Positions 1-64,000 of a DNA stretch of 64,000 nucleotides are shown here, in pieces (positions within the stretch are counted from its first letter, which is position 1; each line of letters begins with the position of its first letter). Under the pieces are notes generated by a model that made no database searches, had not been told where the DNA came from, and was given only the letters and a program-made list of their open reading frames with translations. The DNA comes from Elsinoe ampelina (taxonomy: Eukaryota), in contig ML992511.1 in assembly GCA_010093995.1 (NCBI GenBank), positions 1,020,172 through 1,084,171 of the forward strand, given 5' to 3'. The position numbers were made by a program, and so were the translations under genes.

Positions 1-1392
1 AGAGTTAGTATAAGTTATTAAAGTATTAACTATACCTAATAATGCCCCTAGCATATAGGCCCTTAGTAAGAACCTCTAAGGTAAAGCACTACTAAAAGAG
101 ATAGACCTTAGAAGCTCTATTAGTAGGTATATTAGGCTATATAGAATAGGCTAAGTAATAACCCTTAAGCTACTTAGGGTCCTTATAGGTTTAGGAGAGC
201 TAATAGGCCTTAGAGTTAGAGTATAGTTAGCTAAGGAACATCTAGTATATTAGTTGCTATAAGCATAGTAAGTATAGGCCTTATTAAGCTAACTAGGCAA
301 AGTAATACACTTACTAAACTTACTACTCTTGCCCTTGCTCTAATTATTACTAGGGTTAGATTCCTAACACTTAGTGTAGTAATTGGTGCTATAGTAAACT
401 ACTCTACTAGTAGCACTAGAAGCTATTAAAGTAGTAGAGTAGTTAGTAGATCTAGTAAGGTTAACTTACTTAGTTAGATCCTTAACTAGAATAGGATTAG
501 TAACTACTAGGTATATACTATAGGTACTAAAGGCCTAGACTACTATAGACCTCTAGATAGGATATAAGTTAGTATAGTTATAATAACTAATTATCCTAAG
601 CCTAAGAAGAGTATTCTAGATTATGTTAGCTAACTATTAAGTTAAAGTCTAAGTTAATTAAGCTATTAATGTTAGCTTATGCTATTAATGCTTTATAGCT
701 ACTTACTAAGAGCATTAAGACGAGCAATTAGTCTTATAGTAGTATTATAATTAACATTAGAAGTACTAGGTAACCTTAATAGAGGATTTCTCTTCTTACT
801 ACTACCTCCGCCACCTAGTAGACTACTTAGAGCACTAGCACTAGCAGCAATGCTGCTAATGCCTAGCTATTACTACACTGTAGCGCTTATATTATAAGTG
901 TTATTAATATAGTATAGTAAGAAGGTAAAAGTGTTATATAAAAGAAAAGGCTACTACTATAAGTGTAATAAAGGAAAGAGAAATTATAAAGAGGCTAGTT
1001 AGATACTTATATCTCTTTAATTAAGACTTATAAGCTAGTCTATTTACATAAACAATGGCTGCCTAGCTATTGTTAATAGTTACTATTGTTGCTAGCAATT
1101 ATAAGCTAAACTGATAGTGAATTCTCACTAATAATTAGCTAACACTAATAATCATAAGCAATTATAAAGAGATAAAGTAATAAGCTAATTACTTCACTTA
1201 CATGTAATAGGACAGTTCTCTAGCTTTAGTAATCTATACCAGAGGGGGAGTGTTGTAATGGAAGGCTGGTATAGCTTCTCTAGTACTAAAGAACTGGTAC
1301 TGATAAGTTAGCGCACGCACAGTAGATAAATCGGTTATTGTAACTCTCTGAATGAAACACACGTCTCTCGATCCGATTTGCTAGTTACAACA
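1..1392 (+). mobile_element. 3' end of a RIP-degraded LTR retrotransposon (internal region + PPT + 3' LTR), truncated by the window start
   Basis: Very AT-rich and TpA-saturated. Polypurine tract AGAGGGGGAG (1241-1250) is immediately followed by TGTTGTAA (1251), and the segment ends in its exact inverse TTACAACA (1385-1392). Superfamily not determined. Confidence 0.85.
1251..1392 (+). repeat. Long terminal repeat (142 bp, TG...CA, 8-bp terminal inverted repeat)
   Basis: TGTTGTAA...TTACAACA directly after the PPT. The following CCTCA (1393-1397) is the candidate target-site duplication; its partner lies outside the window. Confidence 0.85.
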
Positions 1393-1429
1393 CCTCAGTC
1401 ATCACAAAACAAGACAACACACGCCAAAA

Positions 1430-2131
1430 ATGCGAAGCGTATTCCTCATTGCGCTCACTGCGCTTCAACTTGTCGCTGGTGCGGCTGTTCCCTCTCCAGG
1501 ATTGGAGGACAGTATTGCAGTTGTCCTTGAACCCGGCAAACACTACAGTGCCGAGGAACTGAAAGGTCTTAAAGACGCAGCAATCGCCAGGGGGCAAAAG
1601 CCTGGATTTCCCTCCGAGCTCTTCGAAACAGTGAGCGAAGCTACCACGGACGTCACGGTGGCCAAGAGAGACTCGGAACAGGCCTTGGAGAAGCGCGCCA
1701 CGACCACCCACGCCTTGCAGGCCAATTGGGCGTACACCTGCCCGATCCTGAGTCACCAGTCCAAGCAGTTCAAATGGCGGGTGAAGTACAACTACAACAC
1801 CGGAGTGATCAATTATGCTGGCGAATTGAACATCGATGGTTGGAAGAGCCCCTCGACGTCGGGTCATACCTTTCAAGCCAACTGGTATCACAGTGTCTGC
1901 CTCCACTTCGGTACCAAGATTTGTATCTGGCATTGGGAAGCTAGTACTGGTGGAGTCACTGCCGGCGAGACCTTCTCGTTGTCCATGACCACCGAAAGCA
2001 ACTTTCCCGGGGAGCTTAATCCTACGGTTACAGAGAGCTGTGTGGATGTCGGCTCCGGCGGCGGCGGCGTCTGCCCTGCCGTAGGCGGCGGTCGATGCCG
2101 AAACGATGATATCAGGGTGATACCGTATTAA
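1430..2131 (+). CDS. Secreted small Cys-containing protein with Kex2-type pro-region (effector/toxin-like), 233 aa
   Basis: Signal peptide MRSVFLIALTALQLVAGA, dibasic sites VAKR and LEKR, 6 Cys in the mature part, uninterrupted ORF. Confidence 0.8.
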   Translation: MRSVFLIALTALQLVAGAAVPSPGLEDSIAVVLEPGKHYSAEELKGLKDAAIARGQKPGFPSELFETVSEATTDVTVAKRDSEQALEKRATTTHALQANWAYTCPILSHQSKQFKWRVKYNYNTGVINYAGELNIDGWKSPSTSGHTFQANWYHSVCLHFGTKICIWHWEASTGGVTAGETFSLSMTTESNFPGELNPTVTESCVDVGSGGGGVCPAVGGGRCRNDDIRVIPY

Positions 2132-2466
2132 AGGAAGGGGACTTGTAAAGGAAGCGGGACGTGAACGGAGCAAGGATATCTTTTTTTTGGCTCCATCTCA
2201 CACCAAGGGTCGCGACCAATCGCCTTTAAGTAGCAATCCTTATTACTATAGTAATAAAGACTTCTACAATTGTTACCAATACTGCTCTAAATAGCCTAAT
2301 AAGGCGACTTGGTGACTTATTCGATGAGTCTTTTTCACTTTAAGGAGTGCTAAAGAAACACGACGTTGCGGAGGTGTGAAACCGAGCCTAAAAATGGCTG
2401 CAATGTTCCCTCTCGACCATCTTCCCCTCGACCATCTTCCCTCGGATACAATCCCCTCGAGCATCC

Positions 2467-4964
2467 TCAAAACAAATCCCTCATAATCCTACTCAACTCA
2501 TCCTCCCCCCCAAACCCCTCCATCTCCCCCAACTGTCCCGCTCCCGGCGTCTGCCCAAACCCATTCTGACCCCCTACACCTCCTGCGGCAAACCCATTCA
2601 ACGCCCCCGCCGCCTCGAACAAACTCGTCAGATCATTCGCCATATCCCCCGGGCTCGCCGTCGGGAGACTACCCGCCTGCCACCCCGCTGGTGTCTGAGG
2701 GAAGACGTCGAAAGGGTCCATGTTTGCGCTGGAACCTCGGTTGCCCTGGGCTGCGAGGTCCGCCATTGCCAGGGCAGCGGAGCGGGAGGGGTCGTCGTCG
2801 TTGCCGTTCCCATTGGGGGTGGGCATAGGGTAGGAGGAGCGGGAATTGTGATGCCTGCCGCCTGAACCGTTGTTGTTCGTGGAGATGACCAGGCCAAGTT
2901 TTGGGCCAACTTCCTTGAGGTGCCGAATCGTGCGCCAGAGCCGCTGGCTGACGTAGCTGCCTTTGGAGAAGCCGCGGACGAGGTCGAGGGCGAGGGAGAA
3001 TTCGTCGCGGACTTGGTCGGCGAAGGTGGCCGGGGCGTGGGAGACGGCCAGGAAGAGGACGGCGAGGGCGGAGGTGAGGAAGGCGTTGAAGAGGACTTGG
3101 CTGGTTTGGTACATTTGGCTGCTTGAGTTGAGTTTGCTGAGGATCTTGATGGTGTCTTGGGCGACGTTGACGACTTCTTGTGCCTGTGAGGTATTCTTCA
3201 TGATGCTTGTGGCGGAGTAGAGGACAGGTCGGTATATATTGATTAGCATGCTGTTCTGGCGCATGTAGAGAATGATGCGGAGGCGAAGATTGCTGGGGTT
3301 CAATAGAGCTGGTGAGTTGAGCTGGTCGAGGTCTGAGTGCTCAAAGCGGAGTGACGGTGGTAATGATCGTTGCCACTGTCGGACTTGATATGATAGATAG
3401 CCCACATCGGACCGAGTCATTGTGCTCTCGTTATGGTTGGTGCCAATTGCACTCCAGACTTTTGAGCCCAGAGTGTTGTAGTCGATCATCGCTGAAAGGT
3501 ACAAAGACTTGTCGCCCTATACTGACTCAGTGAATACTCGAGTCACGCTTTCAGTATACGTACCGGTCGTGGCAACTCCGGATCAATATCCGCATCCTGC
3601 AAAGCAAACGGCAAGCCCGTGCCAAACGACCACCTCCTGTCAAGACTGTGTATAGACCAAAACAGCAAGATCGCCGAATCCCTATCCTCCGAGGACATAT
3701 TCTGATAAGTTTCCTTCCTATGCAACCCCAACTCAATACACAACCTCGCCGTCAACCCAATCACCCTCCACGAAGTCGACTCCGAATCGCAATGGAAATG
3801 AAACATAGCCTGTCCCCTCATCAGCACGTTCTCCCCGCATCATCCACTCATACTCACCGCCAAAGCCAACAACCTCACCTCCTTCAACCCCGCATTCCCC
3901 AACAACAACGCATCAATCTGCGGCTGGACACAATCAAACAACCTCTGACCCAACTCACTCTTTCCCTGCCCCTCTACAATCAACGCCGTCGCCAGCACCA
4001 ACTTGAGCAAATTCGTGTCCTCATCGTAAATCGCGTCCGCCCCGGGTAGGTCCAAGCGCATCATACTCGCGCGAAGGAACGCATCGATGAATTTATACAA
4101 CGTGTTCGTGTGAGACCGCAGATGCGCGAGCGACACGACGGGGTACATCTCGTGCATTTCCTCCTCGTAGACACTCAACAGACGGAGCGCTTCCTCGCGG
4201 GACACGGACCAGATCGGGTCTTTGGCTTGGGGGCGCGCGGTGGAGACTAATTGAGGGATGGGGAGGCCGGAGGGGTCGAGGCGTGGGGAGGCTACGGGGG
4301 TGACATTCTCGGTGCGGTCGCCTTCGGGGCCGGACTCGGATGCGATGCCCATGTTGTGGAGACTGCTCTTTGCTACGTCGAAGCTGAATGCGCTGCTGGT
4401 TGGGCCGCGGAAGGTGGGAGGGCGGGGGCCGGTTTGAGATTTGGTGCGGTTGTGGGTCGGGGAGAGCATGGGTGCTGGGGAGGGGATGCCTTGGTTGTTC
4501 ATGTAGTTGGGTTGCAGGGAGGGGTCGAGGGGTGGGTTGCTCGAGGCGAGGTCGTTGCGGAGGCTTGAGAGGTTGGCGAAGAGGGCGTCGACTTGTTCCT
4601 GGAGAGAGGATATGTGCGCGTTCATTTGTCTGAACTCGCTGGGGACTGTCAGTGACATATTGTGAACAGGATTGAGTTGCAGTACTCGGTGTCTTTGAAG
4701 TTTGTCCCGCAGCAATTTGGCGCATACACGCATTCGAGGTTGAGGTTGCCGCAGCGCTGGCATGGCGAATTGCCATTACACTTGATCTTGCGTCGCTTGC
4801 ATTCATTGCTATACCTGTTAGCTTTCCAGCCTCTTCCCGCCTGATCGTCCTGCCCACCAAGCTATCGAGATGTAGCGATTGCGCTTTGCGCGAGGTTGGC
4901 CATTGCCGTCGTCTGCTTTCCGTTTCGACCCATTCGTATCAGTCGGACTGAGTGCCGGATCCAT
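2467..4964 (-). CDS. Zn(II)2Cys6 transcription factor with fungal-specific TF domain (multi-exon)
   Basis: ATG at 4964 gives MDPALSPTD...RYISIAC, spliced to NECKRRKIKCNGNSPCQRCGNLNLEC. Downstream exons carry the ELGLHR...FWSIHSLDRRWSFGTGLP motif of the Fungal_trans domain. Stop at 2467. Confidence 0.9.
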
Positions 4965-5728
4965 GGTCGCGTAGAGTTTAGCAGGATCGCCACGGCAACC
5001 TGTGGACAGGCTTGATCAAGGTTAGCAAGTTATGAGGTCGGAGTGGACGAATGGTGAAGCAGCCAATCGAGTGACAACGAAAATGCCAAGACATGGAGAG
5101 TCGGGAGACTCGCGGGGAACGGACCCTGATTCGGTAGACAAGCACGTGAATCTGCACATGTGGAACAAAGTCAGGCAAATATATCGATTCTCGACTGGAG
5201 ACGGGTGTATCTACAACCCCTTCCGCCTGAAGGCTTCCAAAGAAGAAAGACACCCTCTGCAGCTATGTAGATTACATCCCTGGACGTGAAAAGCCTCCGT
5301 TCAGCATTCCCGCCTCATCAGCGTCCGCTCCAGATCAATCGAATGACACACAGTCCTGTCAAGTTTCGTCCGGTCACTATCGTCCAGGACTGTATGTCGT
5401 AGTCTGATTAGGACCGCAGAGAGCGTGATGCTCGATGCCTCGTTCCAAAGAGTGTGGCTAGCGTCACAGCTGCCTGACAGAGGTTGACGCGCCGATTTGC
5501 AGCAACGATAAGAAGTAAATCGCTTGTGAAGCCATCTATGTTGCTTTTGGTATGATTGCTCCAACGCCTGATAGCAAATGCTCCAATGGTAAGATAATGC
5601 TGCAGGCTCACCGTGTAGAGTCACATGGGCATTCCTTATTGTAACAGTCTGCTGAATGGTGGAGCCGGTGAAGCGACGACTGTGTCGCTCTGTTAGTGGT
5701 ATCGCGTTGTAAGAGAAAGTAGAGTTGT

Positions 5729-8700
5729 TCAAGAGTCCAGCTCAGTCTTCAGTGTCTCGCCAAGAGCATCGCCCAGCTTCTTGCGATTCTTAAGGTTGAG
5801 AGAGCCATCGCGCCAAGCTCCAGATAGATGCTTGAATGCAGGGCGGGAAGATCTCGAGCTCTCATTCTTGAGGAGCTCAGCATAGTCGTTGACGATATGC
5901 TCGCGGACACCAATCTGACTGGCAAGTGCTTCGCTGTAGTATTTGATGAGATTTGTCATCCCAACGTCGTTGTGTCGCTGAGTGGCATCTTCGGATGCCA
6001 GATTCTTGAACTCGTGATACATCTGAGAATTAAAGTTGCGGATAAGGAAGTGTGACCAGAATTGGTATAGTACATCAAGGTCGTATGGACATGTGCCAGT
6101 AGCAGCAGCATCGCGCTGAGCCAAGGCTTTTGAGCGGAGAATGGTGTAGAGTTCGCCGGTAGTACCAATCGGAAGTTGAGCACTGTCAACGGGATCAGCA
6201 CGATCTTTGACCCAGTACAGGTCGACATCGCTGTTGGCTTGCTCGCCAGACTTTTGCGCGGATGTTGGGCTGGCAGGTGTTTCGCTGGGGATGTCAGCCA
6301 AGTTAATGTGATCAAGTCAGAGCATGTACCTGTGGGAACCACCAGTGCCGTTGATCATGGGCGCAGCAGCTTGTGATCTGGTAACTTCTTCCATGATACT
6401 CCGTGAGTCGATAGAGCCATTCGAGAATGTACGCGAATTGGCATTGTGCAAAGCTGGACGAGTCGACACTTCATGCTTTCGCACAACCACAGTAAGTCCC
6501 TCGATTTGTGATGATGGGAACTTGTCGGCCTCGCCGTCCTGAGGTGCTGAGCCAAACCCGTTTGTCAAGGGTGAAGCAGTGCTATCGCGATGCTGTGGTC
6601 TGACCTGACGTCCTCTAGACTCTTCCATTGGACCTGGCTGGAAGTCTGCAAACCTTGGATCCATCTGGCCAGGAAAGAATGTAGGGGCAGCAGCGGCATC
6701 CTGAATCTGGAAGGTGTCACGACGTCCGCCGCCAGTCATGGAGCCAGGGCTCTGTGGGAACGGAGGCTGGTCATAGAACTGGTTGCGGACCGGCGAAGGA
6801 CGGCGTAACTCACCAGGTCCTTCCGTCTGTGCAGCTGGATCACGAGCGTCCATGGGCATCACCCAGCGCTCCCAATCACGTACTTTGCGCAGTCGATCCT
6901 TGCCATCAGACCCGATACGGATCTCAATTTCATTCGAGCGAAGGCATGCCTGTTTGAGAATGTCGTACTCCGTGGTCATTTGCTTGACTCGATTAAATCC
7001 AGCAATGACCTGTAGGAAGATCCATCCTTGGGAGTCCATGTGCTTGCGGAGGAAGACATCTTTGGGCAAATTGTCTAGGGAGAAGTAGTATTCAATCTGA
7101 CCAAGGACAGTCATGATGAGCATTTCCTTCTCAGACGATGGGTGCACCGGGTATGGGCCTGCGCTGTATGGCCCATAGTAGTCAGGCATGAATGGCTGCT
7201 GCATAGGCGCCATGGGGTAGCCGGGATACCCACCTGGTCTTCCATAGTCGAATGGAATTGATTGGGAGCGAGGACCTTGATTTCGATATCCGCGACCACC
7301 ATGAGATCCTCGACCACCAGGGAAAAAGTTGCCACCAGTCGGCGACAGCGGCATCTGGTTGGGTGGGAATTCGGCGTAGCCAGCAGCATATGGGTTCGGC
7401 GATGCGAAGCTGTTGTTGTAGCCTCCGCGACCACCTTTGCGTCCTCCACGCTTGCCTTCACGGAAGCTACCAGGTTCGCGACCAGAGTCGTACAAGTGTG
7501 GCTCCGAACGTCTTTCAGAGTAAGTCGACCTTGGTGTCTGAAATGGCTCCCCATTTGTAGCAGCATCGGCTGGCCCTGGTAGTGACAATGCCAGATCCTG
7601 TGGGTGCTCAGACTGGCTCTTCTTGGCCGAGTCGCCATTTGTCTGAGGCGCTGCCGACTGTTTGTTTGGCGTGTCCTGGACAATCGATCGTCGATTTTGA
7701 TGTTCAGCATACTTTGGCGAAGTCCGACGCGCTGTAAAGGGCACTGCACGGCCATTGAGGTCTGATTGCTCTGTTGGCGTGACTTCAGTTTCCTTGGAAG
7801 GAGACACCCCATTCTGTTGCTGAGGTGCTCCAGTCTTTTGTGAGCTCTCGATATCGGTCTGAAGCTTTGCAGGCGGCGGCGGCATGGTGTCGCGATCTGC
7901 TTGGGGAGCGCCAGCTTGAGCGGCCTGCTTGTGGTCACCATTCGGTAACGAAGGGACACGTCCACCAGGGCGCTGCTCTGTTGCGGGCGATGCCTGCGGT
8001 GGACCTCGGGGACCACCAGGACCAGGACGGCCGGAGCCTTTACCCATTCGTGCACTTGGCTTGCCTTCGATTCTCGTCTCGAAGACAGCTGTTGGCGTGA
8101 AAGGAACATGCTCCCAAACAGGCTTGCCATGCTTGGAGCCGGCGGATGGGACACGCTCCTTTTCTTCGACCGACTTCTTCTTCTCCTCGTTTGTGACAGT
8201 ATCTGTCGGCTTTGGCCAACTTGCTTGACTCGACGTTGATGGAGCCAGCAGCTCGGAGTTTGCGCGATCGCGCGGCTTTATAGGTGCTCGCTTGGTGTCG
8301 TCTAGTCTTGGTTCTCGTGGACCTCTGCCACCCTTGAAGTCGCCCCGGCCTCTGCTAGGGAGCTCACCCCTCTTGAAGTCGCGACCGGCAAATGGTTGCT
8401 CAGACCTCCTACGACCATCAAACTTGCCACGATCACCCTCGGACGTGGTGGGTTGCGACTGTGTTTGTGGTGCTGGTGTTGGTTTGGTAGGTACATGTGC
8501 AGCGACCTTTGCCTTCAGCTCGGCGGCGCGCTTGTCCCAGATGTTCACCGTAGGTATCTTGGCCTCCTGCAAGACAGGCTTGGGAGGTTTCACTTCCTCT
8601 GCGTCTTTCTTCTCATCATCTGCACCAGCCTCGGTAGAGGCTGCAGTATCAATCTCCTTTGTCGTCGAGCCATTCTCTTCGTTGGGAGCGTCCTTGTTTG

Positions 8701-9004
8701 ATGTAGCATCTTTCTCCTCGAGTGTCGTGGTTTGACTCGATTGCACTTTCTCGTCAGACTCGGGAGTTGTCTTGTCACCCTGCTTGGTATTCGAAGAAGG
8801 TACTGAGGAGATATCGGTGGATGCCTGGCTCATAGTCTGTGCGCTATCCTTGGACTCTACATCATCTGCCCAATTCGTGCCCGGAGCTAGTTCGGGTATC
8901 GATGTGGTAGCTGGGGTTGTAGTGCCGGACGCACCAGCGCTGGATGGCTTTGTGGAAGGATTTGAGCTGGATCGCCCTTTGGCAATTGCTGCATAAGAGG
9001 CCAT
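5729..9004 (-). CDS. La-motif RNA-binding protein (LARP1/Sro9/Slf1-like) with DM15-like C-terminus
   Basis: La motif QIEYYFSLDNLPKDVFLRKHMDSQGWIFLQVIAGFNRVK, RGG-rich region, intron 6329-6285 joining an exon with LYQFWSHFL. Start (MASYAAIAKG, 9004) uncertain. Confidence 0.9.
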
Positions 9005-10132
9005 CTTGACCTTGTGAAGTGGTGAAAGGCCAGGCACTGGCCAGACAGGTAGGTACAGCAGTCAAGGACTGAGTCTGTCTTGTGTCCGGAGAGGTTTGTT
9101 ATTCAACCTCTCCGCACGGGTCCTCGTTTGTGATTTCCGCAGTGACAACTAATCTCTTGCCGAGTGTGATACGTTGAAGCTGTGGATTTCTCCTTTCGGG
9201 TATAAAAAAAAATGTCGGCGGGATCGAGTCGAGATGTAGCGAAAAATTTGGACTGCGAACCAGGATCTGGAGGTCCTTTCCAAGTAGCGACTACCTCTGA
9301 GTGGCTGTACAGAGAAAGTCGGGCGTGGGTGGTGACAGCTCGTGTGACGTGGGATCGAATATAGAGCTGGCCAGGTGGTAGGGAAAAAAAGGTCGATCCG
9401 AGGTCAGGGAAGCAGTCGCACTGCGAAGGCTGCCGTATATGTCCCGGCTCAGTAGAGAGCGACCAGTCGAACAACGAGCTTCTTAGCGAAGCAGCTGCTG
9501 TAGCGAGCTGTGAACGTGAGTCGGCGTACGAAAGGTAGTATGAGCACAAGCGGAGGTCGAATTTTGAGGAAAAACCACTGCTTCTCTCAGCACGGGCCAA
9601 GGGCGAGTGAAGTGTCCCGTCGACGGGAGGAAGCCGGCAAAGACCAAGGACACCACGTCAATTCTGACCAGAATGACCCCGCTGTGCCCGCTATGGTCGA
9701 TCGAATTGAGTGGTGAGCTGACGGAATGCCGGCCGGTTTCTGTGTCACAGAGGACAAAGCAGTGAATGGGCACGGAATGGTCCAAAAATGAAGTCAGTCC
9801 TCTCAAAATGATCGGCCAAATGGACAATTCAAGAACGGCCACATGCGAGGATTTATTTAATTTTTTTTCTACTTTCTAACGAAGCAGACCACCTCAAGTG
9901 ACGGCCCTAAAGAAGTTACCAATTGTGGAGTCGTTTTTAACGAACCTGCCACCATCGTGCCTGGCATCGAAAAGGCGAGACAAGACAAGTGTTGCTCGGC
10001 TCGGCTCTTTGCGGTGCATTGCAGGACAAGAAGGTCTCCAAGTCTTCGACCATTACCACTGCTGCGTAATTTAGCCAGGTACCTTTCTCTCTGTGACAGA
10101 AGAAGTATCATGCAGGCATGTTCTACCCTGAC

Positions 10133-11638
10133 TCAATTATGAAGACTGATCCTCCCTGCGATTAACCCTGGCAGCACTCCGAGCACTTCCGCAAATGCCA
10201 GCTTGCGTATTTCCCCGACCTCTCTCTTCCTTCTTCGTGACTTGACTTCTTCTACATCGATCTCTTGAACTCTTCCGTGCGGACCGAAGACACAAGTCTT
10301 GTCCGCATTCCATGGCTGTCTGCCGTGGATCCACTCGAGGTATCTCCGTCGTTGCTCCTTTGCCAGAGCTTGCCCCGCTGGGTTCACTGAAATGTCGAAA
10401 CCCTCAAACAAGTATAACAGATCCACCGCGTGGTGAGCTCTTGCTGATGCTTGCCACGGATTCGCTTGATCAAACAGATAGACATATGCAGTCTTCCCTT
10501 GTTGCTTGAACAAGTTCGCCAGATTCCAGGTAGGCATTGCCCAAAGCACATCATTGATCAAATCCAAAGCTCCGTGTCTCGCGCTGCTTGCCCGATCCTT
10601 GTTGATGTGATATAGCTTCTTCAACTTCTCTCCCGTCACCCCAGATTTCGTGAAAGACGCATCAATCTCCTCCCCAGACAACCCATCCACCCCATTTTTC
10701 CACAACACACTCTCATACTCACAATCCCCCACCACCAACTCCTCCACCCTACCCGTCTTCGTCTGCCAATCCTTCAACCCCTCCTCCACCTGCAAAAACA
10801 CACTCACCACCCCCGCCCCCCTCTGCGCCCTAACCAAATCCTCCACCGTCGCCTTCTCCAGATCCCCATCCCCTCCAAACCCCTTCAACTTCTCCCTCAC
10901 CGGCCCCCTCACCCCCGCCTCTCCCACCGCGTCCGGCCTGGGCCCACTCATCCACAAACTCCCACTCATCAACGCCACCCTCCTCACCTCCGCCCCCATG
11001 ACGACCATCGCATGCGCCAACGCCGCCCCGGCCGACTCTCCAGCAAGGGTAATCTGCTCCGCATCCCCTCCAAACCCCCCTATATACCGCCTCGTCCACT
11101 CCAACGCAACCATCAAATCCCGCAGTCCAAGATTCTTCCTCGTCTCCGAATCCCCAACATGGAAAATGCCAAGACGGTACTGCACCGAAACCACCACCAC
11201 CGGCGTCCCGTCCGCGACGCTCTGGCTCACGAACGTCCTCACGTCGCCGATCTTGCTCCCCGCGTTGCCGTAGGAGACGACTTGGCTGCCGCCGTGGACC
11301 CAGAAGAAGACGGGGAGCTTGGCGTCCTTTTGGGTATCTGAGAGGTCGGGAACAGCGATATCCAGGTTCGTGCAGGCGAATTCGTCTTCCGTGGTGGAGA
11401 ACCAGATGTCCCCTTCTGGTTCGCGGAGGAGGTAGCCTACGTCGACGGGGATCTGGGGGCACCGTGGGCCGAAGGTGGTGGCGTTGATTGTGGAGCCATA
11501 GGTGGTGAGAACAGAGGGGTTGGCGAAGCGGTGCGGGATGGTGGCGTAGGGGATGCCGCGGTAGTGGGTGTAAGGGGCTGAAGGGGGGCGGTGGCCTTGG
11601 AAGGTGGTGTCGAGGGTGGGGTGGTGGAGGGATGACAT
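10133..11638 (-). CDS. Type-B carboxylesterase (alpha/beta hydrolase)
   Basis: YRGIPYA, EDEFAC, WVHGG, nucleophile motif GESAG and HAVDL His motif. ATG at 11638. Confidence 0.92.
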   Translation of the reverse strand: MSSLHHPTLDTTFQGHRPPSAPYTHYRGIPYATIPHRFANPSVLTTYGSTINATTFGPRCPQIPVDVGYLLREPEGDIWFSTTEDEFACTNLDIAVPDLSDTQKDAKLPVFFWVHGGSQVVSYGNAGSKIGDVRTFVSQSVADGTPVVVVSVQYRLGIFHVGDSETRKNLGLRDLMVALEWTRRYIGGFGGDAEQITLAGESAGAALAHAMVVMGAEVRRVALMSGSLWMSGPRPDAVGEAGVRGPVREKLKGFGGDGDLEKATVEDLVRAQRGAGVVSVFLQVEEGLKDWQTKTGRVEELVVGDCEYESVLWKNGVDGLSGEEIDASFTKSGVTGEKLKKLYHINKDRASSARHGALDLINDVLWAMPTWNLANLFKQQGKTAYVYLFDQANPWQASARAHHAVDLLYLFEGFDISVNPAGQALAKEQRRRYLEWIHGRQPWNADKTCVFGPHGRVQEIDVEEVKSRRRKREVGEIRKLAFAEVLGVLPGLIAGRISLHN

Positions 11639-12169
11639 TTTGTTGAGGGTGAGGAGGTGGAAAGAGGAGAGAGTAGGAATCGAGGGTGACTTACTGTTGA
11701 AGATCGAGCTGGATCTTGGTGGTTGACGGCAGTTGGGTGGAGGGGAGGAGGATGTGGGGTTAGTTGGGGAAGCTCCAAGATCTTTCATGTCATTTCTAAT
11801 TTGCAGGTATACCTACTGCACAATCAACGTCCTGTAGCACGGTGTGAAGTATTTGCATGAAGCATAAGCTCGTTGTACATGTCGTGCCGAGTTGTGACAG
11901 TCAAATAGATGTCAGCTATTCCTCGTCATGCTGGGCTTCTCCAAATTCCGATCGCGGAACTCGTGGGGTCAAAAAAAAAATAGCAGGTGGGGTTACAGGG
12001 CTTTTCAGTTCAAACGAGCCACCCCCAGGCTTGGCGCACGCTTTACCGACTTCTAAGCTACAAATTTTAGTAGCTAGAGGTCTAGATAGTATATAGGTAC
12101 AAATTCGTTATTGTTAACTAAAATTAAAGCTAAAATAAGGTGTAATAAAGGTAGTATACCTTTATATAA

Positions 12170-14025
12170 GTATATAATAGCTAAAAAGTACTCTACTACC
12201 CTCCCTTACTACTAGCTAGCTTATAATAAGAGGCCTTTAAGAGCTACTTATAAGGCTAAAGAGGTAGTTAATACTTTATAAGAGAAAGAGGTAGTAGTAG
12301 AGTTATTACTAGTACTATTATAGTTTTCTTAGCGCTCTTCTAGCTCTCTTAGAGAGATTAATCTAGTTTAATAGAGGCCTCCGATACTATAACTATAAGC
12401 TAGCTAAACGCTAGTACCTTATCTAGTCCCTCTAAATATAGACTAAGCTCTTCTTAAGTATATTATAGCTAAAGGTACTATAGTCTCTTTTACTACTAAC
12501 TAGCTAAGGCCTTTACTTAAGTAACTACTACTAAGAAGACCTTTTTTTCTAGATAAGGGTAGTAGTAGTAGTAGTAAAAGAGAAAGAGTTAGATAAAGAG
12601 CTAGAGTTAGTAAAGAAGATATTAGAGAAGAGAAGAAAATAGTTTATTAAGAAGATAGCTACTTAAGAGAAAAAGAAGTAAAAGAAGAAGAAGAAGGCTA
12701 CTATAGAGGCTACTATAGCCTCTATAGTAGCCTCTATATAAATATCTCTATTATTACTTCTACTAGAGACGTAGGAGAATTACTTAGATAATCCCTTTAC
12801 TAGTTACTTAGTAGATATAAAATTAATAGTAAGACTTAGATTAAAGAAGGTAGCTCTAGATAAGTATATCTTTAACTAGCTAGCTAAGATCTTATAGTCT
12901 TCTATATTAGATTAGATAGTAAAGAAGAGATTAGCTAGCTTAGAGTATAATATTATTCTTCTTAAGGTTAATATAATTACTTAGTATAGTAGCCTTAAAA
13001 GAGATAACTATATAGCCTTTACTATAGTATAGTTAGCTAACTTTAAGGACTTAACTAGTAAGCTAGAGGCGTAGGCTTAAGATAAGTAACTACTATTAAA
13101 GACTAGCCTAAGTATAATAATAAAGAAATTAACTCTAGTACTATTTTTAGCTTAAGCCTCTTAGCTATAGCCTCTTTTAACTATACTAATCTTTCGATTA
13201 ATAATAGTACTACCTTCTATACTATAAGCCTTTTCTACTCTCTTACTATTATTAGCTTAGCTATATCTCTTCTTCTCTTTATAGTCTTTTTAAGATACTA
13301 TACCTTCTTAAGGCTATACCTTAGTAACTAGCTAACTATATAGTATATTAGTAGCGATAAATAGTAATTAAGAGCTAGATTTAATATAGTATTAGAAGTA
13401 TATAGATTAGACTTATATAAATTTTAGTAATATATACTAGAGAACTATTAAGGGTAAGTACTATAAGCTAGATAAAGCTATAAGGCTTTAATAGAGCGCT
13501 ATAGTAAGAAGTAATAGCTATAGTATTAATTAGCCTCCTCTAGTACTTATAATTACTCTTAATAGAAGTAGGCCTTTAAGAAGAGCTATCTTAAAGACCT
13601 CTATTAACTTACCTTATTCTATACTACTAACTCTACTACTAGCCTATTTAGCTTTACTAGTACTAGTTAATACTATTAATATTACTAATATATACTTAGA
13701 ACTACTATACTATATACTTCTTTAATCCTTATCTTCTTTAAGTAGTATAATTACTAACTTTAAGTAATTCTTATCTATTAGTTCTAATACTAATCTAGTA
13801 GAAGTTTTAGCTAAATTCTTTAACTAGTTAAAAAGGAAAGAGGCCTTTAAAAGGTAGAAGGCTATACTTAATAATATAAAGTTTAGATTAAAGAGTAAGA
13901 ATTATAATATTAATAGCCTTTAAAGTATTAATTTCTCTTATTAGAGAGAGAAGTAGTACTTTAATAAAAGTCTCTTAGTATAGATAATTAGTAAGATAAG
14001 CTTCTTTAAGCGCTAGTATCTTTAA
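12170..14025 (+). pseudogene. RIP-mutated accessory ORF inside the Tc1-like element (Lys-rich/coiled-coil region + putative C3H zinc-binding motif); ends approximate
   Basis: One frame whose stops are all RIP-type TAG/TAA. De-RIP of 13393-13539 gives W-x-C-x4-C-x-N-x4-C-W-x6-H-x2-L-x7-W-x13-PP. Confidence 0.55.
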
Positions 14026-14149
14026 TAGTAATATTATACTACTTAGTAGACTAGATAGCCTTCTAAAATTAGTATAAGAAGAGGTAGTAGAGAACTAAGG
14101 TAGTAGTATAGAGTTTTTAATATCTCTTAGTACTAGTAGATATTAAAGC

Positions 14150-15120
14150 TAAGTTTAACCTTATAAGTCTTTTATCTCTTTATACTTATCTATTTATCTT
14201 ATACTATATCTATAGCTTTTAAAATAGTTTCTAGCGTCTTTACTATAGTATAGCTAAACTACTAATACTAAGAAGTTCTAATATTTATTAAATTCTATAG
14301 CTAAATATTAGTACTTCTTTACCTATACTTTAAGTACTAAGAATAACTACTTAATAGAGTTAAAATTTAGTAAATATAGTAGTAAGTACTTAAGGTAGCT
14401 TCTATATTTAATTATAAGCTCTTTTACTTTATTATAGTAATATATTAAAGTATTATCTATAACTAGAATTAAGCTAGCTAGTAGCTATAGTAGTACTAAC
14501 TCCCTTAGCTACTAGATAAAGATATTCTCTATAATTAAGCTATAGTAAATAAGTACTCTATTAAGGTATTTATTTATAGTAATTACTAGAAGTATACTCT
14601 AGCGCTTACTTCTTTACTTTAGCTAACTATCTATATAGTTAATACTAATAGGTACCTATCTATATCTCCTTTATATAGTATACTTATTATAAGCTAACTT
14701 ATTAATATAAATAATACTTTTAACTAGCTAGCTCTTATAGTATATACTCTAATTATTTCTTAATATAGTATCTCTTTCTATAGCTATCTTCTTAGCTACC
14801 TTCCTTAACTACTTCTAGTACTTAATTATCCTCTAGATAGTACTAATAGATACTAGTATAGTATAGATCTTAAAGAGAAAGTTCTTTACCTTATTAAGAT
14901 AAGCTATAGAAATATTATTAAGGTATAGAATAACTTACTTAGAGTAGTATTAGTAGATAGTAAAGGCTAGTAAGAGTAAGACTTATATCTTTAAGAGCTA
15001 GAGATAGTAGCCTTAAGTAGTAGTTAACTTTATTAGGAGAATAAAGAGTACTAAAGAACTTAATTAATAGTCTTATCCTCTAGATAGTAGAGTAAGTAAC
15101 CTTAGTAGTACTATAGATAG
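14150..15120 (-). pseudogene. RIP-mutated DD34E transposase (DDE_3/IS630-Tc1 type); ends approximate
   Basis: After reversing RIP, in one frame: IDES (D at 14703), VMDNASIHH (D at 14457) and YLPPYSPDFNxIE (E at 14352), with 34 residues between the second D and the E. Confidence 0.85.
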
Positions 15121-15878
15121 TATAGTTTAAATAGCCTTTAGCTAGAAGAAACTCTACATTAGCTAATTTAGCTAGAGTAATTTAATAGTTTACTATACTA
15201 GCTATTATATCTTTTTTTAGCTTTAAAAATCAAGTAATTAACAATAATTATAACTATAATCTATCTAGACTTCTAGCTAGCCAAATTTGGTAATGCAACG
15301 TCTTAAACAATTATGCCAAGCCTGGGGGTGGCTCGTTTGAACTGAAAAGCCCTGTAAAAGTGGTCGGCTATTTTCGGCAAAGAGACGACAATTGCTCGTA
15401 ATGTCAAAAAGCAGGAATATCGAGACCAATTTTTGCTAATCTCCCTGAGTACATTGAGGCTGGAGTACAGTGTAGCAGGAGAACACCGAGGTAATCTTAC
15501 GACCGTTCGATGTTCTCAGGCTATACAGTAAGTACATATGCTTTGCTGGGTTGGAGAAGCCGTGGCTGTTACTGTTGCCAACTCACAGCGATTTAGATCG
15601 TGACACCATAGAAACACAGCGTTATACATCGAAGAGTGCCTGACATCGAAGAGCACCTGATGGTGGACCAAAACAGTCATGAAGGAAGTCTGAATACATC
15701 GCTCGCTAAGTATCATCGTAGATAATCGCACGTCTGTCCTGTCACCTGGTGCCCACTCACACTCATCGCCCAGCATTACCAGGTCCTGTCAACGTCTGCC
15801 CACGACGTCTACATTTTCGACCCGTAGATTGTGAGTCTCTGCACTCAAGCAAGCCTGTCCCAACGTCGCGCAGTTCCA

Positions 15879-17473
15879 TCACATCCACAAGTATCCCCGA
15901 CACTTTTCCGCACCACACTTGCATTCGACCTTTGACTTGCCATCATCCATCGCTCTATCAGTCATGCTCACATCTCCATCCTTTACTGGCGCGGCATCAC
16001 CGCCGTCCATGTAGTCGAACGTCAGTTCCTGTCCAGCTGGGATGTCGTCGCAAGCGAAGAATGCCAGATCGTAAACGAAGTAGTCGTACTTGTTGTAGCT
16101 GACCGTGTGTATTTGCACATTCGGTTGGCAGCAGTGGTTGATGAAGCGAGTAGGCCCGCCCATGAAATGGCCGTCCACGACAAATGTCTTCTCCTGGGTG
16201 ATCACCTCTCCCGGACCAATCTTGTCGCCGGTGAATTTGTCAAGGGAAAAGAGGTAGGAAGCTCTGCCCGGTCCCGATTGAGCCTCTCGCTTGTCAGCTT
16301 CGGCGTCAGTGATGACCTCGCCGAGATAAGTATCGATGAATTGGCCACGCTGAAGAGGTTGTCGACAGCGAAGTCCGAAGCCTCGACCATTCGAGGTTTT
16401 GAATACCTCTAGCTCAACTCGTCGACCATGCTGAACATTGCGATTCTTGCAGATTGGTCCGCACTTGCATGCCGTGTTACATTCGTAGATGACATGCCGT
16501 TGTAATAAGTAGAAGTCTACCAAGCAGCCAGCTCGACCACCCGTGTGCAAGTATGGGAAGCGCTTTGCCAGACCAGCTGTTGTTGGAATCTCGTTGTTGT
16601 CAACCTGCCGCTTATGTTCCGCCTGCTGCTCCTCACTTAATTTGTCTAGGTCTGGTGCTGCGAACTCGAGGCATTCACACTTTTTGGTGTACTCGCAGCC
16701 ACGGTTTGCTCCCATATTTGGCCTGCATTGTTGACAACCCATGACTAGATCCTGTTTCGTTACACCTTCCCGAAAGACATACTCATCGATGAATTTGAAC
16801 GAGAGTGACGGTGTCTCCCTGTCGACATTGTTCTCGAAGCGTACAGGTGGCTGAAGAAGCTGAAGTCGTGACACATACCTTCGACGAATGGCATGTTCTG
16901 CGTCCTTCAGATTTGTTCCCGCAGCTTGCTCCTTCATTTCCAGGGTAGGAAGCTTCCTAACATCCAGAGCTGGGTTGGTTGTTGTAGGAACAGCAATAAG
17001 TGATCCTTCCTTCCTTTGAAGGAAACAATTGAACACACGTATCTCATTCTTCCCGCTCCCCTTCTTACCGTTCGCTGAATCAGTGGTGTGAATCGCATCA
17101 GGTCCGGGAGACAATCCGATTTCAGGCGTGAGTAATTGATTTTCTGAACGTTTACGTTTTGAGCCAGCGAGGCTATCAATTGAGGGCGTCAAATTTCTCG
17201 TTCGTTCGGATTGCTTGTGCTGCTCAATATGCTGTTGAACTAGGTGGAGGACGCCACCCAGCTCCTCCAGTCCATGCCAAGACAAGGGCGGGTATGCATC
17301 GTCCTGTGATTTCCAGCAAATGAGATACTCGGAGCGCTTCTGATCATCCGGGCATGGTCGATGTGTGATGATTGACTCGATCTGATAATGACATTAGAGG
17401 TGAAAGTGAATGGGAAGTTTCTAGAGCGCCTTACTTTTGACTGCTCCACGATGTATCGACTGCGGGGAGGCAT
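15879..17473 (-). CDS. dim-5: Histone H3K9 methyltransferase Clr4/DIM-5 (pre-SET, SET, post-SET), about 513 aa, with chromodomain-like N-terminus
   Basis: Cys-rich pre-SET, GRGFGLR, YLFSLDK, RFINHCCQPN, ELTFDY and post-SET CKCGAEKCRGYLW. Exon 1 (17473-17435) plus intron 17434-17382 extends the ORF in frame. Confidence 0.93.
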
Positions 17474-18371
17474 ATTAGCCCTACGCGCCTCTTACGCGCA
17501 TCAATTGAGCGACTAAAAACCTGTCTATGAGACATGTCAGCTTGCTGCCTTAACATGATATTTAAGCGCGGGAAAAGAGCAAGTCGAATGAAGTATAAAG
17601 CAGGCTCTTACTGAAGACTAAGACACCGTATTCATTTTGAATACAGTCCTAATGCTCGAATTCTGTTTTCTTGCCTCAACACTAGAGCTTAGAAGCAGAT
17701 ACGTGAAAAACGATTAATCTCTTAGTGCTGTTGCTGAATTCACCTAGTTAGAGATATAATTATCTAGATAGCTAGAAAGAGACGTGCTTGATTACTAACG
17801 AATCGGTAAATCTGCGGGGTATTCGCGAAATTGAGAAGCAACCTCAAAAAGAGTATAAAATTAGAAGAGAGTCCGAACATCGAGGATTTTTCAATATGAA
17901 GAACCTCTTTCCTATCGCATAACCATCTGAAATGGTAATAAGATGCCGATGACGCAGATTTGTAGTGTTTGCTAGTCCTTTGTTAAGCAAATCTTGCAGG
18001 TCGCATAGCTTCGTCAAGAAGCATCTAAACCGTATCTCATTCGATGCCAACAAGTGATAAACTCTAGATCTATAGACCTTGCATTTCAGGACCCCAATAT
18101 TGATTCAAAGCAAGCAGCAGTCTATAGCTATTCCATGAGTGTCATGTCATTGCGTATCAGATGCATATGTTCCCATTGTGAGCTGCTAGCATCTTTCGTA
18201 TCAAGCAATTCGCGTCATCAACCCACGAGCATTTGTTAAACGCACCCCCACAGCTTTAACCGCACCATCGGAGGTTTCTCCCCCGACCCCGACCAATTTT
18301 TTTCCTCACCTCCATCTCTCTGCTCACCAAGCTGCCACCCTAACCACTCCCAACACCTCCACCACTCCACC

Positions 18372-19433
18372 ATGGCACAACCAGACCTCTCCCTCCCCGA
18401 GGGCCCCCTCCTCCGCGCCCTCGCCTCCTCGTCCCTCTCCCGCCGCCGCGCAGCAATGGCCAGCCTCTCCACCTTCCTCTCCAAAAAACAAAACTTCACG
18501 CAACTCGACTTCCTCAAACTCTGGAAAGGACTCTTCTACTGCCTCTACATGACCCCGAAAATGCTCCACCAGCAACGCCTCTCGATCGAAATCTCGGAAC
18601 TCACGTACGCTCTGCAAGAAACTCCGACAAGCCAGGGGGAAGAAGTGGTGGATGAGTCGGCGACGCAGAAGAAGCGCAAGCGCGGCGGGGCGCAGAGCGA
18701 TGCGGCTTCCAAGCGACGGCGGACGTCATCATCTGCTGCTGCTGCTCCGCCTGAAGAAAAGGATGGGGGGCAAGCGGAACCCAAGTTCCTCTCCTTCGTC
18801 CGCGCCTTTTGGACCACGATTGCGAGGGAGTGGGAGGGCATCGACAAGGCGCGGCTGGATAAATTCCTCTTCCTCGTGCGCCGGATGGTGTTTGTTGGGT
18901 TTGAAGGGTGTAAGGTCTCTTCTGGCTCGATCCAAGATCCTGAAGTGGCACAGGATGGGGACGAAGCGGGGGAGCAAGAAGGGGAAGATGACGGGGGAGA
19001 GGAGTACGAGTGGTCCCCTGCCCTGTTGAGTTCTTATCTGGAGATCTTGAAGCAAGGGCCTTTGGATGCAGGGAATATGAAACTCCCGATTGGGCTGCAA
19101 TTACATGTCCTCGATGTATTGGTGGACGAGATGGAAAGAGCGGATCCTGAGCGGAAGCTGGACACACAAGAGGTCGTAGGGATATTGGAGGGGTTGAAGA
19201 GAGAGAGTAAGACCAAGACGGTCAGGAAAAGGGCTGGGGAGGTGCTGCAGGAAGGGGGGTTGGGGGACTGGGCTACTGCTGAGGGAGGGACGGGCGGCGA
19301 TGTGGATGGGAATGGGATAGAAGGAGATGGAGTGGATGAGGGATCAGGGATCGGAGAGGTGGAGCAAGACGAGGAAGAAAAGGAGAACGAGGAGGAAGAC
19401 GGGGAAGATGGGTTCGAGGGCTTCGACGACTGA
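18372..19433 (+). CDS. RRP1: Nucleolar rRNA-processing protein Rrp1/Nop52
   Basis: LKLWKGLFYCLYM and REWEGIDKARLDKFLFLVRR Nop52 motifs, acidic tail. Confidence 0.88.
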   Translation: MAQPDLSLPEGPLLRALASSSLSRRRAAMASLSTFLSKKQNFTQLDFLKLWKGLFYCLYMTPKMLHQQRLSIEISELTYALQETPTSQGEEVVDESATQKKRKRGGAQSDAASKRRRTSSSAAAAPPEEKDGGQAEPKFLSFVRAFWTTIAREWEGIDKARLDKFLFLVRRMVFVGFEGCKVSSGSIQDPEVAQDGDEAGEQEGEDDGGEEYEWSPALLSSYLEILKQGPLDAGNMKLPIGLQLHVLDVLVDEMERADPERKLDTQEVVGILEGLKRESKTKTVRKRAGEVLQEGGLGDWATAEGGTGGDVDGNGIEGDGVDEGSGIGEVEQDEEEKENEEEDGEDGFEGFDD

Positions 19434-20047
19434 TCCCCCCTCCACACGCATCAGTCTCATCTGCAGAAGGAATGGCTGAGTGGGAGGATGAGGCCAAGCA
19501 CCCGAGTAGGACAGCGTTGGTAACAGATCACCTGCTGCCACTGCATGGATAGTGTCGTCAAAGATCACAGGCACGAGCAGGCCTAAAGGGACGAGCAGGC
19601 CTAAGATTGGATATCTACTTGCCTTGGGCGACTACGCCGGTCGCCCACGCTGGCTCAAGCATTCTGTGTAGCGACCGCAAAGGGGAAAGGCGTCCCTGGC
19701 CGTGGTTTGGAGTGCTCAATGTTGCCCTCCGTACCTCGTATCCCAAAGCAGGTGCCCAGCATGTCAAGTAGACTTGGACGTCTGAGGGATGCAGCGGAGA
19801 TCACGAGAATAGCCAGACACGAAGTGAACATGAATCATATTACCAAGCCCACTCAATCTTTCCTTCCTTCACACCGACTCAGCGAGAGCGGCACTGGTCC
19901 AGTAATCCTCTTTTTTATAGAACTCAATAATCCAGAGTATGCCCCCTCTGCCTCCCGAAAGAATCATGAGAGAGAAGCAGAACAAACAATGCAAATCGTG
20001 GTCGAATGTTATCCCTTTCCGATCTCAAGTCCATGCTTGCAAAACAT

Positions 20048-21012
20048 CTACTTGCAAGCCAAGCTAAACTTCGGCTTCCTGTTCGCATCCATAGCACCCC
20101 AGACAGTCTCAATCTTCTCCTCCCCATTGTCGCCAGTGGTGCTTGGCTTCCATGGCTCGTCAAAGGCCTCAAAGTAGAAGGCGTTGACGCCCCAGTCGAG
20201 CAGGCCGCAGAAACCTTGCTGGTAGAATGTCTCGGCGTTCTTGGTGCCGGCGCTGGCGGCCTCGTAGTCGCTGCCGCCGTCGGTGGGCCAGCCGGTTTCG
20301 CCGTTCCAGACTTCGATCTTGTCGAGGGAGCCGGATACGGATTGGATGCGGCCGAGGGCTTGCATCATGTCGTCGAGGTAGACGTGGGTGGCGTTCTCGA
20401 TGGGGGCGCCTTGCCAGTAGGCGAAGGCGTTGGCGAGGCTGAGGAGGGTTAGTGGTGAGGAGGGAGATGGACGGAGGATGAAGCTTACAGGATGTCGACG
20501 CCGCCTTGGATGACTGCATCTGCGGTGCCGTCGGCGTACTTGTTCCACGAGTCGGCAGTTCCGACCCTGACGCCATCTGGGAGAACACCCTTGATCTCGT
20601 TGATCTTCTCGAGGAGCTCTGGACCAGTGAAGTTGCCCCTGTAGAGCGTCTCGGAGCCAACCGTCACGGCGTAGACCTGATCCTTGTATTGTGGAACGTA
20701 TTGTTGGAGAGCGGCCTTGTCATTCTGCAATGACTCTGGGGTATCTGGCCAAACACCGAGGACGACCTTGAAATCCTTTGCCTTTGCTGCTGGGAGAATG
20801 TTCTTTGCGGTATCACACTGACCAGCAGCGTAGATACGGACAATGTTGCTGCCGGAAGCCTTGATGGCATCAAAGTCGGCTTCCCAATCGGATTGCTTCT
20901 TGCATTGTGTGGTGCTGCCAATGACGGATCCTACGGCGAATCCGTGTTTGCCGACTGCGAGGGCGGATGGGAGGATGGCTGCAGTGGCAGCGAGAGCGGA
21001 TGAAACACGCAT
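20048..21012 (-). CDS. BGL2: GH17 beta-1,3-glucanosyltransferase/glucanase (Bgl2/Bgt1)
   Basis: Signal peptide, VTVGSETLYR, NGETGWPT, FEAFDEPWK. Intron 20488-20439. Confidence 0.92.
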
Positions 21013-22259
21013 GACGGAGAGACGTATGTTCTGTGGGTCGTGAAGAAATGCCTGACGAGGCTGATTCGTGTTCAAGGAGAAACCCTTTCGTATCCGGGCT
21101 GGCGATTACGGACTTGTGTTGTAGCAAGCAAGAGAGCGCAGAGGTAGGAATCGAGACGCCTACCAGGGGGTTGAAAGAGTGACGACGGTTAGCGCTTTGA
21201 GATTTGTGATTGAGAAGGAGAATGGAGAAGTTGGAAGGATGTGAAGCAGGCTTGTTTGGCTTGAGATTCGAGGCGTGCAGAGTGGCCGTGCCCGGCAGCA
21301 GCCGCTTGCCCAAAACCCCTGACGCTAGGCCAGGAACGCGCCGCGCTAGACGGTCGTGCATACGGTAGCTTCCGCCAAAACCGTCAAAACCATCAAAACA
21401 CTCAAAACCCCAAATCACCAAAGTTTGGAGGCCTTTAACTCCCTTAATTCTGTCAATATTAGTATACAATTAACATTAAACTGATTAGATTTATCTATTC
21501 TATTATCCTCTAACTTCGAGTATCTTTTTTAAGCTATTTTTAGTGCTAGCGTAATTAGTGTAAGTTATAGCGGCTAGGCAGCGAGGTGCTTAGCACTCCG
21601 CTAGTACTCCTACCTCTAACACCTTTATATTGCCTATATTATACAAGTACGGCGGCGACTGCACTATAAATACTATTAGAATAGATCTCTATTACTCTCT
21701 ATTTAAGCTACTAAGAGTAAGGCTTAATCTAGTAGGTGTTTATTATTCCTTACCGCTTTTAGTTAGGTCTTTATATTGTTACTATTGTTACTATTGTTAC
21801 TATTTAAACTAGTAACAATAATAGCAGCTCTAATATATATAAGATTATAGTTACTATATAGTTTAATTAGACCCCTACTATACTATTATAACTCTGTTAA
21901 ATTTAATTAAATATTTACTATAGCTAATACTACTAAAGTAACCCCTACTAAGTATGTATTATAGCATGTTCGTAGCTAGTTCGCTATTAACTTTACACTT
22001 TAGAAAGTCTAATCTATAAGCGCTAGATGCTATAATTAATAATAATGCCTATACCTCTAATACCTCTAAGGAAACTACTAGTAACTCTAAGGCCGCGTAT
22101 GTCTTTATAGCTCCTTAGGCTAGTGTTCGCTACTAATTCGTATAGCTACTCTATTATATATATATATCGCTGCCCTAAGACTAAGAATCTAGCTAGATTT
22201 TAGTATATCTCTAAGTTAAACTAGTTTAAGCTTATTAACACCTACGAGAATAGTAGTAA

Positions 22260-22620
22260 TAAGCGTAGTAAGGACTTTATAACGCTCCGTATATATAATA
22301 CTATCGGCTGTATTATAGAGATAGACGAAGGTGGCATTAGTAAACGTACCTACGAATAGTATATAAAGTTAAATAAGCTATACACTTACTTTCTTAATAA
22401 GCTATCCGAGTTATATATATACTACTGCCGCTACTATCGCTAGAGGTGTGCCTCTTAGCTTATAAAGGAGAAGCTAGAGGATTAGAAGCTAGTAACTATA
22501 GGCCGTATTAAGGAGCTTAAGTAGAGAGTAGAGGCGCTAGAGAATAATACGCTCGCTACTAAGGCTAAGTTATAGTAGCTAAGGGATAGAATTACGAAAC
22601 TTATAAATAGGCCTACGAAC
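22260..22620 (+). pseudogene. RIP-mutated Zn2Cys6-like cluster + coiled coil carried by the transposon (core only; ends approximate)
   Basis: TAC/TAT/TGT codons at 22351, 22360, 22381, 22414, 22423 and 22447 give Cx2Cx6Cx10Cx2Cx7C after de-RIP, followed by the heptad RIKELKQRVEALEN. Confidence 0.6.
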
Positions 22621-22753
22621 TAGTAGCGAATATAATACCTATATATTCTTCTAGAGTTTATAGACTATAATTATACTCCCTTTATACTACCTCTTCTAGT
22701 CGATATTAAATCGTAACTATATACACTATAAATTACTTAGCGAACTACTAGTA

Positions 22754-22820
22754 ATCTAACTTACACTATCTAACTTATACTATCTAACTTACACTATTTA
22801 ACTTACACTATCTAATTTAT
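22754..22820 (+). repeat. 14-bp tandem repeat (ATCTAACTTACACT x4 + partial) inside the transposon
   Basis: Read directly; copies differ only by C-to-T changes. Confidence 0.85.
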
Positions 22821-23039
22821 GTACCTCTAAATAGTAGCTCCTCTCCCCTTCCCCTCTACCCCTTAGTATCTCTCCTTTCTACTCTACTACCTAATCTAGA
22901 GATATCTATATCTTACGTAGCTTAGTAGCCTCTACTACTATAAGGGCCTCTACTCTCTCTCTCTACCTCCCCTCTCCTCTATAAGGAGATTTTTTACTAG
23001 AAGAGAATTATTAGTAAGAAGAAGTATATATATAGAGTA

Positions 23040-24700
23040 TTAAACTACGCCTTACCCTTTTAGGTAAGCCTATAACTCTAGTATAGACTTATAAGGCCTT
23101 TTAGCCTTATAGCTAGTATAACTATAGAGAGTGTAGTCTATTAGATTAATTATAGTCTTTTAATACTTACTAGCCTTAATTAAGTAATTACTTCGTATTT
23201 GCTTATATGTTTAAGATTTATATAATTACGTAGGCCTACTAACTTCCTTATACTATTCTTAATACTTCTTAGAGGTAAGAGTTACCTTAGTCTTAATCTC
23301 TTACTCTACTCCTATAGATAACTTAGCTTTAAAGAGTAAGCTATATAGTAAGTTTATTAGCCTACTAAGGGTCTCCTTACTTAGTACTATACGCTATAGC
23401 TACTAAGGGGGGTCGAAAGGTAGTAGAGACTTAGTAGTACTATCTAGATTAAAGAGATTATCCTATATAGTTAATAACTCGAGACTACTAACTATACTAG
23501 TCGGTATACTTATAAGAAGGCTCCTAGTACAAAGCTTAAAGCGTAGAGTCTCTAGTAGTAGAGCTAGCGTAGTAGTAGTAGGTACGGCTAGTAAAGACTC
23601 TATAAGGTCGATAGTCTCTTTACTATTAACTAGCTAGCTAGGCTACTTCTTCTTCCCCTTTACTCTAGCTACTAAAACTTACTATATACGCTTCTCGATT
23701 AGGGCCTTAATCTTATTATTAACTAATAAGGGCTCTAGCTTAACATTAACGTCGTTAGAAGTATTTAAAAACGAGAAGTTAGTATCCTCTATAAAAAGAT
23801 TTTTATACTATAAATTAGCCTTAATATTCGCTTTAGTGTTTATAGCTAGGAATATTATCGTGTTTATATTAGTGTTTATAGCGTAACTTAGAGATTCTAC
23901 TTCCCTTTATAGATACTTTATATACTTCTACTATTGCTTCGACTTGTCGTTCTTAGCTTATTTAATTATAACATAAAGGAGATACTCGATAGTAGTACAC
24001 TTCGATTTTAGCTTACGTAGGAGGCTAACTAACATCTTCTAGATACTCGGCTACTAGAAGACGTTATTAGTAATAGGTATAGCCTTATTGTCCTCTATTA
24101 GTACGAAATAGCGCTTCGTAAAGCGTAGTATTACTATCTCTAGATCGTAGATAGTAGGGTCGGGGTAGTAACTATAGACTATATTTAATAAGAAGAATAT
24201 TCTTTAGTAGTTACTCTCTAGTAATTCGGTATTAAACTCTAACGGCGTAATCTAGTCCGTCTACTTAGTTAGCTCTAGCTAAGAGACGATCTTCTTATAA
24301 GGTATACTATACTTAAGCTTATACTTTACCTCGATTATTAGGCTATAGAGGTAAAGTCTAATCCTTTACTCTTTCTTAGCCTTTAGTCCTTTAGGAGTTT
24401 CTTCGTTAGGCAAATTGTTTAGTAAATCCTTATATAAATACTAAGAGACTAGTAAAGATCCTATATATAGTAATTACGCTACTACGCCCTTAGCCTTTTT
24501 ACTCTTCTAGTATCCTATACGCCTTACTATATCGGCTTTAGTCGAGAGACTACTATATATAGTTAGCGCTAGCGCCGTAGATTGCTTTATATTCGCCGCT
24601 ACAATTGCGAGTTAGCCTATATTAGCCTAAGATAGGGCGTAAGTTAGACTACTAGATAGCGCGTAAGCTAGATTATAAGCTAGATTATAAGATAGACCGG
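23040..24700 (-). pseudogene. Second RIP-mutated ORF of the 5.55-kb element, function unrecognised; ends approximate
   Basis: The minus frame read across about 24420-23940 has only TAG/TAA (RIP-type) stops and coding-like codon flow. Confidence 0.45.
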
Positions 24701-25099
24701 CCTATATAGGTTAGTACTTAGGCTCTTCTAGTATTAATACTATACTTACTTATTAATAGTTTAGATTAGTCTTATAGTAAATAGGACACTTAGCGAGGTG
24801 TCTATATTTAACTATATAATTAGAGCCTTTATATTTATAAAACAGTGCCTAAGAAGGTAGCGGTATATCGCTAATAGTAAGAAACAAACAATATAGTAGT
24901 AATAAGCAAAAACTATAGAGAAAATAGAGTAGAAAAGCCCTAGTATATTCGAGGGAGAAATTTAATATATATAAGTTAAATGTTTATAGTATATTTACTC
25001 GGCGTTTACGATTTGCTTAGCAACTTCTATATATAATCGATAGCCTTAAGAATTATTCGGTTTTTAGTACTCTAATAGCGGAGAATAGCGCTACTATTA

Positions 25100-26570
25100 A
25101 TTATGCTTAATTAGTGTATTATAAAGCATAAAATAAGCCCTTTAGTAGAGTCTAACACCGCGAGCATTAGTTACTTAACTATTATAAGGCTAGAGGCTAG
25201 TAGTAGAGAGGATTAAGGTATAGAGATTAAGAGTATTAGAGGGTAGATATTACTTATAATCTAGTGCTTAATTAGCTATAAATATCTATTAGTACTTATA
25301 CCTTACTAAATTCGCTAGTATACTAGTCTAAATTATTAAATTAGTTAGGTAGTATAGTAATAGTATAGTCCTATACGCCGACTACCTCTAGATAATAATA
25401 TAGGAGTCTTAGTACTTCTATAATTATATATAGTTATCTTAGCTACTTCTAGAGGTAGTAATAGTTCTATTAATATACGAATTACTATACCTCTATACGA
25501 AGGATAGGTATATATATAGCTACGAGAGCGACTTAGTAAGCAATAAGATTACACTTCTAGTACTTTAACTTCTTTAGCTTAGTAAACTATCTTCGCTAGT
25601 AGTTCGTAGTACTCTTTGCAAGCTAGGCCTATTATAATTTAATACGCTAATTCTGCTTACTTGTACTAAATAAGAAGGCTTCCTTTACCTCTAAAGGGAA
25701 ACTACTTAGCTAACGCTAAGCGTTAAGATACACTTATAAGACTATCGTAGTCTTACTCTCTCTATCTATATAGATCTTAAGGGGGATCTAGCTATATAAG
25801 GTAGTAATAGTAGTATACTACTTTATAATTAATATAGCCTTCCTTACTAAGAAGCCTATATAGGCCTAAACGATATAGTATAAAAATTTGTTAATTATAG
25901 TATAAATCTTAATACTATACTCCTTAAGCTTATAATAGGCATCTATCGACTAGGTATAGTTCGGCCCTAGTACGTCTTATACGCTGTAACTAGTAGGCTA
26001 CTAGTTACTATAAATCTAGAACGCTAAGGGATTAATTATAATTATAGCGTAGTAAAGGCGCTAGCTAGGTTAGAGTTAGTAAACCAACTAGTAAACGCAT
26101 TATAAACACATATTACCTCCTAATAATCCTATGCTTCTGCCTTATATAGGTATAAAGGTAGCTAAGGCTCTAATTCTTAATATTGCTAGCGTTATATTTA
26201 CTTTATAGTAGCTACTATATTTACTTATACTTAACCTTGTTCTCTTCTTAATTAATCTAATAGATAAGGCCTAACCTTTTACATAGGCGCTTTAGCGTCT
26301 CTAAAGATATATTAAAGCCTTGCTCTTTTAGTACCTCTAGCGTCTCTTACTAGCTAATATATAGCTAGAATAGCTCCTTAATACTATAGTAGAGAGCCTT
26401 AGAGTTAACTAGTGCCTTAGAATAGGTAGAGAGCTACTAGCCTTATAAGAGACACTAGAGCGTTCTAAGCGACAGTATATAACTACGCCTTAATAGCCTC
26501 TAGAGTACTTTAGGCTAATTATAGCACTTATATAGTAACTAGTACTTAATAAGAGGCCTATCTACCTCGA
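25100..26570 (-). pseudogene. RIP-mutated retroviral-integrase-like DDE transposase with N-terminal Clr5/HTH-like region; ends approximate
   Basis: De-RIP, single frame: GPNYTWSIDAxxKLxxYGIxIYxxIDxFSRYIVW (25967 onward), RxDRESET (D at 25766), GTSKQNQRIESWW (E at 25640), then WNxHxLRKQ. Confidence 0.85.
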
Positions 26571-27522
26571 TTATAGCAGATTATAAAGCTATATCGAGTA
26601 GTCTAGTATGTTAGGGGGTAATAGGAAGGAAGGTACAGAAAACTAGCACACCTGGCTTTTATACTAGCGCTAAGCTATAAAAAACTAAAGGTATATAATA
26701 AGAGAATAATACTTACACTAAACGATAGAGCGTTATAAGAGCTGTCGATTGTAATAAGAATTATTGTAATAAGTGGTATAGCTAATACGCGAGGAGGTGG
26801 TGTAATTGCAAATGCTAGGTTTAAGCGTTTTGATGGTTTTGAGCGTTTTAATGGTTTTGACGGTTTTGACGGTTTTGGCGGAAGCTACCGTATGCATGAC
26901 GGTGCGCTAGGATGGAGTCTCGACCAATAAGACGCAAACATGAAATTTCGGGGATGCGTTCAAACTCTGTCAGTCCATGGTCGTCAACAGCATACGCATG
27001 TGCATGACGAGTCGGAGGCTGCTGCTCGGTCAATTTCTATCGTCAAGGTTGTACGTGTGCATGACATCGGGAGCTTGAGGCTACAGGCGCTCTTGAAAGG
27101 AGAGTGCACCACAATGCAGCTTGATCACAAACCGAACAGCGACAGTGTACACACAAGGTCACCATAGGCACAAGTTACAAGGAGTGATTTTGAAAGTTTT
27201 TCATTTAGATGGCTGTTCTGTTTTCCAGCACAGAAGGCTTACTCGGCCAAATACCACCATCCCTGCACTCCAAATGAATCCTAACGTGGGTATTCTAGTC
27301 GGCTAGTCTCTCGACTCAACCGCTACAGAAAGAGAAGAAGCTGTATATATGATATGCTGGGCATTACAAGGGCGTCATGTCGTGCGGCTTTCATGGCCGC
27401 GCCCGCGAGGTCGGATTGTCTTTCCTTGACTCGATCGAAATTGATAAAAGTGTATTGTTTGGTGAAGTGGTGATCATTTACTGACACCGAATGGAAGTGA
27501 AGACTCGCGGTGGGTCAACCGT

Positions 27523-27897
27523 TTAGAGACGACCGAAGAGAACCTCCTCGATGCCGTTGACATGGGAGATGGTAGATGGTCTTGGCTCGATGATGTCGAG
27601 GAGACCGTCGTTGCATGCCCGTCGCTCCTCCTCGAGCTCGAGCTCAACAGTAGATGGCTTCCGCCTGATCATGTTGCGCATGGAGCGGAGTTGGAAGGAG
27701 AGGTTTGAGAAGTTACTGGCGGTTGAGAAGCGGTTGGATTGGCCCACCCGCGATGGCGAGCATGCTGGTGATGACGTGTAAGATTGAGCATCAGACATGT
27801 TGGACATGCTAGGTGATGGAGATCCAAGGGGAGAGACAATGGACTTGATCTTGCGGAAAGAGTTGGAGGGAGAGACTGGCGAGAAGGTGGCGGACAT
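27523..27897 (-). CDS. Small Ser-rich hypothetical protein (124 aa)
   Basis: Clean ATG ORF with coding-like codon usage; C-terminal ELELEEE...IIEPRP...GIEEVL segment. Confidence 0.65.
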   Translation of the reverse strand: MSATFSPVSPSNSFRKIKSIVSPLGSPSPSMSNMSDAQSYTSSPACSPSRVGQSNRFSTASNFSNLSFQLRSMRNMIRRKPSTVELELEEERRACNDGLLDIIEPRPSTISHVNGIEEVLFGRL

Positions 27898-28510
27898 GTT
27901 TGTATAGTAGTTGGTGATAGTGGTAAGGAGTGTGGAGCTGGTGGTGATGATGATGTGTCGGGTTAGAGAATGTTTGAGTTTGTCGTCGTAAGATTGTCGA
28001 GGTGTGTTGCTGTGTGTGGTGGAGATGTTTGAGCTTGGGAAGCAGATGGCTTCTATATGTATGGCGTGTCTGACAAGAGTGACAACGACGCCCCGCCCCG
28101 CTTGGCTGGGAAAGGAGACGAAGGTTGGGAAGGGGAAGAAATATCGATTCCAACGGCGTCGCAGTTCCGTGATGGTACAGCTGCCAGCAAGAGGATGTTT
28201 AGGTCCAACGGCGTAAAGCGCGACAAAGGCAACGGCCAGGTGCCAACGCAGAGAGTCACGTCAAGAAGACAAACGGCGGCAAGAATAGTAACGCGCAGCC
28301 GAGAGTCCTGTCTCTGACTGGTAGAAAATGTTTGTCCTTGACAAGAAAAGAGTGTAGAGAATGAACGACTGTTTTAAAAGAATGTGAGGAGGTCAGTGAT
28401 AAAGTGATGAACAGGCACGAGATGTATAAAATGTTTGCTGGCAGGATCAGCTATAGATATGCCCCTCAAGTAGAGACCTGCTACATGTCTAATTTGCTCA
28501 CGGGGACATG

Positions 28511-28551
28511 CAAGGGAGATCCAAGGGAGACCCAAGGGAGACCAAGCGGAG
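28511..28551 (+). repeat. Tandem CAAGGGAGA(T/C)C repeats (3 copies + 1 degenerate)
   Basis: CAAGGGAGATC-CAAGGGAGACC-CAAGGGAGAC-CAAGCGGAG read directly. Confidence 0.8.
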
Positions 28552-31500
28552 GGGGCAGTGAGGGCCAGCAGCGGATGAGGCAACGGGAGGAGAGGATAGC
28601 GTGTATCACGTTTGGGCGTGAAGCACTCACGAGACCCTCACGAGACTCGGAGGAAATTACGTCGCAGGCTCTCAGATCCTTGACTGTTCCTGCCCTCGAC
28701 AAGTTGTGATCAGCGAACAAACGGGCAACGAGGGCTCCACCTCAGCTCAGCTGCTGCCAGCAATAGACGGCGGCAGGAACAGGGAGTTTATGCATCGCAC
28801 CAAAGTAATATGTAATGGTGGTGGCACGCGGAACCGTAACGACTTGCTTCAAAACGGTCCGCGACAAGCAGAAACCTTGATTTCCGTATCGTCAGCTGAA
28901 CTTTGTGATGAGAAAGCCCGAAAATACCGCGACATGCTTCAAAGTTCACGGTGAGAGTTCTGCATAGAGAGCCCTTCATTTCTGCAACCACACTATAATT
29001 CTTCCGTGCTCAGGGCATGGCGGTATGTTCGTCGACGAGTAGTGCACGAACACGGTCAGGGTGCTCCGGACCAAGGGACTGTGTTTGTAAATAGCAATTC
29101 TTTTTGATACAGTACCCAGATTGGTGGTGCCAGCTGCATGCACGCCTGGACAATTCATCTCGTGGCATATCCCAATTGGAATGCCGTGTATCTTTTTCTG
29201 GCTCTGTCAGTGCACTATTGCCCCTGTCGTGGCCAGAAGAAGGACACGCACAGGACTGGTCGGGCCCAGCTGGGTGGGAATGTCTAGCCTTGCGAAGAGC
29301 ATCGACTCTCAAAATGGAGAATCCTTGCGTACTTAGCTTGTTATTATGCACGAACGTTGCGACCTTGTGCATGTTCACAGCTAGCCACGCGAGGATAGAA
29401 AATCAACAGACCAAGGAGCATGCATGATCAAGTTACTCGTCAACAAACTTCTGTCAGGCCGTAGAAAGTATGCAAGATCTCACTGTACGAGTAATGCAAG
29501 ATGGATCAATCAATTTGGCTCACATCGATTGGCTGCGTCTCCCAAACCACATCTGCTGCACATCATCCCTCCCAATTTAATTTTGCTCCCTCGTCATTTC
29601 GTCAGAGCTGTCCTCGGTTATGCATCCGACGACAATTCGTTTGATCCGACCTGAAGGTGGCATTTACTCGGCACGTCGTCCGTATAGACATGCACAATAT
29701 GACCTCATGTCCACATCCGACGTTTCAACCTGCTTCTTCACTTCCAGCTTCATACACTACCGAAACGCGACATACTGAAACCTGTACGAAAAACCCACCA
29801 CCAAAAGGAAAGTATCGACCGCTGAACAAATCATGGAACCCACATGCTGTGCCATACCGCACTCCGATACTTGCCCGCTCACAACCACACTTCTATCAAC
29901 GGCTGAGCACCTCATCACACAACCTCGGGTACTCACCTTGTGACTGCTCCTATTCCACAAACTGCCTTCGTCTCGTCCTTCGGGCTGCAATAGACGATTC
30001 GATTCCATGGTTGGATCAAGGAAAATACAGACTATCAGCTACTGTCTTTCAGCCACCCACCAGACAAATTCCCCATGTATTATACCAATATTCCAGCCTT
30101 CAGAACCACCTCTTCTCCACCCGTTTCCCCACCACCTCCATACCGTAGCTGCACTTCAACATTCTCTCTCTGAACCACCGTGGCCGGCGCAACCTCAACG
30201 GATGACATGGGACTGATTCAACGTCCCGCAAACCTCGGAGTGGTTGGTATACCGGTCACCGCTGCGCTTTACCTCAGCCGCCCTCCAACATGCCTCCACC
30301 AACCTTTCGGCACGCCGTTCAGCCGTACCTTTTCTTCAACACCGTCAATCTGTAGGCGAGTAGACAAGAGGAGGTGTCTTGTCTCACAATAATCTGCTCG
30401 TCGCCGGTAATCACCACTTTTGCTACTGTTTGAATGCTCCTGCCGGCCGTCTCCCTCCGATCTTCGCTCGTTCACCGCTCAGTTCACACGTGGAGCCACG
30501 TGGAGGAGCACATGTTCATCTACCGAACTCAACATGGAAAGTAAGCATCCGCTCTATTGGATCGTTCAATCAATCGCTCTCCCCTCGGGCGATTTTAATA
30601 TCGGCAGATACAGTCCGCGGACCTCAGCGCACATGGCGACAGCACATGGCAGTAGCTCAACCACAAGTGTATCCTGGTGTCAATATAGGCGAGTTATTTC
30701 AATTCGCCCTTCGCGATTGCCAGCTCTTAGGTCGTCAGTGTTAGGCCATCGTCTTGGCAAGCAAGGCACGATATCTCATTACCCATTTTGCAGGTCGACC
30801 ATCGCAAACGGCCATTATGTCTTTCCACGTGGTGATTCATGCCAATTCGAAAGAGCCTCACTGCAGATCAACGCTGCCAGTCCGCGACGATACGCTATGC
30901 AATTTCTCGTTCTTTGTCCTTCCTTAATCATCCTTGCTTGCTTCCATTGACTGTTCTATCGAGATTCAGTGAAGAAGCAGATTACTATCGAGCGGCTCTT
31001 CTAACAGTGAGCGCCCCACTTGCCTCCTGGTAGTGTTACCGATGTAGGGCATACTCACTGCGGATCCGATCAACTCGTTTACGAGCCGACGAGCTACCTC
31101 GCTTGCGACATTTGCCAACCAACTACAGATTACTTAGTCCTGCGACAACGACAAGATCGTGCCTCGGACAGATCACCTCGGTACTTCTACGATCAACCTT
31201 AACTCTCACACAACGACCAGCGCTTGCACAAAGAATCACATGCCCCTTCGCCGTTGACTTCGAAAACTTCTCCGTTGACACATCTCCGTTACACTCCAAC
31301 GGTCTATGAATGACATCACCTCCCACCACCTCCAACCGTCCTTCTCAGACAAGCACTTCACCAATAGCGTCCTACGTTCACCCTGCGTAGCTCCAACGAC
31401 ACCGCCAACCGGCCCTCCAACCTCCCACCCATCACCATTCCAACCAATCCACGCGAGAGTTCGGCGTCGTTCACTAGTCGCCACCGGCTCGTTCGGACAC

Positions 31501-32687
31501 CCTTCCCTCCCTTTCGCCTACCTATCGCCGATACCGCCACCATCTCTCGATCACCAAACGATAAGACCAAACGTCGACGCCCTCCAAATGTCCATGTGAA
31601 GAGATGGGAAATCTCCCAACCCTCTCCGTTGCACAACGTAGACGACCGGTCGCTTGCCCGCTACATCTGCGTTTCGATTCCACCTGCCTCCACTGGCGCA
31701 CGAGCGTACTGGTTCCCAGTGCGTGGTTTCCACGTGGAGAGGTGTCTGAACGAGAGCGATGGGCTTTCTCGGGAGGGGATGCCTGCCTGACTGCCCGCCT
31801 GCGCTTCCAAACTTGCATATCGGCTTCGTGGGCTGGGATATTGATTACTATACCCACCGGGCTCGTGTCTCGTCGATGAGATTCACTGCCAGCCCCCCTC
31901 GTGCCACCGTCGATGGGAACCCTCTCGTGCAGACGCTCATTCTACCATTCGCACTTCGTCCGAGACCACACCCGACTTCCGAGCGAACTCCGCTTACTTC
32001 TTCAACGTCCCTGCCGGGACAGTGTATACGAGGTGTTCGCCTCGTCGGACCTGTTTCATATGATGGCCTGACGTCGTTGTCGCTTCGTTTCGCCTGGGGT
32101 TGAAGCATCGCGGAAAGCCCCATAAGAATACTTTACATGTGTGATTGGAACTTGGATTGTTTCACGCTTGTATTGGCAATACATGGTGAGTGTAAAGCCA
32201 AGTATAGTCTTTCTTACACGGGCTGGCGGGGTAAGTGACGCATGTTTCGTGTTCTCGGATGATTCGCGGGGTTGGTTGAGGAGGTCGTGATCGAGGTTGG
32301 TTGTCGAGAGGGGGGCCGTCGGGAGACGACTTCCGATTGGCGTACGAGGGAGGAGGTAGGCTGATTGGTGGTGGGCTTTTTGTACAGGTGAGTCTAAGGT
32401 GAGGCTGTCCTTGGGATCGGATTGAATTTTCTGCATCAGAGCCTACTCTGCCAACTCATCTCGAAGACGTGCTTGAGATGTCAGCGTCAGCTTCTGCAGA
32501 GGATGGCTCATGCTTCCTTGATTCGACCTGCCGGACTATTCACCGTGGGAGCAAAGGATCTATGCTGGACAGAGTGCTCAGCAACGGAATTACTCGTGGA
32601 GATGGTTGCTTTCATTGAGCACCTCTCTTTCTGCTATACATTTCCAATCTATAGGGTATCATATAATCATATCTCATCCCTTCCGTC

Positions 32688-33863
32688 CTACCGATTTATC
32701 CCCGCCATCTGGACATACTTTGCAAAACTCGCATCCTCAGCACTGACCCCACTCTTGTCCTTCAACGCCTGCTCATACCTCGCCTTCAACCCCGTCTCGC
32801 CTCTATCCTCACTCCCCCCCTCTCCCTCCCCATCATCATCATCACTTTCATCCTCCGCCTCACTCACCGTCTCCGCCTCCTCCTTCCCCTGCCCCTGCCC
32901 AGCCCTTCTCTCCTCAACACCCATATCCCGCATCAACTTCTCCACCTGCTTCTCCCTATTCGCCTCCTTCTCCCTCTCCCTCTCCTCCCTCCGCCTCTGC
33001 AGTTCAGGCGCGTACTCCCGCTCAAACTCGCCTCTCTTCCCCTCCACAGCAGCGAAGAACTCGTCCATGCCTTGCCCTGTCGTGCTACTCACCCCTACCA
33101 CGGAGAGGTTGTTATAAAACTCCTCCAGCACGAGACTCATGCTGTTCAGCAAACTCCCCACGTACCCGGTCCCTCCTGTGCCGTCGTCCGCTTCCTCCTC
33201 CTTGCGCAGAGCAGCTTGGAACGCCTCGAAGTCGCGCATCCACTCGATCGCTTCGTCGGGCTTCTTGACGTCTGTTTTGTTGAAGACCAGGATCATGGGC
33301 AGGCGGGTTTTGTACAGGATGCTGATCGCGTAGAGCATGTTGCTCATGAAAGTGGATGTGCTGGAGGTGGTGCGGGGGGTGTCGATCACGTAGGCGAGGA
33401 CGGTGGGGAAGGAGGACGCGAGGGCGGAGAGCAGGATCGAGCCAGAGGCGGACCAGACGAAGACTTCGATCTGCCCGGGGGTGTCGAGGAGGATGTGGGC
33501 GGGGACGGGAGGGGAGTTGGGGGGTTGTTGTGAGGGGAGGCAGCGCTTTTCGAGGATGGAGAGGACTTGGTCGATCTTGGTGGCGAAGAGGTTGAGGGAG
33601 GTGAGGATGCCGCCATTGGGGCCGAGGTTGTATTGTTTCATTACTTCTTTGTAATTGACTGAGTCGCGGATGTCGATGTTGGGGGAGAAGGGGGTGGAGT
33701 GGACTGCTGGGTCAAGGTTGAGGATATAGGGCGGCTGTGAGGAGGAATGGAGGTGGGATGCCATGCGTTGCATAAATGTCGTCTTGCCTGAGCCGGCACA
33801 TCCCACTGTGATGATGGTGACTGGAGGTTTGGCGGGGTTGGTGGGGGTGGAGGAGGAGGCCAT
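32688..33863 (-). CDS. NPA3: GPN-loop GTPase 1 (Npa3/XAB1)
   Basis: P-loop [34 protein letters not shown], acidic tail. Confidence 0.95.
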
Positions 33864-34353
33864 GATGGGCCTGATTTGGTATGATGCTACTGCCAACGGA
33901 ATTCCTCAGTGAATAATGCGTCAGGTAAGCGAACTAGCAGGGTGTTGACTTGTATCGAAGACGCATCTAGATCATGATAATGTTGAAAGTGAAGCTCTAG
34001 CATGGAGAAAAGTGAAGATCTATGGCCGCGGTCGGTTGGAGATTCCGTTCGGAGATTTGCACAAGGTGTTGTCTACTCTGCTAGAAGTACTGAAAGGGCT
34101 GATCCACGTTTCTGATCTGACATTCACTGCATGTGATAGCGTGAGATAATCTAGAGGCCTCATCGTTGTTTTTTGCTTTCCGTTCCAGGGAGTTGGTAGG
34201 ACTATCTTAAGGGATGCTCAGTAATGCTCAATGACCAGAGTGAAGGAGACTCGGCACAGCTTGCCTCAAAATTGCCATGACATATTTTCTGAGCTTCACT
34301 CTGAATCCCACCGCAGCTTCCAAACATTTGACAAACATTGACGCGTCGCTGCT

Positions 34354-36459
34354 ATGGGTCTGGAAGATTTTGAGCGCGAGCTGGCTGCTGAGAAAGAAAG
34401 TCGACCAAAGTCTGGCAGTAGCAAGCCCAGAGACGACGAGCGGCGGCACAAGCATCGGCACCACCACAAGTCACGACATGATGATCAAGGCAGCCATAGA
34501 CGAAAGCGCTCGAGGGACAGGAGCCACCGCGATCGTGAGCGGGACGATAAGCATCGATCTAAAAGACTGAAAAGCGCATCACCTCAGCCAACCCGGAATG
34601 CTGGCGACGAGGAGGAAGACGAATGGGTGGAGAAAGAAGCCATGGCAGCCCCACCTACTGAGGATATCCTGGATGGACGTGGTGATGATAGCAGTGAGCC
34701 ACAGCAAAGAGACTCGTGGATGCAAGCTCCCTCGACTCTGGACGTGGACTACCTTCAGCGATCTGGAAGGCACAAATCGCCGCCCTCCCAGTTCGTCACA
34801 GCCAAGGAAAGTCATGGAAAGAAGATTCATGCACATGAGATGGAGCAGCTCATGAGAGACTTGGAGGACGACGAGGAAGAGGACCCCAACTTCAAAGATG
34901 AGCCGGCGCAACATGAGGTCTTGTACACCTTTGGTGATTCTGGCTCTCAATGGCGCATGACCAAATTGAAAGCGGTATATCGGCAAGCCAAAGATGAAGG
35001 ACGGCCGGTAGACGAAGTTGCACTGGACCGTTATGGGGATTTGCGGGACTTTGATGACGCCCGGGAAGAGGAACGCGAGTTGAGCAGACGGGATACATAT
35101 GGAAAGGACTATGTCGGTCTCGAGAAGCCTAGTGGAGAATTCTTCCAGGAACGCAAGCTCGCCGCTGGGATCCGCGAGCAACATGACAAGGCGCCACAGA
35201 ACGATCGAGCTCTGCCAGAGCAGGGTAAAGAGCTGTCGACGGAGCCGCAGCCGCCACCTGGTAGTAAAATTCAACTAGATCAGACAGCGCTCAACAAGCT
35301 CAAGGCGAAGATGATGAAAGCAAAGCTGCGTAAAGATCCTTCTGCCGCAGACCTTGAAGCAGAATACAACGCCGCCGTAGCTGCCTCAGCCAACGGCGCT
35401 CAATCGGACACCGTCGTTCTGTCCAACATGGACAATCGCCTTCTCGCTGGCGGACGAGGCACCGAAGTCTCAGCCGTCACCAACAAACGCGGTCTGGAAC
35501 GAGGCACCGTCACTGAAAACTCCGAAATGTCCATCGCCGACATGGTTCGCCACGAACGACGAACCCGCAACACCTCATACGCCAACGAAGGTCTCCTCCT
35601 CGCCAATCGCATCGCCAAGGACACCAAATTCACCAACGACCTCGAGTACATGAACGACAACGCCGAAAAGCTCGCCACGCGGGACATCAAATCCGACACA
35701 GCCCTCCGCTCGACCGCCGTCTCAAACTACCAGCACACGCAACGCATCCTCGACACCTGCCCACTCTGCCACCACGAAGACCGCAACGAACCCCCCACCG
35801 CCCCGCTCATCTCCCTCGGCACAAGGACCTACCTCACCCTCGCCACCGAACCCGAACTCGTGCGCCACGGCACCGTCATCGTCCCCGTGCAACACCGCTC
35901 CAACCTCCTCGAATGCGACGACGACGAGTGGGAAGAAATCCGCAACTTCCAAAAGTCCCTGACGCGTTTGTACGCCAGCCAAGACCGCGGCGTCATCTTC
36001 TACGAAAACGCCGCCTCCTCGCGGGACGGACGGCGCCACGCCGCGCTCAACGCCGTGCCCTTGCCGCACCACCTCGTCGACGCCGCGCCGGGGTTTTTCA
36101 AAGAGGCTATCCTCGCGAGCGACGAGGAGTGGTCCCAGCACCGGAAAATCGTGGACACGGCGCAGGGGGCGAGGGAGCGGTACGGCAAGGCGGCGTTCAG
36201 GAAGATGATGGTCAAGGAGATGCCGTATTTCCATGTCTGGTTCGGGATGGATGGTGGGGCGGGACATGTGGTTGAGGACGAGAGGCGGTGGCCCAAGGGG
36301 GATTTGTTCGCGAGGGAGGTCCTGGGGGGGATGTTGGATCGGGGGGTGGAGACGGTGAAGAGGCAGGGGAGGTGGGTGAGGAGGGATCATAGGGTGGAGG
36401 GGTTTAGGAAGAAGTGGGATGCTTATGATTGGACCAAGGTTTTGTTGAACGGGCAGTAG
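34354..36459 (+). CDS. cwf19: Spliceosome-associated Cwf19 (CwfJ C-terminal domains; CWF19L2-like)
   Basis: GSQWRMTKLK, CPLC, FKEAILASDEEWSQH and MPYFHVWF motifs; 701-aa ORF. Confidence 0.92.
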   Translation: MGLEDFERELAAEKESRPKSGSSKPRDDERRHKHRHHHKSRHDDQGSHRRKRSRDRSHRDRERDDKHRSKRLKSASPQPTRNAGDEEEDEWVEKEAMAAPPTEDILDGRGDDSSEPQQRDSWMQAPSTLDVDYLQRSGRHKSPPSQFVTAKESHGKKIHAHEMEQLMRDLEDDEEEDPNFKDEPAQHEVLYTFGDSGSQWRMTKLKAVYRQAKDEGRPVDEVALDRYGDLRDFDDAREEERELSRRDTYGKDYVGLEKPSGEFFQERKLAAGIREQHDKAPQNDRALPEQGKELSTEPQPPPGSKIQLDQTALNKLKAKMMKAKLRKDPSAADLEAEYNAAVAASANGAQSDTVVLSNMDNRLLAGGRGTEVSAVTNKRGLERGTVTENSEMSIADMVRHERRTRNTSYANEGLLLANRIAKDTKFTNDLEYMNDNAEKLATRDIKSDTALRSTAVSNYQHTQRILDTCPLCHHEDRNEPPTAPLISLGTRTYLTLATEPELVRHGTVIVPVQHRSNLLECDDDEWEEIRNFQKSLTRLYASQDRGVIFYENAASSRDGRRHAALNAVPLPHHLVDAAPGFFKEAILASDEEWSQHRKIVDTAQGARERYGKAAFRKMMVKEMPYFHVWFGMDGGAGHVVEDERRWPKGDLFAREVLGGMLDRGVETVKRQGRWVRRDHRVEGFRKKWDAYDWTKVLLNGQ

Positions 36460-36586
36460 AGGGAAAGGGGAATGTGAGGATGTCATGATTGAGGGTGTCT
36501 ATGGTCAAGTTGAAGCCTTGCTATGCGGTATCGCTTTTGCCCCTTCCCTGCCTGAAAACGCCGTGGTGCTTGTGAATGTGTTCTGC

Positions 36587-37745
36587 TCAGACCTCTGCTT
36601 CGCCAGGTAGCAGGTTTGAGCGGACGGCGAACATCTTTGAGGATACGGCGGCTGTGAAACCGTCTACTTGTCGCGAGTACTGCTCTACTTGTCTGCTGTT
36701 GAGGAGCGTCTCGAGTCTGCTGGGTTCTTGTGGGAGCTTGAAAAGTCTCTGCCATTCGTCTTCTGGGAGGGGTGGTTGTTTTGTGATGACGCGCTGTGCG
36801 TTTTCGGCTTTTCGCTTCGATTGCCAGGCAGTGATTTTGGCTTGCTCTCGTGCAAGTGAACGTTGGTAGAATTGGTAGTTGTTGAGTTCAGTGTGATGGT
36901 TCTCGATGCTGTCGAGGAGGAGGTCGCAGGTCTTCTCGAGGAAGGGGTCTATTGAGAGATCGAGAGAGTCGAAGTTGGGGATGAGTGGGTTCGAGTTGAG
37001 GTTAGGATCTTGGTCGAGAGATGCGAGGCTGGGAGGGAAGCCGAGCTCCTTGTCGACTGGAGCAGCGGGGAGTTGGTGCAGGAAGGATGTGAGGATGTGT
37101 GAGTTGTGGATGCTGACGGGTAGCTCGGTCAAGATGTCTGTGGGTCGGAGGTTGCTCTTTTGAAGGCTGTAAGATGTGATCAGTATAGGAAGCATTTCAA
37201 CATTGCCATACATTGGCCTACCTCTCAGTCGTGAATTTGCCCTCCTTGTATGAGGCCATAAAGGAAGGTGATAGTCGATATGCCCTGATGCTGAGCGATC
37301 CCTGCGAGCTCCTGCTGACGTCGTGTACCAGCATGACTGTCCGCTCATTCATCTCTTTCTGGTAGAAGAACTGGTTTTCGATCGTGTTGAGGTTGATAAA
37401 GTTGCCCATGCTCGTGCTCATGTACCATCCCACACTTTGTGCGTCTACGTTGACCTCCTTCAAACATCTCAGCATCTCGTTTGAGTATGCGACATTCGCC
37501 TTTGCGCGGGGCGCAGCAGCTGCCAGATTCGATCCATCGTGAGAGTCTGAATTCGTGTCGCCGACCACCGGGAAGTTGAAAGAGTTTGTGATTTGCAGTG
37601 TGCCCTCTACATCCATTCCGGTGAGAGCGCCAGTCGCAACACTTGGAAAGACCTGACTGCCATGCTTGATGATGCGCATGACCACCAGAGCTTCGACCTG
37701 AACGGTGCGGAGAGGCACATCCTTATTGATGGGGGCGTCAGCCAT
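36587..37745 (-). CDS. eIF3h: Translation initiation factor eIF3 subunit h (MPN domain)
   Basis: [43 protein letters not shown]. Intron 37221-37167. Confidence 0.93.
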
Positions 37746-38073
37746 ATTGTGTGGTGATTTGGAGCGATTTCTCTGAGCCTGTCGCGTCTGTGTAGATTTC
37801 TTCGAAGATTGAAGTCGCGGAGTGGAAAAGTTTAACCGAAGACAGGCCGGCGGAACGGCAACAAGCGCGACCGCGGGGGAGCCCAGCCCTCGGATCTTGA
37901 AGGCGACCTGAATGAGGGGGTTCACTAAACCATCAACGGTCCTCCATGATCCATTGTTCGGATGCGGTTTGTATACTCTGACATCTCTTCGTCTATCCTC
38001 TATCTTAATTGTAGCATCATTGACTTTGTAGCACACTCTGATCTGGCATAAAATTACCACACTCCTCTCAGCC

Positions 38074-39590
38074 ATGACATCTAGGCCGGTACCATTCTCT
38101 GAGCCTCCTTGGCTGTGCGGTATACCAAGTCCATACTACACACAATCGCATCGAACCTTCCAGAAGAAGTGTCGGGCGTTTGTGGAGGAGAATCTACTGA
38201 AGCATGCCATGGATTGGGAGCGAGAAGAGACAGTGCCCGAGCATGTCTTCGAGGTCTTTTCAAAAGCGCACATGCTCATTCCATCTCTACCAGCACCTCT
38301 ACCTGTCGAACGTCTGAAGAGTCTCGGTATTCACGACATCCTTGGTGTCAAGGTGGAGGAATGGGATGCCTTCCATGGGTTGATCGCCGGCGACGAAATG
38401 CTCCGCTCCGGCCTTGCTGGACCGCCTGGGTCTCTTACGACCGGTATAGCATTTGGTGTCCCGCCCATACTCAAGTTTGGAAGCAAAGAACTTCAGGATA
38501 AATTCCTACCAGATTTGCTTACTGGTAGGAAAAGGGCATGTATCGCCATTACTGAGCCTGACGCCGGATCCGACGTCGCAAACATACAGACGACAGCCAC
38601 CAAGTCAGCCGATGGCAAGCACTACATTGTTAGTGGCACCAAGAAGTGGATCACGAATGGAATCTGGAGCGATGTGGCCGCAATGGCGGTTCGTACTGGC
38701 GGTCCAGGCGCTGGCGGATTGAGCATGCTGGTAGTACCACTCAAGGGCTATCCTGGAGTTAGCATGAGACGTCTAAAAGTTGCTGGCCAAATCTCGGCTG
38801 GAACCACCTACATCGAGCTTGACGAGGTCAAGGTTCCTTTGGAGAACATCATCGGCAAGGAAGGAGAGGGTATGCGGTATATCATGACCAAGTAAGTAGA
38901 CGTTGTCCGCCTGGTAGTATATGCTTTGATACTACCAGGTTTGTCACCACTGGCACGATTCAGTTTTGATCAGCACTGACTGCGGTAGCTTCAACCATGA
39001 ACGCTTGACAATTGCGATAGGTGCTACCAGACAAGCACGTGTGGCGTTGAGTGCAGCCTTCGCCTACTGTCTCAAGAGGGAGGCATTTGGCAAGACACTG
39101 ATGGAGCAGCCTGTGGTGCGCCACCGGTTGGCAAAGTGCGGCGCGCAGCTCGAAGCACAATGGGCATGGGTTGAGCAGTTCGTCTATGCCATGACGAAGA
39201 TGTCGAAGGAAGAGGCGGATATCGAGCTTGGTGGCTTGACAGCTGCGGCAAAAGCACAAGCTGCGATGGTGCTCAACGAGTGCAGTCAATGTGCTGTTCT
39301 CCTCTTTGGTGGCAACGGATACACGAGGTCGGGGCAGGGAGAGATTGCTGAACGTTCGTACCTTGGTTGAATGCTGCCGAAGTCTTGCTGATATTGTTTT
39401 AGGGATATACAGGGAAGTGCCCGGAAATCGAATTCCGTAAGTTTTCCTCCAAGGAGCTTTCATATCAGCACTGACAAATCACAGTGGAGGTAGCGAAGAC
39501 GTCATGCTTGACTTGATGATCCGGCAGCTGGTCAAAGTGTATCAACGGGGAGCAGGGGTGGAAAGACCAAAAGGATCGTCCAAGTTATAA
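38074..39590 (+). CDS. Acyl-CoA dehydrogenase, predicted peroxisomal (PTS1 -SKL), 4 exons
   Basis: [40 protein letters not shown]. The spliced C-terminus ends GSSKL*. Confidence 0.92.
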
Positions 39591-40452
39591 TCGACCTATC
39601 TTGTCGATACATTGAGCAAGAATACATCCATCACTTTGCCAACAAGTTTTGTATACTCTGCATGTATCTTGGTGATGAGGTGTTGTCTGTACAACCACGT
39701 GCATGGCGACATGTGTTTTGCATGTGGGGTAGATCTTAATGGCGCAGGGGTCCACTTCTCGTCCCTGCGGGGACCAACAAAAATGCGAGCTCGGCTTTTC
39801 CGGAATCGATTCTGCCGGGCCACCTTACAGGCTATTTGCTGGGCGACCCAATCAGAATGGGCCGGCCTGGATCCGCCTCTAACCCTCGCCCTCGCCCTCG
39901 CCCTCGACCGTCAACGTTCGCCAACGTTGGGAGGGCAAGGAAGCAAGTTTGCCGCAACCGTCCCTCCCACCTTGAGTCGATTAAGCCTGCAGCGCTCGGA
40001 AGAATATAGGGCGCGTCCCAAATATACATCGCGTCTTCAATTGGGAAGCAATTCAACTCTCCAAGACCAATCTACCGACCCAAGACCGAAGATAGAGATC
40101 TACGAGCGGTGAAACACGAGCCCCCTCAGCCTGGCCTCTGCCTTGAGACAAGACCGCATTTCGTCGCATTCGAGATTCGCCTGGGATGGCCTACCGCGTA
40201 TTCTTCTGCTCGACAGGGCTGATCAATTTTCAATAACCTTCTGGCGAGGCAGGAGCCTTCTACCGCCATTCCACCAGGATTGCCAGAAGACTTGGACTCC
40301 CAGATTACGTCGACACTACCATAGAACGACTCTGAAGAGACGGGTTCCACACTCGTGTTGCCTCCGACCGCGTTTTTGAGGAATAAGAGAAGATTCCCTG
40401 ACCATCCGAGCATATTTAGCGTCAGATCCGGAGCCTGTGCCGCATCGTTCGC

Positions 40453-41622
40453 ATGGCATTGCATCGTGGTATCCAGTCGGCCGTCTTCTACTACCTCAGT
40501 TGTGCTCCATGCACAGAGGCCAGGACGAGACGGAAGAGGAGGCAAGAGGCGGATATACTACGTCAAGAGAAGGACGCACTTGCTGCACAGGACCAAGCCA
40601 ATGGACTCAGTCAATATGTACATCCTCTCCCTTCGACTACGAACCCGGCATGGGATCTTGAGATCACAATTGGACCAAGTAAGGAGAGCAAGGCTGCTGC
40701 GCGGCAATGTAAGTCACGGCAGAAGGAGGCACCACCTCGGTCGAGCGGTAGTACCAGCAAATCTGATCGAAAGGACTTGAAAGGACGAAGTACACCAGAT
40801 CTGTCAGTCGACGAGCGAGTACAATGGGCAGAGTCTTTTCAGCGCAACTACCGACTGAAACGTCCTACAAAAGCAAGCACCTTCCCGCAAGATCGGCCTC
40901 GCTCGAATCTCTCACCTTTGTCAGAATCGCGGGATGAACTGAACGAGAAGCCCGCGACCCCAACATCACCCCAGCATAGCTCTTCACATACTGCCTCGAC
41001 ATCTGCTTCAGCGTCGGTCAACCTGCAGCGTCCTGCACCAACGAGACTCGCAACGACATCTCTATCCAGTCCGGCTTGGCCCTACCAACCACATCCACCT
41101 ATCAATGACTTCCATCCCGCCACCGTCACCAAGTACGACTCCGCTGTGGACGTCGCTTGGATGCTCGCACCGCCACCCTCGGCAAAGGTGATGCGCGGTC
41201 ACAAGCCCGAACGTCCCCACCACTTATCGCCTCGCAAACCTACACCTGCCATGGCTCGTCAATCCCGTCCTCTGGAGCGATTGCCCTCGATCGAAGCAGA
41301 AGTCATTCGTAGCGCCGATATTTCCCCGTCCGACATGCGTGGCCTAGGCATCGGCTTCGAAAGCGAAGCTACGGAAGAAGTCGAAAGCATCACCGGCATC
41401 GATGAGCGAGCGATGGAGAAGCGCGACTCTGCAGGCCCCCAACCAGGCCGGGATGAAGGTGGAAAGTTCCTCTTCCCACCGAGAGAGTGGGGCCTGGGAT
41501 TCGGTGAAGACAGGAGAGATTCGGGTAGCGAAGAAGGCTGGCCCGACCACACTAGCGGGATGGGAGAGAAGGGGATAGAAGCGGTCGGGTATGAGAGGAG
41601 GTGGAGGTGGTCGATCTCATAA
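40453..41622 (+). CDS. Hypothetical protein (389 aa)
   Basis: Long ATG ORF with ordered blocks (FYYLSCAPC, HPLPSTTNPAW, PPINDFHPA, WMLAPPPSAKVM) within low-complexity sequence. Confidence 0.75.
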   Translation: MALHRGIQSAVFYYLSCAPCTEARTRRKRRQEADILRQEKDALAAQDQANGLSQYVHPLPSTTNPAWDLEITIGPSKESKAAARQCKSRQKEAPPRSSGSTSKSDRKDLKGRSTPDLSVDERVQWAESFQRNYRLKRPTKASTFPQDRPRSNLSPLSESRDELNEKPATPTSPQHSSSHTASTSASASVNLQRPAPTRLATTSLSSPAWPYQPHPPINDFHPATVTKYDSAVDVAWMLAPPPSAKVMRGHKPERPHHLSPRKPTPAMARQSRPLERLPSIEAEVIRSADISPSDMRGLGIGFESEATEEVESITGIDERAMEKRDSAGPQPGRDEGGKFLFPPREWGLGFGEDRRDSGSEEGWPDHTSGMGEKGIEAVGYERRWRWSIS

Positions 41623-41948
41623 GCCAATGGGCACTGTACAAACTACTATTTATGAGGAAGAGGAGGAACCTAAAAGGACTTTGCATCGCATCAGTTTCAG
41701 TCGTTTAGCAAGCGTTCGTTATCACCTTGTTGCCTTTTTGGATGGCGTCACGAATCACGTCTGGACACGAGTTACTGTACGCAGCAGATTTCTAACAGTT
41801 GTCTTGACTACCTCTACCATACCTGCTTTCTTCGCCGGTCGAAATGGCAAACATCAATCCATCTACATCTCCTGCAGACCCCCCTCCATATCCCGTTCCC
41901 AAGTCCACCCCGCCCCCTTTCACTCTCCTGCCCTCTCCACTCCTCCCC

Positions 41949-44213
41949 CTACTCCCTCCCAGCCAACTCCACCACCCTCCCCGCCGCCTCCTCAAACCCA
42001 TCAAAAGCCTCCAACTCCAACCCGGACTCCTGAATCTTCCTCTGCCCCACCTCCTCATTCGTCCCCCTCAACCTCACCACAACCGGCACACCCCTCATAT
42101 CTACCTCCTTGAACGCCAGTATAATCCCGTCGGCAATCATCCCACAATCCGTCAGCCCGCCGAAGATATTGACGAATATAACCCGGACTCTCCCGTCGGA
42201 TAAGATCAGCTCGAAACTCTTCTTCACCGTCGCGCTGGTCGCCTTGCCCCCGGTGTCGAGGAAGTTGGCGCACGAACCGTTATACGGAGGCAGGGAGAGG
42301 ACGTCCACCGTGTTCATCGCAAGTCCGGCGCCGTTGACCAGCGTCCCGATGTTGGCAGAGGGGGAGTCGGGGGACAGCGTGATGTAGACTATGCCGTGGT
42401 CTTCCGCGGCGACGGAACGGGCGTCTTCTCGCGTCTTGTCGCGGAGGGCGAAGAGGTCGGGTTGGCGGGAGGCGGATTTGAAGGCCGCGTCGTCGAGGTG
42501 GATTTTCGGGACGGAGAGGAGGGGTTTGGAGTCCGTGACGGTCAGCAGGGCGGTGACCGAGATGGCTTCGTGGCGTTTTTGGAAGGAGGCGAAGGCTGTG
42601 TAGATATTGGGGAGGAAGGGGAGGCAGGTGGTGTGCGGGGTGGGAGAGGTGGTGGATGCGCGTCCGCGGTCGTTGTACGTTTGGATCTGCGCCTCGATGT
42701 GGGCGAAGTGGTGTTTGGTTATGCCGAAGGAGAGGTCGAAGGAGACCCCGCGGTTGGCGTTGTGGATCATGGCGTTGGGGCGGTAGATGGTACGTGGTCG
42801 GCCTTGGAGGCGGTTGATAGAGACGCCGACTTCGACGGCCTTGGATGACTTTGGTAATTTGGTGTCGAATGGAATGGATGGTAAGAGAGGCTGGAGCAGA
42901 TCGCACGCTTGTGCTCCCTTGATGTGCAAATGTCGTCGCTGGGATGTTATGGGCTGGGTTCTGTTCCAAGCAGGTCGCGTGCTTGTGTGATATCCCCTAC
43001 GCTGACCCGGGAGGGTAGATGCAGATGAAGTCGGAGTGTTGGACGAATTCTGACGTAAATGTCAGACTGGTTCTGGAGGAATGGCAATGTACTTACTTGC
43101 GGCATAGATCTTCGAGCGTGGAGTATGGCTTTTAGGGTAGGACCAAACTGCTCGGGATGATCGCACATTATTACGCCAGCTCCTTCGAGAGCTTCGTACT
43201 TCATCTGGGCAGTGCCTTCAGTCGGTCCTTGAAAGGCTCCAGCATGACCATTGATGCGGTTGCCTGGAGCGGTGCGGCCAGCGACCAAAGCTACAATGGG
43301 TCTGTCAACGTCAGCAAAGAGCATAGACTGCTGTGAATACATCGCTCACTTTGGGTTCTTCGTATTAAGCCGATAGTTCTTGATCTCCTTCGCGACAGCT
43401 TCCTCGGCATTGCCACCTACCTCGCCCACGATGACAATGGCATGAGTATCCGGATCGTGTACCAAGACCTTGAAGCCATCCACTAGGGTCGTTCCAGACG
43501 CAACGTCTCCGCCTGTGCCTATGCATATACTTTGGCCGAGTCCAGCGCGAGTAAGCGATCCGACTGCCTCGTAACTGAGGGTACCAGACTTTGCCACAAC
43601 GCCGACATGTCCTGGCTTATAGATTGGTAAAGGTTGAAATCCAATTCTGCAGTACCCTAGAGGGGCTATTATACCAGGGGAATTAGCTCCTACAAAGCGG
43701 CTCTTGTTGGTGGTTCTCAGGATCTCTCCGATCTGTTGTCATATCAGTGAAGTGTACGACATCTCGCGAGCAGGCAAAGCCTACCCTCAGAATATCATGA
43801 ACAGGAATATGTTCGGCCACAGCTACAATCAGAGGGATTTCCGCTTCAATAGCCTCCTCAATCGCCATTGCCGCCCCTGTCATGGGCACAAAGATGGCGG
43901 TGGCATCTGGTTTCAGTTGCTCTTTTGCCGCTCGTACTGAAGGGCATACTGGTAGACCCAAATGCTCGCCATCTTTGCCTGGGGTGACGCCTCCGACAAC
44001 CTGCGTGCCCCATTCAAGAGATTCTTGTGCATTGCTTGTCGCCACTCTGCCAGTGAATCCCTGGTAAATGACTCGAGTGTGTCGACCTATACGAAGGTGT
44101 TGCAGTGTCTTTTCTTGTAATTTGGCTGGATCCTGGTGTACAGAGCGGGTACTGGTACTACAAGTCCCCAGTCGTCTTTTGAGGTAAGATCGAGTCACAG
44201 AACTCGTGAACAT
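41949..44213 (-). CDS. Fused succinyl-CoA-ligase-like alpha + beta subunit protein (ADP/GDP-forming acyl-CoA ligase family), 4 exons, mitochondrial
   Basis: Alpha motifs: QGFTG, VGGVTPGK, KSGTLSYEA, GEVGG, GHAGA. Beta motifs: NGAGLAMNT, NFLDTGG, NIFGGL, VRLRGTN. Three GT-AG introns join these in one frame without a stop. Confidence 0.88.
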
Positions 44214-44831
44214 GGTTGGAGATTGTTGGTCGGCGTAGGTCAGCTTCCAGCTCGTCGACTAAGATGGTATTAAGAGTTCCGATGTGCCCATCCACAGAAA
44301 TGTCCAATCCCAGATTCTCAAGTTGTGTAGTTTTGTAGATACCAATGTCTCTTGCACGGGTCAATGATTAAAACCGTTGACTATATCGTTATAGATCACG
44401 ACCGAGGAAAGTTTGCCGAGTTTTGCTCTTGCAATTCCCATCACAAACCAGCACGAACCAAGCCGAAGTCGGACGATCACCAATTGCAGTGATCTGTCAC
44501 CAAAATCAATGGTGGAAGGACATGTCGTTGGCCTTGCAGAGACACCCCCACATGAACCATGACGTTGGGTCCTCCGCCCACAGTGCGGCCAGACTTGCGG
44601 GGGAAGACAATCCACATTTTCCGGCGCGCGACCAATTGAAGATTACTTGCATACCTCGGGACCGGTGTTTGCAAACTCACAATCCTGGAGCACAAGACAT
44701 GTCATCCGGACATCATACCGGCCACAAAGTGAAAGTGGGAGAAGTCCTTTGACGAACCCGCTTCACCTCACGTCGCTCATTCCAACCTGGTCGACCGACC
44801 TGACTTATCACCACAAAGACACTCATCCCCA

Positions 44832-45479
44832 ATGGCAGACCGCCTCACCACCCCGCTCTCCTCCCTCAAACTCTCCACCGCAACCCCCGTCTCCGACTCC
44901 TGGGAAGACGACTCCCCCTCCGACCACGAAACCACATCGCCCCCCTCCCCTTCCCAAGCCAAAACCTACCCACGCGCCCCTCCCCCTACCCCAGCTACGA
45001 CCTCCCCCACCGTCCCAAGCACAGACTGGGGCGCCGCAAGCAGCAAGTACCGCACGATTGACGGGGCATTGGACGAGCGAGAAGAGGACAGCTATATGGC
45101 TTCTCGAGCGGCGAAGCCATCTGGAAGGAAAGACAGTGCGAGGGAGCGGGAGAAGGAGAAGGAGAAAGAGGACGGCGCGAGGAAGTGGCAGGAGTACTCC
45201 TCTTCGTCGGGAGGGGACCCCCGCTCTGGGCCGAGTATGCCCACGAGCAGAGCCGGGGACGGAGCAAGCGACAAAAGGCCGGAGAAGAGCACGGCTGTGG
45301 CGTCGCGGTTGATTGCGGCGGGACTAGGGGTGAAGGCGCCGAGGAGGACCGAGGAGCAGAGGGAGTATGATAAGGCGATGAGGGCGCAGGAGGCGAAGAA
45401 GAGGGAGAGGGAGAGGGAGGAGGAGAGGCGGAGGAAAGAAGAGAGTGAGAGGGCGAAGAGGGCGATTTGGGATGATTGA
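44832..45479 (+). CDS. Hypothetical protein (215 aa) with charged C-terminal coiled coil
   Basis: ATG ORF with DSWED, KRPEKSTAVASRLIAAGLGVKAPRRTEEQREYD and terminal AIWDD. Confidence 0.78.
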   Translation: MADRLTTPLSSLKLSTATPVSDSWEDDSPSDHETTSPPSPSQAKTYPRAPPPTPATTSPTVPSTDWGAASSKYRTIDGALDEREEDSYMASRAAKPSGRKDSAREREKEKEKEDGARKWQEYSSSSGGDPRSGPSMPTSRAGDGASDKRPEKSTAVASRLIAAGLGVKAPRRTEEQREYDKAMRAQEAKKREREREEERRRKEESERAKRAIWDD

Positions 45480-46043
45480 ATTGCTGGTACCGGGGAATAG
45501 GGTGTGGGATGTGGATTAAGGGCAGAGCTTGAGGGTCAGGCGCGAGGAGTCCAGCTCGATACGGTCGACGGACGGGGACCGAGAGAAGGTTGGTCATGGA
45601 AACCAGAGATCAGCCCAAGACCAGTAATGGGTGGGTCATGTGCAGGGTCGAGGCTACAGTGGTTGAGGACAATCCAGCATCTGAGGAATGTGCATCACGG
45701 GGATAATGTGTCATGTAGAAAAGCGTCGAGAGATCACTGCCGCAGAAAGGAAACCCCTTGCAAGTCATGATAATGTGGCAACTTTTGTAATTCATAAACT
45801 CAGCTATCATCTTCCCTCGTCGCATCCATTTGGAAAGACTGCAGATGAATCCTCCAGCGTGTCTCTGGTATAGCCCTGAACCAAAACGCCGTCTAGCATC
45901 GCTGTATTCATAAACAGCCGACGGCAGCAAGTAAGGGAAACGGTGGTGGAAGGGCTCGTGTGAATGATTTCGTGATGTGTGTCGTGTGAAAGATTGGGGA
46001 ATGGATTGCGGGTATGTCTCTGGGCCTGCTTCTTGTGCCTTGC

Positions 46044-46379
46044 TCAGCCACCAATCTGTTCTTGGTGAACCTCGAGGGTATCTCCGTCCTGCATCTCGAG
46101 CTGTTGTGGTTGTCAGTCCTAATTACCTCGCCTCTTTCACCTTGTGTAACTCACAGAGTCGGGGTTGTCCGTTGGGTTCACACGAGTACCCTCAAAGAGG
46201 AATCGCACGCTGCTTGGACTCTTTCCCTGACGCTCGCAGAATGCGTCCATGAGCTTCTTGAGCTGAGTGGTGCGCTTGATCTTGAAAAAGACCTCGTTGT
46301 TGTTATCAGTCACCTTGATGTTGAGGTGCTCGGATTGCTGAGGCTCCTCTGGCTTGGGTGATCCACCGTTGTCGGACAT
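46044..46379 (-). CDS. SMT3: SUMO (Smt3), 93 aa, 2 coding exons
   Basis: EHLNIKVTD..EVFFKIKRTTQLKKLMDAFCERQG, intron 46154-46101, exon 2 LEMQDGDTLEVHQEQIGG*. Confidence 0.97.
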
Positions 46380-47778
46380 TTTTGCGTGATTGGAAGATTC
46401 GCTATATGAGCTGTCAGCGTGAATGTTGAGGAACAGCTTTGCAAGCGACGAAAGACTCACTCGGGCGCTTAGAAATCAGCTGAGAGAAAGTGATGTGCGG
46501 CGCGAAATGCAGCAATGCCTGAAGCCTTTGCGATCGAGGGTAGATGGATCTATGCGAAGATGATGACTGTCGTTGGAATTGAGTGCAGCCAGCGACGAGA
46601 CGGAAGCGTAAGTTAAAGTGACAGTGTGGTGAGGATGTGAAAAGAAAGAAGTGAAGGTGAGTACAAGTGATTTATTGGGCGCGGGCACATGCCGTCACCT
46701 TTTGCCAAGACAATCACCCATTTCACTTGAAGGTGAGAGAAACATTTGCCGTCATATGACAGACACAAACAACCATCATGGTGGGTTCATTGGTAGGAGC
46801 TCACATCAATGGAGGATTGATTTTGCTATAGGTATTGGACGCAGACCTCAAAACAGATCCGCCGTGTCATGCGCTGGCTTGCCAGATCCAAGGCAAGGTT
46901 TGGCAGTCCTGAATTGAGAACCTAGACTAACAGGGCTCAGACTGTCTCCAAAAGAATCAATATGACCAAAGCCGATGCGAGAAGGAGGTTCGCTATCTCT
47001 GACTCTACCAGGAAAGCGGACTCTGACCGTCCTAGATCGATCGTCTGTACGAATGCTGCAATGCCTTCTACCAGAAAAACGGCGACGATAGTCAGAACGT
47101 GAGCTGTCCAAAAGCCAGCCTCCTCAGGTATGACTGCTATCCCTGTGTCCTATCTCTAGCTGACCAAGTCCAGGCTGAAGATGAAGCAAAGAGCTCAAGG
47201 TGTGAAATAGTCGCGTGCGAATCAGTTCTGTAACGCTTCCTTTCCTATCTGTGCCCGCATGTCCCTCGGAAGGGATAGAGCAAAGTAAACAGGAGACGTA
47301 TTCCTCTAAGGGCATCGGAGCACGCAAGGAGACCTCAAGGATCTGTACAAACACTGATCGGGTCTGAACCGAGACTCTATTGATGGCCTATAATGACATT
47401 GAAGAGAAAAAGGGAGATTTGGCGCAGAAGCTGAGATTTTATGAGGTGCGAGCATCGGCCTTGGCATTCTCGGGCATTATTAGAGCAGACAGGAAGGTAC
47501 TTCCCTTTTCAACGTTCATTCTGTTTGAACCTGTGCTTGCTGCGACGTGATACACTCTCGCTCACAGTACCAACCCTATCTTCGTAGCTCATCACGTTGA
47601 TATATGTTCCCTCGCATCCAGCATTCTGTATTTGGCCGATCATGTCCTACGGGCAGATCCGACCAGCCTTGGCGGACATGGTCAACATGTAGGATTTCAA
47701 AACAACATTGTCTGCTCAACTTTCAGCCTGATCTCTTCGATACTTTCTTTTTCATTCTGGTCATAGATATAGATCAGT

Positions 47779-49412
47779 ATGGCTCCACGGCGTAAGATCA
47801 TCATAGACACCGATCCAGGGGTGGACGATATTCTTGCTATTTTATTAGCTTTTTCCGCCACGTCCGAAGAGCTCGATGTTTTGTTATTGTCTCTTACCTA
47901 TGGCAATGTCGAGGTTGATAAGTGCCTACGCAATGTCATTTCACTCCTATACCACGTTCATCAAGAAATGAGATGGCGTCAGCAGAATGGAAAGGCTCCA
48001 GGTTTCGAAGCCCTTTCAGCCTCGAAACCGATTGTGGCGATCGGAGCCGAGAACCCTCTCGCTGATGCCATGTTGATGGCCGACTATTTCCGTAGGTCGC
48101 CCCCACTCTATCCGACGCTGAGTACTAACAAAGACCCTCAGATGGAACAGACGGTCTTGGTGGCATTTCTGAAAGTGTACGTCGTACTACGCTGCTTCTA
48201 GCAGATGGACTGAATATGTCATAGCATCCACATTTGACCCCTGATGAGACATGGCAAGCACTATCAAAACAAGTCAGCAAGTCCAACAAACCAGAGGATG
48301 CAGCAGCGAGATCGGAATTATCAGACAAAGATCAGCTATTCCGTCCTTCGAAGATCCCAGCTCACAAGGAGATTCTTCGCCTGCTGAAGGAAAATGCCCA
48401 AGATGAGATCACTATTGTCGCTGTCGGACCCATGACAAATCTTGCTCTAGCAGCAGCCGAAGATCCAGTAACCTTTCTTCGCACCAAGGAGGTGGTCATT
48501 ATGGGCGGCGCAGTGTCTGTACCTGGCAATGTACGTTCCGCAGCAGCCACACAATTTCTTTGCATCAGTCTCAAACCCCATACATTCCGTTCCAAGACAC
48601 CTTTCTCAAGCTTTTGCTGAATTCTGCATACCCCTCCACCACTACATCCGCCACCGTCTCCTCCCCATCCTCCATTCGGCCTCACCAAGGCTCCATCCAA
48701 CCTTATCCGCTCTGCTCTGACGCTACGAAACCAGATCACCCCCGTCGCCGAATTCAACACATTTGCCGATTCATACGCCGCCGCACGACTCTACGCCCTC
48801 TCATCACCACTCCCAGCATCGACCATGCCACCCACCCCGCCAACACCTCAAGGCAAACGAACTGTCTTCCCGCCACCACCTCACCTCTCCCCATACCCCA
48901 GATCCCTTCCGAAACAACTCCCTATCACTCTGTTCCCCCTGGACATCACCCACGTCCATAACCTTACCCGCACCACTTTCACCAACACCGTCACCCCTCT
49001 CATCTCCGCCGGTTCCCCACTCGCCAAATGGATCGATGCATTCATCTCCTCCACCTTCCGCAAAGTCGAATCCCTCCGTAGCGCCGACACCACCTCCGAG
49101 CTCTCCTTGGAAATGCACGACCCGCTATGCATCTGGTACGTCCTCACCGGCCATCGACCAGGGTGGAAAGTGCTGCACGCCGAGGACCTACGAGTGGAGA
49201 CATCAGGCCAGTGGACGAGAGGAATGTGCGTGGTCGATGGCAGGGATCGGAAGAAGGCGGATGAGGGGATGGCGCAGGCGGGTAAGGAGATCAAGGGGGA
49301 CCATGGGGGTTGGTTGTCGAATCAGCGCGGGAATAGGGTTGATCGGGCGGTAGCGAGTCCGGATGCGGAGGGGTTCGCGGGGGAGATGTTGGGGAGGATA
49401 TTTGGGTTGTAG
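47779..49412 (+). CDS. Inosine/uridine-preferring nucleoside hydrolase family protein, 4 exons
   Basis: IIDTDPGVDD, spliced HGTDGLGG, VGPMTNLA, MGGA..PGN spliced to ITPVAEFN, PLDIT, MHDPL. Confidence 0.92.
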
Positions 49413-49727
49413 AGAGAAAGTCGTTGAGGGATCAGAGGATGGAGAAGGAAACGAAGATCTAGGAAAGTCAGTAGACACAGAGGCTGAGAATCGAATTGTT
49501 CACCCGACCCTTGGCGCCCAGCAATCGTGGTGGTTTCGTATTGACCTCCTGAATGTAAGATTCCCTCCTCGCTAGCCAGTGTTTGCACAGCATTGGACTG
49601 CTGACGAGGGAATCATGCACGTCTATATCTACGGAAGATGCTCGATCGACACCCATCAAGGCTCTATCCTCCCCTCAACCTTCTCTGCACATCCACCCCG
49701 TCCCTCCCCATCACTTCTTTCCAATTC

Positions 49728-51446
49728 TCACCTCCTCTCAACCCTCACCTCCAACCTCCCCCTCAGGTCCGAAATCCCAAAACTCTCCGTCGGCACCCTG
49801 CCCTCCCCACCTTCCACCCCTCCTCCCGCCAAACTAAACTTATACCTCCCCACTAACCCCCCCACCACCTTCCCAATCTCCACCATGGCCAAATTCCGCC
49901 CAATACAAGCCCTATGCCCCGCCCCAAACCCCAACAATTGCTCCTTATGCGCCGCCGTGTACCCCCCATCCAACCACCTCTCCGGCTTAAACGTCCCTGC
50001 GTCCTCGCCGAAAACAGCCGGGTCATGGTGCAGCACCGCGTTGCACACGCTCACGTCGATGCCGCCGGGGAGACGTTCGCCTGCCACGATGGCGGAGGGG
50101 AAGGGTACGACCCGCATGAGTGGCATGGTGAAGACGGGAGCGAAGCGGAATGTTTCTGTGATGACGGAGGAGAGGTACTTATGGGGGAGGGTCTGGGCGT
50201 AGGGGACGACGGCGGAGGCGGGGGAGGGAGAGGAGGCGAGGTTGGCGATGGGGGAGGTGGGGGCGAGGAGATCGGCTTCGAGGGCGGCGAGGGTGGAGGG
50301 GTGGTGCAGGAGGAGGTGGAAGAGGAAGGTGAGGGTTGTGGCGGTCGTGTGGGAGCCGGCGATGATGAAGCCGAATGCTTCGGTTTGGATGTCGAGTTCT
50401 TCGAGGGTGCCGGTGGTGTGTTCGGAGATGAGTTTGGCGAGGAGGTCCCGGCGGGAAGGGTCGGGGTTGGCGAGGCGTTGGGAGACGCAGGAAATGGCGA
50501 GCTGGATGTATTAGTAGACGTGGTTGGGAGAGAGAAAGAAGGGGATGAGACTTACGTTGCGGAGTCTCATGCGGCCTTTGATGACGGATTGGAGGGAGGG
50601 AATGGGCAGCTTGGGGAGGTATTTGCCAAAGTAAGGGAGGAGGGAGGGAAGTTGGCCTGTGAGCATGGCAAGGTAGACCTGACTAGTCAATTAAGGATAT
50701 GATTGCATGCCCGAGTTCATTCTTACATGTTCTCGAAGTGGTGGTAATGCCTCTTGCTGCCCCTTTTCGAGCATGTTGAATGACTTTGAGAAAGCCAGCT
50801 CCCCGAGCACATCAATCACAAAAAAGGACAGCCAATTCTTGAGGTCTACGACTTCGTTTGTCTCTGCTGCCTTGTCCAGTCTGGCAATCAGCTTCGTGAG
50901 GCAACCATCAATGTAGCCTTCCATCTGGGTGACAGACTGTAAGGAGAAGCCATTGGACAGTGCCTTTTTCCTTGCATGGTGGATGTCTTCATCCCTGGTG
51001 CCGAATATGTTGGGCCTGAGCGCGGTGAATGCATCATAGAAACTACTGTACGATTGTCAGTACTTGTGAAGATTTTGGTCTTGATGCTTCAGAGTCGAGG
51101 GCATTCCCAGGTACTGGAATGTCCGTGACAAGACGACAATTCGGTTGAGAGGGGCTGTACAGCCATGGATCGTGATACATACCTCTTCACAAAGGACTTG
51201 CCGGTTAAAAATATATCCTTGACTGCATCGGGATGTGTCACGTCGAGGTGATTCGGGCCAACTCGGACGAACTCGATGAAGCTCATTCAGCACCTTCTCA
51301 TAGTCGCCGGCACCAACGTGCCATAGCTTCCAGAGGGGGCTGAGTCCTGCAAGCAATGGACCAGGATATTTGGCTAGAGGATGAAGGAATCGTTGATAGA
51401 CAATATAAGCGACGATCAGACCTGGTAGCAATAGTTGGAGCAGCAT
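49728..51446 (-). pseudogene. Cytochrome P450 with a single apparent frameshift in exon 1 (recent pseudogene or sequence error)
   Basis: N-terminal TM + HPLAKYPGP, AGSHTT, ETFR, PERW and heme motif FGAGHRACIG. At about 51275 ELH and EFVRVGPNHL are in different frames, with no room for an intron. Confidence 0.8.
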
Positions 51447-52091
51447 AGTCGGGATCCTTTCAATTGTGTGGAGAATTTACACGACTGAGCGCTTCTACTT
51501 GGCATGCAAATGACAGCAATAACAGAGTGTATTAAGCAACAATTGACGAGGTTACAGATATATCGCTTGTGGCCTCCCGAGGACCTAGGGAGGAGTAGCA
51601 ACATTTGCGGATGTTGGGTGCCGCATCAAGCGGGGTCTTAGGCTTCGTCTCGTCCTGTAGAGAACGATGTAATGACTCGTGTGCTGCAGTCTTTCTTTTA
51701 CACGTCCCCATGGAGAGATTTGCCAAGTCAATCAACGTCGGCGTTTGAAATTCTGCGGAGAGGTCGTGATATGGTATAGAAGCACATGTGTGAGTGCTTG
51801 CCTGTTCCAGCAAGCCGATAGAACCCGGCCATGAGGGGTTGGAATGCTAAGCACCAGCTATTGGGGGCGCAGCATCTGCAAAAGCATGATGAAACATGGG
51901 GACATTTGAAGTGCCTGTGTGATGATCCCGCAACTGCAGATTTCGGAAAAGCAGCCTTTGTCTCCGCCGTCGTGACGGAGCACGTGGTGGAGGTGCCGAG
52001 AGTGGCGCCGGCGAGGTCAGCGGCGTGGGCTTTTCCGCCTGGGCACACGTTCCTTCCGATTTCACCCTGGTCAGAAAACATCTTGGAACTG

Positions 52092-53286
52092 CACAGCCTC
52101 TTTTGATTTTGAATTGCTAGAAAAACCTTGCTTCACATCGCCAAGTGGCGGAGATCACGCCAAGGAAAAGCCAAGGTGCGTTGTCATGAAGACCACCTCA
52201 CAGGGTGACATGGGTGGCGCTTTGACGTTTTGTAATTCCACACGCAAATATTCGATCTCTGTGACGGACAGACAACATGCCAGATGACAGCGAGGCGTCA
52301 GCCTTCGGCATCGAATACTCAAGCCCTTTGGTAAAACAAATTGTTGTGCTTGAGGGCATTGTCTCCTCGCCTGACAGAACCTCAAATGGTCATCAGGCTG
52401 TCTCGAGCCGTCAGGGGGAAGTTTGGACGGTGGATCTGTTCGACCAATCAAAGAATGACATGGCGATTGGCGCTGCGGGCCGGGTTCGCTTCAGCGATCC
52501 GAGACAAAGCAACTTCAGGCCATGGTATGCTCATGTCTTTGTCAAAAACACATGATGTGACATGTTATTATTGTTCGTTACAGAAGGAACACCGCATTAA
52601 GCATCAGCCGAGCATGCGATAACCACATTCTATCATGCCCCCCAGCCTGATGCGTCTTTAATGTCTGGTCCACCAGAAAAAAAAAACACCCGCCGATTAA
52701 CCTCATTTGCCCCGGATTTTCGTAGCACTGCCTCAATTGCCAAGTCAACTCTGTCTCTTCCTGTGATCGCAGATGTCGCTCGCCTTCTGCAGCACACTTT
52801 CTGCGACCAATCGCGCCTTGCATCTAGGATTTCATCTTCGTCCTGAGGCTGCTGGCCAAGTTTTTGGGTATTTCCCACCGCGCTAAAGCGCTTCCTGGTA
52901 GATCGACCTCCCGCGCATATCACTCCCGGCATTTTCCAACCTTCTCCTCAACTATCCTCAACAGGCAGGACAAGGAAAAGCTCAGAGGAATCTACAAGGT
53001 CCTGAGTGCTCGGCCTTTGACTACACGAGCTTTCTCGTCTGCTATTCACCGACTTCTGCTCAGCCCCATTGTCTTGCACAAGACCTGAGCTGCTGCCACC
53101 ACGCCTGAACTTTCCCAGCACAGCTTTTCGCCTCTCACACATCATCCAGGTCTTGGACTATGGGTCTATAGCCGCCTGATTGAAAGGAACTTTCACATTT
53201 CGCCCCCACCCAATTGCCTTCTGCACAGCCCGGACTGGGCAGCTGGTGAAAACAATCCACTTCAGCTCCCTCATTTGTTCAGCCAC
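52092..53286 (+). promoter_or_regulatory. Cluster of candidate Crz1/CrzA calcineurin-response elements upstream of PMC1
   Basis: CACAGCCTC (52092-52100), TGAGGCTG (52844-52851), CACAGCC (53224-53230) and TCAGCCAC (53279-53286). PMC1 homologues are known Crz1 targets. Confidence 0.45.
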
Positions 53287-53315
53287 TTTGCACATCTTCA
53301 CATCTCGCACACAAC

Positions 53316-56300
53316 ATGGCGGACCATAACGAGGATCCCTCCTCACCCAAGGGTCGTCCACGAGCTCCTACGATAACTATCGACACATCAGCCGTGAGTA
53401 CACTAATCGACACATTCGTTACGTGACTAACATGATCCAGGGTGATGCACCGGCTGGCCAAAGAACACCGACTGGCTCTTTCGAACAGGGCCGTCCTGTC
53501 TCCCCTCATAATGTCTCCTCACCCACACAATCGAACCTCCTCGCGGTACCAGGCGCACGTTCAAGAGCAAGTTCAGTGGACACAGATGCGGGGTCGACCA
53601 CGTCTAGCACATATGTGACATCCCAGGCAAACAACGAGAAATCGAAGCTGGACCCTCCACATGAGCAGGATATGTTGAGTGACGAGGAGGCTCTCAAGCC
53701 TGACCCGGGCACAGAGGCCGATTTCGTACGAGAGAACAACCCCTTTGCTTTCACACCTGGACAGTTCAGCAAGCTGTTCAACCCAAAGAGCATGGGTGCT
53801 TTCCACGCTCTGGGCGGTATGTCTGGCATTGAAAAGGGTTTACGATCCGACCGCAAGACTGGTCTCAGTGTTGACGAAACTACTATGGACGGCTACGTCT
53901 CCTTCGGCAGTGCTACTGGTGGCTCCTACAATCCAGAATCACCTACCATTGATCCTAAGAATGCGAACCTTCACAACCACAAACCAACTATCGACGGCGA
54001 GCACTTTGCTGATCGTCTCCGCATTTTCAGCGACAACCGCCTTCCCGAGCGAAAGTCAAAGAGTATCTGGGAACTTGCATGGATCGCGTACAAGGACAAG
54101 ATCCTGCTGCTCTTGACTGGTGCTGCTGTCATTTCTCTGGCCCTTGGTCTATACCAGACCTTCGGTAACGATCACGCCGCGGAGGGTTCGAGCGGAGAAT
54201 GGATTGAGGGTGTTGCGATCGTTGTCGCTATTCTCATTGTCGTCTTCGTTGGTGCGCTCAATGACTGGCAGAAAGAACGCCAATTCGTCAAGCTCAACCG
54301 CAAGAAGGAAGATCGCACCATCAAGGTCGTTCGCTCTGGCAAGACACAAGAGATCTCGGTCTACGACGTACTTGTCGGCGATGTCGTCCTTCTCGAGCCC
54401 GGTGACATGGTTCCAGTCGATGGTATCTTCATCGAAGGCCATGGAGTCAAATGCGACGAATCTTCAGCTACCGGTGAGTCCGACCTGCTCAAGAAGACTC
54501 CTGCCGAAGACGTATGGCGCGCCATGCAGAACGGCGAATCGCTCAAAAAGATGGATCCTTTCATCATTTCTGGTTCCAAGGTCAATGAAGGTATTGGTCG
54601 CTTCATGGTCACCGCTACTGGTGTCAACTCATCTTTCGGCAAGACCATGATGGCTCTCCGCGAGGACAACGATCCCACACCTCTCCAGGTCAAGCTCAAC
54701 GTCCTGGCCGAGTACATCGCCAAACTCGGCGGTAGCGCCGCCCTCCTGCTCTTCGTCGTCCTGACCATCAAGTTCTTGGCTGAGCTGAAGAATAACCCTC
54801 GCACGCCATCCGAGAAGGGTCAGCAGTTCTTGAATATCTTCATCGTTGCCGTCACTATCGTTGTCGTGGCTGTTCCCGAGGGTCTCCCACTGGCTGTCAC
54901 CCTAGCTCTGGCTTTTGCTACCAAGAAGATGACCAAGGACAACAACTTGGTGCGTGTCCTGCGATCTTGCGAGACCATGGGTAACGCAACCACTGTATGC
55001 TCCGACAAGACTGGTACCCTCACTCAGAACGTCATGACTGTCGTTGCTGGCGCTATTGGCACTGCTTCGAGATTCGCCAGCCGCGCCTCTGCTGGAACTG
55101 ATATGCCATCTGGTGATGCTGGTAAAGCAGTTGAGGAGTCTTTGGAAGACGTTTCCGCTCCAGAGTGCCTCGGCAGCCTCGCTCAAGACGTCAAGACCGC
55201 CTGGAAAGACTCGATCGCGACCAACTCTACTGCCTTTGAGACAGAAGACAAGGGACAGACAGTCTTCGTTGGCTCCAAGACTGAGACCTCTCTTCTTCAG
55301 TTCGCTCGTGAGTTCCTCGGCATGGGATCTATTGCCGAAGAGCGTTCCAATGCGAACATTGTCCAGCTTTTCCCCTTCGACTCGGGCCGCAAGTGTATGG
55401 GTGTCGTTCTTAAGCTCGCCGATGGAAGGTACCGACTTTTTGTCAAGGGTGCCTCCGAGATCATGCTTAGGCACTGTACCAACATTATCGCCGACCCAAG
55501 GAAGGGTATGGATGCCATTCCTATTCCCGGCGACAACGTTGAGGCTCTCGAGCACTTGATCGAAACATACGCAAACCGCTCTCTCCGTACCATTGGCTTC
55601 ATCTTCAAGGATTCCGAGGTCTGGCCGCCCAAGGGTGCCCGCGCCATGGAAGACGATGCCTCGCTGGCCCAATTCGAGGATGTCCTCAAGGACATGACCT
55701 TCTTCGGTCTCGTTGGTATTCAGGATCCTCTTCGTCCCGGTGTGCCAGAGGCCGTCGCCGACTGCATTCGTGCTGGTGTCTTCCCTCGCATGGTCACCGG
55801 TGACAACATTCTTACAGCCAAGGCCATCGCTTCAGAGTGCGGTATCTACACAGCCGGTGGTGTTGCCATGGAAGGTCCAGTCTTCCGCAAGCTCACCAAG
55901 AACCAGCAACGCGAGATCATCCCCAAGCTTCAGGTATTGGCCCGTTCTTCTCCAGAGGATAAGCGTGTCTTGGTCCGCCGTCTGAAAGAGATGGGCGAGA
56001 CTGTCGCTGTCACTGGTGATGGTACCAACGACGCTCCCGCCCTCAAGGCTGCCGATGTTGGTTTCTCCATGGGTATCGCTGGTACTGAAGTCGCAAAGGA
56101 AGCCTCCGACATTATTCTCATGGACGACAACTTTACTTCGATTGTCAAGGCTCTCATGTGGGGTCGCGCTGTCAACGACTCTGTCCGCAAGTTCTTGCAG
56201 TTTCAGATCACCGTCAACATCACCGCTGTCATGCTCGCCTTCATCTCCGCCGTCTCCAGCGATGAGGAAGTCTCGGTGCTTACCGCCGTTCAGCTTCTCT

Positions 56301-57490
56301 GGGTCAACCTGATCATGGACACTTTCGCCGCTCTTGCTCTTGCCACCGATCCACCAACCCGTGGTGTGCTCACCAGGAAGCCAGTTCCCAAGTCTGCTGG
56401 CCTATTCACCCTCAACATGTGGAAGATGATCATCGGACAGTCTATCTTCCAGCTCGTTGTTACACTCATCTTGTACTTTGGCGGCACTCGCATCCTTAGC
56501 TACGAGAGCGAACGCGAGCAGAGACAGCTCAGGACACTTGTTTTCAACACATTCGTCTGGATGCAGATTTTCAATCAGGTCAACGCTCGTCGTCTCGACA
56601 ACCACTTCAACATCTTCGAAGGCATTCACCGCAACAAGTTCTTCGCCCTCATGTGCTCTATCATGATTGGCGGTCAGACTTTGATCATCTTCGTCGGAGG
56701 CAATGCTTTCTCCGTCGTGCGTCTTAATGGACCGCAGTGGGGATACTCGATTGTTCTTGGTTTCCTCTCCTGGCCAATGGGTATAGTGATCCGTCTCATC
56801 CCAGACGAGTTGATCGCCGAGCTTATTCCCAAGCGCTGGAAGAACAGAAAGCCAAAGATCATCATCGATGACGAAGATGAGCACTCATGGGAGTACAACC
56901 AGGGTATCCTCGAGATCAAGGAGGAACTTGGCTTCATCAAGAAGTACAAGGGCGGTCGTCTCAACCAGCTACGCTTCGCCGTCAAGCACCCTCGCCAGGC
57001 CATGATTCACTCCAGGTCACGCAGCGAAATATCCATTCCTGCCACCCCTGTCGTCGAGCAAGTCGACAACGAAAAGACCGCACCTCCATCGCCATCACCA
57101 GCACCACCCACGCCCGACTCCAAGAAGTCCCGCGCCCGCGCCAGGTCACGATCCAACTCTGCCCTCGCTGGTATCGCCATGGCCGGTGTCGTCGCCGGCT
57201 CCATCGGCGGCTGGTCACCCATCGGCGAGAACAGCGAAGACGGAGGTTCCAAATTCAACCGCATCCGCTCCAAGAGCGACCTGTCCAAGCAGGTTCCTCT
57301 CGAGGTGCACCCCGACACCAGGGAAGACGACCCAGTCTTTGTCGAGAACCCGATCGAGGCTGCAGGTTACGCACCACCGAGCCAGTCGGTCAACACCACG
57401 CCTGCGTTCCCCATTGGACCGTACGCTGGACAACCACGTCTTAGCACGGATGATAGGTCGAGCAATGACAAGCCAAAGGAGGAGGTTTAG
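53316..57490 (+). CDS. PMC1: P2B-type Ca2+-transporting ATPase (vacuolar Pmc1)
   Basis: ATGES, PEGLPLAV, DKTGT, KGASE, MVTGDN, GDGTNDAPAL. Exon 1 (53316-53393) plus intron 53394-53440 supplies the likely true ATG. Confidence 0.95.
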
Positions 57491-58101
57491 AACGATGATG
57501 ATGGAAAACAAAAGAATGGAGGTTTACTTTTTCTTGTGTTTATTCACTATAGAATTACCCTGAGGAATATCGAGGCATGGCCTAGGTCGGACACGACTTC
57601 TTTGTTGTTGGCCGGGGCGTTTTTTCCCCTGTATTGTAGATTACTTCCCGATACCATTGCATTGAAGTAACAAAAATTTATTCTCTTTGACGTATTTGCA
57701 ATCGTTTTGTGATGTTTACAAGCGGGCGCCTCTGTCCCAAACCCTCTCATCTACCGCAGTTTCCATGTCGTCAATGTCGTCGGGCATGCGTTGGGCATGC
57801 GTGGGGCGCACAGAGCGCAAAGTAAGGAACGCAGGAGCACAACGCTTTCCATGACGCCGACTATGGACATGAAAAATTTCACCTCTCGACTGATCTCTGG
57901 AAGGAGTCTTCAGTGGTAGAGTCCAGTGGACAGCGGTCAAGTCTCGGGTGTCGGGTATCGATTCATCAACTCAGCAATATACACTTTCCCCCCCTTCCCC
58001 TCCCCCCTCCATCCACGCCCTACCCAAACCAAAACATGCGATTCGCTAATCCATGACATTTTCATCTTCCCCTGCTCTCGTGCCTTGCTCCTATCCGCAG
58101 A

Positions 58102-59437
58102 CTAAGGTCTCCGACTCGAGCTCCTCACCGTCCGACTCCGACTCCTCGTCCGCGGCGGCGGGGGTATATACGAACTCATGGAACCTGGTTCTCGTTAGCT
58201 GAGTCCTCTCAAGTACAATGATCCCCGGAACAACAACGATACCTTCCCCTCCCTTGCCCGCACCTCCCTGCCCTTCAAAAACAGACAAACATCAAGAAAA
58301 TCGTAAATACTCACTATCACTCGTCCCACTACTGCTGGAACTACTGTAGTAACTCCTCTCCTCCTTCTTCCTGTCCCGCGACCTCTTCGCGCCAAGCAAC
58401 GCCGCCAGCCCCGCCAGTCCAGCTCCAACACCCAGCAATCCCTTCCCTGCTCCCCCGCCTTTGCTAACCTTCTCCTCCCTCACCACCCTCCTGGGCCGAT
58501 CGGAGCCGTACCACGACCGATCATCCCTGCTCCCGCCCCTGCGTGACCGACGGACGTACTCCTCCTCTCGCACCTCGACTTCTCTCTCCCGACGCCGTTT
58601 CTTCCCGAAGCCGAATAACGCGAGTACCCCGTCCAGCAGTCCCTTGAGACAGCACAGGAAGCACAGCAGGAAGAGCAGCGCGAGGCCGAAGATGACGCCC
58701 AGGACGATGCCCGCGATGGCGCCGGGGGAGAGGCCGCCTCCACCTTCGACGGGTTGGGCGGAGACGCCGACGGTGACGGTGGCACCTGTGGCGACGGGGG
58801 CGAGGAAAGCGACTGTTGTGGTGGGTGTGGTGCCGACGGTCGTGCGGGTGATGAGGGTGCTATCTGTGGGGCGGAGAGGAGGGAGGAAGCCGACTGTCGT
58901 GCCGGTGGGGACGGTGAAGGTGTTGGCGAAGTTGGAGGAGCCTGGGTTGGCGGCGGGGGCGCATTTGCCGGATTGGAGACAGTATTGAGAGGAGGTGCAG
59001 CAGATGGGCCCGCAGGGGGATTCGTTGAGGGAGTAGTTGCATTGGGCGTTGGAGGCTGCGGTTGGGGCGGCGGTGGCGGCGCCGACGAAGGAGGAGCCGA
59101 TGGATGTGACTGTCACGAGGTCGGTACGGACGAAGGTTGTGGTGAAGGGTTGCCACCAGCCGTTGCCGGAGCCTGAGCCCGAGTCTGCTAGTGCTCCGCA
59201 GGCGGCTTCACCGGCTGAGTTGGTGTAGCAGTATTGTGAGCTTGTGCAGCATAGACGTCCTTCCCAGCCGCAAGGGTTAGCACACCCTTGACGTGGGATG
59301 AGTTGTGAAATTTCCAATGAGCCCAACTCGCCGGCGTCTCGCGGCTCTTGTAATGAAGGTAGGGCGGTGGTTGTGCTGAGGAGAGTGAGAGTGAGGAGAG
59401 CCAGTGTTGACGGCATCTTGAGTAGATCGAGGCGCAT
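58102..59437 (-). CDS. Single-pass membrane protein: Cys-rich ectodomain, Thr-rich stalk, TM helix, Arg/Ser-rich tail (2 exons)
   Basis: Signal peptide, two CC-containing repeats (CGWEGRLCCTSSQYC, CGPICCTSSQYC), TM LSPGAIAGIVLGV. An intron after about 58314 leads to a stop at 58102. Start 59437 or 59416. Confidence 0.8.
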
Positions 59438-60441
59438 CAGCGCTCGAGTGAATGTGTGCCTGCTCTTGTCCAAAATGCCTCGTTTCGTCTGATATCGAGA
59501 TTGTCGAGATTCTTCGAGCTCAACAGCGACAGTCGGTGAAGTCGGAATTGGCTTTCAGTCTACCCCGCAGTCTGGGGATGGTCTCGAAAATACTGTAGTC
59601 GTGGATGACCGTTTGTGAGCGACGGGACGGTATGAACGGTCGTTGAAGTTGTAGATAGCGATAGTAACGTCGTGATAGCCGTTGTTGAAGTTTTGTGAAT
59701 GCAAGTGTGAAGATGCAGGTACGACAAAGGCGTGGTAGTTTCTTTAGTCGGTTGTGCAGTAAACTTTCCAAAGAAAAATGGCGGGCGGGATCCCCAGCCC
59801 TCGCGCTCATCAACCAGCCGCCCGACTTGTGGTTTTTCGCTCCAGAAACACGAATGACTCGGTCTGAACCATGAAACTTGACGAGCTAGAGTCTCATGCA
59901 TATGTCATGCAGCTCATGGAAACGTCTTGTTTGTAGATATTGTATGTGACGCGAAATATCGTGTTTTTCATGGCGGAGTGGTCGCCGGTCACTTTTGGTC
60001 GGAGAAGGAGCTCTGACCACCAAACGCGCCGATCCGCGGCTCTCACGTCGAGGGAGCAACAAAAGAGCCGCATCACCCTGAGTAGCTCACTCGCGTGTCC
60101 AGCAAACACAAAGTCTGTCGCCAATCCAATCTCCTCATTCTCGCTGTGCAAACGCTCAATCAGACTCTTGCTCCATTTCTCCACCCGTTGCCAGCCTGTC
60201 GAGAACCGCCACCCTGGTTGCAAGATCTGGTGAAGCGGAGCCAGACGATCACGTGACCGTCTGGCAAAGCATACCCATCATGGCATCTTCCCTACTCATC
60301 AATTGTTGCACATGCCATGTCCATAAGAAAATTCACAGCATCCAGGATAAGCTTGAGACATCATGAACTCCAAGCAATGCATTCCCGACCCTCCAGACCT
60401 ATGTACAATCCCCCTGCCACTCCCCTTCGCACCGCCACTAT

Positions 60442-61167
60442 CTAAGGCCCCTTTGCAATAGCCACCATCGTCGCCGCCTTTGCCGACTGTAAATCCTTCA
60501 AAGCTGCCACCACCGCCGCAATCGTCGCGTCCAGATTCTTCGTCCCATCCTTTTTCGACTGCGCGATCATATCGTCCAGCTGCTTCTGCAGCGCCGCCGA
60601 CGCCGCCGCATCGGCCTCGGCTTTCTTCTGGTCCGCTTGGGACTGGACGCCCGACCCGACAGGCGTGGCGCCGCTGCCGATGGTCTTTGCTGTGCTGGAG
60701 CCGGAGTTGGGGGTGATGGATGAGCCCGAGGTCTTGGCTGTGCTGCCGACGCTGGAGGCCGAGGACGACGAGGAAATGGAGGAGCCGCCGCCAATGGCTT
60801 TGGCGCCCGCGGAGGAGATGGAGCTGATGATGGAGGCGATCCCCGAATTGGCGCCGGCTTTGATGATGTTAGCGGAGTTCTGGAGGGCCGTGGTGGCGGC
60901 GGTGCGATCAGAGACGCGTTGGGCCTGGGCGGCGTCGCGTTGGGCGGTGGCTTGAGCGATCATGAGTTTGACGAGGGCGGAGTTGGAGTTGCCGGAGTTG
61001 AGGCTGGCGGCGACGAGGGCAGCTCGCTGGGCGGGCGTCAGGTTGGGGAAAAGCTCGGCTATCTGGGCGGTGGTGATTACGGTGAGTGCTGTGCTTGCTT
61101 GTGGGGCGGGGAGGGGTGCGGCGAGAGCGAGGAGGGGAAGGAATGGGAGGAGGATGGAGGGACGCAT
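60442..61167 (-). CDS. Secreted Ala/Ser-rich, Cys-free protein (241 aa)
   Basis: Signal peptide MRPSILLPFLPLLALA, uninterrupted ORF. Confidence 0.75.
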   Translation of the reverse strand: MRPSILLPFLPLLALAAPLPAPQASTALTVITTAQIAELFPNLTPAQRAALVAASLNSGNSNSALVKLMIAQATAQRDAAQAQRVSDRTAATTALQNSANIIKAGANSGIASIISSISSAGAKAIGGGSSISSSSSASSVGSTAKTSGSSITPNSGSSTAKTIGSGATPVGSGVQSQADQKKAEADAAASAALQKQLDDMIAQSKKDGTKNLDATIAAVVAALKDLQSAKAATMVAIAKGP

Positions 61168-64000
61168 GGTGGTTGTGGTTGAGAAGTTGTCGGCTGGGGT
61201 GTGATGGGCGAGTGTGGATGATGCGATGGGTAAGTATGGGTGTGGGGATGGGTAGATGGAGTTCTGTGCTTGGATCGGGTCTGATATAGGAAATTAGGAA
61301 AGACTTTACTGGCAGAGCAGGTTCATTTTGTACAAGAAGAAGTGTTGGAGGCAGGTTTCGATATTGTAAGCGAAATGCCTGTCTCGTCTGGGAACTGGTT
61401 CAACGGTCACGACGTTAGCAGCTTCAGATTCCCAATGCCAGACCTCGATGAAGATAACATTAAGCGAGACGCTGAGTGAAGAACCACATGGGGCTCTTCG
61501 AAAAGCACCGGGACTGTCTCTCATGTATGATCATGAGATGCTTACCAGGTGGCAGCTAACGACAAGCGCCACCTATGATGGCGCTCCGCAGGAGGCTTTT
61601 GGTAGCACAAATGTCTCTCTTCCCACAACAAAGAAAGTCGAAGCGAGCGTGGTAGCAAAACCATCGAAAGACTGACGGGAGGCGTGAAAACTAATGGATT
61701 GATGAAAAGTTGATGCGGTGGAAGAAGGAGAGACAGTGTCTTTGAGCCGCCAAGGCAGAGGGGCTTTTTGTTGCGAGAACAGCCCCCTGCAACGGTCCCG
61801 TTCGATTTCTCCAACCTCTAGGGCTGAGACAGAACCGTCGTGACCGACCTTGAGGCGGTTGTAGTCTTGGACCATCGTGAGATGTGGTTGTTTGTGGAAA
61901 GCACTTAGTTCGCGTGGAGCAGATGTGGCAAGAGGTACCCTCCGATACCGGCGCTCTCTCAACCTCTAGTGGTCTTTCAGAGCTGTTGTGATCGCCATCA
62001 TAACAAAGTGATTCTATCATTGTGCGAGACTAACCTTTGCTTTTGAGACGATTGCTCGCTCTCGAGAGTCCCTAGCTCGCAGAAGAGCCAGCCTGACCGT
62101 TCCAGGAGCATAAGGTCGATGGCAAAGGGCCGAATACTTCCAGGCCCCCTCAAACGGTCCTTGCGCAAGTCTTCGCAATTTCGTTGTCTGTTTGTAATCA
62201 TTTGAAGGAGTGTCTTGTTGGTCGGTACGATGAGAGAGACCGTCGGTCGCAGGGAGCATCTGAATGGTGGACAGTAAACCTACAGCGACGCTGCTGGCAT
62301 CGACGCCGCCGACATGCAAGTCGACGAGAAGCTGCTATGGCCAATCAGTGCCTTCAGTAAGAGACTGTCAAGTCAGACTGCCAAAGAGATTTATTCATTG
62401 TGCCGAGGTCCCCTGGGTGTACGAACCGGACGAAGAAAATGACACGAAAGACCGATGGACAAAGGTGAGTTCTCTCAATTCACCAGCTGGTTAGAGCTGC
62501 CGTGCCGAGCGCTGATATCTTTTATGCACGTGGAGTCACGCAAAGGATGAAGCGACCCGTGTGCTGAAGTGTCCGAGGATGACAACCAATCTTACAAGAT
62601 GCCGACTCGAAGAGATTGACAAATTCTGTCACAAAGACGATACCGCTGACAATGGTCGTACTAAAGCCAAAGCTCGAGAACTACACCGGCCGTCAATTTC
62701 CACACAAAATATCTATCGGTCGAAGAGATCGTCCAGCCAGAGGGCATCCCTTACAAGATCACGAGCGACGTCATGAAATGCGTGCGCTCTTCAAGTAAAC
62801 GGGAAGGTATATATTCCTTCTTTACCTCTCCCTCTCCAAAGATGAAGCCATGAGATGATCACCTCTGTAGCTCAAGTGTTCCTTTCTCCCACACCGTGGT
62901 CCCACGCACGTTCTAGCGCTAGTTGCTGCGCCAAAGCTCAGCGTCGTCACAACGTCCGTTGTTCGGTTCGAGCATATGTCCTTCATCTTTTCGCACATTT
63001 TTTCCACATTGTGTCGAGGTCAGGCTTTGGCGGCATGCGACGGCATATGACTGGGGTGTTTTTGAGGGTCATAATTACAGGTAGGAGAAGTGGCGAATCA
63101 GGGTCAGCTCGACATTGAGAGGAATTCTCGCTCAATGACATTCAGCCAAACGTGAACGGCTTTTCCTCCCCATTACCACTTGCGGGGATGATTGTTCCGT
63201 GTCTTGAACTCGGCGGTCCCCGCAAAGGTGGTCTCTGGATTTGATCTTGATGACGAAGGAGCTCGTTTAGAAAAATGATCCTTGGCTGGGCAACGATTGT
63301 CTCAATCTCGCCACACATTTTACTGGCTAGTAGAACACCAGATCCAGATAGGTACTCTCGCTATCTAGCATGAAACGCTACCACAAAAAAGACGACTGAA
63401 TTTTGCAAAAGATTACCAATCACCCCACCGATCATGCTATTGTCGCCACGAGTCGACATACGGCGCAGTCCACAGTATGGTCAGAGACCACGACTCGGAT
63501 TACCATTGGCAGGGGATGGAGGAGACAGAGGTCAGGACGAGGGAGCCTTTGGTCTGACATACTTCTAGAGTGGCACGCAGGCTGCGCACGGATGATAAGT
63601 CGATTATGGCCCCGCAAAGGCTGAAATTGGGGTTGATGCCGGTGAAGCTCTTCTCAGGGGATCAAGAAGTGGATGTAGAGATGGTCAGCATGTGGGAATC
63701 GAGACGTGTGAATTTGAGTGCGCAATCGAGCTGAAGCAGTCATGGAGGAAGGCCAACAAATGTGCATTCTCGAGCCTTGCTGACGGTCCTCCTGCCGCCT
63801 GGACTATCTACGATTCCATCATCTTCCACTCGACTTCATCTTCGGCACTTGCTAGGTAGACGAGCTGTGACCTAAACCATGATGCCAAAGTGCGGGTTCC
63901 TCTTGACAAATTTAGGCATGGCCTTGATCGCGGGAGGCGCGGCTGGTGACTCCTGGATCAAGTTGGCGGCTTCAGTCAAGGCTGTGATGAGGCCCAAAAT

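Follow-up and report, generated by a model that had tools for sequence, protein, structure and literature searches.

Block-like switches from C-rich to G-rich sequence towards the 3' ends of genes in a 64-kb window of Elsinoe ampelina

The focal switch and its counterparts in the window

The stretch of DNA analysed in this study, referred to as the window, comprises 64,000 nucleotides of contig ML992511.1 of Elsinoe ampelina. The focal feature runs from 10616 to 11812, with its centre at about 11262, and lies in a carboxylesterase gene and the 5' flank of that gene on the minus strand (ATG 11638, stop 10133-10135; Pfam COesterase, E=1.8e-52). On the plus strand the arm from 10616 to 11262 is rich in C and the arm from 11262 to 11812 is rich in G. 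Positions 10640-11290 hold 312 C and 86 G (GC skew -0.57) and positions 11291-11770 hold 68 C and 221 G (GC skew +0.53), while in 200-bp windows across the region the skew reaches extremes of -0.83 and +0.72 at a G+C content of 0.60-0.68. Sense third-position skew follows the series -0.88, -0.62, +0.29, +0.74, +1.00 (C0/G50) and +0.63 in the carboxylesterase gene, and the sense skew of its 5' flank (11639-11800) is -0.63. The left border of the unit (10616) falls inside the coding sequence and has no G-rich side to its left.

All twelve switches listed in an earlier sequence-only reading of this DNA were recovered, each no more than 100 bp from the centre assigned to it. Every one of them goes from C-rich to G-rich (C>G) on the plus strand, with GC skew moving from about -0.6 to about +0.5 over about 1 kb. 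A fungal transcription-factor-like gene on the minus strand carries two units. One (2216..3515, centre ~2772) covers its last exon and 3' flank, with the stop codon (2467) 305 bp from the centre, and the second (3515..4650, centre ~4216) has its centre 1750 bp upstream of the stop, includes the G-rich intron 3857-3810 (sense G23/C4) and ends at the intron 3563-3517. A last exon and 3' flank are also covered in a CoA-ligase-family gene (minus strand; unit 41795..42900, centre ~42252; stop 41949, 300 bp from the centre). Other units occupy the last exon of a nucleoside hydrolase gene (plus strand; 48541..49611, centre ~49098; stop 49412, 311 bp away), the last exons of a cytochrome P450 gene, including its C-rich intron 50555-50502 with sense C21/G4 (minus strand; 49611..50656, centre ~50067; stop 49728, 336 bp away), and the 3' part and 3' flank of a membrane-protein-like gene (minus strand; 57962..59300, centre ~58646; stop 58292, 354 bp away). 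Whole genes are filled in the case of Nop52 (plus strand, ORF 18240-19433; unit 18171..19528, centre ~18614) and of a GPN-loop GTPase (minus strand, ORF 32688-33905; unit 32620..33900, centre ~33206, 515 bp upstream of the stop), whose third positions change from C47/G7 to C0/G45. A secreted-protein-like gene with its 3' flank makes up a further unit (minus strand, ATG 61167, stop 60442; unit 60000..61300, centre ~60661, 219 bp from the stop), and skew upstream of its start is -0.67.

The unit at 35400..37170 (centre ~36090) straddles the convergent genes for CwfJ (plus strand, stop 36459) and eIF3h (minus strand). Its C arm and the start of its G arm lie in the 3' kilobase of CwfJ and the remaining G arm is the last exon of eIF3h (36587-37166, minus strand), so the sense strand of eIF3h is C-rich up to its stop. 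The unit at 44700..45700 (centre ~45063) lies in the 3' part of ORF 44733-45479 (plus strand) and runs over the 3' end of a convergent minus-strand gene (stop 45610), which, like eIF3h, is sense C-rich towards its stop. There is also a weaker unit (D=0.56) at 41000..41700, centred at about 41346 in ORF 40420-41622 (plus strand), 273 bp upstream of the stop. RNA-like contigs matched the window at 0-1 differences per listed piece and included intron joints, one of which gives the eIF3h intron 37167-37221; strand, ends and level are not given by these contigs.

When a strong switch was defined as one in which both 400-bp arms have a |skew| of at least 0.3, the 64-kb window contained 11 strong switches of the C>G kind, and those of the G>C kind numbered three (3482, 32483 and 49558). 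All three G>C switches sit between two adjacent C>G units, and no isolated G>C unit was found. Compared with the 11 C>G switches observed, shuffling of 50-bp blocks produced a mean of 0.23 switches (maximum 2) and shuffling of 200-bp blocks a mean of 2.55 (maximum 6). The units are confined to gene-rich DNA, where 12 strong units occur in about 45 kb of genic sequence and one pair is only 970 bp apart, and none lies in the AT-rich blocks that resemble the products of repeat-induced point mutation (RIP). RIP itself was considered as a cause and rejected: the arms are GC-rich, and RIP-like indices are found only in the AT-rich blocks. Skew decays to zero about 0.5-1 kb from the centres, mean skew being +0.05/+0.11 already by 600-800 bp, and long neutral stretches separate the units. 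A search for a common motif at the 12 centres found none.

The sequence-only reading described a flip from C/A-rich to G/T-rich sequence through a CpG-rich centre, and parts of this description hold. The change from C to G is clear. The CpG enrichment is mild only (observed/expected 1.05-1.26 at centres compared with 0.83-0.99 outside). The A/T part of the flip is weak over all bases (AT skew within +/-0.1) but clear at silent sites, where C arms have a positive and G arms a negative third-position AT skew, the inverse of the GC skew. Independence of gene orientation is also correct, but automatically so: since a C-rich to G-rich switch is its own reverse complement, it looks the same on the plus strand in either gene orientation, and every gene read through one is C-rich and then G-rich on its sense strand.

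Silent sites, position in genes and homologues

Third-position skew in the units ranges from -0.9 to +1.0. At fourfold-degenerate sites, C makes up 0.71 and G 0.10 in the sense-C arms (n=992), G makes up 0.64 and C 0.15 in the sense-G arms (n=563), and the values for control coding sequence are C 0.34 and G 0.15 (n=1751). The two introns within arms reach the level of the fourfold sites, with sense skews of -0.68 in the cytochrome P450 gene and +0.70 in the transcription-factor-like gene. The 3' flanks, examined for 10 unit-bearing genes, are weaker: nine of these genes have sense skews of +0.16 to +0.52 there, and the GPN gene has +0.09. The skew therefore persists at fourfold and non-coding sites and is strongest at the former, which upholds the proposal that it runs through synonymous sites, introns and UTRs and that protein content does not explain it. 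Amino-acid use is instead overridden: from C arms to G arms, the combined share of P, T, H, S, A, Q and L falls from 0.57 to 0.34, whereas that of G, V, E, R, W, M, D and K rises from 0.26 to 0.56. The arms also carry long spurious ORFs on both strands.

Twofold sites reveal the character of the bias. For the C arm, the G arm and the control, respectively, C/(C+T) at pyrimidine sites is 0.90, 0.34 and 0.64, and G/(A+G) at purine sites is 0.27, 0.89 and 0.68. Twofold-site GC is about 0.70 compared with 0.66 in the control, which is no net GC gain. The twofold bias is thus one of strand-asymmetric A/C versus G/T character and not a GC bias. This contradicts ordinary GC-biased gene conversion, which had been put forward together with double-strand break hotspots as a source of the pattern, since each arm falls below the control at one class of site (0.27 vs 0.68 at purine sites, 0.34 vs 0.64 at pyrimidine sites). 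At both fourfold and twofold sites the two arms are near-perfect mirror images.

The position of the units in genes is not random. Eight of the 12 centres precede a stop codon by 219-416 bp, which puts them in the 200-450 bp class, for which 8.7% would be expected (P=1.2e-6), and 15 of 18 genes have a G-rich sense strand over the last 200 bp of coding sequence, with a mean skew of +0.39. Mean sense skew is about -0.2 from -1000 to -400 relative to the stop, and past +200 it drops below zero. Most transcription units of the window end in a stretch of 1-1.2 kb made up of a sense C(/A)-rich block and then a G(/T)-rich block, the latter continuing beyond the stop codon for about 200 bp of 3' flank. 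In long genes the C block, at -1000 to -400, adjoins the G block, and there is none at the 5' end, while short genes are C-rich from the 5' flank onward; a short gene is filled by one unit, so its C block begins at the promoter. Many units are at closely spaced convergent gene pairs, and the P-type ATPase gene has no G block. These results speak against the earlier inference from the sequence of free-standing bidirectional sites apart from transcription units, and indicate that the switches largely track relative position in the transcript by way of the stop codon.

Some units depart from strict anchoring. The 36090 unit spans two convergent genes, the units at 2772 and 4216 stand in tandem in one gene, and two centres are far from the stop (1126 bp in the carboxylesterase gene and 816 bp in Nop52).

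Homologues of the CoA-ligase-family last exon were compared at metagenome loci with 46-69% identity, and in 12 of 12 loci the switch is at the same gene position, with sense skews of -0.2 to -0.5 at -1000 to -400 and of +0.46 to +0.70 in the last 200 bp. In all eight loci analysed by codon position, third-position skew goes from -0.6/-0.86 to +0.44/+1.0 and flips within 180-360 bp of the stop. One locus (L012) lacks the intron at the block start, yet its C block begins about 950 bp from the stop. In these homologues the switch has been maintained at a fixed gene position across deep divergence, and together with the skew of silent and non-coding sites this agrees with the earlier proposal of a long-lived bias at the DNA level. 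In the listed pieces of a related organism (X15), divergence is 8.0% in two unit pieces and 9.3-12.4% elsewhere, which is too small to erase the skew.

Relation to known skew patterns and a possible cause

A polarity of this kind has been described in fungi. McLean & Tirosh (2011), with a species set that includes many filamentous ascomycetes, reported that the coding strand of fungal genes is biased towards C at the 5' end and towards G at the 3' end, that the bias extends to fourfold sites, promoters and 3' UTRs with effects on amino acids, and that AT skew is flat along genes and positively correlated with GC skew (PMC3315797). As far as the parts of that paper drawn on here go, the window agrees with it in having C first and G towards the stop, in the involvement of fourfold sites, promoters and 3' flanks, and in the amino-acid shift. 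However, there are differences from what those parts describe. Theirs are modest genome-wide averages, whereas the window has sharp blocks of about 0.5 kb in individual genes with fourfold frequencies of 0.64-0.71; the C block of long genes here adjoins the G block and not the 5' end; units may cross gene borders or occur twice in a gene; and silent-site AT skew flips inversely to GC skew.

Two other reports touch on single parts of the pattern. Fujimori et al. (2005) found C>G skew at the start sites of transcription in plants and in some fungi (PMC555766), to which the C-rich sense 5' ends of short genes in the window (carboxylesterase and secreted-protein-like genes) are similar. However, the peak described in the portion of that work used here spans about +/-100 bp at the start, and this leaves unaccounted for the G block and the C blocks of long genes 400-1000 bp upstream of the stop. 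Ginno et al. (2013) reported that human genes lying close together have terminal GC skew and R-loops at their 3' ends (PMC3787257), which resembles the window in the G-rich non-template strand at gene 3' ends and the gene-dense setting. The human skew, as given in the part of the paper that serves here, lies downstream of the poly(A) region and not in coding sequence and comes with no description of a preceding C block, and the present comparison is one of sequence composition alone. The G-rich non-template strand at gene 3' ends may connect the pattern with termination and with the exposure of single strands.

Taken together, the switches very probably belong to the known fungal skew pattern as a gene-anchored member of it, a local extreme, block-like form of the GC-skew polarity of fungal genes. 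Our main reading, to which we give a probability of about 0.5, combines this membership with a transcription-linked cause. As for the cause, transcription-linked strand-specific mutation or repair has an about even chance of being correct. The process would consist of strand-asymmetric damage and a repair bias tied to transcription, in which C>T, A>G and substitutions of any base by G would be favoured on the G/T-rich strand of each arm. The convergence of the fourfold sites on one base (0.71 C or 0.64 G) requires transversions to G on the G-rich strand. Such a spectrum would be expected if the G/T-rich strand were the strand left single-stranded or unrepaired. That strand would undergo deamination or loss of bases, with a Rev1-type polymerase placing C opposite the abasic sites. 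Over the terminal ~500 nt, exposure would affect the sense (non-template) strand, for example through R-loops where transcription terminates, and over the preceding ~500 nt it would affect the opposite one, for example the non-template strand of antisense transcripts from the 3' end; antisense transcription over the C arms is assumed here. G-rich RNA would favour R-loops, so the process could reinforce itself and the blocks could become sharp. This R-loop and abasic-site detail is tentative. In yeast, as far as the part of the work relied on here extends, Rev1 and Pol zeta insert C opposite abasic sites, and transcription-dependent T>G changes that arise from the non-transcribed strand are more frequent when R-loops accumulate (PMC6063437).

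Two observations in the arms sit poorly with this mechanism. Their mirror symmetry suits a process symmetric about the centre and is not obviously expected from two phases of transcription. They also contain 406 G runs compared with 504 in shuffled sequence, with no sign of R-loop-initiating G clusters.

Alternative explanations and significance

One alternative is that selection on the transcript or on transcription keeps the 3' kilobase C-rich and then G-rich (C-poor), with a benefit for elongation, pausing or termination, such as R-loop-assisted termination in a compact genome, or through C-avoidance as in McLean & Tirosh. Anchoring to 3' ends, a position conserved over deep divergence and the many units at close convergent gene pairs would all fit, as would the terminal GC skew with R-loops that, in the part of the human study used here, marks closely arranged genes (PMC3787257); an adaptive hypothesis is also discussed in the available part of McLean & Tirosh (PMC3315797). 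However, strong selection per site would be required to hold a single base at about 70% of fourfold sites across some 1 kb of most genes, and selection on one transcript does not predict mirror-image arms. There is no excess of G runs, G-quadruplex (G4) motifs or fold-back pairing, some genes have no G block, and the amino-acid shift (0.57 vs 0.34 and 0.26 vs 0.56) looks like a cost rather than a design. Selection is therefore an unlikely explanation.

It is likewise unlikely that the centres are fixed sites of meiotic recombination initiation with strand-polar heteroduplex correction, although this would explain much of the geometry. To the left of a break, the recipient top (3'-ended) strand pairs with the donor bottom strand, and if C on the invading strand (C.C, C.A and C.T mismatches) escaped correction more often than G.G, G.T and G.A, alleles with C on that strand would be over-transmitted and the top strand would become C-rich to the left of the break and G-rich to the right. 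The polarity, the symmetry of the arms and the like composition of the C-rich strand in both would follow, as would the preference of the C-rich strand for A over G and for C over T that the twofold sites show, the units that ignore gene borders (36090, 45063), two units in a gene and the lack of units in AT-rich RIP-like blocks. Poor correction of C.C mismatches in yeast meiosis is known from classical genetics and counts for this explanation. Literature searches on poor C.C mismatch repair in meiosis and on skew at recombination hotspots turned up nothing relevant. In another filamentous ascomycete, intragenic hotspots are described in the part of the report used here (PMC5844332), but the same part gives GC-biased conversion in Zymoseptoria as extremely weak or absent (PMC5844332). 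Also against this explanation are the set distance of the centres from stop codons, the same place of the switch in 12/12 homologues of 46-69% identity, the lack of a motif at the centres and the lack of net GC gain at twofold sites. No hotspot determinant known to us would put breaks within the coding sequence some 300 bp from its 3' end. A fuller version, in which the centres are evolutionarily stable recombination-initiation sites in the 3' parts of genes and strand-polar biased conversion writes the skew, is quite unlikely. If it were true, conversion would favour the orientation of the G:C pair rather than GC content, which would be a new conversion drive; such a drive could rewrite silent sites and amino-acid composition, and break sites would be readable from sequence.

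Breaks could also fall in the nucleosome-free flanks of genes (promoters and terminators) and not at the C>G centres. Damaged 3' resection tails would then lose C from the sense strand near the 3' ends of genes and from the antisense strand near their 5' ends, and the C>G switch would be merely the meeting point of two damage zones. Strand-coordinated damage of resected single strands at a double-strand break is a known phenomenon, and its likeness to the units is a mirror-image, strand-specific change around a point on a scale of about 1 kb. However, a break at the centre predicts a G/T-rich left side and a C/A-rich right side, the opposite of what is found at all 12 centres. For breaks in the flanks, the predicted polarity matches the G>C changes at the convergent intergenic regions 41795, 49611 and 57962 and at the promoters 11812 and 18171, and the 5' C and 3' G of short genes would be accounted for. 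Such breaks do not explain why the C block of long genes adjoins the G block and not the 5' end, nor why the left border of the focal unit (10616) is within coding sequence with no G-rich side leftward, and the three strong G>C switches all being between C>G units also tells against them. This explanation is very unlikely.

Replication origins had been named in the sequence-only reading, and bidirectional origins with leading/lagging mutational skew would share the polarity, since bacterial origins and human initiation zones show an upward GC-skew jump from C-rich to G-rich. The G/T versus C/A character and the restriction of the pattern to gene-rich DNA are also in keeping with origins. However, skew at origins is small and extends over kilobases to megabases, whereas here it is very large and short and follows the stop codon. 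It returns to zero 0.5-1 kb from the centre rather than persisting to the next terminus, known replicative skews are far smaller than the fourfold C:G ratio of about 7:1, and the density of strong units (12 within some 45 kb of genic DNA, with one pair 970 bp apart), as well as the conservation in homologues, would be hard to reconcile with origins, which are highly improbable as the cause. The suggestion that the arms are kept for structure, as outward-facing G4s or as C arm/G arm pairing in mRNA, is hardly credible, since nothing beyond the composition itself favours it, G4 motifs number 14 in the 24 arms compared with 17.9 +/- 3.7 in shuffled sequence (179/200 shuffles reach the observed count), and folding of the 400-nt centres of the 12 units against within-arm shuffles gives z from -1.74 to +3.00 with a mean of +0.23.

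The data presented in this study describe a bias strong enough to give a single base about 70% of the fourfold sites and to carry the amino-acid composition along with it. Such a bias distorts measures of codon usage and codon optimality, scans for dN/dS and GC-biased gene conversion, and ORF-based gene finding, and the skew switch might be used in fungi to mark transcript 3' ends from sequence alone. Genomes in which the pattern is this sharp are the best place for testing the cause of the 5'-C/3'-G polarity of fungal genes, and the window offers mirror-image arms, skewed introns and units across convergent gene borders for such tests.

Shape of the switches and the sites they affect

The window is fungus-like and eukaryotic in its make-up, with genic blocks of ~50-55% G+C interspersed with blocks of 25-35% G+C. 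The switches listed in the sequence-only reading, in which a C-rich arm on the + strand gives way through a centre to a G-rich arm, are real: a scan with 400-bp arms recovered all 12 named centres (2772, 4216, 11262, 18614, 33206, 36090, 42252, 45063, 49098, 50067, 58646 and 60661), each at most 100 bp off. At the focal centre (11262), + strand counts were C312/G86 at 10640-11290 and C68/G221 at 11291-11770, with skew extremes of -0.83 and +0.72 in 200-bp windows. Averaged over the 12 units, skew reached maxima of -0.60 and +0.56 at ~200-400 bp from the centre and was near zero again by 600-800 bp, G+C peaked at 0.61-0.63, and CpG o/e was 1.05-1.26 at the centre and 0.83-0.99 outside. No motif shared by the 12 centres was found.

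Strong switches, defined by |skew| >= 0.3 in both 400-bp arms, numbered 11 C>G versus 3 G>C in the window, and block shuffling gave a mean expectation of 0.23 (50-bp blocks) or 2.55 (200-bp blocks). All 3 G>C switches were sandwiched by two neighbouring C>G units and the 400-bp-arm scan found no isolated G>C unit in the window. The AT-rich RIP-like blocks of the window held no skew units. These blocks (1-1150, 12000-15300 and 21400-26700, at 27-33% G+C) bear the hallmark of repeat-induced point mutation (RIP), with a TpA/ApT of 2.0-2.3 and a (CpA+TpG)/(ApC+GpT) of 0.05-0.36, and two such blocks flank a minus-strand gene with Pre-SET and SET domains (15882-17393) that resembles DIM-5-type H3K9 methyltransferases.

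Gene models were built from ORFs, Pfam hits, translations and the intron joints of RNA-like contigs; introns in the window are ~50 nt long. The units sit in ordinary genes, the focal one in a carboxylesterase gene and the others in genes for Nop52, a GPN-loop GTPase, CwfJ, eIF3h, a CoA-ligase-family protein, a nucleoside hydrolase, a P450 and a transcription-factor-like protein, and in three more without a Pfam hit. Third-position skew ranged from about -0.9 to +1.0, passing from C47/G3 to C0/G50 per 60 codons in the carboxylesterase and from C47/G7 to C0/G45 in the GPN-loop GTPase. Fourfold sites, taken from 13 coding segments at distances of 60-500 bp from a centre, were A 0.12, C 0.71, G 0.10, T 0.07 in arms that are C-rich on the coding strand (sense-C arms, n=992) and A 0.10, C 0.15, G 0.64, T 0.12 in sense-G arms (n=563), compared to A 0.22, C 0.34, G 0.15, T 0.30 in control CDS (n=1751). 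Read on the opposite strand, the sense-G composition is nearly identical to that of the sense-C arms. Two introns within arms, with sense-strand counts of C21/G4 and G23/C4, match the fourfold sites in the size of their skew, and the second (3857-3810) shows that sequence removed by splicing is also subject to the bias; two unskewed introns lie at an arm border and a unit junction. The G23/C4 intron is 48 nt long, and fungal introns very seldom have such a composition. Flanks were skewed as well (+0.2 to +0.5 in 3' flanks, -0.63 in the carboxylesterase 5' flank). The skew thus persists off protein-changing positions, and amino-acid use follows it: from C arms to G arms, the share of P+T+H+S+A+Q+L fell from 0.57 to 0.34 of residues and that of G+V+E+R+W+M+D+K rose from 0.26 to 0.56. 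This supports the earlier view that protein content does not explain the switches, since it is a consequence of the skew.

The arms contain long ORFs in several frames of either strand (10611-11341, 32398-33533, 58353-59176 and others), since G-poor or A-poor sequence seldom contains stop codons, and ORF-based gene finding would over-call there. Low-complexity stretches at 32810-32855, 39872-39918 and 45388-45434 lie in or near skewed arms, with apparent contig cuts at repeats.

Anchoring to stop codons and conservation

The sequence-only reading described the switches as independent of gene orientation. This holds on the + strand, but it is uninformative because a C>G switch is its own reverse complement, and the sense strand of every gene goes from C-rich to G-rich. 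Its further reading of the switches as fixed bidirectional sites is not supported by the position of the centres, which lie 305, 1750, 1126, 816, 515, 366, 300, 416, 311, 336, 354 and 219 bp (in centre order) from a stop codon. Eight of the 12 precede one of 18 stops by 200-450 bp, a zone that covers 8.7% of GC-rich positions (P=1.2e-6). Those 18 genes with a placeable stop were aligned. The set omits LARP, as its 3' exon could not be fixed, and the ORFs at 1385-2197, 19605-20174, 27526-32442, 39591-40109, 51731-52132 and 61576-61965, which had no confident model. Sense skew was positive over the last 200 bp of CDS in 15 of the 18 genes (mean +0.39), and the mean was negative at -1000 to -400 from the stop and again past +200. 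The exceptions were the P-type ATPase, eIF3h and the gene ending at 45610; in the latter two a convergent neighbour's stop is ~130 bp away and its G arm overruns the gene. The long CwfJ, ATPase, LARP and SET genes had no C block at their 5' ends, and in short genes a single unit, beginning in the 5' flank, fills the gene. At 49303-50501, one RNA-like contig covers P450 exons, passes the P450 stop (49728) and reaches 49303, which lies beyond the point where the convergent nucleoside hydrolase gene stops (49412); a 3'-end overlap of the two transcripts is probable.

A scan of metagenome contigs for the CoA-ligase-family last exon (unit at 42252) gave 12 homologous loci at 46-69% protein identity, ~8 of them independent given several near-duplicates. 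In all 12, sense skew lay between -0.2 and -0.5 in the stretch from -1000 to -400, and between +0.46 and +0.70 over the last 200 bp. With near-duplicates L005, L007, L010 and L011 left out, third-position skew flipped in 8/8 loci, from -0.6/-0.86 to +0.44/+1.0, at a point within 180-360 bp of the stop. One locus (L012) has the same domain architecture without the intron at the block start, and its C block still begins ~950 bp before the stop. The proposal of a long-lived footprint at silent sites is supported, but since silent sites are saturated at this identity, each lineage must form the switch anew at the same gene position, and it is not an inherited one-off footprint. Contigs of a related organism, 8-12% different and syntenic over 32634-44327, necessarily keep the units at that distance; divergence was 8.0% in two unit pieces, not above the 9.3-12.4% elsewhere. 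Little or none of 44974-45640 (which holds part of the 45063 unit) and 50310-51643 could be aligned to these contigs, which cover the neighbouring DNA.

Kind of bias and candidate causes

At twofold sites silent change occurs by transitions only. C/(C+T) and G/(A+G) there were 0.90 and 0.27 in sense-C arms, 0.34 and 0.89 in sense-G arms, and 0.64 and 0.68 in controls, with G+C barely raised (about 0.70 versus 0.66). Since A- or T-ending codons are favoured according to arm polarity, the bias is an A/C versus G/T strand asymmetry and not a GC bias, which excludes ordinary GC-biased conversion as the driver. A single base dominates fourfold sites (0.64-0.71), so transversions towards G on the G-rich strand are also needed, and that strand favours changes of the kinds C>T, A>G and N>G. 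Such a spectrum is expected of a single-stranded or unrepaired strand, through deamination, base loss and insertion of C opposite abasic sites. In yeast, according to the available text of PMC6063437, Rev1/Pol zeta inserts C opposite abasic sites, and transcription-dependent T>G changes arise from the non-transcribed strand and are more frequent as R-loops accumulate.

We give roughly even odds (about 0.5) to strand-specific damage and repair bias linked to the transcription unit as the cause. A more detailed and decidedly tentative version is that the sense strand would be exposed in the termination zone and the opposite strand further upstream by antisense transcripts, with G-rich RNA possibly strengthening R-loops. 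Against transcription-linked bias, one unit spans two convergent genes (36090, CwfJ and eIF3h), two units (2772 and 4216) lie within the transcription-factor-like gene, and two centres are far from a stop. The mirror-symmetric arms also fit a centre-symmetric process more naturally, and together these features keep recombination alive, though we consider it unlikely. In that reading, mismatches with C on the invading strand would escape correction, a premise for which literature searches found no support; both the observed polarity and the twofold-site pattern can then be derived by reasoning. The fixed distance of centres from stop codons and the conservation of the switch in distant homologues weigh against recombination. 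Breaks at the centre with damaged resected tails predict the opposite polarity.

Selection on the transcript, which we rate as improbable as recombination, would have to be strong at each silent site, and mirror-image arms are not among its predictions. The structural readings, in which the arms form G4s or fold-backs, fail: folding energy of the 400-nt centres was not below that of shuffles keeping arm composition (z -1.74 to +3.00, mean +0.23), there was no excess of G4 motifs (14 in 24 arms versus 17.9 expected), and G runs in the arms were rarer than expected. Breaks in flanking nucleosome-free regions, a very doubtful source, would accord with the short genes but leave the C blocks of long genes unexplained. 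Replication origins at the centres are highly improbable, as polarity fits and nothing else does. Free-standing origins or hotspots find no support here.

Relation to the known fungal pattern

McLean & Tirosh 2011 (PMC3315797), in its available text, describes, for almost every fungus in a data set that includes many filamentous ascomycetes, a coding strand with an excess of C at its 5' end and of G at its 3' end. The bias is present there at fourfold sites, promoters and 3' UTRs and affects amino-acid use. That text does not decide between phase-specific mutational pressure and C-avoidance. As far as it describes the pattern, the present units share 4 of its 5 defining features, but they are block-like, sharp and large within single genes, and the C block of long genes is tied to the stop and not the start. 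AT skew there was flat and positively correlated with GC skew, whereas here silent-site AT skew is inverse. From what is available of two further papers, Fujimori et al. 2005 (PMC555766) covers the C-rich peak at start sites, and Ginno et al. 2013 (PMC3787257) relates R-loops and termination to a terminal G skew where human genes are closely spaced. The units of this E. ampelina window are a very sharp new instance of a known fungal skew pattern.

Follow-up and report, generated by a model that had tools for sequence, protein, structure and literature searches.

The window, a 64,000-nt stretch of Elsinoe ampelina contig ML992511.1, carries at positions 21350-26903 what is very probably a dead copy of a DNA transposon from the fungal HTH + rva_4/rve (DDE) transposase family. 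This family appears to include Styx/REP9 and the published IS3EU elements of fungi. The element belongs to a known, little-studied kind of transposon; it is ordinary and not new in type.

The element is a discrete insertion of 5,554 bp (5,554-5,555 bp given a one-base ambiguity in the boundary) with a 6-7-bp target duplication. Its terminal inverted repeats (TIRs), at 21350-21408 (plus strand, starting ACGGTCGTGCATACGG) and 26845-26903 (minus strand), are 59 nt each and 90% complementary. The insertion is flanked by the direct repeat GCGCTAG (21343-21349 and 26904-26910), a 7-mer identical in both copies at shift 0; a 6-bp target-site duplication (TSD) with a one-base shift of the boundary is an equally good fit. 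An empty site is found in a 1,111-nt contig of run X3, from another organism, which covers 20950-21342 and resumes at 26904-27013. Since this contig joins 21342 to 26904, it fixes the ends of the element and demonstrates the insertion; the 5,561 nt that it omits equal 5,554 + 7 and fix only the total of element plus TSD. The outermost ends read ACGGT...ACGGT, and the motif TACGG/CCGTA lies 11 nt further in (21361-21365 and 26888-26892). Ends at TACGG/CCGTA were considered and are excluded by the 5,561-nt skip. Neither LTRs nor long internal direct repeats are present in the element. The first-pass annotation had described TIRs with tandem 9-bp subrepeats, a flanking direct repeat and an absence of LTRs; all are borne out.

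The 9-bp subrepeats form two arrays, which are putative transposase binding sites. The left array (consensus CCGTCAAAA; 21372-21409, plus strand) has 4.2 copies, and the right array (GTTTTGACG; about 26820-26881, plus strand) has 6-7, with 6.1 copies in 26827-26881. CAAAAC occurs four times in the element, at 21376, 21385, 21394 and 21403, with no further copy on that strand; GTTTTG occurs five times, only at 26827, 26836, 26854, 26863 and 26872. All of these boxes are within the two end arrays, mostly 9 nt apart. Relatives of the element were collected from soil metagenomes (80 related loci with 1,712 ORFs). The first CAAAAC box is 27 nt from the left end; this distance is 27-28 nt in three relatives (L003, L014 and L063). 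A separate 14-bp tandem repeat (ATCTAACTTACACT; 4.7 copies) is found inside the element at 22754-22819. One contig of another copy (run X1) jumps from 22819 to 23068, right after this repeat.

The element was multicopy in its genome and was then hit by C>T and G>A changes of the RIP type. Summed contig depth in run X1 is 1,735-4,230 in all 22 bins of the element, compared with 220-238 in the flanks. The differences in the 815 contigs of this run are nearly all transitions: 221 A>G, 223 T>C, 168 C>T and 172 G>A, with 3-17 for each transversion class. TpA/ApT is 2.02 and (CA+TG)/(AC+GT) is 0.23 in the element, versus 0.57 and 1.20 in the flank. RIP-type changes have left 61 stops in the transposase gene and have converted the catalytic glutamate to lysine. 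An alignment of 29 homologues has 57 columns with at least 80% conservation. The window transposase is identical at 27 of them; 25 of the 30 differing columns are accounted for by C>T or G>A within the codon, compared with one in the reverse-direction control.

The transposase gene is on the minus strand. Exon 1 (26117-26610), recognised from the N-terminal ORFs of relatives, covers an N-terminal helix-turn-helix (HTH) region with two HTH-like stretches. Its frame, which starts at about 26798-26799, aligns over 26499-26104 to the N-terminal ORF of one relative, L048 (E=7.1e-9); weaker alignments extend up to 26610, and a RIP-aware profile gives 6e-9. A putative 52-nt intron 1 (26065-26116; GTAATA...TACTAAC...TAG) is placed by the frame shift that separates the match of exon 1 from that of exon 2. 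Relatives also switch frame from the N-terminal to the core ORF at this point; such split ORFs are found in L001, L008, L014, L025 and L047. Exon 2 (25307-26064) encodes the DDE catalytic core, of rva_4/rve type, and has 30 in-frame stops. A putative 46-nt intron 2 (25261-25306; GTAAGG...GCTAAT...TAG), at a frame change between the homology matches, would restore the frame to a predicted exon 3 (24995-25260) for the C-terminal part. Exon 3 is suggested by a match to ORF L005_774-1145, which in L005, the closest relative, comes after the core ORF (RIP-aware profile over 25294-24995, E=2.5e-5; X-translation, E=0.003).

On the minus strand, the catalytic codons are GAT at 25941-25943 (D1), GAT at 25764-25766 (D2) and AAA at 25638-25640; the last now encodes lysine and was GAA before a G>A change. 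D1 and D2 are separated by 58 residues, and D2 and E by 41. The same spacing is found in the homologue P0005 (D202, D261, E303). The D-D-E positions first proposed (25943, 25766 and 25640, with 41 residues between the second D and the E) are therefore exact, apart from the present lysine. The motifs GPNxxWSxD..KL, RxDRxxET and NQRIExWW, which correspond to those reported at first pass, lie in the minus-strand frame beginning at 26798. This frame matches Pfam rva_4 with E=0.0025 at 18 bits, below the gathering cut-off of 26. The best match scores 94.7 bits, and a profile that permits RIP back-changes lifts it to 147.7 bits (E=1.9e-44); the reversed-sequence control of the RIP-aware profile gives 0 matches. 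The Clr5/HTH-like start that had been proposed is upheld in part: exon 1 aligns to the N-termini of relatives (E=7e-9), but Pfam Clr5 is undetected in the window's own transposase sequence.

The window transposase matches 151 database proteins at E<=1e-3 (best 1e-23), and the homologue alignment runs across all transposase motifs. Among the best 30 homologues, Pfam rva_4 is found in all 30, rve (weakly) in 21 and Clr5 in eight. The IS3 model of NCBIfam is matched by 22 of 29 homologues, with E=6.7e-13 as the best value, and the IS481 model by 13 of 29, every score being far below its cut-off (e.g. 35 vs 160 bits); IS3 is the top prokaryotic transposase model for the family. The N-terminus of the family is similar to the sigma-54 RpoN-box HTH (E=0.003). 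A high-confidence structural model of P0005 matches 37 solved chains at E<=0.001, among which TnsB and the integrases of PFV, RSV and MMTV rank first. The modelled RNase-H-fold core is thus shared with retroviral/LTR integrases and with TnsB of Tn7/CAST, at 10-20% identity. These results agree with the earlier assignment as integrase/IS3-like and not Tc1, hAT or MULE.

With the helix-turn-helix domains at its N-terminus, an active transposase would have bound the 9-bp CAAAAC repeats of both TIRs, and it would have paired the ends of the element. Its D-58-D-41-E site, of RNase-H fold, would then have cut and joined DNA with a 6-7-bp stagger.

The IS3EU label given at first pass fits; it is based on the element features of relatives and on published descriptions (PMC12730594, PMC10045372, PMC8232023), and not on a tree. 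IS3EU elements are described as having a 6-bp TSD, TAYGG..CCRTA ends in fungal families and TET/JBP passengers, with an alpha-kinase gene reported for TET+ families (PMC12730594). Their core is also described as preceded by an HTH-type N-terminal region and not by an HHCC zinc finger (PMC10045372). Measured against these descriptions, the element is similar in its IS3/IS481-related DDE transposase, its lack of an HHCC zinc finger and its TIRs of >30 bp (PMC10045372, PMC12730594); in addition, both TIRs hold TAYGG..CCRTA, the target duplication is short and the transposase adjoins one end. It differs in its ACGGT termini, which replace the described TA..TA, and in a direct repeat of 7 nt where 6 is usual (6 + 1 is possible).

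Further IS3EU features are found in the relatives. TIR pairs are present in 12 of them, and many termini are TACGG, TATGG or TGCGG or have such a motif no more than 2 nt away (TACGG in L025 and L046, TATGG in L063, TGCGG in L030 and L078, GACGG in L003, and others). L046 has a clean 6-bp TSD, TCCCTG, and a Tet_JBP-like ORF (25.5 bits, below the cut-off of 34.9); passenger genes, including this TET/JBP-like one, are a likeness of the relatives only. DUF3716 ORFs adjoin the transposase in L008, L009 and L038. No TSD is found in 10 of the 11 relatives that have both flanks; these are short metagenome contigs whose flanks are possibly chimeric. The alpha-kinase gene described for TET+ IS3EU families is found in none of the relatives.

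Styx/REP9 of Zymoseptoria, classed as a distant IS3EU member, is a multi-gene element of an ascomycete that has TIRs and encodes an integrase-core transposase (PMC8232023, PMC10853768). PMC8232023 describes four genes, DUF3716 genes among them, with TIRs of 43 bp and TSDs of 6 bp; the DUF3716 genes beside the transposase in the three relatives resemble its REP9-1 and REP9-2, as compared by description. By the published account, Styx is 7.9 kb, has four intact expressed genes, is active and is free of RIP, whereas the dead copy seen here measures 5.55 kb and its interior gives no match to DUF3716 or anything else. Multi-gene elements of IS3EU type are already in print for ascomycetes, namely the four-gene Styx/REP9 and a TET+ IS3EU element in Tuber; the first-pass view of them as poorly described in this group is outdated.

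GingerRoot groups with IS3EU at 99% bootstrap (PMC10045372) and is similar in its integrase-related DDE transposase, TIRs and 6-bp TSD; it is described from plants and animals with 100-150-bp TIRs (PMC6839031), in contrast to the fungal 59-nt TIRs of 9-bp repeats seen here. Bacterial IS3/IS481 elements provide the best prokaryotic models and share the order of HTH followed by DDE core; however, the present element is eukaryotic, 5.5 kb long and interrupted by putative introns. IS3 elements measure 1.2-1.5 kb, have TG..CA ends and make their transposase by frameshifting.

Two further genes had been proposed for the interior, where stops now crowd every frame. Neither gene can be recognised in this copy. 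The candidate second ORF (23001-24560, minus strand, in the same orientation as the transposase) has no homologue and contains 33 in-frame stops. Its coding signal in the RY-dicodon score, a purine/pyrimidine coding score immune to RIP that was compared with 200 shuffles, is marginal: the maximum of 18.6, at about 23600-23900 within the region 23300-24500, is reached by 6 of 200. The convergent candidate third ORF (22060-22620, plus strand), with a coiled-coil-like C-terminal stretch, also has no homologue and is without statistical support (14.6 and 12.2 in 22100-22550, reached by 53 of 200 shuffles; not significant). A six-frame Pfam search of 21350-25400 gives nothing at E<=0.1; the YjcB match at E=0.29 is at chance level. 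DUF3716 has no match in the same region, nor does a RIP-aware profile match the DUF3716 ORFs of the three relatives, and RIP may mask this 59-residue domain. No homologues of 21350-24990 are found in the database or among the 1,712 ORFs of the related loci.

The remaining ~3.6 kb probably once held one or two lineage-specific passenger genes, as in relatives. It is unlikely that the element had only one gene, with the interior beyond the transposase as a spacer or regulatory region that never coded. The lack of any Pfam match or homologue in 21350-24990 is consistent with such an element, as is a coding score at chance for the plus-strand candidate and only marginal for the minus-strand one. 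However, this score has low power: the proven exon 2 of the transposase scores only 1-9, which 199 of 200 shuffles attain. Moreover, relatives of similar size hold intact additional ORFs of 250-445 aa, and published IS3EU and Styx elements are described with 2-4 genes (PMC8232023).

A similarly doubtful possibility is that the element represents a separate fungal IS3EU-type branch, which would be marked by the 11-nt outer extension repeating ACGGT, 4-7 putative 9-bp binding boxes per end, a 7-bp stagger and two accessory genes without homologue in any library searched. If this were true, the accessory genes would have a new function, e.g. in controlling transposition or escaping silencing.

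It is less probable still that the element is a composite, in which a short IS3EU-type element of TIRs and transposase received one or more unrelated nested insertions that now form the 3.6 kb. An interior unlike any ORF of the related loci would suit this origin; passenger ORFs of relatives are also mostly unrelated to each other (three matching pairs among 23 ORFs), and other TEs are frequent near the relatives. However, the interior contains no TIR or LTR pair and no TSD-like structure, and its best inverted pair (35 nt, 80%) has one arm within the transposase core. All 22 depth bins of run X1 are raised to a similar degree, and contigs of run X3 cover 23544-24061 and 24169-24746 of the interior as well as the transposase; this fits a single unit that was amplified whole. 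The extra ORFs of the 5.8-7.9-kb relatives also lie between the same TIRs.

A remnant of an LTR retrotransposon or of another integrase-bearing element (Ginger, Polinton/Maverick), which the modelled retroviral-integrase fold of the core and the weak rve matches might suggest, is highly improbable: the element has TIRs in place of LTRs and no zinc-binding N-terminal domain; RT, RNase H, protease and the H2C2 zinc finger are not found in the element, in the 30 homologues (H2C2 in 0 of 30) or in the 12 TIR-bounded relatives with their 38 ORFs; among prokaryotic models IS3 ranks first; and two Gypsy-type integrases match neither the profile of the window transposase (E=48 and 200) nor that of the family (E=2.4 and 200).

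Few eukaryotic DNA transposons have been studied as little as those of IS3EU type. To our knowledge, Styx, which reshapes chromosomes in a wheat pathogen, is the only well-studied fungal member. What is known of the working of IS3EU-type elements is unchanged by this dead copy. The element adds a clean insertion, together with the empty site that corresponds to it, and a clear end architecture of 9-bp CAAAAC box arrays that recurs in some relatives. It also provides a worked example of a transposase recognised despite heavy RIP, and a protein family with HTH and rva_4 regions, common in soil fungi, is placed in TIR elements with IS3EU hallmarks.

The element at 21350-26903 forms an AT-rich island with a GC content of 0.31-0.40, against about 0.5-0.6 across the rest of the window. 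It bears the dinucleotide signature of repeat-induced point mutation (RIP): TpA/ApT is 2.02 and (CA+TG)/(AC+GT) 0.23, compared with 0.57 and 1.20 in 10 kb of flanking sequence. The element is bounded by terminal inverted repeats (TIRs) of 59 nt each, 90% complementary, at 21350-21408 and 26845-26903. The TIR regions contain tandem arrays of 9-bp units; the unit is CCGTCAAAA on the left (4.2 copies) and GTTTTGACG on the right (6.1 copies). On the plus strand CAAAAC is found four times and GTTTTG five times, all within the end arrays and mostly 9 nt apart; neither motif is found outside these arrays in the 5.5 kb of the element. The 7-mer GCGCTAG abuts both ends as a direct repeat, and neither LTRs nor long internal direct repeats were found in the element. 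The first-pass annotation had described such ends, with 9-bp subrepeats, a flanking direct repeat and no LTRs, and this description holds. A 14-bp tandem repeat is located inside the element at 22754-22819. Comparison of the element with the window by blastn found no second copy there.

The element is a genuine insertion. When contigs from public sequencing runs were aligned to 20300-28000, one 1,111-nt contig of run X3, from another organism, covered 20950-21342 and resumed at 26904. The skip of 5,561 nt equals the 5,554 bp of the element and a single 7-nt repeat, and marks an empty site that sets the boundaries at the outer TIR ends. The outermost ends are ACGGT...ACGGT; TACGG/CCGTA (21361; 26888-26892) lies 11 nt further in. 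Boundaries at this internal pair with a 6-bp target site duplication (TSD) were rejected, as the hexamers beside them differ (CGTGCA vs TGCATG) and the X3 contig skips 5,561 nt. The target duplication is 6-7 bp, that is 7 bp, or 6 bp with the boundary one base over; the empty site fits both. Runs X4 and X5, both from organism C, reach no further than 21212 on the left and begin again at about 27211; covering only the flanks, with no contig joining the two, they are uninformative on the insertion site. The element is intergenic, downstream of a Nop52 nucleolar protein gene (18240-19433, plus strand). It is also upstream of a GH17 glycosidase (glycosyl hydrolase) gene (20048-21105, minus strand, in two ORF pieces), the 5' end of which is about 250 bp away. 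Since the GH17 start is this close to the left end, the insertion sits in the GH17 upstream region.

In run X1, which is probably the source of the window, summed contig depth is 1,735-4,230 in 22/22 bins inside the element versus 220-238 in the flanks; this depth is not a copy number. There are 815 X1 contigs on the stretch at a likeness of at least 80%, and their differences consist almost entirely of transitions (A>G 221, T>C 223, C>T 168, G>A 172; every transversion class 3-17). The raised depth and the dominance of transitions indicate that the family is multicopy in that genome and that its copies have diverged by RIP-type changes. Copies also differ by indels, as one contig of another copy has 22820-23067 replaced by 29 other letters and three contigs are without 4 nt at 21759. 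Diverged pieces of the element interior and transposase are also present in run X3.

The minus-strand frame from 26798, read with stops as X (P0001), matches the Pfam family rva_4 'Integrase core domain' at E=0.0025 with 18 bits, short of the cut-off of 26 bits. An exhaustive HMMER search found 151 proteins at E<=1e-3, of which 47 reach E<=1e-10; the top match has E=1e-23 and 33% identity. Among 30 homologues scanned for domains, all contain rva_4 and 21 match rve at E<=0.001 (two above the rve cut-off); an H2C2 zinc finger is found in none of the 30. The alignment of the window with its homologues spans GPNxxWSxD..KL, RxDRGxET and NQRIExWW through to WNxHxIRxQ. A D-D-E triad had been placed at 25943, 25766 and 25640 with 41 residues between the second D and the E. 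These codon positions are exact: the first two codons are GAT, and the third, now AAA (K), differs from GAA by a single G>A change. The triad spacing of 58 + 41 residues is identical in the homologous protein P0005 (D202, D261, E303).

Damage to the transposase is explained by RIP-type codon changes. Across 29 homologues, 57 columns are at least 80% conserved; the window is identical at 27 and differs at 30, and 25 of these 30 differences are explicable by C>T or G>A in the codon, against 1 in the reverse-direction control. With local profiles that permit RIP changes to be undone, the best match to a related ORF scores 147.7 bits (E=1.9e-44), compared with 94.7 bits (E=2.8e-28) otherwise; no matches came from the reversed control of these profiles. 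Transposase homology falls in three minus-strand frames, which appear to be split by two short introns with fungal signals. The predicted gene has exon 1 with the N-terminal HTH region at about 26610-26117 (homology E=7e-9), intron 1 at 26116-26065 (GTAATA..TACTAAC..TAG), exon 2 with the core at 26064-25307, intron 2 at 25306-25261 (GTAAGG..GCTAAT..TAG) and exon 3 at 25260-24995 (homology E=2.5e-5). The frame change at the position of intron 1 is also seen in relatives. The three exons contain 61 in-frame stops; consequently, this copy is dead.

The proposed Clr5/HTH-like start stands in part. The N-terminal region is homologous to that of relatives with a Clr5 domain, which is present in 8/30 scanned homologues, but Clr5 is not detectable in the window itself; a profile of 14 Clr5 segments from relatives matches the second HTH alone, and weakly (E=0.056). 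A full-text literature search for Clr5 together with integrase and transposon returned nothing relevant.

Among prokaryotic NCBIfam models, IS3 is matched by 22/29 homologues (best E=6.7e-13) and IS481 by 13/29, all with scores far below the cut-offs. A fold search was performed with the AlphaFold model of P0005 (mean pLDDT 87.4) rather than with the mutated sequence of the window. This model matches TnsB of Tn7/CAST and the foamy-virus, RSV, MMTV and HIV integrases (37 chains at E<=0.001). A PDB sequence search with the family profile gave an HTH match only, and no integrase. Two Gypsy-type integrases present in the loci analysed are matched neither by the window profile nor by the family profile, and a Gypsy identity was rejected. 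The integrase/IS3-like character of the transposase is supported by the rva_4 and IS3 matches of its homologues and by the fold of P0005. The element is probably a member of IS3EU, a placement based on features of its relatives and on published descriptions. IS3EU elements lack an HHCC motif, have TA..TA ends and group with GingerRoot (PMC10045372); they are also described with 6-bp TSDs, TAYGG..CCRTA ends and TET/JBP passengers (PMC12730594). The outermost ACGGT ends of the element differ from TA..TA, with TACGG/CCGTA lying inside them, and its direct repeat is 7 nt; neither hallmark is cleanly matched.

A scan of metagenome contigs found 344 stretches that encode relatives, of which 80 were kept. 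A TIR pair surrounds the transposase gene in 12 loci. Termini include TACGG (L025, L046), TATGG (L063), TGCGG (L030, L078), GACGG (L003), TACCG (L014) and others; TG precedes the terminus in L054 (TG+TACGG) and L061 (TG+TGCGG). A CAAAA box is found 27-36 nt from the end in six of the 12 TIR-bounded relatives; this distance is 27-28 nt in L003, L014 and L063, and in the window, measured from 21350, it is 27 nt. Short tandem arrays of the box are present in L008 and L054. L046, on a 67-kb contig, is the sole relative showing a target duplication (TCCCTG, 6 bp). None was seen in the 10 other relatives with both flanks; those flanks are short and, on an assumption, may be chimeric in assemblies of repeats.

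L046 is a complete relative (6555-13106) with a transposase at 9851-11038, a Tet_JBP-like ORF at 7989-8999 (E=8.4e-6, below cut-off) and a convergent ORF of 350 residues matching no Pfam family. It resembles the TET+ IS3EU elements of PMC12730594. In L008 (3953-4456), L009 (3585-4106) and L038 (4565-5116), a DUF3716 ORF is located next to the transposase gene, on the other strand; the same domain is found in REP9-1 and REP9-2 of Styx. No alpha-kinase was found among 122 scanned ORFs of relatives (38 + 84). In L004, a 10-kb metagenome contig, a transposase homologue has an Argonaute gene (959-4024) with Piwi, ArgoN and ArgoL1 domains immediately upstream. One to three additional ORFs of 250-445 residues are present in relatives of 5.8-7.9 kb; few of these ORFs resemble one another (3 matching pairs among 23).

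About 3.6 kb of the element (21410-24990) gave no homologue. All frames are full of stops, and stop density does not flag the coding frame here, as the proven transposase frame does not have the fewest. Pfam gave no match at E<=0.1 in six X-read frames of 21350-25400, with one chance-level match to YjcB (E=0.29). Only transposase matches were obtained when the six frames were searched by phmmer against 1,712 ORFs of the 80 related loci, and when RIP-back-change profiles of the interior were searched against ORFs of these loci (reversed control 0). In purine/pyrimidine-coded blastn against the 80 loci, the transposase core alone exceeds the reversed control.

The first-pass annotation had proposed a second ORF and a convergent third gene; the candidates for these are ORF2 (minus strand, 23001-24560) and ORF3 (plus strand, 22060-22620). 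A word-index protein search with candidate ORF2, over proteins of 286-910 residues, gave nothing at E<=0.01. Since RIP does not alter purine/pyrimidine identity, a dicodon score computed in this two-letter alphabet is expected to withstand it. The maximum per 100 codons is 18.6 in the minus-strand frame at about 23300-24500, reached by 6/200 Markov shuffles, and 14.6 in the plus-strand frame at 22100-22550, reached by 53/200; the score has low power because the proven transposase exon attains just 1-9. Together with the searches, this leaves ORF2 weakly possible and ORF3 unsupported, and the three-gene content is unproven. Passenger genes in the element are nonetheless plausible by analogy, given the extra ORFs in relatives of similar size. 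It is possible that the interior is instead a nested, unrelated insertion; against this, the element has no internal repeat structure and X1 depth is evenly raised along it.

Other AT-rich stretches are present in the window. A second RIP-type element of about 3.36 kb at 11993-15357 has perfect 43-nt TIRs (11993-12035 and 15315-15357); it starts with TTACAGGG and ends with CCCTGTAA. Its TA + CAGGG ends are reminiscent of Tc1/mariner-type elements, and no Pfam match was found in its six X-read frames. A third block, at 1-1300, is cut by the window edge (GC 0.32; RIP-type TpA/ApT 2.23 and (CA+TG)/(AC+GT) 0.40).

The element encoded a DDE enzyme with an IS3/integrase fold and an HTH-type N-terminus, and its TIRs consist of repeated 9-bp boxes. 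The HTH region would recognise the CAAAAC boxes; several protomers would bind at each end and bring the two together, and the D-D-E site would then cleave and join with a 6-7-bp stagger. Bacterial IS3 moves by copy-out-paste-in; the element may have moved in this way or by cut-and-paste. RIP followed its amplification.

The original observation is real and its classification essentially right. The view that such multi-gene elements are poorly described in ascomycetes does not hold, as multi-gene IS3EU-type elements have been published there. REP9/Styx of Zymoseptoria is 7.9 kb long, with 43-bp TIRs and 6-bp TSDs; among its four genes are two DUF3716 genes and one for an integrase-core transposase closest to IS3EU (PMC8232023, PMC10853768). 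The element is a new, dead member of these already described IS3EU-type elements.

Follow-up and report, generated by a model that had tools for sequence, protein, structure and literature searches.

The IS3EU superfamily (Repbase), which includes GingerRoot, is a poorly described superfamily of transposons. Its members are characterized by TA..TA ends and usually by a 6-bp TSD (PMC10045372), the fungal ones having TAYGG..CCRTA termini, and other fungal IS3EU elements carry anti-silencing cargo such as TET/JBP (PMC12730594). The closest described system is REP9/Styx of Zymoseptoria, an IS3EU-related element with an rve transposase, a 6-bp TSD and two DUF3716 genes beside the transposase; one of these, REP9-1 (193 aa, DUF3716), reduces the formation of pycnidia if expressed alone (PMC8232023). 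According to PMC10853768, Styx is reported only from Zymoseptoria. Sly1-1 of Neurospora crassa is likewise a fungal multi-gene TIR transposon with RIPed relatives, and it was rejected as a relative of the element described here, its CMC-type transposase (PMC4592977) being unrelated.

The window analysed here is a stretch of 64,000 nucleotides of fungal DNA, which contains three AT-rich tracts with a strong RIP signature. In one of these tracts, the original prediction had proposed a transposon-borne regulator of the Gal4-type Zn2Cys6 class. We found that the gene is real and is shared by four transposon families of the same genome, and that, judged by its sequence, its product forms a distinct protein family rather than a member of the Gal4 family.

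A RIP-decayed transposon and its coding content

The element in the window is a whole RIP-decayed TIR DNA transposon of 5,556 bp (21349..26904, no strand assigned), flanked on the plus strand by the 5-bp TSD CGCTA at 21344..21348 on the left and at 26905..26909 on the right. It belongs to family 1, which has 10 copies in the 28.3-Mb genome, the window copy included; every copy is mutated, and all 10 are dead. Each of the nine copies having both ends is bounded by its own 5-bp TSD. Five further copies without interruption measure 5,679 bp each, and the window copy is shorter than the other copies by ~110-120 bp at a 14-bp tandem repeat (22754..22823, +) between the convergent genes. The polymorphic columns of the six full copies comprise 1,224 transitions vs 60 transversions. 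Among four sequencing runs compared, all from one study, the differences in the DNA run are all RIP-type.

The left TIR (21349..21410, +) starts with GACGG and consists of a 33-bp core, with CGG-N6-CCG at its positions 15-26, followed by 9-bp subrepeats of the CAAAAC type. The right TIR (26820..26904) starts with CACCG on the minus strand and has the same core with more subrepeats. In all six full copies, CpA/TpG survive much better in the outer 150-300 bp than in the interior (21349-21650 and 26700-26904 in the window), from which it appears that RIP spares the element ends. A solo right TIR of a family-1 subfamily was also seen in un-RIPed DNA (L109; G000:C2, near 8460, minus strand).

The transposase pseudogene (25299..26592, -) is composed of a helical N-terminal part (26086-26592) and an rva_4/rve-type DDE core (25299-26114), whose catalytic positions lie near 25943, 25766 and 25640. 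The DDE core occupies a second frame relative to the N-terminal part, and a putative intron probably separates the two. In the least-mutated copy (L035), the transposase matches rva_4 (PF24764) with an E-value of 1.2e-13 and 51.6 bits against a cut-off of 26, and rve with an E-value of 0.0027. A Clr5 label considered for the N-terminal part was dropped: Pfam gives only a weak Arg_repressor match (E 0.03) and the literature search gave it no support. A second minus-strand pseudogene of ~520 codons, ORF2, occupies 23265..24866 and has no match to any known family in a Pfam scan. Inside ORF2, a short 12-bp repeat tract (24638-24696) matches family 2 as well as two unrelated RIPed elements, L134 and L135; these two were rejected as relatives, short repeats being all that they have in common with the window element. 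The element lies ~340 bp upstream of a GH17-like glucanase gene (20485-21012, -, E 9e-5), and thus probably in the promoter region of that gene.

The six-cysteine accessory gene and its intact homologs

The gene had been taken to start at 22330. The conserved gene begins ~60 codons further upstream, with an N-terminal helical module at 22168..22350 (+) bearing the family motif RRPxT..FW..W..ETDEG, and candidate ATG codons are found upstream at 22051 and 22099. The module is followed by the six-cysteine motif (22351..22449, +), in which five Cys codons have been mutated by RIP to Tyr and basic residues follow Cys5. The five Tyr codons and one surviving TGT are located as predicted (TAC 22351, TAT 22360, TAC 22381, TAT 22414, TAC 22423 and TGT 22447), with the spacing Cx2Cx6Cx10Cx2Cx7C in the plus frame from 22174. 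A heptad run of about four heptads, a coiled coil in the homodimer model of an intact homolog, occupies 22507..22602 (+). These heptads bear out the leucine heptad that had been read after the cluster; its Gln residues are reconstructed, because their codons are TAG in all 10 copies. The KR said to precede Cys1 did not hold, since the two least-mutated copies have GAA (Glu) in place of Lys 22342, which is therefore a RIP product.

From the window alone the six-residue pattern is weak, because a Cys/Tyr pattern of this kind turns up at least once in 14.5% of 200 versions of the element with shuffled codons. The segment was recovered from 10/10 copies, contrary to what would have refuted the original prediction, and across the alignment the six Cys columns read TGY in 1, 6, 6, 4, 3 and 5 of the 10 copies and TAY otherwise. 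Neither CAY nor CGY (His/Arg) was found at these six columns among the 10 aligned copies, whereas two neighbouring Cys/Tyr columns turn out to be Arg. An extra Cys column at 22387 (TGC in 3/10 copies) was discarded as a ligand, the homologs having Val there in 36 of 49 motifs. A RIP-killed gene with six cysteines and a coiled coil, carried alongside a transposase, is thus what the element holds, as had been proposed, and it is found in four families of the genome examined.

Word-seeded searches using the RIP-damaged alignments found no homologs. A full HMMER scan of 1.84 billion representatives with a profile of six X-read copies matched 13 proteins, 12 of which are true homologs; the remaining one, P0001, is a coiled-coil repeat protein and was dropped. 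A second homolog search returned 41 proteins. The named homologs come from Saxophila, Extremus, Recurvomyces, Cercospora and Zasmidium, all of which we take to be Mycosphaerellales. When the RIPed copies were aligned by hhalign with 45 intact homologs, a probability of 99.4 and an E-value of 5.6e-22 were obtained over 151 columns, with the six Cys in register. The full six-Cys motif occurs in 46 of the 54 database proteins examined (a set that includes seven cluster near-duplicates), giving 49 motifs, and the other eight proteins are truncated, decayed or differently spaced. The ~60-residue module before Cys1, which had been overlooked in the original prediction, folds in AlphaFold models of intact homologs as two helices with pLDDT of 92-94. 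A basic patch follows Cys5, with K/R in 42, 42 and 47 of the 49 motifs at positions +1, +2 and +5.

The homodimer model of the intact homolog P0021 reached a score of 0.35, the best of 3 controls being 0.00, with an interface of residues 118-164; at least 96% of contacts are shared between the runs, and pLDDT is at least 76. The score mark is reached by 21/30 solved pairs and 0/23 single chains (17/29 and 0/30 for eukaryotes), although a coiled coil may pass it by likeness to solved ones. The proteins of the family are therefore predicted by modelling to pair through a parallel coiled-coil homodimer that follows the six-Cys cluster. Searches by sequence against the PDB gave coiled coils only among the 60 matches listed, and the fold search with the whole model was likewise dominated by the coiled coil. 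With the domain alone there was no clear match (best Z 3.9, Foldseek E above 5). An ESM Atlas query with P0002 gave scores all below 0.8.

Homologs were also encountered in environmental DNA. Of 19 metagenome stretches, 4 encode homologs of the accessory gene, two of the contigs being short; the 59 pattern matches in viral_contigs included 0 relatives of the family. Neither transposase nor TIRs were seen at the 4 metagenome loci with intact homologs in a search of limited reach. At the two loci with long flanks the homologs sit among host-type genes, which indicates that the family also lives outside transposons. In some homologs (P0005, P0011, P0009, P0010 and P0003) the whole module occurs in tandem, as three or two copies, or weak AT-hook (E 0.09-0.22) or C2H2 (E 0.01) matches are present, and these arrangements suggest that hosts may have reused the domain. 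On the metagenome contig L041, two long hairpins (2306-2451 and 2639-2737) are positioned between the intact homolog and a convergent frame of 609 codons. This convergent gene was considered as a counterpart of ORF2 and rejected, the two being alike by eye with no detectable relation.

Sister families and comparison with described transposons

A match of 35-62 bp led to two further families: family 2, with 3 copies and a length of 5,047 bp, and family 3, with 2 copies and 67-69% DNA identity to family 2. In both families the accessory gene lies close to the left TIR and is read from the plus strand, opposite to the transposase, and a 5-bp TSD is present in 5/5 copies with both ends, which brings families 1-3 together to 14/14. 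The accessory gene is found at equal place and orientation in 10/10 copies of family 1, 3/3 of family 2 and 2/2 of family 3. A search of the genome with the transposase gave 14 matches, namely 12 family-1 pieces and two further elements. The element representing family 4 was found by its transposase alone and carries the accessory gene (E 2.5e-12), with a 6-bp TSD in its single copy. The accessory gene was not found in the DNA examined of the fifth rva_4 element (L152), which is interrupted by other repeats, and no transposase was detected within the ~13 kb examined beside another accessory-gene copy (L133). When the genome examined was queried with an intact homolog, element copies only were returned (6 matches of 8 candidates).

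Between family 1 and families 2 and 3 the accessory gene is 24-26% identical and the transposase 27%, and protein identity of the accessory gene product among families is 24-55% where measured. RIP does not make transversions, and the transversions in the accessory gene fall at codon position 3 in 26/47 cases between family 2 and family-3 copy 3a and in 26/52 between family 2 and the second family-3 copy, the corresponding values of the transposase control being 37/67 and 45/74. The gaps in the accessory gene between families 2 and 3a are 6, 6, 3 and 3, and some gaps are not multiples of three when the second family-3 copy is compared with family 2 or with copy 3a. The accessory gene has been under past purifying selection. 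Given its fixed place in four families together with the codon-position signs of selection, it is a conserved cargo of these transposons. Across families 1-4, the gene-side end begins with G in 6/6 end types and the transposase-side end with T or C; three families have TSDs of 5 bp, and one has a TSD of 6 bp.

How do these elements relate to IS3EU? The rve-like transposase (rva_4) is common to both, and so is the presence of extra genes, some of them oppositely oriented (PMC12730594). The sister families have TATGG or TAGGG at one end only, the TATGG being at the transposase end and comparable to the fungal TAYGG. In contrast, the window element ends in GACGG and CACCG and not in TA..TA, and the TSD is 5 bp in families 1-3 and 6 bp only in family 4 (1/1). 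Since ends and TSD, two defining features of IS3EU, are both different, we call the element IS3EU-related and not a member.

The similarity to Styx/REP9 is wider, as both are TIR elements with an rve-type DDE transposase and small six-Cys, DUF3716-like accessory genes (PMC8232023), and both exist as RIP-damaged copies with TIR variants that differ in their centre (PMC8232023, PMC10853768). They differ in size and content, Styx being described as 7.9 kb long with four genes and a 6-bp TSD, whereas the elements here measure 5.0-5.7 kb with a 5-bp TSD and, in family 1, three reading frames. Any sequence homology of the accessory family to REP9-1 and REP9-2 is putative. The best Pfam match other than coiled coils is DUF3716 (PF12511), at 15.3 bits and E 0.019, below the 22-bit cut-off, and DUF3716 is matched at E up to 0.5 in 12/45 members. 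In the ESM Atlas, the first match by features is a DUF3716 cluster (0.89, 186 of 256 features, DUF3716 annotated on 28% of members), and DUF3716 clusters reach TM 0.52 and 0.51 over residues 5-110. Alignment of the family by hhalign to three host DUF3716 segments was not above control. DUF3716 is the nearest named family, with a score below the cut-off, and we treat the Atlas similarity by features as a lead only. Two nearly identical un-RIPed DUF3716 genes lie within ~2 kb of contig ends (L075 and L076; G000:C12 ~1.005 Mb and C4 ~2.011 Mb).

The literature search, which covered mainly open-access papers, returned no description of the accessory-protein family or of IS3EU relatives with 5-bp TSDs beyond REP9/Styx. 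The genome has at least four families, related to this little-described superfamily, that share one six-Cys helper gene under selection, and 5- and 6-bp TSDs occur side by side among the related families of one genome. The effect of a REP9/Styx DUF3716 gene on the sporulation of a wheat pathogen (PMC8232023), from an element so far confined in the reports to one genus (PMC10853768), adds to the interest of such genes. A defined protein family with intact homologs and matched TIR variants provides material for asking what helper genes do.

Candidate functions of the accessory protein

Canonical Gal4-type spacing is Cx2Cx6Cx5-12Cx2Cx6-8C, and the family-1 spacing fits this pattern. As in Gal4, Ppr1 and Pho7 (PF00172), there are six Cys in two CxxC pairs with a coiled coil downstream. 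The original prediction went further and identified the protein as Gal4-type, with which the rest of the domain does not agree. In host Zn_clus domains (loci chosen by Pfam score, 25 of the top 30 having the motif in one exon), the Cys2-Cys3 loop has 6 residues in 25/25 and a mean charge of +4.0. In the accessory-gene family the mean charge of this loop is -0.3, and its length is 6, 7, 8 or 9 residues in 15, 8, 25 and 1 of the 49 motifs of intact homologs. In families 2 and 3 it reaches ~16 and ~12 residues, respectively, Cys3-Cys5 being deduced from Tyr codons in both. K/R/H stands at the Gal4-Lys18 position (Cys2+4) in 3/49 family motifs vs 25/25 host domains, the basic patch of the family is instead placed after Cys5, and Gal4-type proteins differ also in the 60-residue module before Cys1. 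The suggested check against Zn_clus (PF00172) gave at best 11.3 bits (E 0.4) in 1/13 proteins, the cut-off being 21 bits. The 25 families listed for the 45 members do not include Zn_clus, which the X-read copies also fail to match, and a PROSITE-like Zn2Cys6 pattern matched 0/54 proteins. Against a profile of the host Zn_clus domains the score was 15.2, which is within the range of a control keeping only the Cys (13.0 ± 2.3), so that no profile similarity beyond the Cys pattern is seen. Zn2Cys6 entries are absent among the matches listed of the whole-model and domain-alone fold searches, which does not speak against a binuclear-cluster fold; Pho7 (6o19) is a weak match of the intact-homolog model at Foldseek rank 3 (E 6.3, rmsd 5.1). 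Six-Cys spacing alone can misfile such proteins as Gal4-type regulators.

In a narrower form of the Gal4 idea, a dimeric binuclear-cluster regulator would recognise the CGG-N6-CCG of the TIR core, and several observations speak for it. Family 1 has Asn at the Lys18 position in 10/10 copies, and Pho7 binds CGG with the same residue there (PMC6265462). One homolog bears the UniRef name 'Zn(2)-C6 fungal-type', and the cluster at row 1 of the ESM Atlas structure search is named likewise (TM 0.51). The family-1 TIR core keeps CGG at 15-17 and CCG at 24-26 in three spacer variants, with a spacing that we take to be that of Ppr1 sites, and the exact N6 spacing occurs in only 4/616 host 60-mers. Against these points stand the loop, charge and profile results above, as well as the distribution of the sites. 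Any CGG-N0-12-CCG is present in 68/616 host 60-mers, and CGG-N6-CCG occurs in 4/13 end types, all of family 1, the TIRs of the sister families having none; being confined to family 1, it does not point to a function of the whole lineage. The subrepeats, whose CGG/CCG triplets had been offered as plausible sites, are no better candidates, as CCG appears in only 13/66 of the commonest units and what the subrepeats share is CAAAAC. Invariant across all 13 end types are A2, G5, A12 and C28-A29-A30, which might more simply be transposase contacts. On balance, we consider such a CGG-reading regulator improbable.

We propose, with somewhat better than even confidence, that the gene is an accessory gene conserved in an IS3EU/Styx-related lineage and encodes a dimeric, putatively zinc-binding helper that acts on the element's own DNA. 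In the predicted protein, of ~190-200 residues, the two-helix module would pack on the six-cysteine site, and a parallel coiled coil located after this site would join two chains. The six Cys would bind zinc, and the DNA contacts of the dimer would be made by the basic residues that follow Cys5 (C-A-Y-C-K-R-x-x-K) rather than by a first loop of the Gal4 type. The target is most likely the DNA of the element itself, where the dimer could help the transposase to engage or pair the ends, or could keep the element transcribed; the accessory gene is fixed near one TIR, facing the transposase. That the gene is instead a fragment of a host gene, captured once and carried passively without use to the element, is favoured by the intact homologs outside transposons at 2/4 metagenome loci, those with long flanks. 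This explanation is however largely refuted, and we regard it as highly improbable, in view of the equal place of the gene in four families at 24-55% protein identity, a third-position bias equal to that of the transposase, and the restriction of intact-homolog matches in the genome to element copies. A host-directed factor, acting like REP9-1 on host chromatin, silencing or development and having no role at the element ends, deserves more weight, although we think it rather unlikely. That REP9-1 alters host sporulation (PMC8232023) points at host targets and against a role on the element's own DNA, and the homologs among host genes, the tandem domain copies (P0005, P0011), the weak AT-hook/C2H2 matches and the TET/JBP cargo of other fungal IS3EU (PMC12730594) are in line with this. 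On the other side, a harmful effect of REP9-1 on its host can be a side effect, and three named homologs do not appear in the BLAST tables of the REP9 paper (PMC8232023). A broader and doubtful extension of the helper reading would join these lines together: a family outside existing models, dimeric and DNA-binding with six Cys, may read DNA with its second Cys-helix in place of the Gal4 first loop. Transposons of an IS3EU-related lineage, in which the ends are shifted and the TSDs measure 5 bp, would then require it as a second component. The hypervariable first loop of the family (6-16 residues) would co-evolve with family-specific TIR cores, and Mycosphaerellales hosts may have domesticated the family repeatedly (tandem copies, AT-hooks). 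If so, Styx would be one member of a wider, RIP-hidden lineage.

It had also been suggested that all three transposable elements of the window carry a Cys-rich accessory gene. The other two do hold some Cys-rich frame, but no relative of the accessory family: the family profile found nothing in 24 loci of these two repeats, and neither window copy shows the strict six-Cys/Tyr pattern. To judge from these comparisons, the Cys-rich frames of the three repeats are not one family. One of the two repeats, at 1-1392, represents the terminal part of a high-copy repeat whose end is LTR-like, and the other, at 11993-15357, appears Tc1-like from its translation. In a relaxed scan, Cys-rich frames were located at ~246-350 (+) in the LTR-like end and at ~14630-14760 (+) in the Tc1-like element, both unrelated to the accessory family. 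About 520 bp separate the RIPed Tc1-like element from the end of a Pre-SET/SET gene (15879-16937, -; E 5e-14 and 6e-21) that presumably resembles the H3K9 methyltransferase DIM-5/Clr4.

What the first reader, a model, noticed from the sequence alone, without database searches (positions are those of the whole stretch)
41949..44213. Alpha-beta fused succinyl-CoA-ligase-like polyprotein with an internal mitochondrial-presequence-like linker
Seen: splicing the third intron (GTAAGT at about 43096 to CAG at about 43050) joins the complete alpha subunit, including phospho-His GHAGA, in frame to a beta-like subunit. The linker is NSSNTPTSSASTLPGQRRGYHTSTRPAWNRTQPITSQRRHLHI: Arg/Ser/Thr-rich, free of acidic residues, with two QRRx-hydrophobic motifs like MPP cleavage sites. 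The N-terminus is also presequence-like. Established: canonical SCS subunits are separate genes, and MPP cuts tandem precursors internally (yeast Arg5,6). Inference: one gene delivers a stoichiometric heterodimer after import and cleavage. The beta ATP-grasp half is short and diverged, so the enzyme may have a different acyl substrate or nucleotide use.
Basis: partly seen in the sequence, partly recalled or inferred. Interest (0 to 1): 0.75.

Follow-up and report, generated by a model that had tools for sequence, protein, structure and literature searches.

The report
Fused nucleotide-blind succinyl-CoA ligase paralogue
Many filamentous fungi carry an extra gene that joins the two halves of a Krebs-cycle-like enzyme through a leftover mitochondrial import signal, probably cut after import, and the second half has lost its ATP/GTP site, so it must do something other than the normal Krebs-cycle step.

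Summary
The fusion is real. Four exons give 705 aa. All three introns are spliced in public contigs guessed to be RNA, and one contig covers all four exons. 114 of the 120 listed longer relatives are the same alpha-beta fusion. Canonical alpha and beta genes lie elsewhere in the genome.

The linker is a retained beta presequence. Two motifs are conserved (Arg 114/114 and 112/114) around a variable, Arg-rich, acid-poor spacer, and the second sits exactly at the mature beta N-terminus. Reverse-order beta-alpha fusions of the same clade carry the same kind of motif. Cleavage itself is untested (about 0.75).

An 85-residue deletion removes the ATP-grasp lid and 13 of 17 nucleotide-contact positions in 114/114. 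The CoA/phospho-histidine site stays near-invariant and its acyl-pocket loops have changed. Best guess: an MPP-split heterodimer doing nucleotide-free acyl-CoA chemistry, such as CoA transfer through phospho-His.

No describing paper turned up in ten searches. This scan noted the same family on three other genomes.

The parts
43785..44213 (-). Exon 1 (residues 1-143): N-terminal presequence and CoA-binding domain
   Evidence: PF02629 E 2.7e-19; spliced contigs
44142..44213 (-). Predicted N-terminal mitochondrial presequence, residues 1-24, ending R23-S24
   Evidence: sequence; pLDDT <50 for residues 1-26; family N-termini R 15.7%, D+E 0.2%; cleavage point inferred
43733..43784 (-). Intron 1, 52 nt
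   Evidence: 3 of 4 runs
43350..43732 (-). Exon 2: alpha domain 2 with power-helix motif SGTL (Ser192) and Glu247 (E. coli Glu208-alpha equivalent)
43302..43349 (-). Intron 2, 48 nt
   Evidence: 4 of 4 runs
43097..43301 (-). Exon 3: phospho-His loop GHAGA and end of the alpha half
43244..43246 (-). Codon of catalytic His290, kept in 113 of 114 relatives
43050..43096 (-). Intron 3, 47 nt; its removal joins alpha and beta halves in frame
   Evidence: 3 of 4 runs, both studies
41949..43049 (-). Exon 4: linker, lid-less ATP-grasp remnant and CoA-ligase domain 5, to the stop codon
   Evidence: PF00549 E 3.1e-21; no ATP-grasp Pfam hit at E 0.1
42984..43004 (-). Linker site 1, Q355-T361 (Q-[KR]-R-G-[YFLM]-H-T), predicted MPP cut after G358
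   Evidence: R 114/114, H 113/114, T 110/114; cut position inferred
42942..42983 (-). Arg-rich acid-free spacer, residues 362-375; variable in sequence, constant in composition
   Evidence: pLDDT <50 for 341-379
42921..42941 (-). Linker site 2, Q376-I382, homologous to the presequence/mature junction of canonical beta; predicted cut after H379
   Evidence: R 112/114, L 111/114; same logo in 77 canonical betas; model residue 380 aligns to SucC residue 1
42837..42866 (-). Short loop (about residues 401-410) standing in place of the deleted 85-residue ATP-grasp lid
42066..42245 (-). Domain-5 loops with family-specific changes: DTGGK (K608), GGLT (T639), R-x-R-G-T (R667)
   Evidence: 113, 112 and 113 of 114 fusions; 0 of 77 canonical each
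44214..44489 (-). 5' leader covered by contigs, with two upstream ORFs (26 codons from 44441, 10 codons from 44291)
   Evidence: contigs cannot fix the true start

Best explanation
One transcript makes a 705-aa precursor (shown). It is imported into the mitochondrial matrix by its N-terminal presequence (inferred, about 0.9). MPP then cuts at two internal sites and drops a 21-residue spacer, giving an alpha' chain and a beta' chain of about 35 kDa each, in 1:1 supply, as for Atp25 (inferred, about 0.75). The two chains assemble as an SCS-type dimer with an intact CoA/phosphate/acyl site and phospho-His, but no ATP/GTP site (loss shown at sequence and model level; lack of binding inferred, about 0.9). 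It can therefore run only the first two SCS steps: acyl-CoA + Pi to acyl-phosphate to phospho-His + acid, and back. Run forward with one acid and backward with another, this is a phosphate-dependent CoA transferase that moves CoA, probably from succinyl-CoA, onto a different and likely more anionic or hydroxylated carboxylate (inferred, about 0.45 given the rest).
For: Fusion. Linker: site 1 and site 2 conserved at 0.83 and 0.63 against 0.28 and 0.29 for the flanks. Between the sites R is 22.6% and D+E 1.2%, like canonical beta presequences (15.7%, 1.8%) and unlike another loop in the same proteins (D+E 18.6%). The linker is disordered in the model. Site 2 falls on the mature beta start. The site-1 motif also occurs in 37 of 114 N-termini but in 0 alpha and 2 beta folded parts. 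6 of 8 reverse-order fusions examined carry it just before their alpha half. Atp25 has two internal MPP sites around an MTS-like stretch, both used (PMC5063612, passages). Dead nucleotide site: canonical residues 55-139 gapped, which holds 13 of the 17 contact positions listed in PMC2440562 (passages); the Asp220 equivalent is kept in 7 of 114, the Asn206 equivalent in 9, the Glu197/204 equivalent in 40. Live first site: H290 113/114, E247 114/114, E134 113/114, SGTL 113-114/114, NGAGLAM 112/114. In the ATP-grasp remnant 6 of the 9 columns at 95% or more conservation are alpha-contact positions of a modelled dimer (Fisher p 8e-5), so the remnant is kept as a scaffold. The phosphate loop has also decayed in unfused or otherwise fused betas of the same clade (Trichoderma, Amorphotheca, Xanthoria). 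The three-step SCS mechanism is stated in PMC2440562.
Against: No cleavage, location or activity was measured. Neither site matches the strict yeast consensus [R][AFR][FLY]/[AKLS][HSTQ] quoted in PMC5063612; both fit only the loose R-X/hydrophobic rule (PMC8847149). In a more diverged set the strict site-1 motif was found in 24 of 34; most misses are near variants by eye, but P0253 (Pyricularia) has an acidic linker and the Trichosporon reverse fusion has none. The crude presequence score peaked in the linker in 95 of 114 fusions but at the junction in only 4 of 8 reverse fusions. A 47-residue linker is probably long enough for an uncut protein to fold, as the single-chain model does (pTM 0.85). 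SCS partial reactions show substrate synergism (abstract start of PMC6963543; a title in the reference list), so the first site alone may be slow. No substrate clue from neighbouring genes. Fungi already have family I and III CoA transferases (recalled).
Confidence: 0.4

Rival explanations
1. Cleaved polyprotein whose halves mix with the canonical enzyme: alpha' pairs with canonical beta to give an ATP-using ligase of changed specificity, while beta' is a chaperone, storage partner or brake on TCA-cycle SCS.
For: A model of alpha' (28-340) with the canonical beta of the same genome scored 0.87 against a best control of 0.65; runs agree in at least 99% of contacts, partner pLDDT 88. The mark was reached by 51 of 78 solved and 2 of 108 mismatched microbial pairs (39 of 65 and 2 of 126 in eukaryotes). 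This pass may come from likeness to solved SCS structures and does not tell which family member binds. Cleavage would be what frees the halves to swap.
Against: alpha' and beta' each fall in a fungal non-canonical clade (98 and 99 SH-aLRT), so they look like a dedicated pair. beta' domain-5 active-site loops carry invariant new residues, which a passive brake would not need.
Confidence: 0.2
2. Nucleotide-free enzyme with another exit for the phosphate: net acyl-CoA hydrolysis (an ADP-independent bypass, or repair of side products such as malyl-CoA), or phospho-His passed to a protein or small molecule through the opened second site.
For: Same loss of the nucleotide site and retention of the first site. 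The lid deletion leaves that face of the domain open.
Against: The remnant surface near the old site is not conserved apart from alpha contacts, which argues against a new binding site there. Hydrolysis wastes energy.
Confidence: 0.17
3. The protein is not cut, or only partly cut: the linker is a fossil presequence or an internal import aid, and the enzyme works as one chain.
For: The single chain folds well in the model. Some members have lost the motifs. Internal presequence-like stretches are known to aid import without cleavage (recalled). The sites miss the strict yeast consensus.
Against: Two point motifs, not just composition, are conserved across Dothideomycetes, Eurotiomycetes, Sordariomycetes, Leotiomycetes and Lecanoromycetes while the flanks drift, and they recur in reverse-order fusions.
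Confidence: 0.18
4. Catalytically dead pseudo-enzyme kept as a CoA or acyl-CoA sensor or scaffold.
For: No route to load phospho-His from ATP; the canonical enzyme covers the TCA step.
Against: Every first-site catalytic residue checked is near-invariant.
Confidence: 0.05

Closest known systems
Mitochondrial succinyl-CoA synthetase (Lsc1/Lsc2; human SUCLG1 with SUCLA2 or SUCLG2; E. coli SucD/SucC)
   Same: Alpha half superposes at Z 38.2, rmsd 2.0 A over 306 residues on 7MSR_A; beta half at Z 26.4, rmsd 3.4 A over 296 of 385 residues on a SucC model. Domain order 1-2 then 4-5; His, Glu and power-helix motifs kept.
   Different: One gene instead of two. Subdomain 3 (lid) and the nucleotide contacts are absent. 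Acyl-pocket loops read GGLT, DTGGK, RxRGT instead of GGIV, DVGGG, RLQGT. It belongs to a separate fungal paralogue clade.
Atp25 (S. cerevisiae composite precursor)
   Same: N-terminal presequence plus two internal MPP sites flanking an MTS-like stretch (PMC5063612, passages).
   Different: Atp25 yields two unrelated proteins and its cuts are shown. Here the products are the two subunits of one enzyme and the cuts are predicted.
Arg5,6 / Neurospora arg-6
   Same: Fungus-wide fusion of two partners of one complex, with a presequence-like junction (PMC8734313, passages and Discussion). That paper calls Arg5,6 the only widely conserved example it knew and has no occurrence of 'succinyl'.
   Different: Arg5,6 mirrors a bacterial operon. 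This fusion joins two nuclear mitochondrial genes, as the kept beta presequence shows, and the opposite order also exists.
Fused acyl-CoA synthetases (ACD family, ATP-citrate lyase, bacterial beta-alpha SCS fusions)
   Same: Same superfamily, with subdomain shuffling and single-chain forms (PMC11494057, passages; bacterial-type beta-alpha fusions).
   Different: Those keep an ATP-grasp unit with lid and a permanent linker; this one has no lid and a presequence-type linker.

Membership tests
Succinate-CoA ligase (NDP-forming) | Alpha subunit with CoA-binding Rossmann domain and phospho-His loop | tested here: met
Succinate-CoA ligase (NDP-forming) | Glu208-alpha equivalent and both power-helix motifs | tested here: met
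   E247 114/114; SGTL 113-114/114; NGAGLAM 112/114
Succinate-CoA ligase (NDP-forming) | Complete ATP-grasp with lid, Lys46 and GGRGK loop | tested here: not met
   gapped in 114 of 114; GGRGK 0 of 114 and 0 of 34 more diverged members
Succinate-CoA ligase (NDP-forming) | Site-II residues Glu197, Asn199, Asp213 (E. coli numbers; role of Glu197 from PMC10342173, the other two labels recalled) | tested here: not met
   kept in 40, 9 and 7 of 114; none in this protein
Succinate-CoA ligase (NDP-forming) | Succinate-binding GG[IV][VM] loop (role recalled) | tested here: not met
   NIFGGI[VM] 0 of 114; GGLT 112 of 114
Succinate-CoA ligase (NDP-forming) | NTP-dependent succinyl-CoA formation | not testable with these tools
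   needs an assay
MPP-cleaved composite mitochondrial precursors (Arg5,6, Atp25) | One transcript and one reading frame for two separable proteins | tested here: met
MPP-cleaved composite mitochondrial precursors (Arg5,6, Atp25) | N-terminal presequence | tested here: inconclusive
   composition and disorder fit; no TargetP or MitoFates available
MPP-cleaved composite mitochondrial precursors (Arg5,6, Atp25) | Conserved presequence-like stretch at the junction | tested here: met
   by composition and homology to canonical beta presequences
MPP-cleaved composite mitochondrial precursors (Arg5,6, Atp25) | MPP recognition motif at the junction | tested here: inconclusive
   loose R-X/hydrophobic rule met at both sites; strict yeast consensus not met
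MPP-cleaved composite mitochondrial precursors (Arg5,6, Atp25) | Demonstrated internal cleavage by MPP | not testable with these tools
   needs import or in vitro MPP assay

The most novel reading that the evidence does not exclude
A fungal SCS-superfamily enzyme that has dropped nucleotides altogether and works as a phospho-histidine CoA transferase, a chemistry not described for the known CoA-transferase families. It is delivered as an MPP-cut polyprotein, and its two genes fused more than once in opposite orders (alpha-beta in Pezizomycotina, beta-alpha in Taphrina and in lichen fungi), each time keeping the downstream presequence as the cut site.
Probability: 0.25. Interest if true: 0.85.

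Novelty: new variant of a known kind. Interest (0 to 1): 0.64.

Why it matters
It would add a second kingdom-scale example of an MPP-cut fusion of complex partners beside Arg5,6. Fusions in both orders give a natural test of why such polyproteins are kept. Independently of cleavage, hundreds of fungal proteins labelled 'succinyl-CoA synthetase alpha subunit' cannot be ordinary TCA ligases, which matters for fungal metabolic models. A version with the first site only makes the two-site mechanism of SCS directly testable in a natural protein. Orthologues exist in a tractable model (A. nidulans AN1193).

Tried and rejected
Gene-model artefact: rejected by spliced contigs. Merged models do occur in the hit lists (Penicillium 1460-1469 aa, Aspergillus 888-903 aa, and insect beta-beta whose second copy mostly keeps its own Met-started presequence), so this check mattered. 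The run search listed no holder on record as RNA; the laid contigs skip GT-AG introns, which is why I read them as transcripts.

Other intron-3 acceptors: those at 43002, 42954 and 42939 would be in frame and remove part of the linker; none was seen in contigs.

First beta alignment forced the linker into the lid gap. It was discarded and redone from site 2.

Single-sequence fold of the beta half failed (pLDDT 30.7) and was not used. The careful beta tree did not finish; both trees are quick IQ-TREE runs with SH-aLRT only and midpoint roots. Labels of unnamed outgroup rows are my guesses from motifs. No test_one_clade was run.

Gene neighbourhood gave no pathway clue (23 ORFs scanned, 11 with a Pfam hit). 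A third, intact-ATP beta paralogue was sought in this genome and not found (2 matches only).

Literature: ten searches found no paper describing this family. The library lacks most subscription journals, and supplements were read for one paper only. Two structural papers on the phospho-His loop and succinyl-phosphate were not held, so the acyl-pocket and general-base roles rest on recall. Stand-alone split forms of alpha' or beta' were not searched with the 'shorter' option.

Full report
Gene structure. On the minus strand, exons 44213-43785, 43732-43350, 43301-43097 and 43049-41949 join through three GT-AG introns into 705 codons, identical to database protein P0001, which the source labels as a succinyl-CoA synthetase-like protein of Elsinoe ampelina. 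Contigs of 4 public runs from 2 studies skip exactly these introns. Intron 3 is skipped in 3 of 4 runs, and one contig spans all four exons. The runs are only guessed to be RNA, and contigs cannot show ends or rare forms. Two runs carry strain differences that change two residues near the C-terminus. The genome also has a canonical alpha, a canonical beta and a third weaker alpha-like match on contig C2.

Family. A search with exon 4 among longer proteins gave 725 hits of 7999 candidates scored. Of the 120 listed, 114 are 600-800 aa alpha-beta fusions from Dothideomycetes, Eurotiomycetes, Xylaria and Mycena; the other 6 are insect tandem betas and merged Penicillium models. Later searches added Sclerotinia, further Sordariomycetes and lichen fungi. 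Orthologues are A. nidulans AN1193 and A. fumigatus AFUA_1G10830. AN1193 appears in a proteomics supplement with 2 peptides, 1 unique (PMC8306328, supplementary table row). That is weak evidence that the protein is made; the 'mitochondrion' label there is an annotation, not a localisation.

The linker. Between the alpha C-terminal helix and the beta half lie about 47 residues, with pLDDT below 50 for 341-379 in a model that is otherwise confident (mean 84.7). Column counts over all 114 fusions show two conserved islands: Q106-x-R114-G95-[YFLM]-H113-T110 and Q105-x-R112-x-L111. Mean modal conservation is 0.83 and 0.63 against 0.28 and 0.29 for the flanks. Site 2 has the same logo as the presequence/mature junction of 77 canonical fungal betas; these are the 77 of 120 listed that were full length, and 43 partial ones were dropped. 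Structurally, model residue 380 aligns with residue 1 of SucC. So the fusion kept the beta presequence. In the 99 proteins where a regular expression located both sites (of 104 tried; 10 of 114, this protein among them, were skipped by the pattern), the sites are a median 25 residues apart, the stretch is 22.6% Arg and 1.2% Asp+Glu, and 73 of 99 have no acid at all. A composition score trained on canonical beta presequences peaked in the linker in 95 of 114. In 34 less redundant, more diverged members the strict site-1 motif was found in 24; that set overlaps the first in kinship. Against cleavage: neither site fits the strict yeast consensus, a few members have lost the signal, and an uncut chain can fold.

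Reverse-order fusions. Taphrina deformans P0404 and unnamed P0254, P0258, P0405 and P0410 have a lid-less beta before alpha; lichen proteins P0413 and P0416 are also beta-alpha. Six of 8 reverse fusions examined have R-x-[FM]-[SH]-[TS] just before alpha; P0405 has a near variant and Trichosporon P0393 has an acidic linker. They form groups apart from the alpha-beta fusions in both trees. I infer more than one fusion event, but the deep branches are unresolved and a rearrangement after one fusion is not excluded.

The beta half. Aligned from site 2, all 114 fusions lack canonical residues 55-139, the subdomain-3 lid that closes over ATP in this superfamily (PMC11494057, passages). Thirteen of the 17 nucleotide-contact positions listed for pig SCS (PMC2440562, passages) lie in the gap. 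GGRGK and E[IV]NP occur in 0 of 114 fusions and 77 of 77 canonical controls. The controls are close kin of each other, but human and pig chains keep the same motifs. Structure comparison aligns 296 of 385 SucC residues. What stays conserved in the remnant is the alpha-binding surface: 6 of 9 columns at 95% or more are contacts in a modelled alpha'/canonical-beta pair. That model may pass by likeness to solved SCS, and I use it mainly as a contact map.

The first site. His290, Glu247, Glu134, the SGTL and NGAGLAM helix ends and the domain-5 loops are near-invariant. Three loops near the acyl pocket differ family-wide from canonical SCS: GGLT for GGIV, DTGGK for DVGGG, RxRGT for RLQGT. A Thr, a Lys and an Arg are gained, which suggests a more polar or anionic acyl group; the pocket assignment is recalled, not checked on coordinates.

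Origin. Quick trees put both halves in a fungal non-canonical clade: for beta, a 99-support branch separates 24 canonical, insect and bacterial rows from 52 others; for alpha, 30 rows group at 98. The clade includes unfused betas with an intact ATP site (for example Rhizodiscina and Aspergillus) and others where the phosphate loop has decayed (Trichoderma, Amorphotheca, Xanthoria). This suggests that the nucleotide site became dispensable in this paralogue more than once, though some of those may simply be decaying genes.

Mechanism. SCS works in three steps, and only the last needs nucleotide (PMC2440562). A dimer with the first site only can form phospho-His from an acyl-CoA and phosphate and can reverse that with another acid. 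Net CoA transfer is the simplest productive use, and I rank it first (0.4 for the whole account). Subunit swapping with the canonical enzyme (0.2), an uncut protein (0.18), hydrolysis or phosphate donation (0.17) and a dead sensor (0.05) follow. Substrate synergism in SCS is a caution, seen here only in an abstract start and a reference title.

Comparison and novelty. As a precursor it works like Atp25 and Arg5,6 (PMC5063612, passages; PMC8734313, passages and Discussion); membership is likely but cleavage is not shown. As an enzyme it is SCS-derived but fails the nucleotide-site test, so it should not be filed as an NDP-forming succinate-CoA ligase. Ten searches of the held library found no description. 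Three earlier notes of this scan reached the same reading on other genomes; they are not independent evidence, and my reading was recorded before seeing them. Added here are the transcript-level junction, the reverse-order fusions, the paralogue-clade trees and the interface analysis. Verdict: real, widespread, a new variant of a known kind, interest 0.64.

Noticed in passing
P0066, P0084, P0086, P0242 (Mycena): Basidiomycete Mycena carries the alpha-beta fusion, and its copies nest with Saccharata and Lasiodiplodia (98 SH-aLRT in the beta tree, 88 in the alpha tree). This suggests horizontal transfer from a dothideomycete; no topology test was run.
   Followed up: partly
P0404, P0254, P0258, P0405, P0410, P0413, P0416, P0393: Fusions of the same paralogue pair in the opposite order (beta then alpha), most with a presequence-type motif at the junction.
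   Followed up: partly
P0415, P0417, P0418, P0421-P0423, P0475, P0480, P0490, P0503: A further unfused fungal SCS beta paralogue of about 410-450 aa, intact in some species and with a decayed phosphate loop in Trichoderma and Amorphotheca; not found in this genome.
   Followed up: partly
P0347 (Atractiella), P0309 and P0402 (Ustilago, Ceraceosorus): Basidiomycete relatives: a doubled lid-less beta, and stand-alone divergent alphas, hinting at an unfused nucleotide-free pair in Basidiomycota.
   Followed up: no
P0039, P0040, P0048, P0089, P0406-P0409, P0411: Hymenopteran 850-950 aa beta-beta proteins. In 7 of 9 the second copy keeps a Met-started presequence, so these are probably merged models of neighbouring paralogues, or read-through. 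The first copy lacks GGRGK in 5 of 9.
   Followed up: partly
P0273, P0274, P0276, P0291, P0302, P0319, P0324, P0350: Unnamed, prokaryote-like single-chain beta-alpha SCS fusions of about 700 aa with an intact GGRGK; a separate group.
   Followed up: no
window 44259-44441 (minus strand): Two short upstream ORFs (26 and 10 codons) in the 5' leader covered by contigs; possible translational control.
   Followed up: no
P0507, P0509, P0531, P0068, P0091: Longer Aspergillus and Penicillium models look like merges with neighbouring genes; the Penicillium ones carry a carnitine acyltransferase domain, and the A. fumigatus cluster includes a protein labelled adenylylsulfate kinase.
   Followed up: no
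window 41949-42900: The beta half has much higher third-position GC (about 0.8) than the alpha half (about 0.45) and switches from C-rich to G-rich near its end.
   Followed up: no
window 38032-38895 (+): An acyl-CoA dehydrogenase gene lies about 3 kb from the 3' end of the fusion gene; no evidence of linkage.
   Followed up: no
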